Shown: in pieces, positions 1 through 64,000 of the stretch
How the letters are laid out: each line of letters opens with the position of its first letter
How positions within the stretch are numbered: the first letter of the stretch is position 1
Assembly: GCF_003018235.1 (NCBI RefSeq)
Contig: NZ_CP027438.1
Direction: 5' to 3' (one strand)
DNA: 64,000 bases
Source of the DNA: Escherichia coli
GTDB taxonomy: Bacteria > Pseudomonadota > Gammaproteobacteria > Enterobacterales > Enterobacteriaceae
Program-made: the position numbers and the translations under genes
Notes under the pieces: model-generated
Told to the model about the DNA's origin: nothing
What the model saw: only the letters and a program-made list of their open reading frames with translations
Database searches by the model: none

Positions 1-10985: not shown

Positions 10986-11774
10986 TTAGATATCGGAACT
11001 TTCTAATCGGATGCGTTTCTCTTTCTGTCTGGTGAGGAATTTTTTCGGTGTCAACCCATAATATAAATTAAACACCTTGATGAAGTGAGAAACACTTGAT
11101 ATTCCTACCATACAAGATATTTTGCTCATTTGCAATTCATTTCTTAATATTAACATCGCTGCCTTTTTCATCCTCACTTCAAGAAGAATCTGGCAAAAAC
11201 TGGTATTCTCGGCACTCAGTTTTTTACGTATAGATATTTCAGACAAGCAGATTTCTTTTGCAATAGTTGATAACTTCCATTTTTTAGATGTGTCAAGCTC
11301 AATAATCCTACGTATTCTGTCACTAAATAAATTTGTTGTTGATGTTATTAATGCGTCAAATATCCTTTGAGGATCTTGTCCTTTAGATAAAAAGCATGCT
11401 AATTTATACAGTTTGAGCCTGTAGTTATTCGTTGATTTTATTGCTTTATATAACTCATTGGATAACTTATCTTTTTCTATTAAAAATATATAATTTTCTG
11501 TCTTATTTTTTTTTGTATGACCTAGGGATTTAAGCTTACCATCATAAAAAAATGGGGACATTATCTTAATTACATTATTAATATCGCCTTGGTTTAATTC
11601 GATGCAATCATATGGGGCAGTAGTTAGCAATCTTCTCTTTTCTATAAGAAGAAAGCAATTGCTTTTAATAGTGATTGCTTTTATCCCATTGGTAATGCTT
11701 ATATGACAGCCATTTGAATTTATCAAAATGTAGTCATTGGTATGGAGTTTTTTTCTTGTCTCTATCGTTTTCAT
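10986..11774 (-). CDS. AraC/XylS-family virulence regulator of the Rns/CfaD/AggR/PerA group
   Basis: C-terminal double-HTH region closely resembles Rns-family regulators (KISCMVGISSVSHFIKVFNLYYGLTPKKF); AT-rich; divergent from the aatD-like gene. Confidence 0.8.
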   Translation of the reverse strand: MKTIETRKKLHTNDYILINSNGCHISITNGIKAITIKSNCFLLIEKRRLLTTAPYDCIELNQGDINNVIKIMSPFFYDGKLKSLGHTKKNKTENYIFLIEKDKLSNELYKAIKSTNNYRLKLYKLACFLSKGQDPQRIFDALITSTTNLFSDRIRRIIELDTSKKWKLSTIAKEICLSEISIRKKLSAENTSFCQILLEVRMKKAAMLILRNELQMSKISCMVGISSVSHFIKVFNLYYGLTPKKFLTRQKEKRIRLESSDI

Positions 11775-12128
11775 ATAAAAATATATATACCGATTTTATG
11801 ATTCTAGAATGCATTATTATACTTATATTTTCATCATGATATGTTATATTTTTCAATATTCGGCTACTCAAAGTGAAGTTTATTGGTCCCTTTTTTGTTT
11901 CTTGTAGGAGGATATTTCAATTTATTAATTTCACTGGCTTTAGATACGTTGCTGATCAGTTCTTCAACATGGTTAAGTAAATCGGCTTTGTGTTTAATAT
12001 CGAAGTTGGCTGTATTCCAAAATACAGCAAAGAACCTTGCGAAGAAGTTCGAGAGCTATATAGCCTTACATGAACGATTACCAATTCTGATAGGTCGCTT
12101 AGGCATAACAATAAAATTATACGGAAAA

Positions 12129-13349
12129 ATGATTATAGATTTCCTCATGATATTATATTTGTTTTTTTTGCTCAAGTATGTGACTAAAGGAAAATTTACC
12201 ATCGCATTATTATTCTTGCTATTTTTTAATGTTTTATTTTTCGTCTTTATTTTTGATAATAGTTCTTGGGATGTTATTAAATCTAGTTATGGGATGGCAC
12301 CATTTGCTTTGTCATCTATAATAAATGCGCAGGTTATACTAGTATTTTTTTTGCGCAATAAAGGCGCTTATAAAATTGGACTGTCATCTTTTATCCCTCC
12401 AATTTTGTTTTCTTTCTGGGACTTTAATTTTATCTTTCCCGCTCATCCGTTGATGACTTTATATCAATATGATATCTTTTATAAGTTTCTTCCCAGATTT
12501 CACATAAATTTGATTAATGTAATTATATTATATACAATTCCGTTTTGTTTTTTGTTACCATTAAAAAGAATTATTTTAATTTTATTAATCGCATGTCTAT
12601 CATTTTTTACTAACTGGAATTTATCTGAACATAAAAAATTAGGTATAAAAGTTCTTATTGTACAGACGGGGATGTATGCATCAACACATGGCAGAATGGC
12701 TGACTTAAGGGATGAAGTTTTTAAGTACAGAGATGCTGACATTGTCATTTTTTCAGAATCACCAATTGTTGGATTTAAAGATGGTAGCCGGACTGCATTT
12801 AGCCGTGAATTTCTTGATGAGATAAAAAGAAAACGTGACGGGAAACTTTATATTCTTAATAGTTATGGGTTTATTGATGATGAAAGACACAATAACAATT
12901 TAAGCTTATATGTTTTAGATGGAAAAACCTTTGTTAAATATAAAAGTAAACTTGTACCTTTTTGGGAGACACCTGGTCTATTTTATAGAGATGTTGACTG
13001 GGAATCACCATATTTTTCCATTCCATCCACAAATAACAATGATAAATATAAATTCAGAAATATATATATAAACTCATATATTTGTTATGAGGCAATGTTT
13101 GTTAATCACTTCAACAAGTTAAGTGATTTAACAATAATACAATCAAATTATGAATCATTTAGTAAAGGTTATGATAGCGTAGTGAAGAATGGTAATGTTC
13201 TGGCTTATGTGAATAAATCATATAGTTTTAAAAATTTCATATCTGTGCAAAATATGGGGGGGACTATATTTGTCGATAGCTCAGGAAGGTTTCATTGGGA
13301 TGTATATAAAAAGTCCAAAGAAAAATCTGTATTTCTTTTGGAAATTTAA
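12129..13349 (+). CDS. aatD: Apolipoprotein N-acyltransferase (Lnt)-family protein, AatD-like
   Basis: Polytopic N-terminus plus CN-hydrolase domain with Lnt-type Glu (FSESP), Lys (YKSKLVPFWE) and Cys (ICYE) motifs; longer ORF from TTG 11883 is possible. Confidence 0.6.
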   Translation: MIIDFLMILYLFFLLKYVTKGKFTIALLFLLFFNVLFFVFIFDNSSWDVIKSSYGMAPFALSSIINAQVILVFFLRNKGAYKIGLSSFIPPILFSFWDFNFIFPAHPLMTLYQYDIFYKFLPRFHINLINVIILYTIPFCFLLPLKRIILILLIACLSFFTNWNLSEHKKLGIKVLIVQTGMYASTHGRMADLRDEVFKYRDADIVIFSESPIVGFKDGSRTAFSREFLDEIKRKRDGKLYILNSYGFIDDERHNNNLSLYVLDGKTFVKYKSKLVPFWETPGLFYRDVDWESPYFSIPSTNNNDKYKFRNIYINSYICYEAMFVNHFNKLSDLTIIQSNYESFSKGYDSVVKNGNVLAYVNKSYSFKNFISVQNMGGTIFVDSSGRFHWDVYKKSKEKSVFLLEI

Positions 13350-13559
13350 TTTTACATTTAATCCAGATGAAAATATATATGTGGTGTGGAACAGGCTTCG
13401 GTTGTCGAATAATGATTATTATTTCACAAATTATGAGAGACTTAGGAAGTAATAGAGTCATACCTATAGTTATTGATAATGAGCAATCAAATGTGCTGAC
13501 ATTTGTAGCAACATGTTTATGGTTAGATTTTTATCAGAAATTACGAACAACGCTATAGA

Positions 13560-14700
13560 TAACCTGTAAGTATCCTGCATAATTGTGGTATTCATATTTA
13601 GAGATCATACGGCATAATCAATCTATCAACGAAGGAGATCGCTATGCATAAACCTGTTGTACTGGGCATCAGATCATCGCTGTGATTAAGTCAGTTGAAG
13701 CCAGACGAACCGCTAAAGATGTCTGCCGGAAGGTCGGTATCTCTGAAGCCACCTACTAAACAGATGTTTGCTGACCTGAGTCTGGAGAACCGGGCGCTGA
13801 AAGACGTTATCGAAAAAAGCATTAAAACAAGCCTTTAAGCGTGAGCTGGTCACTCATCTGATAACGACATTCGGACTCAGTATCCGTCAGGCCTGCCGGA
13901 GTCTGAACCTGAGCAGAACGGTTTACCATTACCGCTGTCAACGCCACGATTTTGACCGTCCTGAAAGGTTAGATAAGCACGTTCTACACGGCCTTTTGCC
14001 TGACTGGTTTCTGCGCACAGCAGTGTGATATTGAGGGAGCGCATGACCCTGGCAAACTGAGCTTCACCGGGACCGGTGGTAGCATGCTTATTGTTTACCC
14101 GGAAGACACTGGCTTTGTCGCTGTAGAGGAACATGGGCTTACCATGTTTTCCGATATAGCTACGGGTCGCTTCAAAATAGGTAAATGTGGATTCAGATTT
14201 CACAAACAGCAAGTGCATCAGGCGACTGGTGGCATCGTCAACATAGACAAGAGCTGTACAGGGTCGACCCCGGTTTTCAAACCAGTGGTGGTCACAGCCA
14301 TCAATTTGTATCAGCTCGCCAGCACAAGGCCGCGGTAATGAGGCTGATGAATTTTAGGTGCGCGCTGTCCGCGTGGGGCCAAAATCACGGTATTGCTCCC
14401 TGATTATACTGAGTGCCTGATCTGTCAGTGACGCTGGCAACAGACGGTTACCAGTGCGGCCACGACTCTGGTTGTTCATGCCAAGCGGTCCGAGTTGACG
14501 ATGGCGTTTCAGCAGTCGGCTGCAATGACGTGGTGTAATGCCGAGCATCTCCGCAGCCTGGCCAGGACGCAGATTGCGATCGATGACATCCTGAAGGATT
14601 TTGAGGCGGTTGATTTCTTTCACGTTAAACATCCCGGCGTCATGTATAGCCATAGAAAACTCCTCATCAGGAAAAGTGAGTCGTTGTCTAGACATACAGA
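13560..14700. mobile_element. Nested IS debris: IS3-family orfA fragment and a disrupted rve-type transposase
   Basis: Plus-strand IS3-type OrfA pieces (KDVCRKVGISEATY, LENRALKDVIEK) at about 13620-13870; minus-strand ORFs 13877-14218 and 14354-14695 give an HTH N-terminus and integrase-core fragment in different frames. Confidence 0.45.
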
Positions 14701-14959
14701 TCTGAGAACTATCGCCTGGACATCCCTAATTGGGTAATTGGAGCCACAAAAGACATTAGCAGTGAGCCTCTACAATCTTGATGCGCACAATCTATCTTAT
14801 GTTAAATCTAGACAAAATAACGTCTAAAAGCGATACCTTATACAAATAACAACACTAAATTTTTACGCCAGTAGCCCGAACTAGACTGGCCCCCTGAATC
14901 TCCAGACAACCAGTATCACTTAAATAAGTGATAGTCTTAATACTAGTTTTTAGACTAGT

Positions 14960-16120
14960 CATTGGAGAACAGATGATTGATGTATTAGGGTCGGAGAAAC
15001 GCAGACGGCGTACCACACAGGAAAAGATCGCTATTGTGTCAGCGCCAGTGATATAAGACGGTAATTCACCATTTGGATTGTCCGCTCCACCCAACATGTT
15101 GTTTCCTTAAGGTTCTCACACCAGGAAGGAAGTCTTACTGCTGTGGCCGCCGGAGAACAGGTTGTTCCTGCCTCTGAACTTGCTGCCGCCATGAAGCAGA
15201 TTAAAGAACTCCAGCGCCTGCTCGGCAAGAAAACGATGGAAAATGAATTCCTCAAAGAAGCCGTTGAATATGGACGGGCAAAAAAGTGGATAGCGCATGC
15301 GCCCTTATTGCACGGGGATGGGGAGTAAGCTTCGTCAGCCGTTGTCTCCGGGTGTCGCATGCGCAGTTGCACGTCATTCTCAGACAAACCGATGACTGGA
15401 AGGATGGCCGCCGCAGTCGTTATACTGATGATACGGATCCATGTTATCGGAGAGCTGCCCACGTATGGTTATCGTCGGGTATGGGCGCTGCTTCGCAGAC
15501 AGGCAGAATTTGATGGTATGCCTGCGATCAATGCCAAACGTGTTTACCGGATCATGCACCAGAATGCGGAAAAACCTGCTGTACCGCCATCGAAACGGGC
15601 ACATACAGGCAGAGTGGCCGTTAAAGAAAGCAATCAGCGATGGTGCTCTGACGGGTTCGAGTTCTGCTGTGATCGTGAGGCACTGCACTGGGCGGTGACT
15701 ACCGGCGGCTTCAACAGTGAAACAGTACAGGACGTCATGTTGGGAGCGGTGGAACGCCGTTTCGGCAACGATCTTCCGTCGTCTCCAGTGGAGTGGCTGA
15801 CGGATAATGGTTCATGCTACCGGGCTAATGAAACACGCCAGTTCGCCCGGATGTTGGGACTTGAACCGAAGAACACGGCGGTGCGGAGTCCGGAGAGTAA
15901 CGGAATAGCAGAGAGCTTCGTGAAAACGATAAAGCGTGACTACATCAGTATCATGCCCAAACCAGACGGGTTAACGGCAGCAAAGAACCTTGCAGAGGCG
16001 TTCGAGCATTATAACGAATGGCATCCGCATAGTGCGCTGGGTTATCGCTCGCCACGGGAATATCTGCGGCAGCGGGTCTGTAATGGGGTAAGTGATAACA
16101 GATGTCTGGAAATATAGGGG
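14960..16120 (+). mobile_element. IS2-like element, degenerate
   Basis: orfA start MIDVLG..RRRRTTQEKIAIV is followed by a non-IS2 segment and stop; orfB split between ORFs 15286-15513 and 15359-16117 (frameshift), with recognisable InsD motifs ([27 protein letters not shown]). Confidence 0.65.
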
Positions 16121-16668
16121 CAAATCCACGAACCCAAAGTGGGTTATGTACAGATGAAGGCTGACAGTGTCATATACAGTCACGTGCTATTATTGGTTGG
16201 GCTATGTTGCCATGTCTGGAGGCGTTATGTCCCCCACAGGGCATTATCGTTCGCTTAGCATAGTTCAATATTACAAATGGTAGAATCACTTTTTAAATAA
16301 CATCCTATATATGCAGAGCTGCTGCACTATAACTTTGGTATCATCTATGGGGTAAGTGTAAAATATCAATAATGGCTCAAGTTACTTTCGTTATTATGTA
16401 AGGTATATATTCATGCATATTTATACGGTAGCCTATTATGTAGAGGATATACAATAGCTATGGTTTATTTTCCTTTGCTAGGATTTGTATGATTTTTTAC
16501 TCATTTACAGCATTGACATCAGTAGACTGTGATTCTAGGTGTGTAACCCGAAGATGTTATTTTTTATATCTAGTCAGTATACAGCCAAATAGAGTGCAGG
16601 TGTTTTTTGTTGCTATAAAAATCGTTGGAATAATTAAATGGTATTATCAATGAACCATCAGCAATAAT

Positions 16669-17796
16669 ATGTATATATATATAGTTGAAGCAATATTAAA
16701 TCTCAAAGAAAACATCAAATACACATTAACATTTATATTATTTTTATCACTTAGTTTTCTTGGAGTTATTATTACAGATTCTTTAATTTATAGCGTATCA
16801 ATACAGGCTGAAAAAGAATTAAAGTCTAATGGAAACAATATTATGTCTATTGATTTACATACCCCTACATCAGCAGATAGGATAAAGAAAGTATTAAGTA
16901 AATGTTGTACAGAGCTATCTTTTTCACAACATTCTTTTCTGAATGGAGGGAAATCACCTTATTCCAGTGACGGATTGCCCGTAATAGCTGTAGATAAAAA
17001 AGGGATTAGTCTTATTATGGATGAAAAAATTGGAAAAAAATTCGAAGGTAATGTGGCGGTTTACAATAATAATAAACAAACAGAGTCAATTAATCCAGAA
17101 TCTATATTCCTAAATGGCTTGCCTTTTCAAATTATTGGCATAAAGAATAAATCCAAAACAGAGTTTCTTGATAGTCTTGGGTTATCCACGAACAGTTCAA
17201 ACGAGAAATATTATATCCCTCTAGAGACTCTGTTTAGGTTTAATCTATCTAATGAGATCGATAATGTAAAAATAATAATGAATAGAGATGTAACCTCTGA
17301 CATGATAACAATGATAGAACATACACTAAATGAAAACAATATAAATAGATACACAATAACGACATCTTTAGATGCAAGAGAAATTGTGGATAAGGTATTA
17401 AACAGATTCTCTATTCTTACAAATTCAATATATATATTATTAACTACTACAGCTATTTTTAGTAGCATAACTGTATGTAAAAGAAATTTCTTTTCCAGAA
17501 CAACAGAGTACTCATTAAAATTAATACATGGTATATCTTATAGCTCTATAAGAACAATATTAATAATAGAGACCATTTTTACTGTTGCTGTAAGTCTATT
17601 ATTTTCCATTCTAATTTCGGCATTAACAATAATATCAATGTCGGGATTGCTATCTATTGATATAAGCATAAGATGGTTTATGATAATAATATCTTTAACT
17701 ATTGTACTATTAACTTGTTTTAGTGCTAACTTCTATTACAGCAATAAGACCTTTAAAATAAACCCTATCGAGCTAATAAGATTAAGAGCAAAATGA
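16669..17796 (+). CDS. aatP: ABC-transporter permease (MacB/FtsX-like), AatP-like
   Basis: 375 aa, N-terminal TM helix, periplasmic domain, C-terminal TM bundle; first gene of a permease/OMP/adaptor/ATPase set in aatPABC order. Confidence 0.6.
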   Translation: MYIYIVEAILNLKENIKYTLTFILFLSLSFLGVIITDSLIYSVSIQAEKELKSNGNNIMSIDLHTPTSADRIKKVLSKCCTELSFSQHSFLNGGKSPYSSDGLPVIAVDKKGISLIMDEKIGKKFEGNVAVYNNNKQTESINPESIFLNGLPFQIIGIKNKSKTEFLDSLGLSTNSSNEKYYIPLETLFRFNLSNEIDNVKIIMNRDVTSDMITMIEHTLNENNINRYTITTSLDAREIVDKVLNRFSILTNSIYILLTTTAIFSSITVCKRNFFSRTTEYSLKLIHGISYSSIRTILIIETIFTVAVSLLFSILISALTIISMSGLLSIDISIRWFMIIISLTIVLLTCFSANFYYSNKTFKINPIELIRLRAK

Positions 17797-19004
17797 AATA
17801 TTTCAAAAATTTGTCACTCATAGTCTTTGTTAATTTTTGCTTTTGTAGTAATGCCTTGTCCTCATGCAGTCTTGATGTATATTTGATGAAATCGAAAACA
17901 TATAGATCATTCAATATAGAGCAAGAAGAAACAAGCATACAAAATAAGCATTTTTCTTCGTCGTATTTACCAAGTATATCTGTAGGAATGGGGCAATATA
18001 TTAATAATGACAAAGGGTTCGTAGACCTTGGAAAGACTTCTTTTTATATTTCAGCGTCACAACTTATCTTTTCAGGTGAAAGTTTAGGATATAATAATAA
18101 AAAAAATGAAATTGATGATAATAGAAGGCATATTTCATTCGAAAAAGAAAAAAATGATATGTTACTGAAAATATATGAAGATACAATACAACATAAATAT
18201 TTAAGTGAAAATATAAAACTAACATTAAATCAACTAAATAAAGTTCAGGCTGAGTATCAAAAATCACTATTGGATTTAAAGTCTGGTAATATACCATCAC
18301 TAGAAGTAGATGTTAAGTCATTAAATGTTTCAAAAATGAAAAATACTCTTAATACACTTTACGATGACTTAAAATTACTTGAGGAAAAATTTATTGCTGA
18401 TTATTCAATACCTCCTGAAAATATATCTAAAATTACTGACAGTGATATTATATCATGTAAGTCAATGGGATATCGCGAGCTGCTCGAAACAAACAAACAG
18501 AATAAACTACAACAAGCAGATGTTGAACTTGATATCAATAAGTCGGCACTACTTCCGTCTGTATATTTATCTGTTGGGTTGACACCAAAAAATGAGGGAA
18601 CACTCAGAGACTTGAATCTTCGGACAATGAACTATAATGGTGGGATAAGTGTTAGCATTCCATTAACGAATATTTTTAATTCTTTCGCTAACCAAGAAAA
18701 ATTTGCACTTAGTGTTACTAAAGCTAATCTGGAGTCAGACGATGAGAAAAAAAAACTGCTTATAATGAAGAAGAATATTCTTAATAAATACTCGAACATT
18801 AAAAATGACATACCCATTTTGGAAAAAGAAGTTGAATTAAAAAGAAAAAAAATAGAATACCTGCAGTGGATGGTAAAAGATAAAAAAGAAAATGTGCTTT
18901 CATACCTTAACTCACAGGATGAATTATATGACTCAACAATTAAACTTAACAAATATAAGCGCGATCTCAAATATTACAAGCTTTATCTTGATTTTATTAA
19001 TTAA
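17793..19004 (+). CDS. aatA: TolC-like outer-membrane channel, AatA-like
   Basis: Signal peptide and coiled-coil-rich TolC-like sequence; start overlaps aatP stop. Confidence 0.6.
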   Translation: MKYFKNLSLIVFVNFCFCSNALSSCSLDVYLMKSKTYRSFNIEQEETSIQNKHFSSSYLPSISVGMGQYINNDKGFVDLGKTSFYISASQLIFSGESLGYNNKKNEIDDNRRHISFEKEKNDMLLKIYEDTIQHKYLSENIKLTLNQLNKVQAEYQKSLLDLKSGNIPSLEVDVKSLNVSKMKNTLNTLYDDLKLLEEKFIADYSIPPENISKITDSDIISCKSMGYRELLETNKQNKLQQADVELDINKSALLPSVYLSVGLTPKNEGTLRDLNLRTMNYNGGISVSIPLTNIFNSFANQEKFALSVTKANLESDDEKKKLLIMKKNILNKYSNIKNDIPILEKEVELKRKKIEYLQWMVKDKKENVLSYLNSQDELYDSTIKLNKYKRDLKYYKLYLDFIN

Positions 19005-19740
19005 TTTATTTCCATGTGCCTTGCATGCCGAAGTCTATTATGGCATTTTAAGAGGAAGTGAGTCTATTTTATACAAAAGTCCATATTCCGGATTTATTGA
19101 TATAAATAATTTAAAAGAAGGTGATATCCTAGAAAATGAAAATATTTTCACCATTCATAATTATGAGTATGACAATAAGAAAAAAATTCTTTCATTACAG
19201 ATAAAAAAAGAAGAAAAGCAGAGGAAAAGATTAAAAAGGCAATTGAAAGACTCTTTTTTGGCCTATCAAAATGGATTTTTGTCCCATAATGACTTGGCTA
19301 ATTATGAAGACAAATTGGATGATATAGAGCTTTCATTGATAGGTTTACGTTCTGATTTAAATACTTTGGATAATGTATTGCAGTTAGGTAAAGTGAATAT
19401 AGATAGACCTTTTATTGTAAGAGATATTGGTGTTACAAATCGACAATATGTTAATTCTGGAGATTCATTAATAAACATTGAATTATTAGATAATTTCTTC
19501 GTTGATATAAAAATTGATCCAGTTGTGTTTAAAGGTAATATAAAGAATAAAAACGTAAATTATGTGTCCATGGTTGGGAACGTAACTGGAAAGGCTTCTG
19601 TTGTAAGAATCTCTAGTGTCATTGATAACGCAGGTTCTAAAGCATCAGGAATGAGGATGGTCACTCTACTCATACATGGCGAGAGAAACACTCTGCAGTC
19701 TCTATTAGACACAGCATTTAAGATTGAATTTAATGATTAG
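18928..19740 (+). CDS. aatB: Membrane-anchored periplasmic adaptor, AatB-like
   Basis: N-terminal hydrophobic anchor (ISNITSFILILLINLF); start chosen at ATG 18928 with SD AGGAT; longer ORF from 18892 overlaps aatA. Confidence 0.5.
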   Translation: MTQQLNLTNISAISNITSFILILLINLFPCALHAEVYYGILRGSESILYKSPYSGFIDINNLKEGDILENENIFTIHNYEYDNKKKILSLQIKKEEKQRKRLKRQLKDSFLAYQNGFLSHNDLANYEDKLDDIELSLIGLRSDLNTLDNVLQLGKVNIDRPFIVRDIGVTNRQYVNSGDSLINIELLDNFFVDIKIDPVVFKGNIKNKNVNYVSMVGNVTGKASVVRISSVIDNAGSKASGMRMVTLLIHGERNTLQSLLDTAFKIEFND

Positions 19741-20362
19741 CTTATATATAAACAAAAAAGAATTCAGAGATAAGACAATACTCTCTGACACATGCATTGA
19801 GATTATTGAAGGCGGTTTTTATGTAATAACCGGTCCCTCGGGTGTCGGTAAAAGTTCATTGCTTAATATAATTGGTTTATTAGATGGAGATTTTGATGGA
19901 AACTATATTTTCTATGATAAAAAGATAAGTTTCAGTAACTACAATAGTACGCAAGAGCTAAGGAGGTTGTATTTTGGATATATATTCCAAGACTCATTGA
20001 TTAATGAGAGGCAAGATCTTATTCGTAATATTCTTTGTTCTGTTGATTATTCCCTGCAGAACAACAGGAGGCATCTTGTTAATCATTTTTTGTCAGTTGT
20101 TGGATTATCTTCAAGGACAGAGAGTGCTTCTGTTTTATCAGGGGGGGAAAAACAAAGGCTCGCTCTAGCTAGAGCACTAATAAAAAAACCCAAAATATTA
20201 TTAGCAGATGAGCCAACGGCTAGTCTTGACAGAGAAAATAAAGAAAAAATAATGGATATATTCAAAAAATTCACTAATGAAGGAGGTACTGTAGTAATGG
20301 TGACTCATGATTTGGAATTAATAGATGAAAAAATTCAAGTAATAAGACTTAATAATCATTAA
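19724..20362 (+). CDS. aatC: ABC-transporter ATP-binding protein, AatC-like
   Basis: Walker A GPSGVGKSS, ABC signature LSGGEKQR, Walker B ILLADEP; 212 aa. Confidence 0.75.
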   Translation: MNLMISLYINKKEFRDKTILSDTCIEIIEGGFYVITGPSGVGKSSLLNIIGLLDGDFDGNYIFYDKKISFSNYNSTQELRRLYFGYIFQDSLINERQDLIRNILCSVDYSLQNNRRHLVNHFLSVVGLSSRTESASVLSGGEKQRLALARALIKKPKILLADEPTASLDRENKEKIMDIFKKFTNEGGTVVMVTHDLELIDEKIQVIRLNNH

Positions 20363-20657
20363 GAATCGATAAGCTATTTTTATCATCGGGCGGCACTGTA
20401 AGCCAGCGATAAATACGCAACGAAACGTACCATGCTGACAGATATCTTTAACAGTAACTACCAGTATTATGGCTATCGTCGCCTGCATGCGATGCTCAGA
20501 TATGAGGGGCTATGATTCTCAGAAAAATCTGAACGCAGACTTATGGTTACACGCCCCGACGCTGAACATGGTCAACACCATGTTGGATAACGCTGTCGAA
20601 ACGTTAAATACAGACGACTGACTGATGATACACAGCGATAATATTAGATTTACTAAG

Positions 20658-23102
<2,445 letters not shown>

Positions 23103-23113
<11 letters not shown>

Positions 23114-23915
23114 CTACATGCAGGCCTACCGAGCATCCGGTCTTTTGCCCGACATGGCGAACAATAACGCGGTGCATGTTAACGAAAAAATCATACCGAA
23201 TGTGGCCGCCGGTCTGATAAAAGTTAAACCCCTGGCAGAGCGTTTCACCGGAGAAGGCGCTATTAAGTTCGTCGACGCATCTCAGGAAAAATATGATGTA
23301 ATCATAACCTGTACAGGCTATGAAATGCCTGATTACTTGTTCATTCAGGGATTTGACAGAACACAGCTCTATGAGCACTTTTTCTGGACAGAGGACCCTT
23401 CTCTGGCCGTCATTAATCCCCCGGTGGATACCGCCGGTTTCGGGGCTGCGTTTCCCTATTTTGATATCATCAGCCAGTGGGTAATGAACGTATTCTCCGG
23501 GAAGACTTCCCTTCCGGAAAAAGAAGCTATGCGCAAATGGTGTGCTGAGCACATGGCTTCACTTCATGTTAAGCGATTTTATGACAGCTGGCTGGAAACC
23601 ATCCGGATTGGGTTGCTGTCAGGTCTTCTCCCGGACCCGGCCCGCGACTTTTCCCGATACTGGAACATCATCAGCAGTATGGTCAAACCTGCCTATCTGG
23701 CCACTCCTCCCGCATTTCCGGAGCATGGTATGATGGACAGCCTGTTTGATTTCCGGATCGCCAAAATACGCATACTGTCAGGGCTGGGAAACGATGCTCT
23801 CGGTTATTTACTGAAAAAAGGTGATATCACTGACGCAGAATACCGGGCGGCCCTGGAAATCGATCCCCGGCAGTCGATTTCTGTACACCTGCCGTATTCA
23901 CAGACCTACCTCTGA
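23103..23915 (+). pseudogene. Flavin-dependent monooxygenase-like protein, C-terminal fragment
   Basis: Contains FMO-type motif YDVIITCTGY; lacks the N-terminal FAD/NADPH-binding region. Confidence 0.35.
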
Positions 23916-23920
23916 TAAAA

Positions 23921-23950
23921 AGGGCCAGTAACGGCCCTTTTCTTTTTCAT
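23921..23950. terminator. Bidirectional rho-independent terminator between convergent genes
   Basis: GGGCC-agtaac-GGCCC hairpin flanked by A-run and T-run (aaaagggccagtaacggcccttttcttttt). Confidence 0.5.
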
Positions 23951-24429
23951 AATATTCTGAGCAGTCTTGCCGGGTTTCCTGCATAAATGCCTTTGTTCTC
24001 AATCGGTTTTACCACAACTGAACCCGCACCAATAACAGTTCCGCTGCATATATACGGAGACAGAATAATGGCTCCACTGCCAACAGTAACCGAATCCCCC
24101 AGGGTAATGCTGATCCAGTTATCCGGTGACGGATCTGGTGCTCCTGAACGAAACAGATCGTTGGCGAACGTCACGTTATGACCAATGAAGCAGTTCTCCC
24201 CCAGTGTTACGTTCTCACAAATAAACGTGTGCGACTGTATCCGGCTTCCACTACCAATGACACAGCCTTTCTGTATCTCAACGAAGGGGCCGACAAACAC
24301 GTTGTCCCTGAGTTCACATTCATAAATGTTGACCGGTTTGACAATACGGACATTGGTCCCATAAATCACATCCCGGACAGCACATTCCATAAATTTCATA
24401 CTCACACGTCCTTTAAATACAGATGACAC
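23947..24429 (-). CDS. Hexapeptide-repeat (left-handed beta-helix) acyl/acetyltransferase
   Basis: Repeated [LIV]G-x4 hexapeptides (VIGSGSRI, VTLGENCFIGHNV, ITLGDSVTVGSGAII, VIGAGSVV); 160 aa. Confidence 0.6.
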   Translation of the reverse strand: MSSVFKGRVSMKFMECAVRDVIYGTNVRIVKPVNIYECELRDNVFVGPFVEIQKGCVIGSGSRIQSHTFICENVTLGENCFIGHNVTFANDLFRSGAPDPSPDNWISITLGDSVTVGSGAIILSPYICSGTVIGAGSVVVKPIENKGIYAGNPARLLRIL

Positions 24430-24726
24430 TTGCCGGAATTATACAGCCCAGATTCACTTGCCATGTTTCAGAATAGCTTATAAGCCGCACTTTTACCGAT
24501 ACTCAGCAACAAATCAGGTCTGGATCCACTTCAGCCGGAAACCGGATCTGCGCGGCAGAAAAGACGCAAATAATATGATAATAAACAATACACATAAAAT
24601 CATATCAGATATGATTTTCATCATTAATTATGAAACCATATCTGATATTATTAATAATCAATAACACACAAATCATTCAGGATATGATTTTTACCTGTCA
24701 GAACATTATCAGATGGAGCGTGCAGG

Positions 24727-24987
24727 ATGGATCAGGAAATGACGTTTTCACTCAGCTATGAACAACTGACCCGGTTTGCGGAAAAACGCATCCGGGAATG
24801 CAATCTGGACAGCCAGGGCGTAACTTATCTCTGCGAGTCAGCCAAAGCCGGAGCCGTGCTGATCTTCTGGCATGAACTGGCCATAAATGGCTATACCTCA
24901 ATGAATGCCATAAAGAGACAGGAGATCATTGACGCCGACCATCAGCGCCTCAGAAAGCTCATCTGGCCGGAGGATGACTGGAAATGA
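24727..24987 (+). CDS. Hypothetical protein (86 aa)
   Basis: ORF translationally coupled (ATGA) to the downstream 196-aa ORF; GC-rich module. Confidence 0.3.
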   Translation: MDQEMTFSLSYEQLTRFAEKRIRECNLDSQGVTYLCESAKAGAVLIFWHELAINGYTSMNAIKRQEIIDADHQRLRKLIWPEDDWK

Positions 24988-25574
24988 CTCAGAGCCGCCG
25001 ACCGTCGCCACTGCAGCGGAGAGTGCTGATTGTGCTGGCTGCCCTTGATGAAAAACGGCCAGGCCCCGTGCTGACGCGGGACATAGAGCGGGTGCTGGAG
25101 CGAAGCGGGGAAGCCCCGGTCTACGGGCCAAACCTGCGCGCCTCCTGCCGTCGTCTGGAGGATGCCGGCTGGCTGCGTACCCTGCGCGCTCCGAACCTGC
25201 AGCTGGCAGTGGAGCTGACGGACGCCGGCCGTTCCGTGGCACAGCCTCTGCTGCTGGCAGAACAGGACCGCCTCTGGGCAGAACAGCGTGCGGCAGAAGT
25301 CGTCGTACTGCCGCTGGTCCCGGCAGCAGGTCTGCCCGCAGACGGCACTTCTGCCACTGATCTGGCGGTGCATCTGAACGGCATAACGTATCAGGCCTGC
25401 CGTGGGGATTTTGTGGTGCGTCTCGACGGCAGCACCTGTCTGCAGTTATGGAATAAAGAAGGCAGAGTGGTACGCCGGGAGGGCGATCCGCTGGAAGTGG
25501 CGCAGTGGCTGCAGGCCTGTCACGATGCAGGAATGGAGGTTCGCGTACAGATAAATGAAAGTACCGCTCCGTAA
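24984..25574 (+). CDS. Hypothetical protein with putative winged-helix N-terminus (196 aa)
   Basis: Balanced composition on plus strand (RRVLIVLAALDEK...LTRDIERVLER); the antisense ORF is Pro/Arg-rich junk. Confidence 0.35.
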   Translation: MTQSRRPSPLQRRVLIVLAALDEKRPGPVLTRDIERVLERSGEAPVYGPNLRASCRRLEDAGWLRTLRAPNLQLAVELTDAGRSVAQPLLLAEQDRLWAEQRAAEVVVLPLVPAAGLPADGTSATDLAVHLNGITYQACRGDFVVRLDGSTCLQLWNKEGRVVRREGDPLEVAQWLQACHDAGMEVRVQINESTAP

Positions 25575-25593
25575 GAACACGCCTGTGCACGGT

Positions 25594-25941
25594 TTACACA
25601 TCATCCCATGGTGGCAGCCGGTTAACTTTCCTGCGCCACCAGTGGAAAGAGGCCATGCACAGTCCGAACAAAAAACCACCCGTGATACTTATAATAATGG
25701 CCTCACCTGCCACCATTCCTGACGTCCCCCAGTAGATAAACCACATTGCACATCCCCAGGAAATGCCCCATAAGCTCCCCATCAACAGCGTGACCTGCCA
25801 GAACGGCATAAAGGGTAATGGCGGAAGCCGGATACCCAGCCGCCATAGAATACGCAGAAGAGGAGGGGCATAATTGCTCCGCCACATCTTTTTGCTGTCC
25901 ATCAGGGCAATGGCCCGGGCTTTTTTCTGCTCAAAGGTCAC
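25594..25941 (-). CDS. Hypothetical membrane protein (115 aa, two TM segments)
   Basis: Two hydrophobic, Trp/Gly-rich segments; no recognisable family. Confidence 0.3.
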   Translation of the reverse strand: MTFEQKKARAIALMDSKKMWRSNYAPPLLRILWRLGIRLPPLPFMPFWQVTLLMGSLWGISWGCAMWFIYWGTSGMVAGEAIIISITGGFLFGLCMASFHWWRRKVNRLPPWDDV

Positions 25942-26069
25942 AGGAGCACCTCCGTTCCATGATGTAAACGTGACACAGATTATTGTTATTGATTATTATT
26001 ATCATGCTGTGATTATGTTGTCATGCACCGGTACACTGACAAAAGAAAGGGAGAACAGGAGGCTGGCTG

Positions 26070-26405
26070 ATGAACAGGAAATATTATCTTAATAATATGT
26101 GGTGGGGATGGTTTATGGGTGGGTATACTCTGTATATGTCATGAGATTATGAGTTTAAATACAGATTGCTGTTCTGGTGTATTTCTCTCTGCGGAATGGT
26201 TTTGTATCCGGTTGCCAGATGGTGTATTGAAAATACTGCCCTGAAATTTACCCGGCCTCATTTCTGGAATAGCGGTTTTTTTGCTGATACTCCCGGAAAA
26301 ATGGGATTACTTGCGGTTTATACGGGTACTGTTTTCATATTATCTCTTCCGTTAACTCTGATATATATTCTTTCTGTTATCATAAAAAGGCTGTCTGTAA
26401 GATAG
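26070..26405 (+). pseudogene. imm: Colicin Ia/Ib immunity-like gene with in-frame TGA at codon 25
   Basis: ATG 26070 has a strong SD (caGGAGGctggctgATG); in-frame TGA at 26142-26144; frame continues into the hydrophobic ORF 26166-26405; convergent with the colicin gene. Confidence 0.55.
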
Positions 26406-26426
26406 ACAGCCTGTCTTATATATTAT

Positions 26427-28306
26427 TTAAATGCCCCAGAACTTATTCGCTTTTTCCACAAGCGTTTCATCAATCAGAGCACCGGTGACAGCCATCAGTA
26501 AACCATACCCGATAATGCCTAAAGCGCTTCCGGTAAGAATACTGAAGACCAGAGCAACAAGAGCCGTTGCGGCATTACCTGCTATGATGGTTTCTGTTTT
26601 AACAAAAAAAGGACGCCAGTTATCTGTCCGGGCAGCCTTACCAAACTCAGTGATCCAGTCAGCAAAATTTGTAATTTTTCCTGCATATCCCAGTCCGCGA
26701 CTGAACCTGTTCAGATTAGACGATATATCAGACAGCTTCACAGACTCAAGGGCTGCGGCAATCGCTGCACGATCTTTTGCATTAATTTTTTTGTTAATGT
26801 CAGCCCGGTACTTTTCATACGTTTTTAATGCCTCTTCAACATTACGTATTTTCTTCCCTTTAGCCTGCCCGGCCATCTCTCTGGCTAACTGCTCAGCTTT
26901 TGCACCATATTTTTCTGAAACTGATTTCAGGAACTCTGTTGTGAAATTAATTGCGTCTTTCGTTGCCTTCAGTTCATCCTGTTTTCTTTTCTCTTCCGCT
27001 ATCTTCTGATTGATGCCGGCAAGCTGGTTACGGATATTCTCTTTTTCCTTCAACAGGGCATTAAGAGCGTCATTTGCATTCTTTTGCTCATTTGTTCTGG
27101 CACTGAGGTTATTTCTCGCCGAATTTACCGCAGATTCAGCAGAGGTGATTTTATTTCTGGCATCAAGCAATCTTTGCCGTAACTTATCCCATTCAGCAAC
27201 TTCAGCATTATAAATTTTCTTGTCACCTTCCACATCCTCTGTCACCACCGGATTCCGGTCATTCAGAATATTGCGTTATAGTCCAGACCGGAATGGGTCA
27301 GAAGATAATTCAGGTTTGCACGGTTATCAATGACCGCGCTGGTTGTGATTTTTATCGTACCGGCAAATCTCGGATCACCACTCACAACAATAGAATGATT
27401 TGTTGATGAACGCCCCGGGAAATTTTCAGGGGAAACTATCGTTTTGCCGTCAGGCGTGTTTTTCTGTTGCGTCAGCTGTTGTTCAGCTCTGGTTAATGCA
27501 TTACGGGCCGTGTTAAGCGATTCCGTCACCGAACTGAGTTTATTCCGGGCCTCTGAAATGGCCCTGTCATTCCGTGTCTGCTGCCCGAGCAGACGGGCCT
27601 GTTGTGCATCAAGAACGGCAAGGGCTGCCCCGCCATTTTTTTCCAACTCTGACAACCGCGTGTCCAGAATACCTTTTCTGCGCTCGTATTCAGCAAGCAT
27701 ATCAGCGGCCTTCTTGTCTGCGTTCTGCGCATCCTTCTGCCGTTTTTCAGCCTGTTCGATTAACGACCTGGCCTCGCGGGGAGATATACGAAGAGAATCA
27801 GCATCAGCAAACAGCATCCGGCTCTCTGTATGCAGGCGGAGGGCATCATATCCGGCGATTTCAGTACGGAATCCGTATTCTCTCAGCTCTGCCTGCAGGA
27901 GTCTGAACTCCTGTCGTGTAATATCAGCGGTATCTGCGTTTCCGGCACGGAGTGTTTTCAGTGTGTTTTCATCTTTTTCCCTTGCAGCAATCGCCGCAGA
28001 GAGGCGTTTTCCGGCTTCAGTACGTTTATTCTCATTCTCTTTCTGCTGCGCGCTGAGCGTGTTTTTGTACGCTGTGATTTCCTTGTCCCTTTTTTCGATA
28101 TCACTCCGGGTTGGGGAATCATCGACCCACTCGTTTCCACCCCAGATGGTTTTGTTCCCGAAGGAATTCCATGCAGGCGGGGTACCATGAAAGACATCGA
28201 CACGTGGAGGGTTTACATAAATATCAACGGCCATAATTTCATGGCCATCTGAATCATACCCCAGCGATTCTGCACCGGGATTTGTAATACGTACAGGGTC
28301 AGACAT
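26427..28306 (-). pseudogene. cia: Colicin Ia/Ib-type pore-forming colicin, frameshifted between the central and pore-forming domains
   Basis: ORF 27263-28306 gives the N-terminal and central domains; ORF 26427-27248 in another frame gives the channel domain ending ...LVEKANKFWGI; break lies at TATAACGCAATATTCTGA. Confidence 0.75.
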
Positions 28307-28347
28307 TCGGTATCTCCTTCATCCTCTGAGGAAAACAAATGAATTAA

Positions 28348-28378
28348 CTGCTTGCATATATGGATACATATACAGTAT
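28348..28378 (-). promoter_or_regulatory. Putative tandem LexA (SOS) boxes of the colicin promoter
   Basis: Minus-strand tACTGTATATGTATCCATATATGCAAGCAGtt, i.e. CTGT...ACAG-like overlapping boxes about 40 bp upstream of the colicin start. Confidence 0.45.
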
Positions 28379-28688
28379 TAATTTATTAAGGAGAAAATGG
28401 CATGTCAAGACTTAATAATAGTGATTATCATTAACATGAGGTGGTGTTATACCGTTCAGAAAGCCTGCTGACGCTGTGGCAGCATCACAGTCTGAGTATT
28501 CTCTGGTGCAATACAAAATTGACTCTTTGCAAAATCGCACTCAACACGTTTTATCTGTGCGTATAGCTTGCGGCATGACAAGACATAGATTTGATTACTG
28601 TCACAAAAGTAAGTAAAAACTTTATCATCTATCACACCGAATATTTTAAGAATTAGACGAGACGCAAAAACAGAAGATAGTGCACTAA

Positions 28689-28958
28689 TTATTGCAAGGA
28701 GATTTTTATATGTGTTATCTGATTTTTTATTTTTTCACTAATATATACAAATAAAAACAAGGCAAAAAATATAATTGTATACATGCATGTTATTACATAT
28801 GACTTATCTGTTGGAGGAGGTGGTAAAAACTGGAGAGGGGATACAAGTAATACAAGGAAAAAGAAAGTTAAAGTTTTCTTTTCCTTGTTATCGTATTTTC
28901 CCAATAGAAACAAATATGACAATATAATTAAAAGCATGGATGTATATATGCTAATCAT
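28689..28958 (-). CDS. Hypothetical small membrane protein (89 aa)
   Basis: Two hydrophobic helices separated by a KYDNKEKK loop; very AT-rich. Confidence 0.3.
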   Translation of the reverse strand: MISIYTSMLLIILSYLFLLGKYDNKEKKTLTFFFLVLLVSPLQFLPPPPTDKSYVITCMYTIIFFALFLFVYISEKIKNQITHIKISLQ

Positions 28959-29158
28959 TGTATGCTCCTTTAATGACAGGATGATTGGCCGTTTTTACCT
29001 GTAGCTTTTATTGCTCCTGATGCTGAAGAACTTAAAACAGTGCTTGCGATAGCTCCTTTTACAGTATTACCAAAAAATACATTGTCTGTCATGCCGCCAA
29101 CAAAGCCGGCTCCTGCACTTAATCCGGCACCGCTCCAGCTAATAATTTTTCGGTTCAA

Positions 29159-29563
29159 TCACCGGAAGAAATTATCAACGTAATCATCCCATGCATGCCC
29201 CTGAACAGACCACTCACGATTAACCGGAGGCGGGAATCCACTTCGACAGTAGCCGTTCTTCCCCTCAAAATCAAATACACCATGTGGATATCCGTTTATC
29301 AGCAGAACACACTTCAGGCAGTCCTCAGACCAGCCAATCTTCACATCAGAGGGGATGTGAGCATCTGAAATATCTTCAACGTTATATATATGCACAGCAT
29401 CCCTGACAGGGTTACCTTCAGCGGACTCATCAAGTGCATAGAAATATCCGGTATTCCCGTCATCTTCAAATACAGCGGCCAACATTCCATCAGGAGCTAA
29501 ACTTTTTATCGCCATAGCCTCACCAACTATGAGTTGAGTCTGTGCCGTCACGAGTATTGTCAT
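29159..29563 (-). CDS. Hypothetical protein (134 aa) ending at a TGA; the frame continues into a 62-codon Gly/Ala/Ser-rich segment
   Basis: Stop TGA (29159-29161) directly abuts TTG-initiated ORF 28970-29158 in the same frame (GAGLSAGAGFVGG glycine-zipper-like). Confidence 0.3.
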   Translation of the reverse strand: MTILVTAQTQLIVGEAMAIKSLAPDGMLAAVFEDDGNTGYFYALDESAEGNPVRDAVHIYNVEDISDAHIPSDVKIGWSEDCLKCVLLINGYPHGVFDFEGKNGYCRSGFPPPVNREWSVQGHAWDDYVDNFFR

Positions 29564-29732
29564 AAAACATGTCTCTCCGTTCCAGTTTGTCTGATGATAT
29601 AAATCCCCCGGGACTCATCCCGGCAGGTAAAATCATACTCTCAACAAAACTTTTCTTCTCCTGCCTCAGGCGAGTCCACAGAGAAAATAACAATTCTGAG
29701 AGTTATCTGCGGGAAAGGCTATTTATATGTTA

Positions 29733-30020
29733 CTATCTCATTCTCTCACTGGCGAGATTATAAACGTTACTACGTTCTCGTTTTCCTACCGCAACAACCG
29801 CAATAATTAACATATCGTCAATCACCTGATAAACCAGACGAAATCCCGATGCACGTAGTTTAATTTTGTAGCAGTCCTTTAGCCCTCTTAGTTTTGCCGA
29901 CGGTATATGAGGATTTTCGCTGCATTTTTTTAGTTTTTTCACAAACTGTTGTTGAATGGTCTTATCCAGTTTCAGCCATTCCTTGAGCGCATCATCCCTG
30001 AATTTTACCGTATAAGTCAT
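29733..30020 (-). CDS. relE: RelE/ParE-family mRNA interferase toxin
   Basis: 95 aa with RelE motifs (LRGLKDCYKIKLRASGFRLVYQV...VVAVGKRERS); overlaps antitoxin stop. Confidence 0.8.
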   Translation of the reverse strand: MTYTVKFRDDALKEWLKLDKTIQQQFVKKLKKCSENPHIPSAKLRGLKDCYKIKLRASGFRLVYQVIDDMLIIAVVAVGKRERSNVYNLASERMR

Positions 30021-30268
30021 AAATAACTGTCCAGGTCCACATCATGCAGTGGCTGATTGCTGCGCTCAGTAACCAGTTTCACCAGTTCCTGGTCATCCAG
30101 AGCATCAAGCATCCTTTCATACAGTTCAGCAGGCACACAGTAGAATGCCGGCTGATTCCGGTTAAGAATGGCGACAGGGTAACCATCTCCGGCACTGACT
30201 GTAGCCATAGGATTTTTTTTCAGTTCACTGACACTTGCACTGGTGTCAGACAGAATGATGTTAGGCAT
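30017..30268 (-). CDS. relB: RelB antitoxin
   Basis: 83 aa from ATG 30268 (MPNIILSDTSASVSELKKNP...); 4-nt overlap with relE. Confidence 0.8.
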   Translation of the reverse strand: MPNIILSDTSASVSELKKNPMATVSAGDGYPVAILNRNQPAFYCVPAELYERMLDALDDQELVKLVTERSNQPLHDVDLDSYL

Positions 30269-31230
30269 AACGCACCTTTGAGACTGTTTAACAAGTCTTA
30301 ACGATATCCCTGAAACGACCACTTAACAAGTCTTTATTACTCACACTTTTGCAAATGCATTAAATGCTGCTTGTATTATTCTGATGCCGTGTCAGCGGCA
30401 TGGAAGGCGGTACTCCGTTGTTGCATATGATACCGGAGTAAAACCGCCGAAGCCCGGCGTAAGCCGGTACTGATTGACAGATTTCACCTTACCCCTCCAG
30501 CCCTGCCAGGCCATACCCGCGTTCAGCCATGACAGAACTTCTGTGCGCGGTCGGAGTGGTCCCGACAAGGGTTTACCCGAAGTCGGGGCGTATCTCCGCG
30601 TTAGCGGGCCGTCAGGGCCGCTTACGAGCGTGTACTGAGGACTTCCAGCCAGAACACTGACAGCAATGATGTTGTATAGTTACAACATTCATAATTAAAA
30701 GCGATGTTGTTCCCGCCCTTTGGGCGGGGGCGGCGGCGCTTTTCAGTTATGAGGAGGGGCATTGTGGTTTCAGTTCTGCGCGGACCGGGGTTTTTCCGGT
30801 GGTTGTATTTGAGTGTTGTAACTAAAATGACTCCGGTCGGGGCCCGCCGCTTGCGGTGGGAGGTGCATATCTGTCTGTCCACAGGACAGGCAGTGAACAG
30901 GTTTTCTTTTTAAATGAATGTAATTAAGTAGTTTAAAGGAGATATAAACAGGTGTTTAAAAGATACATTGCACCCTGTAAGACTGGCGGCTGGCGCTTTA
31001 TGACATGAACGGTTGTAACCTTATGGGGAAGTCCCTTGCAGTTAAATGTGGATAAGCAAAATTCCCCGTCGCTGAGGCGTATTTTGTATTAAAAACAGGA
31101 GGAACCGGATGCACCAGAAGGTGGATGGTGAGGTTGTTTTTTGTATGTGGTGCTGATTTTTTGTGCGCTGACGGGCTTCAGGCGTGCGAATGCCTCCGGC
31201 GCGTGCCGGATTATTCTGAGGAGGTCACTT

Positions 31231-32100
31231 TCAGGGGGAAGCTGTGGCCAGGCGGCTGTAATTGCGGTTACGTGACAGAATCATGCGCTCCTTCACACGA
31301 CGCTCCACTTCGCGTTTTACCGCCTCACGATTGGCAGTGAAGCGCCCTTCCGAGATTTCACGCGTCAGCTGCCGTTTCACCAGGGTGACGATATCCTGAC
31401 GTTCCCTGTTCGCATCACGACGCGCACGGGCACGTTTTATTCCACGGGACTTAAGCTCTGTCTGGTAACTGCGGAAACGCTCACGCACAAAACGCCAGGC
31501 TTTCGCTATCAGCTCATCCATACCCAGGGTATCCAGCCCCTGCTTTTTGCGCTGTTTGTTTTCCCATTCAACACGACTGCGGCGCGCAGCTGCCACTGCA
31601 TCCTCAGACACATCAAGGGCAGCAAACAGAGCCAGTGTGAACGTGATGTCGGTCGGAATGTAGCACCCGATAAGCGGGTCATATTCCGTCTGGTAGGTAA
31701 TCAACCCCAGCTCTGACAGGAACGTCAGGGCACGGGTGGCACGGGTGATGGAGAGTTTTCCGGCAGCAGACTCCGTCGCCAGTCCGCACTCAATGGCCAG
31801 CGTGGTGATGGAGCACTGGACGCGGTTGGCCAGCGGGTCATAGTGGAAACACAGCCCCTGCAGGAGCGCATCAATAGCCCGTCGACGCAGTACCGGTGGC
31901 ATGCGTCGACGCAGACCACGCGAACGGGCATGCGCCACATGAATGGCGAAATCAAAACGGGAAGTGAAGCCCACCGCCTTTTCCATCAGTTTTTCGCAGA
32001 ACTTCAGCGTTCCGGCACCTTTACGGGGTGTAAACACCGGATTCGGGTTCTTTACCTGGCGGTAATACGTTTGTTGAAGATCAGTCACACCATCCTGCAC
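31231..32100 (-). CDS. repA: RepFIIA replication initiator RepA1
   Basis: 289 aa closely resembling IncFII RepA1 ([20 protein letters not shown]...[11 protein letters not shown]); CopA/CopB control region upstream. Confidence 0.85.
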
Positions 32101-32164
32101 TTATGTTGCACAGAAGGAGTGAGCACAGAAAGAAGTCTTGAACTTTTCCGGGCATATAACTATA

Positions 32165-32262
32165 CTCCCCGCATAGAGCAACAGCTTCTATGCAGTTTCT
32201 TGTTAGCCCCGGTAATCTTCTTCGTCGCCAAACATAGAAAGATTATCGGGGTTTTCGCTTTT
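32165..32262 (+). ncRNA. copA: CopA-like antisense RNA of the RepFIIA replicon (approximate bounds)
   Basis: Antisense to the repA1 leader; plus-strand hairpin CCCCGGTAATCTTC...GAAGATTATCGGGG followed by TTTTCGCTTTTCT. Confidence 0.45.
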
Positions 32263-32385
32263 CTGGCTCCTGTAAATCCACATCAGAACCAGTTCCCTGC
32301 CACCTTACGGCGTGGCCAGCCACAAAATTCCTTAAACGATCAGCAATCTATCACTCACGCCTGAGATAAGCAAGAATGTGAATAT

Positions 32386-32643
32386 TTACGAAGTCGCTCT
32401 GCGTTTCAGCTCTGATTCAATCAGTTTTTCAAGCATCTGCGCCTGGGTAATACCTTCCTCATCCGCCAGTTCACTCAGCCTGTCTTTTAACCGGGCCTGG
32501 ATAACCGCATGAAAAGCCTTATGAGTGTTGCTTCTGCGAGCCAGAGAAGCTCTTTGCCTCTCTCTGGCCGGAACAGGGTTACCTTTCCGGTATGCACGCT
32601 TGGTGCCTGATGAGGAAGTCACTGCATTTTCTATCTGCGACAT
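32386..32643 (-). CDS. copB: RepFIIA copy-number repressor RepA2/CopB
   Basis: 85-aa basic protein with MSQ.ENAVTSS N-terminus and EGITQAQ motif; position upstream of repA1. Confidence 0.7.
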
Positions 32644-32926
32644 CTCGCCTCCTCAATACTCGAACAGAGATCGTTTCGCGGAGGATACTACAGTTTTTTG
32701 AAATCAGCGACTTGAAAGTTGTAACGATGCTCAGTGTTGGCGCATAAATCATGTCTGATTACGATCGTTTAATGTGATTTTGATTATGAAATGACTGAAA
32801 AGCAGGAAATGCCTTAACCTGGATGCCGGCCCCGGGCGGGACCGGCTGTTTCTGGCATGTCGGGTGTTTGCCCCTGAAATACCTCACACTTCCGGAAAGC
32901 GGGGACTTCCGTCCCCGCCCGGCAGC

Positions 32927-33076
32927 TTACTTCCGTGCTTCGTAGGCCAGAGTTACCTGCACCACTGTATTTCCCCTGTGAATACTCAGCTCACATAACC
33001 GTTCCCTGAATATCAGTGAAAAACACAACACCGTGGCGCACACGGCAAGCAACCCGATAAGGGCATACTTCGTCAT
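32927..33076 (-). CDS. srnB: Hok/Gef-family membrane toxin (SrnB/PndA-like), 49 aa
   Basis: Manual translation MTKYALIGLLAVCATVLCFSLIFRERLCELSIHRGNTVVQVTLAYEARK; absent from the ORF track because it is under 60 aa. Confidence 0.8.
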   Translation of the reverse strand: MTKYALIGLLAVCATVLCFSLIFRERLCELSIHRGNTVVQVTLAYEARK

Positions 33077-33345
33077 AAACTTTGACCTCTCTGCAAGGAA
33101 GAGGCTACAATCAGTAGTGCAACGTACTTCATGCAGACCTCACGAGTTAATGGATTAACGAGTGGGGTCTTCGCATTTCTGGTACCTGCGTCTTGCCTGA
33201 ACCAGAAAGGCTCAGACACCCGCCGCGATAATACCACATTCCCTGTTGCTGACTATTACCCCCATTTACCTGTTTGGTTACAGAAACCTTTGTCATCGTG
33301 CCAGAAAATTAATAGTCAGCACACACAATCTGGCAATAGTTAAAT

Positions 33346-35490
33346 TTAATCAACGCCCCCCTTGTATTTATTATCGCCAGATAATGAAATCTCCTTAACT
33401 CTCCCTCCCTCAATATTTATGATCTTGTCAGTTGCACTAAGTACATCATCTTTATGGCTCACAATAATCTTAGTACAATCAAGAGACAATATTACCTGAT
33501 TAATTTCATATTCTGACTCTGCATCAAGATTACTGGTTGCTTCATCAAGTATTAATAACTTTGGTTTCCTGAATAAAGCTCTGGCTAACAGGATTTTCTG
33601 CTTCTGCCCTGCAGATAAAATATTTCCGGCATCATTGACAGGAGTGAAATACCCCATAGGAAGCCTTTCTATTATATCATGGATGCCAATTTTTTTTGTT
33701 AGTTCCAATAACTCAGGGGAGGGTGTCGAGTCATTGAATGTTATATTATAGATTATTGTTCCATTTAAAAGAATATCACCCTGTAAAACAGTGCCGGACA
33801 CACTTCTGATATCTTCTATTTTATTGTTTTTGTCACCATCTGTAAAGATAATATGACCACCACTCAATTCTACCAACCCCAAAATAGCATAAAGAAGAGA
33901 TGTCTTTCCCCCTCCAGATTTGCCTCTGAGAAGAACTGTCTCCCCAGGGTATATTTTTAGGTTAACGTCAGTTAAAACATTAACTTCTCTGCCATGATAT
34001 TTCATACTCAAATTAACGCACTCAATACCAACTGCTCCATGAGTATCTTTCCCGGATAAAGTGAAAGGTATCTTCTCATAATCTGCATCAGATATATCTG
34101 AAACTCTTGAAATATGTATGCGAATAACACCAAGCTGGATAAAGAAATCAATCATGTTAGTCACCCTTCTGCTGAACTGTTCTGAATATGCAATAAAAGC
34201 GACAAGCATACCAATAGTAAAGGATGAATTAATCACAAACAGTCCGCCAAAGTAAAGTATTGAGATATTTTTTACCGCCGAAAGGAGATTACTTGATGAT
34301 GAGAGCACAATATTTAATAAATCCATTTTTGTCTTTATGTTGATCCCTTCGATAAGGCTATTTTCATAAATACCTGCCGTTGTGTATTCCTGAAAGTAAA
34401 GCTTTATTGTTTGATTGTATTTGATTGACTCAATTAGTGCACTCTGTTGTCGGGCCTTAACTCTTATAGTGCCCAGATTCAGATATTTCAGAGACGAAAA
34501 ATAAAAAACCTTCAGTAAAAAATATAGCAACGATGAAAAGAACACAACAAACGTTAACACAGGGCTATAAGAACACATTATAATGAAGGCCCCTATAGCC
34601 ATAAAGAAATCCAACAAAACTTTTGTTAGCTGAGATATAACCACATTACGGATATATTCGAGAGAATTAACTCTGGATAAGATATCGCCAACACTCCTGG
34701 ATGAAAAATATTTCATTCTTAATGATATTAGACGATTATAAGCATTTGTTGCCCACTGAACGCTTATGTTTGCATTTAACCAAATAATAAGCCAGTCCCT
34801 TGTCGCCAGTATACCAATACTAACAGCATTAAGAAAAAGATAAAATATCACTGCGGTAACCAATAACTGATAGTCATCATTAACAATGACATTATCAATA
34901 ACCAGTTGAGTTATTTGCGGTATCGTAATATTGATAAGTTCAGCTAGAAAAATAAGAATAAACAGGCAGAAAAAAACATTTTTTCCTAAAAAAAACACAC
35001 TGAGAATGTAATTATATATTGTTTTATTTCTTTTCTTGTCCTTTCTTAGCTGGTAAAATATTGAACCGTCATTGTATACTTCTATTCCTACTCCGGTAAA
35101 AGACTCACTGATTTTCTGCAGCGACAAAACCTGAATGCCTTTATCCGGATCATGAACAACATACTTATTTCTCTTTCTTTTTACCAGAACAACAAAATGA
35201 TTCATATTCCAGTGAAGGATGCAAGGTAAACTTAAGCAGTTAAGCTCGTCAATGTTCAGACTGACAGCTCTTGGCATAATCCCCAAAGAACGTAATACTG
35301 ATACGATATCACTTACAGCCCACTCGTTTTTTTTGCTACTTAGTTTATCAAGCACATTCTCCAACAATCCCTCTTTCCCGTAATAACAAGCAAGCATTCT
35401 TATACATGTCAAAGCACAGTCTGAATTTTCATTCTGAAAATAAAAAGGAAATGCTCTTTTCACTTTAAAATTTAACTTATCAATAATCAT
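33346..35490 (-). CDS. Bacteriocin/microcin-type ABC exporter with N-terminal C39 peptidase domain (CvaB/MchF-like)
   Basis: C39 triad candidates (DCALTC, HFVVLVKR, HDP); six-TM domain; Walker A GKSGGGKTSL, signature LSAGQKQK, Walker B LLILDEATS; ATGA overlap with upstream MFP. Confidence 0.85.
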   Translation of the reverse strand: MIIDKLNFKVKRAFPFYFQNENSDCALTCIRMLACYYGKEGLLENVLDKLSSKKNEWAVSDIVSVLRSLGIMPRAVSLNIDELNCLSLPCILHWNMNHFVVLVKRKRNKYVVHDPDKGIQVLSLQKISESFTGVGIEVYNDGSIFYQLRKDKKRNKTIYNYILSVFFLGKNVFFCLFILIFLAELINITIPQITQLVIDNVIVNDDYQLLVTAVIFYLFLNAVSIGILATRDWLIIWLNANISVQWATNAYNRLISLRMKYFSSRSVGDILSRVNSLEYIRNVVISQLTKVLLDFFMAIGAFIIMCSYSPVLTFVVFFSSLLYFLLKVFYFSSLKYLNLGTIRVKARQQSALIESIKYNQTIKLYFQEYTTAGIYENSLIEGINIKTKMDLLNIVLSSSSNLLSAVKNISILYFGGLFVINSSFTIGMLVAFIAYSEQFSRRVTNMIDFFIQLGVIRIHISRVSDISDADYEKIPFTLSGKDTHGAVGIECVNLSMKYHGREVNVLTDVNLKIYPGETVLLRGKSGGGKTSLLYAILGLVELSGGHIIFTDGDKNNKIEDIRSVSGTVLQGDILLNGTIIYNITFNDSTPSPELLELTKKIGIHDIIERLPMGYFTPVNDAGNILSAGQKQKILLARALFRKPKLLILDEATSNLDAESEYEINQVILSLDCTKIIVSHKDDVLSATDKIINIEGGRVKEISLSGDNKYKGGVD

Positions 35491-48561: not shown

Positions 48562-48753
48562 TCACCTGTTTCTGCTGCCCTGAAGGATGTAGTGACCACC
48601 GAGGAAAACCGCCTGCTGATTCGCCACAAAATCGCAGATTTCATCAACAATCTGTGCGGTGGTGAGCGGTTTCTGTCCCATTTCACGACGCCACGCATTA
48701 ATCACGGCTTTGTAATTGCGCAGAATTTCGCGGGTTTCCGTGCTGATATTCAT
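48562..48753 (-). CDS. Hypothetical small protein (63 aa), translationally coupled to the upstream ORF
   Basis: ATGA overlap with ORF 48750-49172. Confidence 0.25.
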   Translation of the reverse strand: MNISTETREILRNYKAVINAWRREMGQKPLTTAQIVDEICDFVANQQAVFLGGHYILQGSRNR

Positions 48754-49172
48754 GACATGTGCTCCCCGTCCAGCGCCTGTAACACAACGTTTATTGCTTC
48801 GCGTTCCTCCCTGACGAATGCGTCACCGTCGCCCCCGTTCTCACTCCCGACGGCATACAGGCGCTTCATTTCACTGCCTGCCAGCGCCATCACTTTTTCC
48901 AGCATCACCGCCGGGACTGTCACCTGACGGCTGGCGCGCTTTTCCTCCATCAGTTCACGAACAACGTCGTGAACAATGCTGACATCCGCACCATGCTCAA
49001 AGGCATCGTCCAGCCGCTGCATGACGGCTTCCAGCTCATCGTCTGTCAGACTCCAGTCCTGGGCTATGTGACGCACATCCCCACGTGTCAGCACCACGGC
49101 AAAAACGCATTCACTGTCCGGCACGTCTGTATCCAGCACTTCGCGGATAATTTCTTTAACAGTACAGTACAT
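48750..49172 (-). CDS. Hypothetical acidic protein (140 aa)
   Basis: ORF with balanced composition; no recognisable family. Confidence 0.3.
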   Translation of the reverse strand: MYCTVKEIIREVLDTDVPDSECVFAVVLTRGDVRHIAQDWSLTDDELEAVMQRLDDAFEHGADVSIVHDVVRELMEEKRASRQVTVPAVMLEKVMALAGSEMKRLYAVGSENGGDGDAFVREEREAINVVLQALDGEHMS

Positions 49173-49218
49173 GTTCTCGTCTCCTTTACAGGGGCGGCAT
49201 TGCCGCCCCGTCCGTTAA

Positions 49219-49644
49219 TCAGTCCAGTGCCGCGTAAATCGCGTTACATTCGGGGTGAAATTCGATGTGACGCCACAACTGCGCATCGCGCATCCGGTAA
49301 AGCTGGGTCAGTCCTGCATCCCCGCTGTCGTGGTACAACCACAACTGGCGGTTAATCACAAGGGAAGTCAGAATGATGCCTGCGGCATCGGCGCTGACCG
49401 TGCGGTCAAACCAGTTTTCACCGTTGACCATGTGGAAACGGTCGCCATCCGGCATCATGTAACCGCCACCGTCCGGCAGGCGGATGAAGTGCCAGAAGCC
49501 TCCCTGATATTCCGGCATCATTTTTTGCGCCAGCGCGTACACATACGCCTCGGCATACAGAAAATCGTTGCCAAACAGATACGGTAGAAAGGAGAGACGG
49601 TCGCACTCTTCAACGTTCAGAGTGACAGGTTTCGCATACTGCAT
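49219..49644 (-). CDS. klcA: Antirestriction protein, ArdB/KlcA family
   Basis: 141 aa with ArdB/KlcA-like motifs ([40 protein letters not shown]). Confidence 0.55.
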
Positions 49645-50111
49645 GATGTTTTCCTCCGTTGTTCACATATTCCGCGACACCGGGCGGTGCCGTGCCTCCA
49701 TAAAAGCCGGGCGATAAGGCGGGGATGCACCGGGCGCAAGGGAAGCCGCAGCCTGACGCACACGGCTGGCGGGAGTTGGAGGGTGAGACCGCGAAATCTG
49801 AGCGGGTGAACGACCGGAAAATCACGGCAGACGGGAAGGAGGGACCGGGTGACCGCAGCGGCGAAGCGTACCCTTGCATCCCTGCCAGCCCGGCTAAGAT
49901 GGAGGCACGGCACAGCCCGCACACGACACGGCGGCCACATAACTGAAAACCCACAAGGCCATGCCCTGCATGGCCGGGTAAAGCGGAGCCGGCGGCGACT
50001 TCCTTTGTGCTCTGTCCGGGGACCGGCAGGAAAAAGGCGGGGATTTTCCCCGCCATCATCATCCTTTGTCGGAAAAGAAACGGGCGGTTGCCCACCCGTC
50101 TCCGTCATACT

Positions 50112-51038
50112 TCATCCGCCATAATGCGCCACATTGTCGACTATCCACGCAGGTCCGGTGACTTCCGGCAGCTCATCGTCATCTGTCGGGGAAGACCATT
50201 CCAGTTCCCCCAACAGCACATCGACGAGCTCTCCGCGCTCATACAACTGCCAGCCACAGAAATCACAGCCCTGTTCGGCATACCAGTGCTCCAGCGTGCA
50301 GCTGAAACGGCGGCTTAATTCTGCAATAACGTCGCTTTCCGGCTGACACCACGGCGTGTCGAAATCAACCTGAATGAAGTTGTCTCCCTGACTGCTGATA
50401 TTCAGGTCATACCCACAAGGCCACTTCACGCCATACCGTTCTGTATACCAGTGATATGCAGAAGGAACACCGTTCAGAACACCACCGTTAAAGCCGTTCA
50501 CTTCAACATCCAGGCGGGTCGGCAGAACCGTCAGCAGGTCAAACGGCATGGTTTTTTCCGGCACTACGTTGTCACACAGGCGGTTCCACCACACCGATAC
50601 ATCCTCGTTACTCCAGAAGTCACACCAGTCACCTCTTTTTGCGGTGAAAAGTGCGGTGATGGTATCCCTGACATCGTCCAGTAATCCTTCCCAGCGACGT
50701 TGTCCAGTACCGCTCTGCAGCCAGAGTTCATGCAGCATCAGGCAGTTTTGCTCATCCAGCAGTACACCGTCCTGCAGGTATGTCAGCCAGCGGGTGAACG
50801 CGATATTCTCCGGCGATACAACGCCACGCCCGGCAGCCGTCAGTCCGGGGCATGGTTCAAACCGCACATCTTCAGTGGTCTGCAGAAGTCCGGCACTTCC
50901 GGCCAGAAACAGCTGAATACCTTCATTTGTGGCGCGGCGATAAAGCGGTGTGACTGCACCGCTGGCCAGTCGTTTAATCTCAGCGATCTGTGCCGGTTCA
51001 CCAGAAAAATACATACGATTCGAGCACCAGTTTGGCAT
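50112..51038 (-). CDS. Conserved hypothetical leading-region protein (about 308 aa, Cys/Trp-rich)
   Basis: ORF starting MPNWCSNRMYFSGEP...; no confident family assignment. Confidence 0.35.
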   Translation of the reverse strand: MPNWCSNRMYFSGEPAQIAEIKRLASGAVTPLYRRATNEGIQLFLAGSAGLLQTTEDVRFEPCPGLTAAGRGVVSPENIAFTRWLTYLQDGVLLDEQNCLMLHELWLQSGTGQRRWEGLLDDVRDTITALFTAKRGDWCDFWSNEDVSVWWNRLCDNVVPEKTMPFDLLTVLPTRLDVEVNGFNGGVLNGVPSAYHWYTERYGVKWPCGYDLNISSQGDNFIQVDFDTPWCQPESDVIAELSRRFSCTLEHWYAEQGCDFCGWQLYERGELVDVLLGELEWSSPTDDDELPEVTGPAWIVDNVAHYGG

Positions 51039-51431
51039 GGGAATTCTCCTCTCACATGCGGCCTCCATCAGGCCGTGCCGCACCTGTAACCGGGCGACCG
51101 CATACGAATGCAGGTGCGGCCCCGAAGCCGCTGCGCGTGGAGGAGGAACGACGAAACGTGACCGGGTGAGGATGCCGGCGACAGCGACACACTTGCATCG
51201 GATGCAGCCCGGTTAACGTGTCGGCACGGCCTGGGTAACCAGGTATTTTGTCCACAGAACAGTGCACAAAATGCTGTGGATAAGCTGGACACAGCACTCC
51301 ACAGCAGGCATACAGCCACACACTCAGAGAATTGAACATTTTTTAGTCACAATAATGGCATTTGACTGTGTGTGGATTCAGTTATTAGAGTACTGTATAT
51401 ACACACAGTAAAAGAAAAGGGAGATGAGAAC

Positions 51432-51611
51432 ATGCTCCGCATTGAAATTCTTTTCGACCGCCAGAGCACAAAAAACCTCAAATCAGGCACACTTCAGGCG
51501 CTACAGAATGAAATCGAACAACGTCTGAAACCACACTACCCGGAAATCTGGCTGCATATGTGGGAATCCCCGTCCTTCAGAGCGGGGAGCTGTCAACCAG
51601 CACTCCATTGA
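51432..51611 (+). CDS. DinI-like small protein (putative; C-terminus diverges)
   Basis: SD GGGAG upstream of ATG 51432; N-terminus MLRIEILFDRQ...GTLQALQNEIEQRL is DinI-like. Confidence 0.3.
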   Translation: MLRIEILFDRQSTKNLKSGTLQALQNEIEQRLKPHYPEIWLHMWESPSFRAGSCQPALH

Positions 51612-51694
51612 CTCAAATGGCGGGAAACGCGGAAATCTAAAAATTAAGCCGCACACCCCGCGAAATTTTGCAGGTTTCACGGAGCGAGACTTTT

Positions 51695-52087
51695 TTAGAT
51701 CAGGTTTTGCATCTTCACCCTAGCCGCTTTCAGACGGGCCTGTTCACCGTCATCCTGAGAGTATTCTGGTGAAACTGTACTCTGAAGCCCTCCCAACGCC
51801 TTCAGTACCTCTTTTAAATCACCGGAGGAGGGTTTCCAGCCTGTTATCCTGGCAATCTGACTAATGACCTCATCCGCATTCAGTTCTCTGGTGAATAGCG
51901 CGGTTAACACGGCGGGAATTCGCTCATCAAGCTGATGCATTATCAGGCCGGTTATCAAAGCCTGCCGATATAACTCCCCCCGTTTTTTCCGGGGAACAGT
52001 TTCGATTTCAGCCAGTGCAAGACAATCGGCAGAGTCCTCCGGGTGAAGGTAGAGTGAAAGTTTTTTCCTTTCTTCGCCGTCGTACAT
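51695..52087 (-). CDS. parR: ParR/StbB-like centromere-binding adaptor (type II partition)
   Basis: 130-aa gene immediately downstream of parM. Confidence 0.6.
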   Translation of the reverse strand: MYDGEERKKLSLYLHPEDSADCLALAEIETVPRKKRGELYRQALITGLIMHQLDERIPAVLTALFTRELNADEVISQIARITGWKPSSGDLKEVLKALGGLQSTVSPEYSQDDGEQARLKAARVKMQNLI

Positions 52088-52090
52088 CGA

Positions 52091-53065
52091 TTACTCCTCC
52101 GCTTTGAAGCGTGCAATAGCCTGGACCAGCGCTGTCTGAGGTTCATCCATAAGAACCACCTTTTCGCCAAGGTGGTTCCATGCCTTACGAACAGCATCAG
52201 CAATGAGTGCTGCCCCGCCACCGACAATATATACGCGGTTTACGTTTCGATACTGCAGCAAATCATCAACAACTAGCTCGCCCAGTTTATTTATCGCTGT
52301 ATCAATGGTATCCAGCACCAGATTTAGTTTAGAGACCTCATTTACAACCTGCCCCACAAAATCCAGGTTCTTCCTGTTTTTGATCAACTCGTCAGCAATC
52401 ATTGGACTGGTATCACTGCTGGCCATTTTCAGTGCAGTGAGCGTGGCTTTCGTGACCATTGATACACCAATATCAGGATTACCATGTACTGCCGAAACAT
52501 CCTCAAACTGGCCAACAATAACCCCGACATCCAGAGTTGTACCACCGAGATCGATAACCAATGATTTTTCGTACTGACCAACATTGTCAGCAACTAGGCG
52601 AGTAAATACAGCCGGGAGTGATTCAGGCATCACTTCAACGCTTTTAATGGTAAAAGTTCCCCCTTTGTTCAGGGTGACTTCCCGCATCAGGTTGCGAATT
52701 TTTCTCTCAATGTTAAGCGTATTTTTCTGGCAGTCGGCCGTGTAAAACTCGCTGATAGGTAACGTAACAGTGAGATCGATCTCCTGGGGTTCAATTCCAC
52801 TGTTCAGTAATGCGTGGTGAACTGCCAACACATTTGTATCAGAGTACTGATACTCAATATGAGTCGTGCTGATCGCATCTTCGCTGACCGGGTCGTAGGT
52901 ATATTTACGGCCATCAAGCAGATAGTTATAGGTACGACTGCTGCCTAAGCCCTCGACTTTCCAGTTATGGCGAAAAGAGTTCACTGATACCGCACTTTTC
53001 AGCGTCTTGCCTTCAAACCAGGCAAGTTTCACATTTGTAGAACCATCATCGCAAAAAATTTTCAT
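52091..53065 (-). CDS. parM: ParM/StbA actin-like segregation ATPase
   Basis: Start MKIFCDDGSTNVKLAW (actin-fold phosphate-1 motif), later LVIDLGGTTLDV and IVGGGA motifs. Confidence 0.8.
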   Translation of the reverse strand: MKIFCDDGSTNVKLAWFEGKTLKSAVSVNSFRHNWKVEGLGSSRTYNYLLDGRKYTYDPVSEDAISTTHIEYQYSDTNVLAVHHALLNSGIEPQEIDLTVTLPISEFYTADCQKNTLNIERKIRNLMREVTLNKGGTFTIKSVEVMPESLPAVFTRLVADNVGQYEKSLVIDLGGTTLDVGVIVGQFEDVSAVHGNPDIGVSMVTKATLTALKMASSDTSPMIADELIKNRKNLDFVGQVVNEVSKLNLVLDTIDTAINKLGELVVDDLLQYRNVNRVYIVGGGAALIADAVRKAWNHLGEKVVLMDEPQTALVQAIARFKAEE

Positions 53066-53199
53066 ACCATCTCCATTTATACTCAATTTGAGTGTTCATC
53101 TTCGCCCAATAACTACTCACATTAAGTAAATATGTTCATAAACCACAGGTAAGTACTCAAACTGCGTACTTCACGGGGGCAGTTAACTACTCAATTTGA

Positions 53200-53300
53200 G
53201 CATTATATCATTTATCTTGCAGCAATCTAGCATTTATCTAGCATAAATCTTGCTGCAAGATTCCACACAAAAAAAGAATGCAGCAAGATTGCTGCATCCC
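53200..53300. repeat. Centromere-like repeats (parC-type) between parB and parM
   Basis: Several copies of CTTGCAGCAA / TGCAGCAAGATT in both orientations, plus ACTCAA-containing repeats upstream of parM. Confidence 0.5.
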
Positions 53301-53303
53301 GGA

Positions 53304-53678
53304 TTAATAGCTCTGTTTTTCCTTATATGCCTCAACTGCTTTTTCCAGAACTTCCACTAGTTTCAACCCCTCACGCTCTGCGATATCCCGGATCTCTTGG
53401 TCGAAAGCAGGTGTGACACGTGTTGCAAATGCCAGCGTCCTGTTTGTCTTTCTGGCAGAACGGCCATCGCGGCGGGTATATGCCTCGGTCACTGTTTGCG
53501 TAACCACAGGCTCATGGTGCACTGGCGATGAGTCTGCCTGTTGTCTCTGAATATCAGTGGCAGCGACAGCCGGAGCTATCTCAGGCGCATTCAGGCTGGT
53601 AGCCACTTCGTCGGGGCCCGGGGGTACCCCCAGCCCACCACGGGTCCTTTTAGTCTTAAGTTTTGATGCATCAGCCAT
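53304..53678 (-). CDS. parB: Small ParB/ParG-like centromere-binding protein (probable RHH)
   Basis: 124 aa, disordered basic N-terminus, C-terminal RHH-like segment; follows parA. Confidence 0.55.
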   Translation of the reverse strand: MADASKLKTKRTRGGLGVPPGPDEVATSLNAPEIAPAVAATDIQRQQADSSPVHHEPVVTQTVTEAYTRRDGRSARKTNRTLAFATRVTPAFDQEIRDIAEREGLKLVEVLEKAVEAYKEKQSY

Positions 53679-54310
53679 TACTCTTCTCCAATCTTATCGA
53701 TGAGTGCCTGGATAAGTTCATCAGCTCTCTCGTTTAAACCTTTATAACGTGTTTCTGTCACTGCGAGTCCTGAATTCATCGCTTTTCTGTATGCTGGCTT
53801 CTCAAAAAGGCATCCAGATAAAGTTTCATAACCTGCTTCACTGATATATGCACGAGCATCCAGCTCTTCCGCTTCGGTACCTACTCTGCTTAAAGCGAAG
53901 ACCAGTTTTGAACGTGGTACACCTTCTTTTACCAGCGCGTTGAAAACTTTAATGGCCGGGACAAGATCGTCAAGGGAGGCCCCCGTTGGCTGGACGATAA
54001 GGTCGGCGACCTTAGCAATTTCTGAAGTCCCTTTGCTTGCACGAGCTGGGCCATCAAGAATCAGAAGGTCAAAATCGCCGGCAGATTCTATCGCCTGCTT
54101 TGCTGTTGAAAACACTTCAACTGAAGCAACCGGTGGCAAACCAGCTGACAGACGTCGACGATGCCACTCAGCACTCGTTGCCTGTTCCAGGTCGAGATCA
54201 GCTAATTTTGTTTTGATGCCACAGGCGGATGCTTCACGCGCTAACGCTCTCGCTTTAGTGCTTTTGCCCACACCACCTTTCTGGGAAATAAAACCAACTA
54301 TCCAGGCCAT
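53678..54310 (-). CDS. parA: ParA-family Walker-type partition ATPase (type Ib)
   Basis: Deviant Walker A KGGVGKST; 210 aa. Confidence 0.8.
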   Translation of the reverse strand: MAWIVGFISQKGGVGKSTKARALAREASACGIKTKLADLDLEQATSAEWHRRRLSAGLPPVASVEVFSTAKQAIESAGDFDLLILDGPARASKGTSEIAKVADLIVQPTGASLDDLVPAIKVFNALVKEGVPRSKLVFALSRVGTEAEELDARAYISEAGYETLSGCLFEKPAYRKAMNSGLAVTETRYKGLNERADELIQALIDKIGEE

Positions 54311-54319
54311 TTAGCCTCC

Positions 54320-54740
54320 TTTACTTGCTGCTATCTTGCAGCAAACATAGATATAAACCAAGTTGAGGTTAGGTAAAATAACTCTTCCAGAACAAGATAA
54401 CAGCTTGCAGCAAGATTACAACAATCAAAAATCTAGCAGCAAGATTTAATCTTGCTATTCAGAAGAGTGCTGGAATTGACTGCCGAATACTTGTGTCACG
54501 TTAACAATAATAAAAGCTGCAAGCTTTATGCAATCTTGCAGCAACAATAAAAGAAAACTCATTCAGAATTGCATCGACAGATGCAGCAAGATTGCCACAA
54601 GCATGCACACAGCAAAACATGAGCTGAGCGCTATGCTATACCACCAGAAAATGATTGTCTGGAAACTAAGTCACTATAAGTCCCGGCATCTACAGGCAGC
54701 ATGATATAAGCAATCTATTTTATTGCAGCTATCATGCTGA
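54320..54740. repeat. Centromere-like repeat array upstream of parA
   Basis: At least six copies of TTGCAGCAAGAT-type motifs in both orientations. Confidence 0.5.
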
Positions 54741-54964
54741 AAGATTGCTGTTAGAATCAGGCAGCGCTCGCCGCAGCCATGTAACCGAGCGTAGCGAGCG
54801 AACTGGCGAGGAAGCGAAGAGGTATCGTTCCTGCAGATAGCTCTTACGCTCAACACAAGAATATTTTTCCATCCTCTGTGGGAAACAGGTCAACGTCGTG
54901 GACGGCCTGATCTGCGGGAAACACCACAAGTATAGGCGCACACGGATAGCCTGTTCAGGGCAAT

Positions 54965-55065
54965 AAGTGTGACAATCTACCCTCATGTATAGTGACAAAT
55001 CACCCTCAACCTGCCGGATCAAATGTGACGAACCACCCTCAAATCTGTGACAGATAACCCTCAAA
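54965..55065. repeat. incC: RepFIA incC-type iterons downstream of repE
   Basis: Four direct repeats GTGACA-N4-ACCCTCA at about 54967, 54992, 55025 and 55046. Confidence 0.65.
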
Positions 55066-56125
<1,060 letters not shown>

Positions 56126-56196
56126 TAGGTAAGGAGATTTTTCAGGCATAGAGCGTAAGCGGAATATATAAGTACTGTTCCCTGGTGCTTCCTCGC

Positions 56197-56560
56197 TCAC
56201 TCGGGGCTTCGCCCTGTCGCTCGGCTGCGGCGAGCACTGCTGGCTCGATCATATCCGTAACCAAAAGTACGCCGCACTGGGTAAAATACGGCATATCCAG
56301 ACATTTTACTAAGCAATTTGAATTCAGCAGACCTCATCGGCGAGCAGGACCTTAAGCGGTATACCGGCATACAGCATGTGCATCGCATAGGAATGTCGGA
56401 ACGTATGTGGCGTGACCGGGACGTAATGGAGCAGGGCACTTACCTCGGGAGCCAGCAGATATTTCGGCAGTTCATCATGGACCATCGACATCTGGCGGAT
56501 AATCAATGGCAACAGGAAGTTGTGCAGACTGTCCGACAGAATACACTGCCGGTACCATGA
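56197..56560 (-). pseudogene. resD: Tyrosine recombinase (resD-like) remnant
   Basis: Short minus-strand ORFs in two frames; one has the [21 protein letters not shown] box; far too short for a full resolvase and squeezed between ccdB and ori2. Confidence 0.5.
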
Positions 56561-56594
56561 CTGCAGACTGGCTGTGTATAACGGAGCCTGACAT

Positions 56595-57120
<526 letters not shown>

Positions 57121-57296
57121 AGCACACCTCTTTCTGACATACTTCTGGTATGTATATCAGTATATATTCTTATGTCGCAAAAATCAGCGCGTTAATACAC
57201 ATACTGTTATCTGGCTTTTAGTAAGCCTTATTTATTTTACCTTGCATTATGTTAACCAATAAAAATCAAAATCAGACTTATAAAAACAAAGCGTAA

Positions 57297-57956
57297 TTAT
57301 CGAAGGACCATTTCCGGTAGATCCGATTTTTCTGTTATTAACGTGTTTCCGGAAGGGTACCACGCTGAGGAAATAATCATATCGCTGTTTTCCGCCCCTG
57401 CGCGGCGCATCACAGGTAAGGGAAATAACACAACATATAGTGTCATGAGCAGATGAATGCAGCACGACATGTTGTACTTACAGGAGGTGGCGTAGTGTGG
57501 GGGGAGAGAAAGATCCGTGACTGTAAATGAATAGCGTCCCTGCATATTAATATGCCCGCACTGTAATAGTGACAGTTTCTCAACGTCTGAATCCAGGACC
57601 GGGTACCCCTCACGCCTGAGCTGCTGAATTGCTGCATCCATGTAAATAGTGTTCCACAGAACAATAATATTGAGCACCAGACCTAACGCTCCAAGTTGAT
57701 CTTCCTGGCCTTCACGGTAAGCCTGTCTCAGTTCTCCCCGCCTACCATGAAAGACGTTTCTGGCCACTGCATGGCGCCCCTCTCCACGGTTGAGTTGTTG
57801 CAACGTTCTCCGTCGTTTGTTTTCATCATCGAGATAAGTCAGCATATGGATAGTTTTATCGGCACGTCCTATTTCGGCTATAGCAGCATGAAGAGTTTCA
57901 GAAAATGACAGAGCGCGAGCAAGTACCTTTATTGAAATCGCCAGAATGATGTTCAT
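57297..57956 (-). pseudogene. tnpA: Tn3-family transposase, C-terminal fragment
   Basis: Motifs RHAVARNVFHGRRGELRQAYREGQEDQLGALGLVLN...WNTIYM and GHINMQGRYSF; N-terminal about 800 aa absent. Confidence 0.6.
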
Positions 57957-57982
57957 CGATAGGAATTAAAAAACCGGAAAGA

Positions 57983-58378
57983 TTAAAAAAACACCAAAAA
58001 ATGGGACCAGTACTGGCACGGAAACGTGAACACAATATGCTGCCACGGGCAGTCGGGGACCAGACTCAGCAGATACTGTATCCACTGTGCGCCGGCCTTC
58101 ACTCCGCAGTGCGGACAGGAACGGCTTTTACACCGGAAGCAGACCTTCTTTGTGTGGCAACAGCCCGGTGACGAACAGCACCATTGCGTGTAGCCCATCA
58201 GCGTGGTCCCACAGACCATGATTTTTGTCACTGACTCAATCACCTCCGGACGCACAGATCCTTCCGGCTGCTTCTCCAGCCAGTTAAGCCAGCGGTTACC
58301 CTGTTGAAAGATGTCTGCGAAACGGGGAAGCGTCAGATGGGGGGAGTAACGCCACCCGGCCAGTGAACTGTGCCGCAT
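57983..58378 (-). pseudogene. IS91-family transposase, N-terminal zinc-finger fragment
   Basis: Cys-rich motif CHTKKVCFRCKSRSCPHCG; ORF ends after 131 aa. Confidence 0.45.
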
Positions 58379-58630
58379 TCCGGGCAGTACATACCACCGG
58401 CGCTGATACCGGCAAGAATGGTTGCAAACTCTCGCTCCGTACAGCGGGCTATTTCCGGATACCCTTCGTCATTGACACGAACAAACCAGAAGACCAGATT
58501 TTTGTTTCCTGCATCCAGAAAGAACGGAATACCCAGGTCAGCGCAACACTCAACGGCATCGTCAAAATTATCAAAGCGCAAAACTTCAGCGTCTTCTTCG
58601 TCAAAAAAATCATCCGGATGAAGATAGGCA

Positions 58631-58924
58631 TTGCTTGGTCCGGTTGTGATTTGTTTTGATTTGGCCGTTGATCAGATCGCACAATCCGGACTAAGTTCCC
58701 TCAAAGTGATCTACTATTCCGCGCATCTATTTAGAGTGAATACAGCAGGCCTTATTCGCTCAATGTCCCGTAAAGGGTGTTTGTCCGATAATGCTGCGTA
58801 CGAAAGCTATTTCGGCAAACTCAAAATGAAATGCATTATGGGCGTAAATGGTCGGGCATTACGCCAGAAAAGTTCATGCTACATGCGGACACTTATATCT
58901 GATGGTATAAAGAGCGGCGTATAA
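58631..58924 (+). pseudogene. IS3-family transposase C-terminal fragment
   Basis: Motif SRKGCLSDNAAYESYFGKLK (compare RKGNCxDNAxxESFF). Confidence 0.45.
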
Positions 58925-59233
58925 AATTATCGCTGGGTGCAGTCAGCCCCGAAATGTACCGCCAACAACGTGGGCTGACATAATAAAACAGTCCAAGAAA
59001 GTACGCATCCCCATTCGTCTGATATCACTGGCGCTGGCAAAATCGTTCTGCTCAGGTTCAGGCTCTGACAAGAAGATACTGGGTCCGAATACCGTTATCA
59101 GATGAGTGAGCACTAACACTTAACGGCTGGTTTTAACGCTTTTTTCAATGCCCGATATCCAGAAGACTCAGGCCAGCAAACATCTGTTTAAGGCAGTGGT
59201 TCTCGTACTCAAGATATACGCATCCTATAATAA

Positions 59234-60043
59234 TTATTGACTAAATAAATCCATATATTTTTTAGGCGTTATGTTAAAGTTTCTTTTAAATACAGTAATA
59301 AAGTAAGAATAATTATCATAACCACACATTTGTGATATTCTCTGCACTGAAGCCCTTTTCTGTCGCAAGAATTTAGCTGCCGCGTTCATTCTTGCTGACA
59401 AGCAAATCTCCGAGAAGGTTGTATTTTCATATTGTAACTTTCTTTTTAGCGATGATGGACTAAAATATAGGTATTTAGCCATATCTTCAAGTGACCATTT
59501 TTTATCCAAGCTATTATATACAATATTGTATACTTTCTCCTTAAGAGTTGCCTCTGATGAACTTCTGATCACATAAGGTAATGAATTATTGGTAATAAAA
59601 TGTGAAAGAATATAATAGAATGAATAAATAATATCAGCTGAATGGAGGTCATTAAGCCTCTCTTGAGGTATATTTCCTACTTTACTCAAGATACTATTAT
59701 CATATGCTATGTCAACGGCTTTTATGACCCATTCATTTGCATTATCTGAAGTTCTTGCTTTACCTGTTTCTGATTTTATATCGTCAAATCCTTCGCAGAA
59801 TTTTTTTAAAACATAAGATGGTACAGGAATCAGTGAAAAAACAGGTTTTTCTTTTGATTTTACTGATGACAGACCTACCTTTATTCCTTTTTTTATAAAA
59901 TAAACACCCTCAGATATAGCATAGCAACATAAACTATCCATGTTGCATATAACAACGTTCCCTTGAGCCACATTAACTATAGTCGAATAGGCAACATAGT
60001 AGTTTTTAACCAAGTGTTTTTGTGTATGGGTATTTATATTCAT
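59234..60043 (-). CDS. AraC/XylS-family regulator (second Rns/AggR-like paralog)
   Basis: C-terminal double HTH (RISQMCGYDNYSYFITVFKRNFNITPKKY); AT-rich; divergent from a CexE/Aap-like gene. Confidence 0.75.
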   Translation of the reverse strand: MNINTHTQKHLVKNYYVAYSTIVNVAQGNVVICNMDSLCCYAISEGVYFIKKGIKVGLSSVKSKEKPVFSLIPVPSYVLKKFCEGFDDIKSETGKARTSDNANEWVIKAVDIAYDNSILSKVGNIPQERLNDLHSADIIYSFYYILSHFITNNSLPYVIRSSSEATLKEKVYNIVYNSLDKKWSLEDMAKYLYFSPSSLKRKLQYENTTFSEICLSARMNAAAKFLRQKRASVQRISQMCGYDNYSYFITVFKRNFNITPKKYMDLFSQ

Positions 60044-60977
60044 TCCATATACCTTATTGATATTTTTTTATCATTATTTCACGTAGCGATAACTTTTTCA
60101 TAAAACATACCTAAACACAAAATAAAAAGAGCTATATTTAAAATTATAATATTCTTGTTAACTCTGAATTGCGTATTCAATAACTACATTATTCTTTCTG
60201 AGAGAAAAACAACATTTTTTCGGTTTGATGGTTATTACTATCATTATAAGGTAAGGCTATTTTTATAATGGCACTTCATTTATTTTATGGTTATTTTTAA
60301 TAGGTTATCTACTGAAGATACCCCTTCCCCTCACACATAATAGGAACCTAGATAAAAAACCAGCAATAAACACCAGATTATCATGAACTGATTGATATGT
60401 TAATATCATAAATACACTAATGTCTACATTTAAATTTTTAATGCTTTTTTTTTGTGAATTTTTACTATTTATTTTTAGTGTGAAAATAAACATGATTTTA
60501 TAATAAAATTCTATGCTTAATCGATTATCTAACCAATATCAGAAATTTTTTTCGAATGATTACTAATGTGGAGCATCAAGCGTCCATTAATATTCGTTTT
60601 TTGTTTTTTTGTGTTTTGTGATGTTGGTCACATTTTTTATTTTATAACGTCCTGTCTGATACTGGGTCAAATCAACATATTAGATGACCTAGATAAGCAT
60701 TTATTCACGGATAGGGCCGCAGGCGTTTTTTAGTATTTCGTTCTCTCCGACAACGGTACCACATTTCGGTACATGTCATATGGACAATACGAAGCAAAAA
60801 AAGCAACTGAATTACGTAAGAATGGCTGGCTCACATTTGTCTCTCTGGAAAGGGGCTCTGAACACTCAATAAATGTTAATAACAGACCAATTAATCTTTA
60901 TTGTAATGCATCGCATTGATGTGACTTTTTTTTTGTATAGAATATTATTTTCTTTGTTTTATAAGGATATATTTATT

Positions 60978-61385
60978 ATGAAGAAAAAAATTCAATATTT
61001 TCCGTTTGCTCTTCTAATTGGTCTGAGTTTCAACTCCTTTGCAGGTTCGCATCAGCAACCTTGGACCCCAAGTATTCAGCCCAAAGACTGTATTGGCTTG
61101 AATTTTATATCGGGACAGTTTACAGCAGATACCAATATGGGAACTTTGTTTTTTAAAAACAGCAAACCAGAGTGTAAGGAGGTTATTGATAAGGGCTATG
61201 CCAGCGGTGTACACGGTATCGTTAAAGGCGATGTTGACTTCGATAAGTGGGGACCAACCATAAATTACGGCCTTCTAAACAATAGATTCAGCTATTATGT
61301 TTACCAGCATAGCCGTTACACGTTTCCAGCACCAATCAAGAAAGGAACTCAGCTTGAACTTGAATCTGCAGATTGGATTAGATGA
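60978..61385 (+). CDS. Small secreted protein, CexE/Aap (dispersin)-like, with Gly at mature position +1
   Basis: Signal peptide MKKKIQYFPFALLIGLSFNSFA then G-SHQQ; two Cys; paralogous to 62458-62823 (shared C-I-x-L, EC-[KR], GYA-x-GV motifs). Confidence 0.55.
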   Translation: MKKKIQYFPFALLIGLSFNSFAGSHQQPWTPSIQPKDCIGLNFISGQFTADTNMGTLFFKNSKPECKEVIDKGYASGVHGIVKGDVDFDKWGPTINYGLLNNRFSYYVYQHSRYTFPAPIKKGTQLELESADWIR

Positions 61386-61523
61386 TGCGAATAACGGCAC
61401 TGATCTTGTCTATCAGGAATTTTATTTAACATAATCTGTCTATATTATTACGTTTTCCTGTCAGATGGTTCTGGATATTTCAGGGGATCGCCTGACAGGT
61501 CATTCAGAACAACTAAACCGGTT

Positions 61524-64000: not shown

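Follow-up and report, generated by a model that had tools for sequence, protein, structure and literature searches.

Aat systems carry out the fatty acylation and export of small coat proteins of the CexE/dispersin type. On a plasmid of Escherichia coli, a gene for an Lnt-like acyltransferase lies beside a gene for an Rns-family regulator and apart from a set of transporter genes, which raises the question of whether these genes form an Aat system and whether their separation reflects a special regulatory design. We analysed a 64-kb stretch of contig NZ_CP027438.1 (hereafter, the window), which covers all but about 5 kb of the carrier replicon, a virulence plasmid of E. coli of the IncFIA type. 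The regulator gene, reg1, on the minus strand was followed by the divergent aatD, about 3.3 kb of truncated insertion sequence (IS) pieces, and then aatP-aatA-aatB-aatC. The presence and placement of all six genes, as described in the initial annotation, were confirmed by the ORF coordinates. The features are as follows.

10986–11774, minus strand: reg1, Rns/CfaD-family AraC-type regulator of 262 amino acids (CfaD BLASTP)
12129–13349, plus strand: aatD, Lnt-like membrane N-acyltransferase of 406 amino acids (AatD homology)
11883–13349, plus strand: longer Lnt-like ORF starting from TTG (ORF list)
13564–16128, no strand assigned: mosaic of three truncated insertion sequences (NCBIfam, megablast)
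about 13564–13935: IS3-family fragment
13877–14695, minus strand: ISNCY transposase fragments (NCBIfam, 1.5e-33 and 3.9e-17)
14882–16128, plus strand: IS2 fragment (NCBIfam, IS2 TnpA 6.6e-36 and TnpB 6.7e-152)
16669–17796, plus strand: aatP, inner-membrane permease of the FtsX/LolC-E type, 375 amino acids
17793–19004, plus strand: aatA, TolC-like outer-membrane channel, 403 amino acids
18928–19740, plus strand: aatB, periplasmic adaptor, 270 amino acids from the likely start (ORF open from 18892)
19733–20362, plus strand: aatC, ABC ATPase, 209 amino acids from the likely ATG (ORF listed from TTG 19724)

First, the identity of the acyltransferase was examined. The start of aatD is most likely ATG 12129, because all ten full-length relatives have 406–408 amino acids and the alignment with AatD of enteroaggregative E. 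coli (EAEC) begins at this position; the longer ORF, which opens at TTG 11883, is unlikely to be translated. In BLASTP, the protein showed 28% identity to EAEC AatD (E 4e-29) and 29% to AatD of enterotoxigenic E. coli (ETEC) H10407 (E 4e-32), whereas its similarity to the housekeeping K-12 Lnt was not significant (E only 0.11). Residues E210, K272, E280, and C319 were invariant across 14 AatD sequences and aligned to E267, K335, E343, and C387 of Lnt, E280 corresponding to the stabilising Glu; the Glu/Lys/Cys motifs noted at first are present. Like AatD, Lnt of E. coli (PDB 5N6L, 5VRG, 6Q3A) consists of a membrane domain and a periplasmic carbon-nitrogen hydrolase domain. When the AlphaFold model of AatD, which is of moderate confidence (pLDDT 66), was searched with Foldseek, the best matches were full-length Lnt structures (E 4e-9). 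Searches with the AatD sequence against Pfam, including the CN_hydrolase family, NCBIfam, and PDB gave no match, and an AatD-family profile found no Lnt chain in PDB. Furthermore, AatD is about 100 residues shorter than Lnt (406 versus 512) and lacks the C-terminal helix of the latter. In a neighbour-joining tree rooted on Lnt, the AatD proteins formed one group apart from Lnt, and the window protein was placed within this group in a second deep clade (clade B) together with Yersinia enterocolitica. The two enzymes also differ in substrate: AatD acts on the glycine that cleavage by signal peptidase I leaves at the N-terminus of a protein (PMC7943197), whereas Lnt acts on diacylglyceryl-cysteine.

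Subsequently, the transporter proteins were compared with their Aat counterparts. AatP was 41–43% identical to EAEC and ETEC AatP over its full length (E 1e-95 to 5e-101), AatA was 29% identical to EAEC AatA over 396 residues (E 1e-62), AatB showed 38–44% identity with its counterparts in EAEC and ETEC (E about 1e-67 to 1e-69), and AatC was 60% identical to EAEC and ETEC AatC (E 5e-85). Each of the four thus matched its counterpart over the full length at 29–60% identity, so that, with AatD included, homology to the EAEC and ETEC proteins is full-length for all five, and the order aatP-aatA-aatB-aatC that had been proposed was borne out. The most likely starts of aatB and aatC are 18928 and 19733, respectively; in contig L011, whose region is 99.9% identical, a 270-residue gene is called at the position of aatB. 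The genes overlap by 4 nt (aatP/aatA), 77 nt (aatA/aatB), and 8 nt (aatB/aatC), and are therefore arranged as an operon would be.

In a generic way, the components also resemble ABC transporters, adaptors, and TolC. AatA matched the TolC family model TIGR01844 at E 3e-9, below the model cut-off, AatB weakly matched an RND adaptor model, and AatC matched many ABC ATPase models, including those of MacB and LolD. Such resemblance would fit a plasmid copy of the housekeeping Lnt gene accompanied by an exporter of drugs or toxins of the MacAB-TolC type that has no relation to Aat. We consider this reading extremely improbable, since AatC scored only 121 bits against MacB (cut-off 966) and 128 bits against LolD (cut-off 308), and AatP matched no NCBIfam model, neither MacB nor Lol. 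The ATPase and the permease are encoded by separate genes with no fused MacB-type protein, and the MacB model hit AatC only. Both tests named in the initial annotation as possible refutations, grouping with Lnt and grouping with MacAB, were therefore run, and the proteins grouped with AatD and AatPABC. The E-values to AatD proteins (1e-29 to 1e-32), the model scores, and the placement in the AatD group effectively refute the combination of housekeeping Lnt and MacAB.

The layout was then compared with those of known systems. In EAEC 042 and on the O104:H4 pAA plasmid, the system consists of aatPABCD with aap/dispersin and is regulated by AggR. The identities of the EAEC proteins to those of the window were 41% (AatP), 29% (AatA), 38% (AatB), 60% (AatC), and 28% (AatD); the aatA/aatB and aatB/aatC overlaps were the same and the catalytic residues of AatD were conserved. 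In contrast, EAEC aatD begins 17 bp after aatC in a single operon, whereas in the window aatD precedes aatP by 3.3 kb and is provided with a leader of its own.

The Aat system of ETEC H10407 is reportedly described by Rivas et al. 2020 alongside Icke et al. 2021. Its plasmid p948 resembles the window more closely: on one strand there are aatD, several kilobases of IS elements, and then cexE-aatPABC, with about 4 kb between aatD and cexE-aatPABC. The same five Aat components occur in both systems, as does a substrate of the CexE type with Gly at its N-terminus (in the window, a candidate substrate), and both are located on an IS-rich F-type virulence plasmid. The Rns-family gene cfaD is on p948, divergent from aatD and 4.6 kb away, whereas reg1 directly adjoins aatD and its product is only 36% identical to CfaD. 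The identities between the Aat proteins are low (AatD 29%, AatP 35%, AatA 29%, AatB 31%, AatC 55%), and cexE of H10407 is immediately upstream of aatP, whereas the two cexE-like genes of the window are 40 kb off. CfaD up-regulates the H10407 clusters, which the authors named cexE-aatPABCD (PMC5554520). The initial annotation had assumed that in described Aat loci aatD comes after aatC and had regarded the present locus as a rearranged one. This assumption is contradicted by the survey of Icke et al. 2021 (PMC7943197), in which 25% of 826 systems had aatD and aatPABC separated by more than 1 kb, as well as by H10407 and E24377A, in which aatD is also split from aatPABC; the claimed novelty is accordingly unsupported. 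The locus is a real but ordinary Aat system, and a separate acyltransferase gene is already on record.

We next considered whether the pairing of reg1 and aatD has a regulatory meaning. BLASTP of the reg1 product against H10407 CfaD, which was the comparator in place of AggR, showed 36% identity over 253 amino acids (reg1 residues 15–248, E 6.6e-43), so that the similarity spans the N- and C-terminal domains and extends beyond the helix-turn-helix. NCBIfam AraC-family models matched only the C-terminal helix-turn-helix half, all below cut-off; the GadX, YdeO, and AraC models covered only residues from about 140 to 253. The proposed Rns/AggR-type regulator divergent from the acyltransferase gene was thus found to be Rns/CfaD-like over its full length and head to head with aatD. 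A type IV pilus operon adjoins reg1 on the plasmid. Rns-type regulators are usually accompanied by a small ANR (Aar/Rnr) anti-activator gene, a typical and not strictly defining feature. H10407 has such a gene (rnr), whereas tblastn of the whole window with both H10407 ANR proteins gave none at E <= 0.01. The spacer between reg1 and aatD was composite.

11775–12128, no strand assigned: reg1-aatD spacer of 354 bp (transposase remnant and native leader)
11927–12013, minus strand: transposase remnant (ylbG-type similarity)
12014–12128, no strand assigned: native aatD leader of 115 bp (homology with relative L018)

Nucleotide comparison gave a 78% match between the remnant and transposase pseudogenes of the ylbG type, and in tblastn the remnant was 72% identical to YlbG residues 4–31 (E 1.6e-7). 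In L018, a 91%-identical relative, homology begins at 12014 and a different IS fragment lies beyond. AggR promoter architecture and its consensus have been published (PMC6392122), and we scanned for a WWWWWWWTATC box with a -10 element at 21–23 bp; the known EAEC aatP promoter was recovered as a positive control. Neither upstream of aatD nor upstream of aatP did any box have a -10 at the proper spacing, the box density being that of the background, and neither sigma-70 nor AggR-box scans of the reg1-aatD spacer gave an excess over chance.

It is conceivable, in line with the initial annotation, that reg1 and aatD evolved as a unit, with a shared bidirectional control region coupling autoregulation of the activator to aatD, so that acylation capacity would be set separately from the transporter operon. 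A distance of 354 bp separates the two head-to-head genes, and linkage of aatD to an Rns-like regulator recurs in the clade: in Yersinia (L025 and L023; L-numbers are contig labels) the regulator gene comes after aatD in tandem, and in L009, L019, and L029 it lies 3–4 kb upstream of aatD. Moreover, the aatD leader of L009 and L029 has a TATC box, 22 bp, and TATAAT, which fits the published AggR architecture. However, the spacer of the window contains a transposase remnant, shares only 115 bp with L018, and has no properly spaced box; members of the clade have no conserved aatD leader in common, and in L009 and L029, the two relatives carrying both the pilus operon and aatD, the orientation of the regulator relative to them is opposite. 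We therefore regard an evolved unit as unlikely. Given the IS remnant in the spacer, the pairing looks like an IS-mediated juxtaposition and not a designed bidirectional control region.

The IS pieces between aatD and aatP are consistent with such shuffling. The stop codon of aatD and the start codon of aatP are separated by 3319 bp, in agreement with the IS debris of about 3.3 kb noted at first; the pieces, which had been taken as nested, lie side by side and are not strictly nested. The segment 14882–16128 was 96–97% identical to IS2 by megablast, and the same IS3-family fragment as in the window was found downstream of aatD in L007, L009, and L018.

The closest relatives of the window are the cexE-aatD-regulator module of Y. 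enterocolitica and the clade-B loci of E. coli. We compared the clade-B loci L007, L009, L019, L025, and L029 from these two species. Relative to the window, their AatD proteins were 59–91% and their regulators 52–62% identical, the reg1 orthologues adjoining type IV pilus and aatD genes, and AatPABC of L007 and L029 were 57–86% identical. Each locus has its own order and orientation of the modules: in Yersinia, cexE, aatD, and the regulator are in tandem; L007 has cexE, aatD, an IS fragment, and then aatPABC; and in plasmid cM8a p2, aatPABC is inverted 8.8 kb from aatD. In every clade member examined, aatD is apart from aatC, often near a regulator or cexE gene. The clade-B proteins are annotated as hypothetical, and these loci are known from sequence alone.

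Candidate substrates were found at the far end of the window, together with a second regulator gene.

59234–60043, minus strand: second AraC-family regulator, HilD/HilC-like, 269 amino acids, divergent from CexE-like gene 1
60978–61385, plus strand: CexE/dispersin-like candidate substrate 1, 135 amino acids, signal peptide ending in NSFA and followed by GS
62458–62823, minus strand: CexE/dispersin-like candidate substrate 2, 121 amino acids, signal peptide ending in SAFA and followed by GS

Both ORFs exist where CexE/Aap-like proteins had been proposed (60978 and 62823), and both matched CexE of H10407 in BLASTP (E 2e-6 for candidate 1 and 4e-6 for candidate 2). Against an L007 protein with the Pfam Dispersin domain (PF28204), the E-values were 3e-10 and 9e-10, respectively; candidate 1 also matched a small protein encoded just upstream of aatD in L006 (E 7e-22). 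The two were 36% identical to each other, and a Pfam-A scan of them gave no match. Signal-peptide cleavage was predicted by eye only; the Gly following the predicted site of candidate 1 was conserved in all homologues examined. The 40-kb distance from the aat genes and the weakness of the CexE match (E about 1e-6) count against a functional reading. The second regulator matched NCBIfam HilD at E 1.4e-41 over residues 2–265, below cut-off, and only its C-terminal half resembles CfaD. An 80%-identical orthologue adjoins aatC in cM8a p2, and this regulator possibly belongs to the same regulon.

With IS debris on every side, native DNA of only 115 bp upstream of aatD, and no recognisable regulator-dependent promoter upstream of aatD or aatP, the locus might be taken for a decaying remnant, in which repeated IS insertion has cut the genes off from their promoters and abolished expression and function. 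Plasmid NZ_CP076711.1, which has the same arrangement, could be read likewise, as its aat genes are fragmented or without annotation. However, this plasmid is 99.1% identical to the window and 46 bases shorter over 9.7 kb with many small indels, and the coincidence of the indels with the fragmentation suggests assembly errors. None of the six ORFs is interrupted, whether in the window or in those independent contigs that were examined, and the identical layout recurs, with 99.9% identity, in at least 11 independent assembled contigs. Furthermore, dN/dS was 0.10–0.22 across the six genes (about 0.2 for reg1 and 0.17–0.22 for aatD), and the equally IS-riddled system of H10407 works (PMC7943197). 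Decay is accordingly very unlikely.

Taken together, these findings suggest that the window most probably carries a complete, functional-looking, and unusually divergent Aat system of a deep AatD branch, whose layout arose by IS shuffling of separately promoted regulon modules; IS remnants border every module, and L007, L009, L019, L025, and L029 carry the modules in other orders or orientations. By homology with EAEC 042 and ETEC H10407, we infer acylation, secretion, and regulation at this locus. Both CexE-like pre-proteins would cross the inner membrane via Sec, and cleavage by signal peptidase I would expose the N-terminal glycine. AatD, with its Lnt-like Glu-Lys-Cys triad, would then attach an acyl chain to that glycine, as has been reported for CexE (PMC7943197). 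Transfer of the lipidated protein to the cell surface would then fall to the ABC transporter AatP/AatC, the adaptor AatB, and the TolC-like channel AatA. AatD is 25–31% identical to the experimentally tested enzymes, which counts against a functional reading, and AatD of C. rodentium did not complement EAEC (PMC7478709); substrate specificity may therefore differ. The reg1 product is likely a trans-acting activator of aatD, aatPABC, and the cexE-like genes, and the adjacent pilus operon is a probable further target. Control in trans would make linkage of the modules unnecessary, and the layout is best explained without a special regulatory design. Besides the separation of aatD from aatC in every clade member examined, what appears to be somewhat new, as judged from the AatD tree, is that the locus falls in a deep, rarely sequenced AatD clade that also includes Y. 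enterocolitica.

The ORF list for 9000-22500 contained the genes of the locus where the initial annotation had placed them:

10986-11774, minus strand: Rns/CfaD-like AraC-type regulator, 262 aa
11883-13349, plus strand: acyltransferase ORF (aatD), divergent from the regulator gene
16669-17796, 17793-19004, 18892-19740 and 19724-20362, plus strand: four overlapping ORFs, aatP, aatA, aatB and aatC

No long native ORFs were listed at about 13350-16668, and 3319 bp lie between the acyltransferase stop and the aatP start. The GC content was about 30% in the gene blocks versus 46-53% in the IS-derived stretches. Each protein was compared by BLASTP with three annotated Aat loci, those of EAEC O104:H4 pAA (aatPABCD), ETEC WS3294A, and ETEC E24377A, and in every case the match to the Aat counterpart was full-length. 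The identities to the EAEC and WS3294A proteins were as follows:

AatP: 41-43% (E 1e-95 to 5e-101)
AatA: 29-30% (E 1e-62)
AatB: 38-44% (E about 1e-68)
AatC: 60% (E 5e-85)
AatD: 27-28% (E 1.6e-28)

In NCBIfam, AatA was matched by the TolC family model and AatB by an RND adaptor model, both generic and below threshold. Many ABC ATPase models matched AatC, also below threshold (MacB, 121 bits vs a cut-off of 966), and neither AatP nor AatD gave a match. Because the family models gave only sub-threshold, generic matches while the Aat counterparts were matched in full length, the alternative of a MacAB-type exporter is excluded, and the Aat-type identity proposed for the transporter holds.

The acyltransferase was likewise confirmed to group with AatD and not with housekeeping Lnt, both in a neighbour-joining tree and by BLASTP, in which the E-value was 3.8e-32 against H10407 AatD and 4e-29 against EAEC AatD but only 0.11 against K-12 Lnt. 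E210, K272, E280, and C319 were invariant in alignments of AatD proteins and Lnt, falling on Lnt E267, K335, E343, and C387; the equivalent four residues are essential in AatD (Icke et al., PMC7943197). The link to Lnt itself required structure prediction and Foldseek. Single-sequence searches of Pfam, NCBIfam, and PDB returned no match, and a 14-sequence profile searched against PDB found no Lnt and only spurious glucocorticoid-receptor matches. When an AlphaFold2 model (mean pLDDT 66, pTM 0.57) was used as the Foldseek query, Lnt crystal structures came first and over the full length (6q3a, 5vrg, 5n6l; E 4e-9 to 6e-8), followed by soluble nitrilase-superfamily proteins.

The aatD start is most likely the ATG at 12129, which would give a protein of 406 aa: full-length relatives had 406-408 aa (10 of 10), and the alignment with EAEC AatD starts at this ATG. 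A stretch of 82 codons without a stop (11883-12128, plus strand, 31% GC) runs in frame into aatD; its chance probability was roughly 0.001 by hand estimate, and a longer, 484-aa acyltransferase is called by NCBI (P0001). An opposite-strand ylbG-like transposase remnant (11927-12013) accounts for part of this open stretch. An IS2 OrfB remnant was also suspected here and found no support in tblastn.

All six genes, the regulator, aatD, and aatPABC, were intact. The dN/dS values against relatives were 0.10-0.22, which are approximate because dS exceeded 1, and at least 11 independently sampled contigs had the identical arrangement. Among 72,556 plasmids, the locus occurred only in NZ_CP076711.1 (E. 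coli O158:H23), where positions 20153-29807 were 99.1% identical and 46 bases shorter over 9.7 kb. The aat genes of that record are fragmented or unannotated (aatD, aatP, and aatA not even as pseudogenes), and tblastn identities fall to 61-78% owing to frame changes, which suggests an indel-rich long-read assembly rather than true gene decay. Among 5,426 complete E. coli genomes, aatD of this type was found only in NZ_CP076711.1 and in plasmid cM8a p2 (77% nucleotide identity). A search of 5.8 billion proteins yielded 17 AatD clusters from E. coli and Yersinia enterocolitica, with identities of 55-100% to the window protein; of those with names, nearly all are "hypothetical", and no Pfam domain is recorded for any of the clusters. 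The neighbour-joining tree of AatD comprised two deep clades, one with the characterised EAEC and ETEC proteins and the other with the window protein and Yersinia. The clades were 24-31% identical to each other, and the window protein was 25-31% identical to the characterised enzymes. Since Yersinia homologues of AatD (Belmont-Monroy et al.) and of CexE (Rivas et al.) were listed previously, this second clade is already known, but unstudied. Taken together, the sequence comparisons indicate a genuine, complete Aat-type system of a divergent clade.

The initial annotation regarded the separation of aatD from the transporter genes as a rearrangement, on the ground that aatD follows aatC in described loci. 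This premise is not supported: the split has been published and is present in H10407 and E24377A. In the survey of 826 Aat systems by Icke et al. (2021, PMC7943197), the distance between aatD and aatPABC exceeded 1 kb in 25%, a figure that includes the 9% of systems with aatD beside aap/cexE and away from the transporter. Belmont-Monroy et al. [quoted passage not shown] On H10407 p948, aatD (83487-84731), about 4 kb of IS5, IS3, and IS1 elements, cexE, and aatPABC follow one another on one strand, and cfaD lies divergently 4.6 kb beyond aatD on the other side. E24377A has IS3 copies after aatPABC and, beyond them, an inverted aatD, whose product is 96% identical to H10407 AatD. Furthermore, strong up-regulation by CfaD has been reported for clusters named cexE-aatPABCD (Hodson et al. 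2017, PMC5554520); by the p948 gene order, the H10407 cluster includes the physically separate aatD. The window arrangement is thus a variation on published layouts, including that of the model strain.

The gene order was then compared among loci of the second clade:

L007 and L008 (E. coli): cexE, aatD, a 2.2-kb gap with an IS3-family fragment, aatPABC
L025 (Y. enterocolitica): cexE, aatD, and regulator in tandem
L023 (Y. enterocolitica): aatD, then regulator
L006 (metagenome contig): small CexE-like gene immediately 5' of aatD; transporter absent within 10 kb
L009 and L029 (E. coli; L029 is cM8a p2): type IV pilus operon, regulator (plus strand), phosphatidylinositol-specific phospholipase C (PI-PLC), IS debris, aatD; in L029, an inverted aatPABC lies 8.8 kb from aatD, beside a HilD-like regulator
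L019 (E. coli): aatPA (minus strand), regulator (plus strand), 3.3 kb, aatD

In none of the clade loci examined did aatD directly follow aatC. It usually lay no more than a few kb from an Rns-like regulator or cexE, in varying order and orientation, and the gene order of the regulon is freely shuffled by IS elements across the relatives. One IS3-family fragment 3' of aatD was common to the window, L007, L009, and L018 (a 91%-identical relative), and the separation of aatD from the transporter is therefore old in the clade. It is conceivable, at long odds, that in this clade the evolutionary partners of aatD are the Rns-like regulator and the substrate gene rather than the transporter operon, with N-acylation of glycine regulated separately. 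A 58-bp match between window 20552-20609 and the post-regulator sequence of L009 was considered as evidence of block inversion and set aside, as the segment lies within IS debris. The PI-PLC gene between regulator and aatD (L009 6449-7468; L029 10804-11874) was absent from the window by tblastn; it may be another regulon member in those plasmids.

As to the divergent partner of aatD, the similarity of the regulator to H10407 CfaD (36% identity, residues 15-248, E 6.6e-43) included the N-terminal domain, which bears out its description as Rns-type; the NCBIfam GadX, YdeO, and AraC models cover only the helix-turn-helix half. This pairing had been read as possibly giving aatD independent control from a shared intergenic region. 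The spacer of 354 bp (11775-12128) was, however, composite. Positions 11928-12015 matched ylbG-type transposase pseudogenes at 78%, and the minus-strand translation corresponded to YlbG residues 4-31 (72% identity, E 1.6e-7, tblastn). Homology to L018 began only at 12014, 5' of which L018 has a different IS fragment; therefore, the native aatD leader is only 115 bp. The regulator thus appears, from this mosaic, to have been placed beside aatD across an IS remnant. In the two loci that combine the pilus operon with aatD (L009 and L029), the orientation of the regulator relative to both is the opposite of that in the window.

A generic sigma-70 promoter and terminator scan of 10800-20700 did not rise above chance, with 46 promoter-like sites vs 43.6 expected and 3 terminators vs 5.7 expected. 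We also searched for AggR/Rns boxes (WWWWWWWTATC with a -10 element 21-23 bp on; architecture from PMC6392122) upstream of aatD, the Rns-like regulator, aatP, both cexE-like genes, and the HilD-like regulator. The boxes occurred at the background rate and none with a proper -10 element was found upstream of aatD; the known EAEC aatP promoter was recovered as a positive control. One weak site with a -10 element overlaps the aatP start, and a perfect box 102 bp 5' of aatP, whose best -10 element is at 19-bp spacing, outside the published range, is a candidate site as a lead only. Phylogenetic footprinting of the aatD and aatP leaders across the clade revealed no common motif, and the leaders were unalignable between subclades. 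In the L009 and L029 aatD leaders, a box is followed after 22 bp by TATAAT, so regulator-dependent promoters specific to aatD are plausible in the clade; in the window locus such a promoter would be only a candidate. Independent control of aatD through the pairing with the regulator is not favoured and is considered improbable. The reading we prefer is that Aat modules have been scattered by IS elements over a mosaic virulence plasmid.

The two small CexE-like ORFs flagged as possible substrates do exist, and a second regulator lies beside the first of them:

59234-60043, minus strand: HilD/HilC-like regulator, divergent from the first CexE-like gene
60978-61385, plus strand: CexE-like protein 1, beginning MKKKIQYFPFALLIGLSFNSFA and, after the predicted cleavage site, GSHQQ
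62458-62823, minus strand: CexE-like protein 2, beginning MKKLIFSVSLMLLSVSAFA and, after the predicted cleavage site, GSQSQ

Proteins 1 and 2 showed weak but significant similarity to H10407 CexE (E 2e-6 and 4e-6) and a stronger one to a relative's protein annotated as Pfam Dispersin (E 3e-10 and 9e-10). A Pfam scan matched neither of them, and the Dispersin family (PF28204) was seen only as precomputed annotation on relatives. In all CexE-like homologues examined, the predicted signal-peptidase I site is followed by Gly, the residue acylated by AatD in CexE (PMC7943197). The orthologue of the HilD-like regulator in cM8a p2 (L029 23049-23873) is 80% identical and adjoins aatC; thus, two distinct AraC-type regulators are linked to parts of the Aat system on the plasmid.

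ANR anti-activators (Aar/Rnr) are the usual companions of Rns/AggR-type regulators; tblastn of the whole window at E <= 0.01 found no homologue. Because an Rns-like regulator trails the pilus operon in the same orientation in L009, L024, and L029, the window's Rns-like regulator may be a pilus regulator first and an Aat regulator second. The neighbouring features of the plasmid were as follows:

204-9735, plus strand: type IVb pilus biogenesis operon (annotation of a 99%-identical record)
20985-22786, plus strand: intact IS100 (istA, istB), immediately 3' of the aat block
33346-37724, minus strand: type I-style exporter, with a 714-aa ABC transporter and a 427-aa HlyD-type adaptor
55066-55869, minus strand: RepE replication initiator (NCBIfam E 1.6e-159, above cut-off)

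The annotated products of the pilus operon are a secretin, two ATPases (the first GspE-type), a GspF-type platform protein, a prepilin peptidase, and a lytic transglycosylase, together with those of several minor-pilin-like ORFs. In a relative, the final gene has a Pfam Bundlin domain, and the pilus type appears uncharacterised. The best NCBIfam models for the 714-aa transporter were peptidase-containing bacteriocin exporters (NHLM_micro_ABC1, E 4e-108, below cut-off), and a 191-aa ORF after the exporter genes had no family match; the exporter may be a module for microcin or bacteriocin export. From IS100 and RepE, the window represents most of a ~69 kb IncFIA-type plasmid.

Understanding of the Aat mechanism is unchanged by this locus. 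If aatD were indeed coupled to the regulator and substrate gene, the two might form a feed-forward unit, or AatD might lipidate more than one client. Candidate clients would be both CexE paralogues (36% identical to each other) and perhaps N-terminal-Gly proteins of the pilus cluster, and some could stay on the cell, unexported by AatPABC. The free shuffling of the regulon is what trans control by an AraC-type master regulator would permit. The Aat pathway of glycine lipidation and export reaches a second deep clade, whose Aat proteins carry "hypothetical" or generic names in public records. As no specific NCBIfam models match them and public annotation is missing or generic, this divergent clade could be under-counted when diarrhoeagenic E. 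coli and Yersinia are surveyed for CexE/Aat.

What the first reader, a model, noticed from the sequence alone, without database searches (positions are those of the whole stretch)
26070..28378. Colicin Ia/Ib locus inactivated twice: frameshift in the colicin and in-frame TGA in the immunity gene
The colicin reading frame breaks between the receptor/translocation part and the channel domain, which is then encoded in another frame. The convergent immunity gene has a strong SD and ATG but an in-frame TGA at codon 25. A LexA-box-like tandem operator still sits upstream of the colicin start. Loss of immunity makes sense only if the toxin is already non-functional, so the order of decay can be inferred.
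Basis: partly seen in the sequence, partly recalled or inferred. Interest (0 to 1): 0.5.

Follow-up and report, generated by a model that had tools for sequence, protein, structure and literature searches.

The report
Doubly broken colicin Ia locus
This is a decayed copy of a common E. coli toxin/antidote pair (a colicin Ia variant and its immunity gene): both breaks are real, the toxin broke first and the antidote later, and this is ordinary gene decay.

Summary
Both lesions are in the sequence. The colicin gene (minus strand, 28306..26427) has lost one A from the AAA codon for K344 (window 27276-27277). That leaves a 347-aa N-terminal ORF and the pore domain in another frame. The convergent immunity gene (26070..26405) carries TGG->TGA at codon 25 (G->A at 26144).

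Both lesions recur in an independent short-read assembly, so they are not sequencing errors. The exact 347-aa fragment is on 63 public contigs.

The locus is a colicin Ia variant, not Ib. It lies in a 3,985-bp (about 4 kb) module that matches IncI1 plasmids and is now carried on a decayed IncFII plasmid.

Sister contigs with the same flanks all carry the frameshift, and only one sub-lineage carries the TGA. Another sub-lineage has a second frameshift in the colicin instead.

- The break lies inside the receptor-binding domain, not at a domain boundary.
- The promoter has a Fur box plus one good LexA box and a weak overlapping second site, not a clear tandem operator.
- "Only if the toxin is dead" is too strong, because a second immunity copy could also explain the loss.

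RefSeq already flags the frameshifted colicin as a pseudogene. Interest is low.

The parts
28417..28435 (-). Fur-box-like site GTTAATGATAATCACTATT, just upstream of the -35
   Evidence: 16/19 to GATAATGATAATCATTATC. Only 11 sites reach >=14/19 in the whole window, both strands. ColIa/Ib are reported as Fur- and LexA-regulated (PMC3879352). Motif level only.
28380..28408 (-). Colicin promoter: TTGACA, 17 nt, TAAATT
   Evidence: 10/12 consensus match. Identical to the canonical Ia plasmid L004.
28346..28377 (-). LexA operator: box 1 TACTGTATATGTATCCATAT (28377..28358) and an overlapping weak second site ATCCATATATGCAAGCAGTT (28365..28346)
   Evidence: Box 1 is 15/20 and identical in canonical Ia. 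The second site is 11/20 and differs from Ia at 3 central bases. Chance expectation at this stringency is about 0.8 per strand.
27263..28306 (-). Colicin N-terminal ORF, 347 aa plus stop: translocation domain and a truncated receptor-binding domain. SD GAAGGAG at 28320..28314.
   Evidence: Pfam PF11504 Colicin_Ia matches residues 282-344. The exact protein is WP_249926977.1, found on 63 contigs.
27276..27277 (-). Frameshift site: AAA (K344) reduced to AA, a 1-nt deletion
   Evidence: Alignment to intact L003 and L004. Restoring one A gives a clean 626-aa ORF. Shared by L001, L002, L005, L006, L008, L009 and L011.
26427..27275 (-). Colicin C-terminal part (codons 345-626) in the shifted frame: rest of the R domain, coiled coil and pore-forming domain
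   Evidence: PF01024 Colicin pore domain, 174.7 bits. 540 bits to colicin Ia 1CII against 189 bits to colicin Ib 8IOM.
26388..26412 (.). Bidirectional hairpin terminator between the convergent genes
   Evidence: Found on both strands, with 11- and 9-pair stems. Consensus match only.
26070..26405 (+). Immunity gene (Ia-variant iia, 111 codons), with SD AGGAGG at 26057-26062
   Evidence: With the TGA read as Trp the protein is identical to the intact L001 product and differs from the canonical Ia immunity protein at 10 of 111 residues. PF03526 scores 28.1 bits against a cut-off of 25.
26142..26144 (+). Nonsense codon W25* (TGG->TGA, G->A at 26144)
   Evidence: Present in L006/L010 (SRR4299825). 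Absent in L001, L003, L004, L005, L008, L009 and L011.
24534..28518 (.). 3,985-bp module shared with IncI1 plasmids: two hypothetical genes, DUF6404, immunity gene, colicin gene and promoter
   Evidence: blastn against L001, L003 and L004. Only 3 differences from L001 between about 24680 and 28518. The flanks are IncFII plasmid DNA.

Best explanation
This is a pseudogenised colicin Ia-variant operon on a decayed, non-conjugative IncFII/FIB plasmid. The roughly 4-kb colicin module matches DNA otherwise found on IncI1 plasmids.

First, a 1-nt deletion in codon K344 cut the colicin inside its receptor-binding domain. The translocation part and partial receptor part (347 aa) are no longer joined to the pore domain, so no importable toxin can be made.

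The immunity gene then persisted as an orphan immunity gene in most descendants. In the sub-lineage that includes this window it later acquired W25* (TGG->TGA). That truncates the protein within its first, aromatic-rich N-terminal segment, before both clearly hydrophobic stretches. A sister sub-lineage instead acquired a second frameshift in the colicin.

Shown: both lesions, their recurrence in independent assemblies, their distribution among sister contigs, and the Ia-type assignment.

Inferred: loss of killing activity and of immunity; continued SOS/iron-inducible transcription of the fragments, because the promoter, LexA box and SD are identical to canonical Ia; and that the decay is neutral.
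For: - Lesions pinpointed by alignment to intact relatives.
- Domain mapping from PDB and Pfam.
- The exact truncated 347-aa protein is on 63 contigs. The 272-aa C-terminal fragment is on 140.
- Contig L006 (SRR4299825) reproduces both lesions and differs from the window at 3 other sites. The tool grouped 20 further contigs with it.
- L005 and L009 have the frameshift with an intact TGG. L008 and L011 have the frameshift, a second frameshift (loss of one T in the plus-strand T run ending at 27636) and an intact TGG. All have the same IncFII flanks.
- RefSeq marks the colicin as 'frameshifted' in CP076710 and CP076711.
- The plasmid as a whole is decayed: truncated tra genes and many IS remnants.
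- Broken colicin genes and orphan immunity genes are reported as common (PMC6723558; PMC12546727).
Against: - No functional data exist for this allele.
- UGA at a Trp codon can be misread by tRNA-Trp at a low level, which would regenerate the wild-type protein. Immunity may therefore not be strictly zero.
- The C-terminal fragment could be made at a low level by re-initiation at the GTG at 27248, 15 nt after the N-fragment stop.
- The 20 contigs grouped with L006 were not individually checked for TGA.
- The IncI1 copy in CP076710 comes from a strain whose second plasmid assembly is full of homopolymer indels. The frameshift call in that record could have been influenced by polishing with mixed reads.
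Confidence: 0.88

Rival explanations
1. One or both lesions are sequencing or assembly errors and the locus is intact in the cell.
For: The closest RefSeq record of the same plasmid (CP076711, L002) is full of 1-3-nt deletions, mostly in homopolymer runs, that are absent from the window. This shows that such errors occur in this plasmid family.
Against: The window itself lacks those errors. The frameshift is in a run of only 3 A. The TGA is a substitution. Both lesions recur in Logan contigs assembled from other sequencing runs. The exact truncated protein is on 63 contigs.
Confidence: 0.02
2. The genes stay functional through recoding: a programmed -1 frameshift rejoins the colicin, and/or the UGA is read through as Trp or Sec.
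For: The TGA replaces TGG, so near-cognate reading by tRNA-Trp would restore the native residue (established knowledge of UGA leakiness in E. coli; not tested here).
Against: The 5-codon overlap between the two frames (TAT AAC GCA ATA TTC TGA) contains no X_XXY_YYZ slippery heptamer (direct reading of the sequence). The 70 nt around and after the UGA have no unusual structure (z = -0.09), and Rfam finds nothing in the region. Intact relatives need no recoding. A sister lineage adds a second frameshift, as expected for decay.
Confidence: 0.03
3. The immunity gene could be lost because the host carries a second, intact copy on a co-resident IncI1 plasmid. Redundancy, not the toxin's death, removed selection.
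For: Strain CFIAFB20140388 carries both this IncFII plasmid and an IncI1 plasmid with the same module and an intact immunity gene.
Against: The Logan contig with TGA (15,389 bp) runs straight through the module into IncFII flanks on both sides. A second, nearly identical 3.8-kb copy would normally break a short-read assembly at the module ends; this is an inference. It also does not change the order of events, because every copy seen has the frameshift.
Confidence: 0.12
4. The 347-aa N-terminal fragment is kept because it is useful, for example as an SOS-induced Cir-binding decoy.
For: The promoter, LexA box, SD and the 347-codon ORF are intact. The fragment is widespread, on 63 contigs.
Against: The receptor-binding domain is truncated: Pfam positions 64-72 are lost, as are residues 345-385 of the 2HDI construct. 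Sub-lineage L008/L011 breaks the fragment again into 259 + 88 aa. The wide distribution is explained by clonal spread of one plasmid.
Confidence: 0.03

Closest known systems
Colicin Ia operon (cia/iia) of IncI1 and ColV-type plasmids; structure PDB 1CII
   Same: - Same gene order and convergent orientation.
- Identical -35, -10, LexA box 1 and SD.
- The restored colicin differs from the canonical Ia of L004 at 11 of 626 residues.
- The immunity protein differs from canonical Ia immunity at 10 of 111 residues.

   Different: - The colicin is split at codon 344 and the immunity gene is stopped at codon 25.
- This is a variant allele. Its differences from canonical Ia cluster in pore-domain residues 545-567 and 615, in the immunity gene (7.4% of nucleotides) and in the 70 bp upstream of it (21%).
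- It is carried on an IncFII plasmid.
Intact form of the same variant (CP148367 pZ1323HEC0300-2; WP_174557964.1 / WP_174557965.1; also ELD0539730.1)
   Same: It has the same variant pore-domain and immunity residues. ELD0539730.1 (P0029) differs from the restored window colicin at only 4 residues.
   Different: Both genes are intact there.
Orphan immunity genes beside degraded colicin genes (PMC12546727); truncated cia, cba and cma in survey isolates (PMC6723558)
   Same: Sister contigs L005, L008, L009 and L011 are exactly this state: a dead toxin next to an intact immunity gene.
   Different: The window has gone one step further and lost the immunity gene as well.
Colicin Ib (cib/iib)
   Same: Same architecture, and the same Cir/TonB uptake and Fur+LexA control according to PMC3879352.
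   Different: The pore domain scores only 189 bits to Ib (8IOM) against 540 bits to Ia. Ib immunity is reported as about 22% identical to iia (PMC6723558). Here the immunity protein differs from canonical Ia immunity at only 10 of 111 residues.

Membership tests
Colicin Ia (group B pore-forming colicin) | T, R and pore domains in one polypeptide of about 626 aa | tested here: not met
   All three parts are present and close to Ia, but they are split over two frames at codon 344. It descends from the family and is not a functional member.
Colicin Ia (group B pore-forming colicin) | Pore domain of Ia type rather than Ib type | tested here: met
   540.3 bits over 271 residues to 1CII, with few substitutions, against 188.7 bits to colicin Ib 8IOM.
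Colicin Ia (group B pore-forming colicin) | Central Cir-binding R domain (PF11504; 2HDI construct, residues 282-385) | tested here: inconclusive
   The sequence is present, but the frameshift cuts it. PF11504 matches only profile positions 1-63 of 72 in the N fragment.
Colicin Ia (group B pore-forming colicin) | Promoter repressed by LexA and Fur | not testable with these tools
   The motifs are present and the core is identical to canonical Ia: LexA box 15/20, Fur box 16/19. Binding and regulation were not tested.
Colicin Ia (group B pore-forming colicin) | Killing of Cir+ cells | not testable with these tools
   Needs an induction and overlay assay.
E1-type pore-former immunity protein (PF03526; Ia immunity, iia) | Convergent gene of about 111 codons immediately 3' of the colicin, matching the family profile | tested here: met
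   Position and orientation are as in L004. With the TGA read as Trp the protein scores 28.1 bits against a cut-off of 25 and differs from canonical Ia immunity at 10 of 111 residues.
E1-type pore-former immunity protein (PF03526; Ia immunity, iia) | Uninterrupted ORF | tested here: not met
   TGA at codon 25. The first in-frame restart candidates are TTG at codon 33 and ATG at codon 43, which would drop the aromatic-rich N-terminal segment (residues 9-25).
Colicin Ib | Ib-type pore domain and Ib immunity gene | tested here: not met
   PMC6723558 reports about 22% identity between the Ia and Ib immunity proteins.
Programmed recoding site | Slippery heptamer with a stimulator, or a SECIS/readthrough element | tested here: not met
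   No X_XXY_YYZ in the overlap. Fold z-score is -0.09. No Rfam hit in 26000-28500.

The most novel reading that the evidence does not exclude
The locus may belong to a widespread, unnamed Ia-like colicin/immunity type. Its differences from canonical Ia cluster in pore-domain residues 545-567 and 615 and in 10 of 111 immunity residues, which is the classic pattern of a shifted immunity specificity.

If cross-immunity with canonical Ia is incomplete, this plasmid family would be a natural, sampled time series for a distinct colicin type: toxin loss, then orphan immunity, then immunity loss. Residual immunity might survive through tRNA-Trp misreading of the UGA that replaced a Trp codon.
Probability: 0.15. 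Interest if true: 0.4.

Novelty: already known. Interest (0 to 1): 0.15.

Why it matters
It matters little on its own. It is a clean, sequence-documented example of how a bacteriocin operon decays. The toxin gene breaks first. The immunity gene lingers as an orphan in most descendants and is lost in one branch. A sister branch simply adds more damage to the toxin gene.

This bears on the 'toxin loss versus immunity gain' question raised for orphan immunity genes (PMC12546727), but only as a single anecdote.

There is a practical point. Genome screens that score 'colicin Ia present' by nucleotide similarity would wrongly count this plasmid family as both colicinogenic and immune.

Tried and rejected
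- NCBIfam gave no family for the immunity protein and only a spurious sub-threshold SMC hit for the restored colicin.
- The 20-mer LexA consensus at <=3 mismatches missed the colicin operator and found only the impC box at 51391. At <=5 mismatches the colicin box appears, but about 0.8 sites per strand are expected by chance. The motif alone is therefore not evidence.
- A check for a SECIS or readthrough structure after the UGA was negative. Rfam found nothing in the region.
- Literature searches for this specific allele or for a named Ia variant found nothing specific. Jeziorowski & Gordon 2007 (PMC2045219) is not held.
- The 69-aa protein P0042, which looked like a gene call from the TGA allele, turned out to be a different allele with an F->L change.
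- The 79-aa restart ORF is not in the protein collection. TGA carriers therefore could not be counted by protein look-up.
- I considered and rejected Ib membership, sequencing artefact, programmed frameshifting and a selected decoy fragment (see the rival explanations).

Full report
**What is there**

On the minus strand, an ORF runs from the ATG at 28306 to a stop at 27263. It encodes 347 aa beginning MSDPVRITNPGAESLGYDSDGHEIMAVDIYVNPP... A second frame then carries ...RNILNDRNPVVTEDVEGDKKIYNAEV... down to the stop at 26427. On the plus strand, AGGAGG (26057-26062) and the ATG at 26070 open a 111-codon frame ending at 26405. That frame reads MNRKYYLNNMWWGWFMGGYTLYMS*DYEFKYRLLFW..., with TGA at 26142-26144.

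**Pinpointing the lesions**

A megablast of 26000-28450 finds the locus on about 2,400 plasmids. I aligned it to four of them:
- L004: a canonical colicin Ia plasmid, CP054413.
- L003: an intact copy of the closest variant, CP148367.
- L001 and L002: the two plasmids of E. coli O158:H23 CFIAFB20140388, CP076710 and CP076711.

The colicin break is a single missing base: plus-strand TTT->TT after 27275, which is AAA->AA in codon K344. Re-inserting one A restores a 626-aa ORF. The immunity stop is a single G->A at 26144 that turns TGG (W25) into TGA. All seven relatives compared have TGG.

**Which colicin, and where the break falls**

The restored protein matches colicin Ia (1CII) over residues 23-624. 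The C-terminal fragment scores 540 bits to Ia and 189 bits to the colicin Ib pore domain (8IOM). The immunity protein differs from canonical Ia immunity at 10 of 111 residues. Ia and Ib immunity proteins are reported to share about 22% identity (PMC6723558). The locus is therefore Ia-type, not 'Ia/Ib'.

The R-domain construct crystallised with Cir (2HDI) aligns to residues 281-385. Pfam PF11504 matches residues 282-344 of the N fragment, covering only profile positions 1-63 of 72. The pore domain PF01024 starts about 86 residues into the C fragment. The frameshift therefore lies inside the receptor-binding domain, roughly 100 codons before the pore domain, not at a domain junction.

**Regulatory region**

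Upstream of the colicin, on the minus strand, are:
- a Fur-box-like site, 28435..28417 (16/19);
- TTGACA, 17 nt, TAAATT, at 28408..28380;
- a LexA box TACTGTATATGTATCCATAT, 28377..28358 (15/20);
- an overlapping weaker site, 28365..28346 (11/20);
- GAAGGAG, 28320..28314.

The -35, -10, LexA box 1 and SD are identical to the canonical Ia plasmid. [quoted passage not shown] 'Tandem LexA operator' is therefore only weakly supported. The motif alone is also not beyond chance at this stringency. A hairpin at 26388-26412 sits between the convergent genes.

**Real or artefact?**

The window is an IncFII/FIB plasmid nearly identical to CP076711. That RefSeq record carries dozens of 1-3-nt deletions, mostly in homopolymer runs, that the window lacks. 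The window is the cleaner sequence.

The exact 347-aa fragment is WP_249926977.1, on 63 contigs. The 272-aa C-terminal fragment is WP_225932702.1, on 140 contigs. Logan assemblies of other sequencing runs reproduce the frameshift within the same IncFII flanks. Contig SRR4299825_228 (L006/L010) also has the TGA. It differs from the window at three positions elsewhere, so it is an independent assembly. The tool grouped 20 further contigs with it; I did not verify those individually. Sequencing error is effectively excluded.

**Order of events**

Across the 3,985-bp module, the IncFII-context contigs differ at only four sites:

| Site | State | Carried by |
|---|---|---|
| 26144 | A (TGA) | window, L006/L010 |
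| 26144 | G (TGG) | L005, L008, L009, L011 |
| 27340 | A | L009 (also L001, L002) |
| T run ending at 27636 | loss of one T: a second colicin frameshift, giving 259 + 88 aa | L008, L011 |
| 28356 | G | L008, L011 |

Every copy has the K344 frameshift. Parsimony therefore places the frameshift first. Independent secondary lesions followed in different branches: W25* in the window's branch and a second colicin frameshift in another. Immunity stayed intact in the remaining contigs.

Immunity also protects against foreign colicin. In strain CFIAFB20140388 the same module, with an intact immunity gene, is also present on an IncI1 plasmid, so redundancy could relax selection as well. The TGA-bearing short-read contig runs unbroken through the module into unique flanks. 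That argues, by inference, against a second near-identical copy in that isolate.

**Consequences (inferred)**

The 347-aa fragment lacks part of the R domain and the entire pore domain. The pore-domain fragment has no SD-led start and could arise only by weak re-initiation at the GTG at 27248. It would lack the domains needed for Cir/TonB-dependent uptake. No functional colicin is therefore expected.

The immunity protein has an aromatic-rich N-terminal segment (residues 9-25) and two clearly hydrophobic stretches, at about 31-53 and 77-107. A stop at codon 25 removes both of those stretches. Restarts at L33 or M43 would lack the N-terminal segment.

Recoding is unlikely. The 5-codon frame overlap has no slippery heptamer, there is no structure after the UGA and there is no Rfam hit. 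Low-level tRNA-Trp misreading of the UGA would regenerate the native protein and cannot be excluded.

**Context**

The module (24534-28518) is almost identical to the IncI1 plasmid copy in CP076710, with 3 differences across about 3.84 kb. It also carries DUF6404 and two hypothetical genes. The host plasmid is heavily decayed, with truncated tra genes and many IS remnants.

Broken colicin genes and orphan immunity genes are commonly reported (PMC6723558; PMC12546727). RefSeq already annotates this colicin as 'frameshifted'.

**Verdict**

The biology is ordinary and novelty is low.

One residual point of interest: this is an Ia variant whose differences from canonical Ia cluster in the pore domain (residues 545-567 and 615) and in the immunity gene. 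That pattern could reflect a shifted immunity specificity. I did not test it.

Noticed in passing
window 33346-37724, minus strand: An intact low-GC export cluster. A 191-aa ORF (37724..37149) begins MRKLTFNECNCIYGG|G, which looks like a double-glycine leader. It is followed by a 427-aa ORF (36770..35487) whose counterpart in CP076711 is annotated as a HlyD-family/biotin-lipoyl adaptor, and by a C39-peptidase ABC transporter (35490..33346). The 191-aa protein has no Pfam family. It may be an uncharacterised large double-glycine bacteriocin on the same plasmid as the dead colicin.
   Followed up: partly
window 26070-26405 and 26427-26710 compared with L004: The locus is a distinct Ia variant. 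The immunity protein differs from canonical Ia at 10 of 111 residues. The pore domain differs at F545I, S547N, L548F, V559A, E562D, L567F and S615T. Nucleotide divergence peaks in the immunity gene (7.4%) and in the 70 bp upstream of it (21%), against 0.9-1.5% in the rest of the colicin. The variant immunity protein is on at least 1000 contigs. This may reflect a shifted immunity specificity.
   Followed up: partly
L008 and L011 (SRR20985359, ERR13987471), corresponding to window 27630-27636: A sister sub-lineage carries a second colicin frameshift: loss of one T in the plus-strand T run ending at 27636. It splits the N part into 259 + 88 aa while the immunity gene stays intact.
   Followed up: yes
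window 51391-51410 and 51432 onwards: This is the best LexA box in the window (TACTGTATATACACACAGTA, 2 mismatches). It sits 22 nt upstream of an ATG that opens an ORF matching the 'impC protein' annotated in CP076711. It appears to be a remnant of the SOS-regulated impCAB operon.
   Followed up: partly
L002/L007/L012 (NZ_CP076711.1) compared with the window: The RefSeq record of this plasmid carries many 1-3-nt deletions, mostly in homopolymer runs, relative to the window and to short-read contigs. Many of its 'frameshifted' pseudogene flags are probably assembly errors. The part of the window holding the type IV pilus genes (window 1-22852) is also inverted relative to that record.
   Followed up: partly
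window 1-~12000 (by homology to CP076711 30909-40597): Part of a type IVb pilus operon. The CP076711 annotation lists, in order, major pilin, TcpQ-like protein, secretin, GspE-type ATPase, GspF-like protein, second ATPase, prepilin peptidase and lytic transglycosylase. This order resembles the EPEC bundle-forming pilus (bfp) cluster, which suggests an EAF-like virulence plasmid. The resemblance is from the annotation and from memory only.
   Followed up: no
window 28689-29563, minus strand: Immediately beyond the colicin promoter lie a DUF2251 gene (29563..29159), a 62-aa Gly/Ala/Ser-rich ORF (29158..28970, TTG start) and an 89-aa very hydrophobic low-GC ORF (28958..28689). The two small ORFs have no significant Pfam match.
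   Followed up: partly
window 32173-33221 and 44744-44853: Standard IncF RNA elements are present: CopA, sok and FinP/traJ 5' UTR. There are also isrC-like, isrN-like and AS-pc02 matches.
   Followed up: no

Follow-up and report, generated by a model that had tools for sequence, protein, structure and literature searches.

Downstream of CDI and Rhs loci, orphan or degenerate toxin-immunity modules are known, in which 5'-truncated toxin fragments lie beside adjacent immunity genes. Colicin V, MccH47 and other class II microcins are exported by a PCAT/MFP pair. The glycine-zipper bacteriocins CdzC/CdzD of Caulobacter, which were reportedly described by Garcia-Bayona et al. in 2017 (eLife 6:e24869), are said to serve in the killing of other bacteria, to depend on type I export and to be accompanied by a dedicated immunity membrane protein. 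In Neisseria gonorrhoeae, the nap island encodes the GG-motif peptides NapA-C, the C39 peptidase NapP, the FapF-like channel NapF and the immunity-like protein NapI, and the Nap peptides, cationic helices of 16-36 aa, promote autolysis (PMC11798529). Secretion of functional amyloid by the Pseudomonas Fap system makes use of the FapF channel together with the periplasmic C39 peptidase FapD (PMC5557850).

The locus analysed here lies in a 64-kb stretch of Escherichia coli DNA (the window), whose context is that of an IncF-type plasmid of E. coli, with a phd/relE pair upstream and a colicin Ia/Ib-type gene plus its immunity gene downstream of the locus. The closest record to the window is NZ_CP076711.1, at 99.5% identity. 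A sequence-only reading had described a 134-codon frame ending in TGA, a 62-codon continuation in the same frame and an 89-aa ORF, and all three are present. The features of the locus are as follows.

29159-29563, minus strand: 134-codon ORF with its stop TGA at 29159-29161; the complete DUF2251 gene (134 aa), as judged from Pfam PF10008, homologue length and the conserved C-terminus
28970-29158, minus strand: 62-codon Gly/Ala/Ser-rich ORF, in the same frame as the 134-codon ORF and directly after its TGA
29144-29158, minus strand: 3' flank of the DUF2251 module (TTGAACCGAAAAAT...), containing the TTG taken by ORF callers as the start of the 62-aa ORF
28970-29143, minus strand: remnant of a glycine-zipper toxin precursor, codons 82-138 of 138 plus stop (93% DNA identity to L010 1595-1768)
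28689-28958, minus strand: 89-aa hydrophobic membrane ORF, 11 nt beyond the 62-codon ORF
28627-28958, minus strand: frameshifted copy of a 111-aa, 4-TM membrane (immunity-like) gene (blastn/tblastn to the cassette)
28562-28628, minus strand: stub of a periplasmic C39 peptidase gene, first ~22 codons (tblastn, residues 1-22 at 28628-28563)

The translation of the 62-codon ORF is MNRKIISWSGAGLSAGAGFVGGMTDNVFFGNTVKGAIASTVLSSSASGAIKATGKNGQSSCH, and its nominal start is a TTG that abuts the TGA of the 134-codon ORF. Kyte-Doolittle analysis gave three TM-like segments in the 89-aa product, not the two originally counted. Our analysis indicates that the arrangement is very probably a decaying toxin/immunity fossil beside an intact DUF2251 gene, with a chance in-frame junction between the two and no TGA recoding.

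The DUF2251 gene and its TGA

The 134-aa ORF matched Pfam PF10008 above the gathering score (E=6.6e-36; 122.9 bits, cut-off 25). Homologues of the protein numbered 564. Most of the best 120, among which are proteins of Cronobacter, Klebsiella, Citrobacter, Xenorhabdus, Providencia, Proteus, Pseudomonas and Xanthomonas, were 134-135 aa in length with 99-100% query coverage. Among the longer DUF2251 entries inspected, the extra residues are N-terminal and the end is still ...FFR: eight of nine proved to be N-terminal over-extensions, and the ninth (P0059) also continues beyond a frameshift. One further long entry is a genetic-code-4 gene call. Near the C-terminus, W125 and F133 do not vary among 27 diverse DUF2251 sequences that were aligned. 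Comparison of the gene with a 95%-identical copy in NZ_CP045714.1 gave a pS of 0.10 and a pN of 0.013, i.e., synonymous changes dominate. AF2 models the protein as a compact domain, all beta apart from a short helix at one terminus (pLDDT 86, pTM 0.81); no sequence match was found in the PDB, and a Foldseek search of the PDB with the model returned no significant match (best E 0.019). These data show that the 134-aa ORF is an intact DUF2251 gene and that the TGA at 29159-29161 is its native stop. The suggestion of a premature stop, or of one gene split by the TGA, was abandoned because most homologues are 134-135 aa and end in ...FFR.

What follows the stop codon was informative as to how the two frames came together. 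Homologues that terminate at the same position, with unrelated DNA downstream, had been named in advance as the observation that would speak against a single split gene, and such a case was found in NZ_CP045714.1, in which the DUF2251 gene has the same TGA and 16 identical nucleotides (TTGAACCGAAAAATTA) and then gives way to unrelated DNA with an alpha/beta-hydrolase gene. In the window, the breakpoint lies at ~29143-29145, about 14-16 nt past the TGA, and homology to the toxin cassette begins at 29143/29144. The sequence across the TGA and the breakpoint is identical in eight aligned IncF plasmids, and the left breakpoint is common to all eight. The left junction is a single old recombination event, by which an internal fragment of a four-gene Col-plasmid cassette would have been joined to the 3' flank of the DUF2251 gene; the common frame across the TGA would then be an accident of the join. 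Any join of two coding segments has a chance of about 1 in 3 of sharing a frame, and the in-frame continuity at 29159 carries no signal of its own.

A sequencing or assembly artefact might be suspected behind the TGA or the frame relationship, as homopolymer lengths differ between related records in this region and other genes nearby in the window are broken. However, eight IncF plasmids, NZ_CP045714.1 and two metagenome contigs agree exactly in the TGA and the 14 nt after it, and the DUF2251 gene is annotated as 405 nt in every record examined, so that an artefact is scarcely conceivable.

Programmed recoding, in which readthrough of the TGA, or its decoding as Sec or Trp, would yield a 197-aa protein with DUF2251 fused to the glycine zipper, would fit a frame that runs on across the TGA, and one database protein (P0089) does read ...FFRWLNRK... 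over this position, with W at the TGA. P0089, however, was rejected as a case of recoding: the gene was called with genetic code 4 on a metagenome contig, the source DNA (L015) keeps the TGA, and a second TGA there is also rendered as W. Moreover, the DUF2251 family ends at the same residue across genera, and the downstream frame, which belongs to a different block starting 14 nt later, is not conserved as a continuation: unrelated DNA takes its place in NZ_CP045714.1, and it is broken by frameshifts in two relatives (L008 and L009). An Rfam scan of 27800-30400 returned no RNA family or SECIS match at E<=1. Recoding is thus highly improbable as an account of the locus, and UGA recoding of the DUF2251 stop is essentially refuted. 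A false lead is thereby removed, the locus representing neither a recoded nor a split gene and showing no pattern of TGA reassignment.

The cassette remnant, its decay and its neighbours

The block beyond the breakpoint (window 29143-28562, 582 bp) aligned to the cassette copy L010 (positions 1595-2178) with 93% identity and only two 1-nt gaps, and to the plasmid pSCU-111-4 with 76% identity (blastn). It was by searching plasmids with the 62-aa and 89-aa ORFs (tblastn) that pSCU-111-4, the one distant relative, came to light. For the 62-aa ORF, a word-indexed homology search gave only near-identical copies and one chimera, and Pfam, NCBIfam and PADLOC scans assigned no family to either ORF. 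The 582-bp block runs from codon 82 of a toxin precursor gene to codon 22 of a peptidase gene, and the window therefore holds three damaged pieces.

The first piece is matched by residues 77-138 of the precursor with E=1e-28 (tblastn). It has no signal peptide and no leader, its mature domain is missing ~26 residues at the start (alignment A1), and its C-terminal motif reads GQSSCH against the conserved CQSSCH, the first Cys having been lost. The window ORF is hence a fragment of a family member and does not have the complete precursor architecture (Sec signal, leader motif, Gly-zipper core and C-terminal Cx2-3CH). The Gly-rich frame, which had been taken as a continuation of the 134-codon gene, is thus a 5'-truncated remnant, which in L008 and L009 also carries a frameshift of its own. 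In the second piece, an A-run at ~28728-28730 has lost 1 nt, which reduces the membrane protein from 111 to 89 aa with loss of the fourth TM segment, and the remainder of the gene past the deletion continues in another frame. The third piece ends with the cassette homology at 28562, 22 codons into the peptidase gene (blastn end points). The rest of the peptidase gene and the outer-membrane barrel gene were absent from the 64-kb window by tblastn, and the window accordingly carries neither the FapF-like barrel gene nor the C39 peptidase gene of a Fap/Nap-type export cassette.

The remnant is also decaying in related plasmids. Among PLSDB and 5,426 complete E. coli genomes, a 584-bp remnant was found in ~9 plasmids and a shorter, 182-bp remnant in ~6, with an identical left end in all; the IncF copies are 98-99% identical to one another. 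In each of the seven IncF relatives that retain the membrane-protein gene (7/7), this gene is disrupted differently, by homopolymer frameshifts, and in L009 it also contains a stop codon; all eight IncF relatives compared have, beyond the common breakpoint, a frameshift, stop or deletion peculiar to them. L003 and several other plasmids carry a deletion from the stop of the toxin remnant to the middle of the colicin gene, and two metagenome contigs (L015 and L016) show further deletions at short repeats, in L016 at the 8-nt repeat TTTGGTAA. Alignment of NZ_CP076711.1 with the window over 11.7 kb shows 37 gap openings against 9 substitutions. Some of the homopolymer differences between plasmids may be sequencing or assembly errors rather than real frameshifts, and NZ_CP076711.1 clearly contains many such errors. 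The deletions, the L009 stop codon and the common breakpoint are not errors of the homopolymer type. Different lineages would thus appear to be erasing the remnant through frameshifts, stops and microhomology deletions. Because the immunity-like gene is broken in the window and likewise in all IncF relatives that still carry it, the module looks dead, rather than being a retained orphan immunity module.

Nevertheless, a functional module was considered, in which the 62-aa and 89-aa ORFs would form a microcin-like toxin and immunity pair, with the TTG start translationally coupled to the DUF2251 stop. The ancestors of the two ORFs are a toxin-like precursor gene and the adjoining membrane-protein gene; the DUF2251 stop and the TTG adjoin, an arrangement that could in principle allow termination-reinitiation; PGAP calls the 62-aa ORF a hypothetical protein in several RefSeq plasmids; and a PCAT/HlyD pair lies ~4 kb off (33346-36770), behind the plasmid replicon. 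Against this, the peptide has lost its signal peptide and leader motif, one conserved Cys and the N-terminal ~26 residues of its toxin domain, and there is no usable Shine-Dalgarno spacing. The membrane gene is broken here and in all seven retaining IncF relatives, the peptide ORF is frameshifted in two of the plasmids, and others have deleted parts of the block. The nearby PCAT, moreover, has its own 191-aa GG-leader cargo gene. By the features that mark class II microcins, the window ORF begins inside the mature domain with no N-terminal double-glycine leader, the adjacent immunity gene is not intact (89 aa, frameshifted), and the cluster lacks a cognate PCAT exporter and MFP. A scan for promoters and terminators found promoter-like sites to be no commoner than in shuffled sequence and no terminator-like site. 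A functional pair is therefore improbable. With the fossil as the preferred reading, the 62-aa ORF would most likely be untranslated or inert, as it has no signal peptide, leader, exporter or plausible ribosome-binding site, and the hypothetical protein of several RefSeq plasmids is a gene fragment. The idea of a toxin-like peptide with a small membrane immunity protein, put forward in the sequence-only reading, is thus borne out with regard to ancestry, through the 93% DNA identity to an intact Col-type cassette, but not as a present function.

The colicin module next door, whose boundary lies at 28518/28519, is damaged as well.

26427-28306, minus strand: colicin Ia/Ib-type gene, split into ORFs of 347 aa and 273 aa (compared with the intact 626-aa gene of NZ_CP134806.1)
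26070-26405, plus strand: colicin Ia-type immunity gene with a nonsense TGA at codon 25 (TGG to TGA at 26142-26144)

The lesion of the colicin gene is a 1-nt deletion (TATAAACGC to TAT-AACGC) near 27278, which causes a frameshift and introduces no in-frame TGA. The immunity gene has TGG at codon 25 in the closest relative and encodes an intact 111-aa protein in L006. Another in-frame TGA interruption within about 3 kb had been pointed out, and the nonsense codon in the immunity gene is indeed such a TGA; the two are unrelated events, however, one being a native stop and the other a point mutation. The lesions of the colicin gene and its immunity gene are independent events in a dead colicin module and form no pattern. 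Homology of the Gly-rich ORF to the colicin Ia channel domain was also suspected, because P0002 fuses the two, and was rejected: the fusion arose by a 2.4-kb deletion between two copies of TTTGGTAA.

The intact parent cassette

An intact cassette is carried by pSCU-111-4 (NZ_CP051731.1), a 5.9-kb mobilisable plasmid (record circularised) with four co-oriented genes.

Gene 1: 279/293-aa protein, FapF-like barrel
Gene 2: 141-aa precursor, MKKSFMLASSIIMIAASSFAIATQ...LSETELDETTGKMGP...CQSSCH
Gene 3: 111/118-aa membrane protein
Gene 4: 185-aa C39 peptidase with its own signal peptide

Nearer relatives of the precursor (P0005, 138 aa) are encoded by Col-type E. coli plasmids of ~6 kb that carry Rop, MobC and relaxase genes and an identical set of four cassette genes, and the four-gene order was kept in every context examined, including chromosomal and IS-flanked copies. 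One cassette lies directly upstream of ccmABCDEF; the other contexts examined have no ccm adjacency. The cassette is rare: the intact form occurs as one copy in PLSDB and 5,426 complete E. coli genomes, and an exhaustive profile search of 1.84 billion proteins yielded 23 representative clusters of the precursor family.

The AF2 model of the 279-aa protein is a 12-stranded barrel (pLDDT 77), and FapF accounts for every one of its 18 highest PDB matches (best E=4.6e-10, TM ~0.6). The peptidase matched Pfam Peptidase_C39 with E=2e-21 and 76.7 bits (cut-off 22). Its best NCBIfam match is FapD, with 62.5 bits; this score is far under the equivalog cut-off of 330, and hence the cassette peptidase is homologous to FapD but is not FapD itself. 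Members of the precursor family combine a signal peptide, a leader-like L-S-x-x-E-(L/M)-x-E-T-(K/T)-G-K and a core ...ADRPINWTxAGIxAGAGFV...; in the intact precursor, the leader-like motif LSETELDETTGK occupies residues 42-53. A Cx2-3CH motif is present within the final 16 residues in 17 of 21 family members. Scans of Pfam, NCBIfam and PADLOC assigned the intact precursor to no family. BLASTP also placed the Gly-zipper core in Rhs-type proteins, as their C-terminal toxin domain (E=3e-9), and in two Rhs-type matches it starts directly after the DPxG cleavage motif, which is the position of the toxin domain.

The architecture, the conserved gene order and the sharing of a domain with Rhs proteins make toxin/immunity the most likely function of the cassette, and the intact form most likely encodes a toxin that is secreted and targets membranes, together with a membrane protein that confers immunity to it, as far as can be judged from sequence. 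In such an intact ancestor, Sec would export the precursor, the periplasmic C39 peptidase would cut after LSxxE(L/M)xET(T/K)GK, and the product would cross the FapF-like barrel and act as a membrane-targeting bacteriocin, with the 111-aa membrane protein protecting the producer. CxxCH is the attachment motif for c-type haem; covalent haem on the cassette product is speculative. A bolder proposal, which we regard as conceivable but rather doubtful, is that the window holds a fossil of an undescribed class of Gram-negative bacteriocin, in which a Sec-exported Gly-zipper toxin would be matured at its double-glycine-like leader by a stand-alone periplasmic C39 peptidase and secreted through a FapF-like channel. 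Its Cx2-3CH might be a haem site, serving, e.g., to hijack haem-uptake receptors as siderophore-microcins do catecholate receptors, and the IncF copies would be relics once kept as orphan immunity.

This uncharacterised, compact and mobile four-gene parent cassette is a more interesting by-product of the analysis than the window feature itself. It would extend the two-step peptide export of the Fap and Nap systems to plasmid-borne bacteriocin-like toxins, and it raises a testable question on the C-terminal CxxCH motif.

Comparison with described systems

Like the orphan modules of CDI and Rhs loci, the window contains a toxin fragment that has neither its 5' end nor the signals for translation and export and is directly followed by the cognate small membrane-protein gene, and the fragment has been moved into a new context by recombination. 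Unlike in those modules, the immunity-like gene is broken too, and the remnant sits behind an unrelated DUF2251 gene instead of a full-length toxin locus. With class II microcins, the parent cassette shares a leader-like LSxxELxxxxG-x, a Gly/Ala/Ser-rich mature part of ~8 kDa, a plasmid location and a small membrane immunity-like gene directly downstream. It differs from them in that the leader is internal, behind a Sec signal, and in having a periplasmic C39 peptidase and an outer-membrane barrel for export; the window ORF, for its part, has no leader of any kind. CdzC/CdzD are likewise small glycine-zipper proteins with a membrane immunity protein, but the resemblance is in kind only, since these type I-exported proteins showed no detectable sequence similarity.

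A description of the four-gene cassette was not found in the published literature searched, in which Fap and Nap were the only analogues. The nap island is the nearest published analogue of the parent cassette, followed by the Fap system. In both the nap island and the cassette, a C39 peptidase that stands alone is encoded together with a FapF-like barrel, a peptide that has a leader and a small membrane protein. Unlike the Nap peptides, the cassette precursor is 130-160 aa long and has a Sec signal, a leader ending in GK rather than GG, an Rhs-type Gly-zipper core and a C-terminal Cx2-3CH, and no export gene survives in the window. The likeness to the Fap system lies in the barrel, which matches FapF best, in the peptidase, whose best NCBIfam match is FapD, and in Sec-dependent substrates; homologues of FapA, FapB, FapC and FapE are lacking from the parent cassette. 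Given its location on small mobilisable Col-type plasmids and its immunity-like gene, the parent cassette points to a bacteriocin rather than to a biofilm fibre.

The intact cassette and its precursor family

The four-gene cassette, which survives in the window as a decayed fragment, is mobile and is found intact in the following records:

L010, 505-2669: intact four-gene cassette; also in L005 (NZ_CP051731.1, circularised), L014 and L018-L024
L018 (GCA_000826725.2, AZAB02000090.1), 2313-7780: cassette with ccmABCDEF directly after it

Its products are a FapF-like barrel, a precursor with a Sec signal, a leader and a Gly-zipper, a membrane protein of about 100-111 aa, and a FapD-like periplasmic C39 peptidase; no published description of this cassette was found in the literature searched. 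The precursor ends in Cx2-3CH, a c-type haem attachment motif, in 17 of the 21 family members. Adjacent ccm genes were absent from the cassette contexts compared other than L018. It is possible that the secreted peptide carries attached haem.

An artefactual protein record and a public record with probable sequencing errors

One protein record, P0089, has the appearance of a fusion:

L015 (ENA ERZ27318363 k119_60509), 73-594: P0089, 173 aa, with two TGA codons read as Trp

P0089 was considered as a read-through protein and rejected, since the gene had been called with genetic code 4 on a contig that is E. coli-plasmid-like. It is an annotation artefact, by which read-through searches could be misled. 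The closest public record, L002 (NZ_CP076711.1), differs from window 23945-35693 by 37 gap openings and just 9 substitutions, and because homopolymers are shorter in L002 at nearly all of these gaps, this record probably contains uncorrected long-read errors, which would explain why its genes across the matching region are mostly without annotation.

The colicin module and the exporter cluster

The colicin Ia/Ib-type module (window 26070-28306) looks to carry two inactivating lesions: a 1-nt deletion near 27278, which breaks the colicin gene into ORFs of 347 aa and 273 aa, and a nonsense codon (TGG to TGA) at 26142-26144 in the immunity gene. Both genes are intact in plasmid NZ_CP134806.1. Features near the module, and those of a separate AT-rich cluster, are as follows:

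25594-25941, minus strand: gene for a 115-aa DUF6404 protein (Pfam match at E=1.4e-37)
28519-28561: 43-bp stretch between the colicin-module boundary (28518/28519) and the end of cassette homology (28562)
33346-37724, minus strand: AT-rich cluster
33346-35490, minus strand: C39-ABC exporter gene, after the 191-aa ORF
35487-36770, minus strand: HlyD-type membrane fusion protein (MFP) gene, after the 191-aa ORF
37149-37724, minus strand: ORF of 191 aa whose double-glycine leader is canonical (MRKLTFNECNCIYGG followed by G...)

Every ColIa-type plasmid listed has the DUF6404 gene alongside the colicin Ia immunity gene, and the 43-bp stretch is common to all IncF relatives that still retain that segment. 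The 191-aa ORF matched no Pfam family, and no immunity gene was identified between it and the MFP gene; its product may serve as bacteriocin cargo of the class II type, in which case it would be unusually large for one.

The Gly-zipper core in Rhs-type proteins

In two Rhs-type proteins of the representative library, P0141 and P0144, the Gly-zipper core of the cassette precursor starts straight behind the DPxG cleavage motif. Because the same core forms their C-terminal domain, it is, on sequence grounds, a polymorphic-toxin module that the cassette precursor and these Rhs-type proteins hold in common.

What the first reader, a model, noticed from the sequence alone, without database searches (positions are those of the whole stretch)
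32927..33076. Hok/SrnB-type toxin gene adjacent to the RepFIIA replicon, absent from the ORF track
Manual translation of the minus strand gives a 49-aa peptide with the Hok/Gef family signature. It lies just upstream of copB/repA1, as in F-like plasmids carrying srnB/pnd-type post-segregational killing loci. Small toxins like this are systematically missed by length thresholds.
Basis: partly seen in the sequence, partly recalled or inferred. Interest (0 to 1): 0.4.

Follow-up and report, generated by a model that had tools for sequence, protein, structure and literature searches.

The report
Known srnB/srnC plasmid killer locus
The 49-codon gene is real and is an ordinary copy of the well-studied srnB/srnC "addiction" module of F-type plasmids, a small membrane toxin held in check by an antisense RNA, found next to the replication genes in about a third of complete E. 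coli genomes.

Summary
Observation confirmed and interpretation supported, but the feature is already known. ORF 32927..33076(-) encodes an intact 49-aa Hok/Gef toxin (Pfam 36.6 bits, cut-off 22). The whole ~400-nt locus is ~98% identical to srnB/srnC of plasmid F, in the same position ~280 nt upstream of copB. It is annotated "Hok/Gef family protein" in an identical RefSeq plasmid. All expected parts are present:
- an mRNA promoter, with the 5' end at ~33221
- a 19-codon leader ORF (33073..33132) whose stop overlaps the toxin ATG
- a near-consensus antisense promoter (TTGACC-18-TACAAT, 33082..33111, +)
- a ~64-nt antisense RNA ending in a hairpin, complementary to the leader's ribosome-binding site and start codon
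- long-range pairing between the mRNA 5' end and a 3' element (32862..32870), supported by compensatory changes in other alleles

Two small allele features: the leader is a separate 19-codon ORF, not in frame with the toxin as in F (~38% versus ~54% of plasmids), and one uncompensated G>A at 32868 weakens the 5'-3' helix. The locus occurs in 2,003 of 5,426 complete E. coli genomes. Interest is low. The neighbouring secretion cluster, with an uncharacterised double-glycine-leader protein, is more unusual.

The parts
33228..33255 (-). Predicted promoter of the toxin mRNA (TAGTCA-16-TATTAT with TG extension)
   Evidence: Consensus scan, 9/12 matches. The -10 is conserved in the compared alleles and the -35 in most of them; F and L003 diverge upstream of ~33250. 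It places the 5' end ~7 nt downstream, at ~33221.
33064..33221 (-). Toxin mRNA 5' leader (matched by the Rfam model named 'sok')
   Evidence: RF01794, 86.8 bits against a cut-off of 59, full model 1-157. The model matches the toxin-sense strand here and at F's flm locus, so it marks the mRNA leader and not the antisense gene itself.
33213..33221 (-). tac-like 5' element GGGUGUCUG (mRNA nt 1-9)
   Evidence: Pairs with 32862..32870 in the minimum-energy fold of the 407-nt mRNA (z=-5.9). A compensatory G1-C to A1-U change occurs in allele L009. F's flm has a different sequence but the same pairing.
33135..33170 (-). Hairpin in which ACCCC (ucb/anti-SD-like, nt 52-58) sequesters the leader's Shine-Dalgarno GAGG (33138..33141). 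Its complement forms the antisense RNA's terminal hairpin.
   Evidence: Folds. The SD is almost fully paired in the full-length form.
33073..33132 (-). Leader (mok/srnB'-like) ORF: 19 codons, MKYVALLIVASSLQRGQSL, with its TGA overlapping the toxin ATG (ATGA)
   Evidence: Read from the sequence. The same form is found in L003, L004, L007 and L010 and in 1,022 of 2,702 plasmids. F has an in-frame form.
32927..33076 (-). Toxin gene, 49 aa, SrnB allele (S31)
   Evidence: Pfam HOK_GEF. 48 of 49 residues identical to F SrnB. Annotated as Hok/Gef family protein WP_106906997.1.
33082..33111 (+). Antisense RNA promoter TTGACC-18-TACAAT
   Evidence: Consensus scan, 10/12 matches. Both hexamers are conserved in all 10 compared alleles.
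33117..33180 (+). Predicted SrnC-like antisense RNA (~64 nt): 5' tail, hairpin 33136..33169, tail UUCGCAUUUCU. Complementary to mRNA nt 42-105, which include the leader SD and AUG. The ends are inferred.
   Evidence: Folds (-21.9 kcal/mol). Position follows from the promoter. Expression was not tested.
33115..33125 (.). Polymorphic patch (mRNA nt 97-107) at the predicted antisense start/5' tail. It contains the 1-nt indel that sets the leader frame.
   Evidence: 9 of 12 alignment columns vary among 10 alleles. The sample was chosen for spread over this segment, so the clustering statistic is biased.
32897..32920 (-). G+C-rich 3' hairpin just after the stop codon. Inferred stop point for 3' trimming, by analogy with hok.
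   Evidence: Present in all folds. The role is inferred from the published hok scheme (PMC9841398).
32862..32870 (-). fbi-like element CAAACACCC, with A at 32868 where nine other alleles have G
   Evidence: Pairs with nt 1-9. The A gives a C.A mismatch, with pair probability 0.93 versus 1.0 and MFE -173.9 versus -180.3 kcal/mol. The exact 71-mer is found in only 1 of 2,536 matching plasmids.
32825..32846 (-). Distal GC hairpin (GCCGGUCCC-GCCC-GGGGCCGGC), a possible end of the full-length transcript; it has no U tail
   Evidence: Fold. Not flagged by the terminator scan.

Best explanation
This is an allele of the srnB/srnC locus of F-like plasmids, a hok-family type I toxin-antitoxin (post-segregational killing) module.

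Proposed mechanism, with steps inferred from the R1 hok/sok and F srnB literature and mapped here onto the sequence:
1. A stable ~365-400-nt mRNA starts at ~33221 and folds shut, because its 5' end (tac, 33213..33221) pairs with a 3' element (fbi, 32862..32870). The leader Shine-Dalgarno is buried, so neither ribosomes nor the antisense RNA can bind.
2. Slow 3' trimming back to the GC hairpin (32897..32920) removes fbi. The 5' end re-pairs with the anti-SD box (nt 52-58), exposing the leader SD and AUG.
3. In plasmid-carrying cells an abundant, short-lived ~64-nt antisense RNA (33117..33180, +, from a near-consensus promoter) pairs across the leader SD and AUG. This blocks translation and triggers RNase III decay.
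4. In cells that lose the plasmid the antisense RNA disappears first. Ribosomes then translate the 19-codon leader, reach the toxin start (the stop and start codons overlap, AUGA), and make the 49-aa SrnB, which damages the inner membrane and kills the cell.
For: - Toxin: full-length Pfam HOK_GEF match.
- Locus identity and position: ~98% nucleotide identity to F srnB/srnC over the whole locus, with identical placement upstream of copB.
- RNA leader: passes the Rfam gathering score.
- Promoters: both are found where required; the antisense hexamers are conserved in all 10 alleles, the mRNA -10 in all and its -35 in most.
- Antisense RNA: the transcript ends in a hairpin and covers the leader SD and AUG.
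- 5'-3' pairing: present in the minimum-energy fold (z=-5.9), with a compensatory G-C to A-U change in L009 and a co-varied sequence in F flm.
- Leader length: 19 codons ending on the toxin ATG, which matches the experimental finding that in R1 only the first 19 mok codons up to the hok start need translating (PMC9841398).
- Published function: srnB/srnC is described as a functional hok homologue, and SrnB is bacteriolytic with SrnC delaying killing (PMC4147584; PMC12390103).
- Prevalence: 2,003 of 5,426 complete E. coli genomes carry it, and 2,185 of 2,216 copies are on plasmids.
Against: - There are no expression or phenotype data for this allele; every mechanistic step is transferred from F and R1.
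- NCBIfam Hok models score below their cut-offs (32-34 bits against 73-89).
- The window has an uncompensated C.A mismatch in the tac/fbi helix.
- Thermodynamic refolding after 3' shortening is ambiguous: the open and closed forms are within 0.4 kcal/mol, and SD exposure rises only for some assumed 3' ends.
- The terminator scan did not flag the antisense terminator, because its tail is not U-rich enough.
- Transcript ends are predicted, not mapped.
Confidence: 0.9

Rival explanations
1. A decaying or inactive srnB copy: recognisable by sequence, but no longer able to kill or to be regulated properly. The cause would be the leader frameshift relative to F, the fbi mutation at 32868, or the new upstream junction.
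For: There is a 1-nt deletion relative to F in the leader. A private G>A weakens the 5'-3' helix by ~6 kcal/mol. Foreign DNA (an exporter cluster) begins ~30 nt upstream of the -35.
Against: The toxin ORF is intact. The 19-codon leader form is shared by ~38% of plasmids and so is not a lesion. Translation up to the toxin start is what matters in R1 (PMC9841398). Both promoters are intact and identical to those of most other alleles. The helix still forms with probability ~0.9.
Confidence: 0.07
2. Same molecular device but a different main benefit: the locus is kept for phage or stress-related abortive killing, or for an effect on the adjacent replicon, and plasmid maintenance is not its main role.
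For: The position directly upstream of copB, in the same orientation, is conserved in every plasmid examined. Other hok loci have been linked to phage biology (the title and abstract of PMC8621323, as listed).
Against: The fixed position is most simply explained by inheritance of the F-type backbone. The literature retrieved here describes srnB as a maintenance and killing locus (PMC4147584).
Confidence: 0.03
3. A chance small ORF with no function.
For: It is short (49 aa) and lies among many overlapping small ORFs.
Against: Pfam E=3.5e-9 over the full profile. Rfam E=3e-19 for the leader. Thousands of plasmids carry it at 95-99% identity with the frame intact.
Confidence: 0.002

Closest known systems
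srnB/srnC of E. coli plasmid F (NC_002483, toxin at 2926..3075, next to RepFIC)
   Same: The whole locus is ~98% identical, from about 30 nt upstream of the mRNA start to copB. The toxin is 48/49 residues identical. Both promoters, the antisense hairpin, the 5' and 3' pairing elements and the ~280-nt spacing to copB are the same.
   Different: In F the 19 leader codons are in frame with the toxin, giving a 68-aa reading frame. Here a 1-nt deletion makes the leader a separate ORF ending on the toxin ATG. The toxin has S31 where F has N31. There is a G>A in the fbi element (32868). The sequences upstream of ~33250 differ.
hok/sok of plasmid R1 and its F orthologue flm
   Same: Same architecture: Hok/Gef toxin, upstream leader ORF needed for toxin translation, antisense RNA across the leader start, 5'-3' fold-back pairing, and the same Rfam leader model (PMC9841398).
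   Different: The mok/flmC leader is 70 codons and overlaps the whole toxin gene in another frame. That locus lies in the leading region and not by the replicon.
pndA/pndB of IncI plasmid R483
   Same: A hok-family member described together with srnB as a rifampicin-inducible killer (PMC4147584).
   Different: It is on a different plasmid group and has a separately named leader ORF (pndC). It was not examined at the DNA level here.

Membership tests
Hok/Gef toxin family (Pfam PF01848) | Sequence reaches the curated Pfam gathering score over the full domain | tested here: met
   36.6 bits against 22, profile positions 1-42 of 42, E=3.5e-9
Hok/Gef toxin family (NCBIfam models) | Reaches the cut-off of NF007279 (Hok subfamily) or NF007290 (HokA equivalog) | tested here: not met
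   32.3 bits against 73 and 33.8 against 89. It is therefore not a Hok-proper or HokA equivalog, which is consistent with it being the SrnB branch. RefSeq still names it Hok/Gef family protein.
Hok/Gef toxin family | About 50 aa with an N-terminal hydrophobic helix and conserved cysteines | tested here: met
   49 aa. The hydrophobic run ALIGLLAVCATVLCFSLIF and Cys12/Cys18/Cys28 are read directly from the translation. No transmembrane predictor was run.
hok-family type I TA locus | Leader ORF with its own SD upstream of the toxin, translated up to the toxin start | tested here: met
   GAGG-N5-ATG at mRNA nt 81-92, then 19 codons, with TGA overlapping the toxin ATG. Translation itself was not tested.
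hok-family type I TA locus | Antisense RNA gene (promoter plus terminal hairpin) on the opposite strand, covering the leader's translation start | tested here: met
   TTGACC-18-TACAAT at 33082..33111. The ~64-nt transcript has a hairpin at 33136..33169 and is complementary to mRNA nt 42-105. This is sequence-level evidence only.
hok-family type I TA locus | Long-range pairing of the mRNA 5' end (tac) with a 3' element (fbi) | tested here: met
   Predicted with P~0.93. A compensatory A1-U361 change occurs in L009. F flm has a co-varied helix. There is one uncompensated mismatch in this allele.
hok-family type I TA locus | After 3' trimming the 5' end re-pairs with the anti-SD box (tac/ucb), exposing the leader SD | tested here: inconclusive
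   The tac/ucb fold is the minimum-energy structure for one assumed 3' end and lies within 0.4 kcal/mol for another. SD exposure rises only partly.
hok-family type I TA locus | Killing of plasmid-free cells, rifampicin induction, RNase III cleavage of the duplex | not testable with these tools
   Known for F srnB from the literature (PMC4147584; PMC12390103).
srnB/srnC (F-type allele group) | High nucleotide identity to F srnB/srnC across the whole locus, and position directly upstream of the FII/FIC copB | tested here: met
   ~98% identity from window ~33250 to copB (alignment mean 96% including the non-homologous upstream columns). There is a 283-nt gap to copB here, versus 283 nt in F.
srnB/srnC (F-type allele group) | Leader in frame with the toxin (68-aa frame), as in F | tested here: not met
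   A 1-nt deletion puts the leader in a different frame. This alternative form is itself common, in 1,022 of 2,702 plasmids.

The most novel reading that the evidence does not exclude
srnB/srnC alleles may fall into specificity groups. They split into two leader architectures (in-frame 68-aa versus a separate 19-codon ORF), and they differ mainly in an ~11-nt patch (33115..33125) where the antisense RNA's 5' tail meets its target. That variation could stop co-resident F-like plasmids from neutralising each other's killers. In that picture the two leader peptides are irrelevant by-products, and only ribosome transit to the toxin start is selected.
Probability: 0.2. Interest if true: 0.35.

Novelty: already known. 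Interest (0 to 1): 0.1.

Why it matters
It matters little beyond correct annotation. The window's plasmid carries a standard IncF addiction module beside its replicon, with a Phd/YefM-RelE pair on the other side. This helps explain why such plasmids persist without selection. The modest added value is the count showing that two leader-ORF architectures coexist at high frequency in nature. That agrees with the mutational evidence that only translation up to the toxin start is needed. The 2026 Hok survey explicitly left leader ORFs unanalysed.

Tried and rejected
- The primary paper on SrnB mRNA processing (PMC395037) is not held, so mapped transcript ends for F srnB could not be quoted.
- tblastn with SrnB, Hok and PndA probes found no second Hok-family ORF in the window.
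- blastn of F's flm locus found no remnant in the window.
- NCBIfam gave only sub-threshold Hok hits.
- The Rfam 'sok' hit was first taken as the antisense gene. This was rejected because the model matches the toxin-sense strand both here and at F flm.
- The terminator scan found only one hairpin-plus-T-run, inside the toxin ORF (33047..33029, -). That is as many as shuffled sequence gives (1 versus 0.8), so it is not treated as a feature.
- Sequencing error as the source of the leader deletion was rejected: it is not in a homopolymer, and it is shared by four independent plasmids and ~1,000 records.

Full report
**Observation.** The minus strand of 32927..33076 carries an ATG-initiated ORF of 49 codons, exactly as reported. 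Its product, MTKYALIGLLAVCATVLCFSLIFRERLCELSIHRGNTVVQVTLAYEARK, matches Pfam HOK_GEF over the full profile (36.6 bits, cut-off 22, E=3.5e-9). Directly downstream on the same strand lie CopB (32386..32643; PF10723, 108 bits), the tap leader peptide and an IncFII-family repA. CopA antisense RNA lies on the opposite strand (32173..32260; Rfam 81.3 bits). The observation and the stated context are therefore correct.

**Identity.** The 551 nt around the gene are 100% identical to E. coli O158:H23 plasmid NZ_CP076711.1, where the ORF is annotated "Hok/Gef family protein". Over a wider 18 kb the window and that record differ (99.4% identity, 49 gap openings), so the window is a close relative or a separate assembly. 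Plasmid F has the same arrangement: a 150-nt Hok/Gef gene, the classical srnB, 283 nt upstream of the RepFIC copB-like gene. A base-by-base alignment shows ~98% identity from window ~33250 to copB. The toxin differs from F SrnB at one residue (S31 versus N31). Reviews list srnB-srnC of F as a hok/sok homologue with matching gene arrangement, killing and regulation (PMC4147584). A 2025 study used SrnB as a bacteriolytic positive control and showed that SrnC, expressed from its own promoter, delays killing (PMC12390103).

**Anatomy.** The numbering below counts from the predicted mRNA start.
- **mRNA promoter.** A promoter-like site with an extended -10 (33255..33228, -) places the mRNA 5' end at ~33221. 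The Rfam model begins at that same position.
- **Leader ORF.** It has GAGG at nt 81-84 and AUG at nt 90 (33132). It runs 19 codons (MKYVALLIVASSLQRGQSL) and ends with a TGA that overlaps the toxin ATG at nt 146 (33076).
- **Antisense RNA.** On the plus strand, TTGACC-18-TACAAT (33082..33111; 10/12 matches) is the best promoter match in the region and is conserved in all ten alleles compared. A transcript starting at ~33117 would be ~64 nt, with a hairpin at 33136..33169 and the tail UUCGCAUUUCU. It would be complementary to mRNA nt 42-105, which include the leader SD and AUG.
- **Caveat on the Rfam hit.** The Rfam family named "sok" matched the toxin-sense strand here, and it did the same at F's flm locus. 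That hit is therefore evidence for the mRNA leader and not for the antisense gene.

**Fold-back pairing.** The 407-nt mRNA folds far better than shuffled controls (z=-5.9). In that fold nt 1-9 (GGGUGUCUG) pair with nt 352-360 (CAAACACCC, 32870..32862). Two comparisons support this helix:
- In F's more divergent flm locus, the 5' GGCGCUU pairs with AAGCGCC near the 3' end.
- In srnB allele L009 (CP101982.1), the first pair has changed from G-C to A-U on both sides. This also supports 33221 as the true 5' end.

This corresponds to the tac/fbi stem that keeps full-length hok mRNA closed (PMC9841398). When the 3' end is removed in silico, the 5' end re-pairs either with nt 52-58, the anti-SD box (the tac/ucb stem of the published model), or with a local hairpin. 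The two options lie within 0.4 kcal/mol of each other, and leader-SD exposure rises only partly. That step is consistent with the model but not demonstrated.

**Allele-specific points.**
- **Leader frame.** In F the 19 leader codons are in frame with the toxin, giving a 68-aa frame. The window has a 1-nt deletion that makes the leader a separate ORF. A frame-sensitive tblastn shows that both forms are common: 1,022 of 2,702 plasmids keep the window's frame and 1,468 keep F's. After codon 4 the two peptides are unrelated, so the peptide sequence is probably irrelevant. This agrees with the finding that in R1 only the first 19 mok codons, up to the hok start, must be translated (PMC9841398).
- **fbi substitution.** The window has A at 32868 where nine other alleles have G. 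This creates an uncompensated C.A mismatch in the tac/fbi helix. The pair probability falls from 1.0 to 0.93, and the fold is 6.4 kcal/mol less stable. The exact 71-mer occurs in only one of 2,536 matching plasmids. Its effect is unknown.
- **Variable patch.** Variation among the ten alleles concentrates at mRNA nt 97-107 (33125..33115), at the predicted antisense start. The alleles were chosen for spread over this very segment, so the statistic is biased. I treat this only as a lead.

**Prevalence and novelty.** The locus matches ~2,950 PLSDB plasmids and 2,003 of 5,426 complete E. coli genomes, with 2,185 copies on plasmids and 31 on chromosomes. It is routinely typed as an IncF addiction system (titles listed). 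The window has no second Hok-family gene. The finding is correct but already known, and current pipelines annotate it.

**Side observation.** Between finO (39226..39843, -) and srnB, the window carries a gene cluster that other F-like plasmids lack at this site. Their homology to the window starts only at ~33287.
- The cluster comprises a 191-aa ORF (37149..37724, -), an HlyD-like adaptor (35487..36770, -) and a C39-peptidase ABC exporter (33346..35490, -).
- The 191-aa ORF begins MRKLTFNECNCIYGG|G, which resembles a double-glycine secretion leader, and it has no Pfam match.
- The protein occurs in only 2 of 5,426 E. coli genomes.
- It belongs to a family on ~199 plasmids, all annotated as hypothetical.
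- A 77%-identical Klebsiella homologue keeps the same protein-HlyD-ABC order.

This looks like an uncharacterised secreted bacteriocin-like protein, and it is more unusual than the finding itself.

Noticed in passing
window 33346..37724 (minus strand): A bacteriocin-like secretion cluster lies between finO and srnB. It comprises a 191-aa ORF (37149..37724) starting MRKLTFNECNCIYGG|G (double-glycine-leader-like, no Pfam hit), an HlyD-like adaptor (35487..36770) and a C39-peptidase ABC exporter (33346..35490). The protein family is on ~199 plasmids, all annotated 'hypothetical', and in only 2 of 5,426 E. coli genomes. The protein-HlyD-ABC order is kept in a 77%-identical Klebsiella homologue. 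The mature part (~176 aa) is larger than classical class II microcins (size limit from my own knowledge). No immunity gene was identified. I did not check whether the published microcin surveys (PMC9746304, PMC12219008) include this family.
   Followed up: partly
window 35487..36770 (-) versus NZ_CP076711.1: The HlyD-like gene is one continuous 427-codon ORF in the window, but it is annotated as two CDS in the RefSeq record. The window and that record differ by 23 mismatches and 49 gap openings over 18 kb. This suggests indel errors in one of the assemblies, or a real pseudogene in the record.
   Followed up: partly
window 33064..33221 (-) and L011 10808..10979 (+): Rfam RF01794, named 'sok antitoxin', matches the toxin-sense mRNA leader at both srnB and F flm, not the antisense strand. 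Automated annotation with this model would therefore put the antitoxin RNA on the wrong strand and give it the wrong length (157 versus ~64 nt).
   Followed up: yes
window 29733..30322 (-): A type II toxin-antitoxin pair (Phd/YefM antitoxin and RelE/ParE toxin, as annotated in the matching record) lies just beyond repA. The replicon is therefore flanked by two addiction modules.
   Followed up: no
window 33029..33047 (-): A terminator-like hairpin followed by a T-run (TGCCGTGTGCGCCACGGTG TTGTGTTTTT) lies inside the toxin ORF. It is no more than chance expectation for the region (1 found versus 0.8 expected).
   Followed up: no
window 38797..38981 (+), 40402..40524 (+), 13824..13967 (-): Further Rfam matches above the gathering score: AS-pc02 (antisense to pHK01_099), isrC (which falls inside the IS3-family ISEc31 transposase gene region) and isrN. 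The FinP/traJ 5' UTR at 44744..44853 marks the start of the transfer region.
   Followed up: no
window ~40381..42350: In the matching record an ISEc31 element sits beside traK, and the plasmid is typed non-mobilizable despite its F-type transfer genes. The transfer region may be disrupted.
   Followed up: no

Follow-up and report, generated by a model that had tools for sequence, protein, structure and literature searches.

A tandem type Ib and actin-type partition cassette on an Escherichia coli F-type plasmid, a variant of the double par locus

Organization of the locus

Analysis of the window, that is, the whole 64-kb stretch of DNA analysed, indicated that two intact segregation systems, each with its own DNA repeats, lie in tandem on this F-type plasmid of E. 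coli. The four genes were deduced as follows:

53678..54310, minus strand: parA, 210 aa, type Ib partition ATPase (open reading frame, Pfam)
53304..53678, minus strand: gene of a 124-aa partner ('ParB'), candidate centromere-binding partner (open reading frame)
52091..53065, minus strand: parM, 324 aa from the RefSeq ATG, actin-like segregation ATPase
51695..52087, minus strand: parR, 130 aa, ParMRC adaptor

An earlier note on this DNA had placed the ParM/ParR pair head-to-tail with the type Ib pair on one strand, and the list of open reading frames agrees, all four genes lying on the minus strand; the interval 51695-54740 that it delimited fits the locus well. The start of the partner gene overlaps the parA stop codon by 1 nt (TAATG), and a spacer of 238 bp separates the partner gene from parM. 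The cassette follows repE, incC and a 133-bp segment that is conserved, at the position that sopABC occupies in the F plasmid. An Rfam scan of positions 51400-55100 gave no meaningful match. The parMR genes are consistently linked to umuDC and to leading-region genes.

The type Ib module

The deduced ParA matches the Pfam families CbiA, MipZ and ParA and carries a deviant Walker A motif, KGGVGKST, at residues 11-18, while the NCBIfam model ParA_partition scored 95 bits, below its cut-off. The closest solved structures are those of ParF/ParA of TP228 (E 7e-7, residues 4-188). ParA is thus a small deviant Walker A ATPase that lacks an N-terminal DNA-binding domain, as is characteristic of type Ib.

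The 124-aa partner belongs to an unnamed family annotated as "hypothetical" in every record examined, and its comparison with Pfam and NCBIfam gave no match and no curated family. In alignments A1 and A4 the N-terminal residues 1-40 form a basic peptide that is conserved, followed by a variable linker and, at the C-terminus (~80-122), a predicted ribbon-helix-helix (RHH) region, and members of the family show weak matches to RHH models of Pfam. A profile built from close homologues retrieved only designed helical proteins from the PDB and was replaced by a deeper one, which retrieved the RHH protein ORF56 (2k9i) with a weak E of 0.006. Likewise, the AlphaFold model of the monomer was poor (pLDDT 62, no strand) and was replaced by a model of an artificially fused dimer, in which the strand-helix-helix order appears twice (pTM 0.66, core pLDDT >90) and whose top fold matches, at a weak Foldseek E of 0.12, are single-chain Arc, TraY, Arc, CopG and ParG. 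The C-terminus of the partner is therefore predicted to fold as a ribbon-helix-helix. Its gene lies directly 3' of parA, as in type Ib systems, where the predicted product would be the small RHH adaptor. The earlier note had proposed a ParA of type Ib and a small RHH-like partner, in line with these Pfam, profile and predicted-fold matches.

Repeat arrays had also been claimed upstream of parA and between the partner gene and parM, and this was confirmed: the sequence TGCWGCAAGAT and its complement occur eight times in the 64-kb window, and all eight copies fall within 53214-53290 or 54333-54592, against a chance expectation for such an 11-mer in 64 kb of ~0.06 by our own estimate. When the core TTGCWGCAA was searched with at most one mismatch, 11 of the 28 matches in the window fell inside the two spacers, in ~490 bp of sequence. 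The clustering of the boxes is far beyond chance. Two arrays were delimited:

54325..54750, no strand: upstream type Ib array, core TTGCWGCAA, often ATCTTGCWGCAAGAT; boxes at 54325-54344 (double), 54402-54416, 54431-54445, 54533-54547, 54581-54597 and, weak, 54723-54745
53214..53297, no strand: downstream type Ib array; boxes at 53214-53228, 53247-53261 and 53278-53297

The double box at 54325-54344 lies directly before the ribosome-binding site of parA, and together with the 54402-54445 cluster it is conserved in seven diverged loci (alignment A3). No parA promoter was placed by a consensus promoter scan, and none was convincing by eye in alignment A3. The downstream box at 53247-53261 is a perfect 15-bp palindrome, ATCTTGCTGCAAGAT, with a mean pairwise identity of 0.90 among six lineages versus 0.36 for the remaining spacer. 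A literature search with the box sequence returned unrelated papers only.

Relatives that lack parMR, namely Erwinia typographi (L010) and Xanthomonas pXcB (L014), also carry type Ib boxes on both sides of the operon. Because the boxes flank parA and the partner gene even there, the array in the spacer before parM is best read as the downstream site of the type Ib system itself.

The ParMRC module

ParM matches Pfam StbA_N (E 1e-68) and ParM_N (E 4e-43) as well as the R1 ParM structures (E 3e-82), which gives it the actin fold of type II systems. ParR matches Pfam Plasmid_stab_B (E 3e-28) and PDB entry 2jd3 (E 5e-34), deposited as 'STBB protein', which we take to be the ParR of pB171. The following candidate centromere was delimited:

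53080..53201, no strand: parC, ParR boxes (palindrome ACTCAAnTTGAGT) at 53188-53201, 53154-53167, 53114-53127 and 53080-53093

All four ParR boxes are situated in front of parM with spacings of 34, 40 and 34 bp. The sequence TACTCAATTTGAG is present in exactly two copies, at 53080 and 53188, with degenerate copies at 53114 and 53154, and ACTCAATTTGAG-type palindromes are found only in front of parM. Identity is 0.85, 0.81 and 0.58 at boxes 1, 2 and 4, which are conserved, and 0.14 at the degenerate box 3 (53114), which is not. A ParR-like sequence within the parM coding region (52851-52863), which would be the fifth box, was discarded: it specifies the conserved peptide HIEY, and relatives have it at the same codon position. 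With parR 3' of parM and an upstream parC overlapping the putative promoter, the module has the arrangement of type II.

The spacer between the partner gene and parM

Two further elements were located in this spacer:

53275..53300, minus strand: intrinsic-terminator-like hairpin, 11 pairs, 4-nt loop and T-run (terminator scan)
53202..53210, minus strand: putative parM promoter, extended -10 TGATATAAT, read from the sequence

The hairpin is directly 3' of the partner stop codon and its stem consists of two inverted type Ib boxes; the GCAGC...GCTGC arms and the T-run are invariant in six lineages. It could act only as a terminator and not as a binding site.

The consensus scan called no promoter for parM, which we attribute to its weak -35. 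The TAnnnT hexamer nevertheless occupies the same alignment column in 6/6 lineages, accompanied by the TG in 4/6, and ParR box 1 abuts this conserved extended -10. The -35 region (~53225-53233) lies inside a type Ib box, an overlap that suggests cross-regulation of the pB171 kind; the type Ib adaptor would therefore probably repress parMR as well. In pUTI89, whose locus is of the pB171 type, expression of stbA rose 16-fold on deletion of parB (PMC9800825), and thus cross-talk exists in the sister architecture. That the RHH adaptor is the master regulator of the whole cassette, repressing parMR through the -35 box, is a tentative proposal to which we give somewhat less than even odds. If true, two unrelated type Ib lineages, the tandem one described here and the divergent par2 of pB171, would have been wired independently to one ParMRC clade, which would point to selection for coordinated nucleoid-positioning and filament-pushing systems rather than simple redundancy.

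Conservation and distribution

The order parA, partner gene, parM and parR is kept in Salmonella (L005-L007), Erwinia persicina (L008), Serratia (L011), Hafnia (L012), Providencia (L015) and Klebsiella (L016). Comparison with the Klebsiella locus gave dN/dS values of 0.03 for parA, 0.13 for the partner gene, 0.06 for parM and 0.24 for parR, indicating that all four are under purifying selection. Synonymous sites are saturated between the tandem loci (pS ~0.8), yet the boxes retain identities of 0.58-0.90 versus 0.36 in the remaining spacer.

The identity matrices of ParA and ParM are incongruent, and therefore the modules recombine independently, which speaks against their being tightly coupled in function. 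ParMR modules that are more distantly related occur on their own. The partner family was found in 459 PLSDB plasmids, ~350 of them with a copy at least 90% identical, and the carriers include plasmids of Klebsiella, Salmonella and pathogenic E. coli. A set of 1,624 Klebsiella records was rejected as a sign of wide spread of the locus, the matches having come from the 133-bp backbone segment instead.

Interpretation and alternatives

The genes, folds, box positions, conservation and purifying selection described above are the observations from which we infer binding, regulation and segregation. We consider it probable, at roughly three chances in four, that the locus is a conserved four-gene cassette of two independent, probably active partition systems that would work in the following way. 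The 124-aa partner most likely dimerises through its C-terminal RHH and binds TTGCWGCAA-type boxes in both flanking arrays. Its basic N-terminal peptide most likely activates ATP hydrolysis by ParA, which would position plasmids over the nucleoid. Autorepression probably results from the boxes that closely precede the parA ribosome-binding site, and the operon of parA and the partner gene would end at the terminator hairpin built from two boxes. ParR would bind the three or four palindromes that start directly after the parM -10, and ParM filaments would push plasmid copies apart. The probable repression of parMR by the type Ib adaptor would then be the tandem counterpart of the pB171 cross-talk.

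We also asked whether only one of the systems segregates the plasmid, the other being redundant, decaying or repurposed, for instance with ParMR, beside the leading region, serving conjugation or establishment or with the 124-aa protein as a pure repressor. One of the two par systems of SCP1 dominates (PMC13245405), ParM and ParR of R1 are reported to enhance conjugative transfer (PMC4949242), and the constant association of parMR with umuDC and leading-region genes is compatible with such a role. This reading is nevertheless unlikely, since none of the four genes is truncated, their dN/dS values are 0.03-0.24, and lineages with saturated synonymous sites have kept the cis boxes of the two systems.

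Less probable still is a single operon of four genes read from a parA promoter, in which the spacer elements would be only RNA-level or operator signals and no second centromere would exist. Co-directional genes, a short spacer and the lack of a strong -35 before parM are what such an operon would show; against it stand the conserved hairpin and T-run directly after the partner stop codon, the conserved extended -10 abutting ParR box 1, and the homologous parM of pMAR2, which has the same geometry and is transcribed separately.

The sharing of centromere regions between the systems, as the earlier note had it, was not upheld, because two box types lie side by side and the type Ib boxes are kept without parMR. 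A truly shared centromere, with the 124-aa protein and ParR both using the TTGCAGCAAGAT-type array, is very improbable: no more than 15 bp separates the two box types (53188-53228), and the arrangement is conserved, but their motifs are unrelated in sequence, the region upstream of pB171-type parM has ParR boxes and no TTGCWGCAA boxes, and TTGCWGCAA-type boxes persist 3' of the partner gene in the relatives devoid of parMR.

Returning to two independent systems, plasmids with two partition systems are common, and the cassette does not overturn current understanding; it is a common variant of the known double par locus, otherwise ordinary biology with one modest twist, which is likely to lie in its regulation. 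It offers a natural comparison with pB171, having the same ParMRC clade, another type Ib partner and another orientation, and this allows asking whether cross-regulation of two machines is selected. The partner annotated as hypothetical can now be named and assigned a predicted fold and, with TTGCWGCAA, a candidate binding motif; the motif could help to foresee which IncF-type resistance and virulence plasmids are incompatible through their partition systems.

Comparison with known systems

The sopABC locus of the F plasmid, which belongs to type Ia and encodes an HTH ParB, is replaced here by the type Ib and type II cassette. ParF/ParG/parH of TP228 includes the nearest solved relative of ParA, and ParG is among the fold matches of the partner. 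In ParG a flexible N-terminal tail precedes a C-terminal RHH domain, and the protein shows no sequence similarity to the 124-aa partner. The parH site of TP228 is known only upstream of its operon and consists of ACTC tetramers, unlike the palindromic boxes of 9-15 bp found here on both sides of the operon.

R1-type ParM is only ~42% identical to the ParM described here. The centromere of R1 overlaps the promoter, as does that of the present ParMRC, but R1 parC contains ten 11-bp iterons whereas parC here has three or four palindromic boxes. A paper on ParB/ParR of NAH7 proved irrelevant to the cassette.

The type Ib ParAB of pESBL (IncI1), with arrays of the octamer GATAACAA, has been demonstrated to function in partition (PMC7602700); it differs from the present module in motif and adaptor family and is not accompanied by parMR. 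Type Ib operons with an array on either side are reported for pB171 par2, pSM19035 and pESBL (PMC7602700).

The earlier note had likened the locus to the double par locus of pB171, and this held for par1 and failed for par2. The pMAR2 locus was used as the pB171-type reference. In this type (pMAR2, pUTI89) an actin-type system adjoins a type Ib system, as here. ParM and ParR are 66% and 46% identical to those of pMAR2, whose ParM is no more divergent than the ParMs of the tandem loci are from one another, and in pMAR2 the ParR box ACTCAATTTGAG lies upstream of parM directly after the -10, with box and geometry the same here. By these sequence comparisons, ParM and ParR are genuine homologues of pB171 par1. 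ParA, on the other hand, is 29-31% identical to pB171-type ParA, the partner gave no BLASTP alignment with pB171-type ParB and a probability of 0.1% in the hhalign profile comparison, and the repeat motif of pB171 par2 (hexamers) differs from the TTGCWGCAA boxes. Judged by its different ParA/ParB lineage and repeats, the type Ib module is not the par2 of pB171.

The two loci nevertheless have linkage to umuDC in common, in both the type Ib operon is flanked by two arrays (parC1 and parC2 in pB171), and in both type Ib adaptor sites lie upstream of the parM -10. The operons of the pB171 type are divergent around the common parC1 (pMAR2 and pUM146 being divergent), while here they are co-directional on one strand and, unlike those of pB171, separated by a predicted terminator. 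The array abutting the parM promoter is the downstream type Ib array here and the upstream one in pB171.

Gene content and plasmid context

The locus at 51695-54740 carries the following genes, all on the minus strand:

54310-53678, minus: parA, 210 aa; deviant Walker A motif KGGVGKST; Pfam CbiA, MipZ and ParA
53678-53304, minus: partner (adaptor) gene, 124 aa; start codon shares 1 base with the parA stop codon
238 bp: spacer from the partner gene to parM
53065-52091, minus: parM, 324 aa; StbA_N (E 1e-68) and R1 ParM structures (E 3e-82)
52087-51695, minus: parR, 130 aa; Plasmid_stab_B (E 3e-28) and PDB 2jd3 (E 5e-34)

The solved structures nearest to ParA were ParF/ParA of TP228 (E 7e-7). PDB 2jd3, deposited as "STBB protein", is presumably pB171 ParR.

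Upstream of the cassette lie repE of an IncFIA replicon and the incC iterons. The par locus shares 99.9% identity with its counterpart in a 69-kb plasmid from E. coli O158:H23 (typed IncFIA/IncFIC), on which a type IV pilus operon is also present. The longest repE ORF (55066-55869, 267 aa) adds 16 codons at its 5' end to the RepE of 251 aa given in a near-identical RefSeq record, and this N-terminal extension is probably untranslated. The matching record NZ_CP076711.1 indicated that the plasmid also carries a bfp- or TCP-like type IV pilus operon (window about 10400-22700; secretin, two ATPases, prepilin peptidase and a TcpQ-family protein), together with a second replicon, IncFII, and a tra region of the F type that is truncated; these features make it a likely plasmid of the virulence type. 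The genes found 3' of parR are just a short impC (51432-51611) and a DUF1281 gene (50112-51083). In relatives a complete umuD/umuC (impAB-like) pair separates parR from DUF1281, so its absence here looks like a deletion.

A 133-bp non-coding segment (54762-54894) matches thousands of plasmids and inflated the raw match counts of the locus and Ib-module searches. In F-like plasmids its neighbours on the two sides are repE/incC and sopA, in IncR plasmids rep and parA. The cassette thus occupies the exact position of sopABC in the F plasmid, as if one partition module had been exchanged for another at a conserved junction.

The adaptor protein

The adaptor matched no Pfam or NCBIfam family. Alignments of its homologues revealed a basic N-terminal segment that is conserved (consensus MADASKLKxKR...LGxPPGPDEVATSLNAPEIAP), then a linker that varies, and 60 conserved residues at the C-terminus. 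The family comprises 439 clusters at 50% identity; the adaptor was matched in 459 PLSDB records and is a "hypothetical protein" in every record whose annotation was inspected.

The ribbon-helix-helix (RHH) character proposed in the earlier note was borne out by prediction, with weak E-values. A deep profile of the adaptor matched ORF56 of pRN1, an RHH protein (2k9i), at E 0.006, and several family members showed weak matches to RHH Pfam families. The dimer was modelled as two linker-fused copies of the C-terminal domain, with 64 family members in the input alignment. Strand-helix-helix occurred twice in the model (core pLDDT >90, pTM 0.66), and its best structural matches were single-chain Arc (1u9p, probability 0.97), TraY of the F relaxosome, Arc, CopG and ParG. 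Together these results support a predicted RHH fold.

Repeat arrays and their assignment

Repeat arrays were present both upstream of parA and between the adaptor gene and parM, as first noticed: all eight copies of the 11-mer TGCWGCAAGAT or its complement in the 64 kb lie within 53214-53290 or 54333-54592. Allowing up to one mismatch, the window holds 28 occurrences of the 9-bp palindromic core TTGCWGCAA, and 11 of these lie within roughly 490 bp across the two spacers. Many of these Ib boxes extend into a 15-bp palindrome, ATCTTGCWGCAAGAT, with a perfect copy at 53247-53261. A second motif, TACTCAATTTGAG (palindrome ACTCAAnTTGAGT), occurs in exact copies at 53080 and 53188 and in degenerate copies at 53114 and 53154, all four in the stretch that separates the Ib array from the start of parM.

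The order parA, adaptor, parM, parR is conserved in Salmonella (three loci, adaptor 61% identical), Erwinia persicina, Serratia, Hafnia, Providencia and Klebsiella, usually followed by umuDC. The spacers of six diverged loci were scanned (Salmonella L005, E. persicina L008, E. typographi L010, Serratia L011, Hafnia L012 and Providencia L015). All six have TTGCWGC-type boxes before parA and again after the adaptor gene, and five have ACTCAnnnTGAGT boxes before parM; the exception, E. typographi, has lost parMR but retains the boxes 3' of its adaptor gene. A stand-alone homologous parA-adaptor pair (adaptor 50% identical) is found in Xanthomonas pXcB, where the variant box TTGCTGCTAGGTAGCAGCTA flanks the operon on each side. 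Because the boxes stay without parMR in these two loci, the array that separates the adaptor gene from parM is best read as a second site belonging to the Ib system itself. The centromere repeats are thus adjacent and of two types, not shared by the two systems as had been proposed. Ib operons with arrays on both sides have been reported for pB171 par2, pSM19035 and pESBL (PMC7602700; PMC4270457).

A stretch of about 151 bp with Ib boxes is duplicated in tandem within the array before parA in Salmonella L005 (3040-3300), so array length varies among lineages through duplication. A 58-aa plus-strand ORF (54528-54704), inside the upstream array and on the opposite strand to parA, is probably spurious. 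A ParR-box copy with one mismatch, TACTCAATATGAG, lies about 200 nt into parM (52851-52863), and TTGAGT occurs at the same offset in relatives. The copy codes for the conserved peptide HIEY, so that coding constraint likely maintains it; less probably it is an internal ParR site.

Spacer structure and conservation

Spacer features were read from the sequence and a six-lineage alignment. Directly 3' of the adaptor stop codon lies a hairpin of 11 pairs with a T-run, whose arms are two inverted Ib boxes and whose GCAGC...GCTGC is invariant across lineages, followed by an invariant palindrome and the box CTAGATTGCWGC. A TAnnnT hexamer stands 16-17 bases beyond this box, preceded by TG in four of the six lineages as in an extended -10 element (in the window the putative parM element TGATATAAT, 53210-53202), and ParR box 1 starts on the base right after the hexamer. 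A consensus promoter scan called no parM promoter there, and a parA promoter was looked for and could not be placed. This geometry would put ParR over the transcription start of the putative parM promoter and an Ib box over its -35 region. Since that box covers the putative -35 region, we infer that the Ib adaptor bound there would also repress parMR. In pUTI89, which is of the pB171 type, deletion of parB raised stbA expression 16-fold (PMC9800825).

Mean pairwise identity of spacer elements
15-bp Ib palindrome: 0.90
ParR box 1: 0.85
ParR box 2: 0.81
Ib box at the parM -35 region: 0.74
Hairpin after the adaptor gene: 0.68
Rest of spacer: 0.36

These cis elements are conserved despite saturation of synonymous sites against the more distant loci (pS about 0.8). 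The dN/dS values against the Klebsiella copy were 0.03 for parA, 0.13 for the adaptor gene, 0.06 for parM and 0.24 for parR. Judged by these patterns, neither operon looks inactive, a possibility the earlier note had raised.

The ParA and ParM identity matrices were incongruent across loci, which implies that the Ib and ParMR modules recombine independently, presumably within the spacer. The window ParA is nearest to that of Hafnia (93%) and the window ParM to that of Serratia (79%). At 63%, 56% and 48% identity, ParMR modules were found by themselves, with no Ib system next to them. Both findings set a limit on how tightly the two modules are coupled.

Comparison with known systems

The whole locus was found in 301 PLSDB records (at least 80% coverage) and the Ib module alone in 350. 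The combination of the two system types is already known, since a 2026 census counted 971 PLSDB plasmids with a type I RHH-ParB and a type II system together (PMC13245405). There appears to be no earlier description of the adaptor family, its boxes or the conserved tandem arrangement; the box motif was in no paper found in a search of open-access papers only, which may have missed earlier work.

The pB171-type locus of pMAR2 stood in for pB171, whose double par locus the cassette had been said to resemble. The likeness holds for the ParMRC half, which belongs to par1: ParM and ParR of pMAR2 are 66% and 46% identical to the window proteins, and its two ParR boxes, TACTCAATCTGAG and TACTCAATTTGAG, match those of the window. 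It does not hold for the Ib half, which is not par2: ParA is only 29% identical, and BLASTP and profile comparison revealed no similarity between the adaptors. As the earlier note had stated, the operons are co-directional in the window, while in pMAR2 they are divergent. Since pMAR2 ParM falls inside the pairwise-identity range of the tandem-locus ParMs, these comparisons indicate that one ParMRC clade occurs with two Ib lineages that are unrelated to each other and differ in orientation. The observation is confirmed and its interpretation partly supported; the cassette is a variant of a known system type. Its main use would be as a natural case to set beside pB171 in tests of cross-talk between the two kinds of partition machine.
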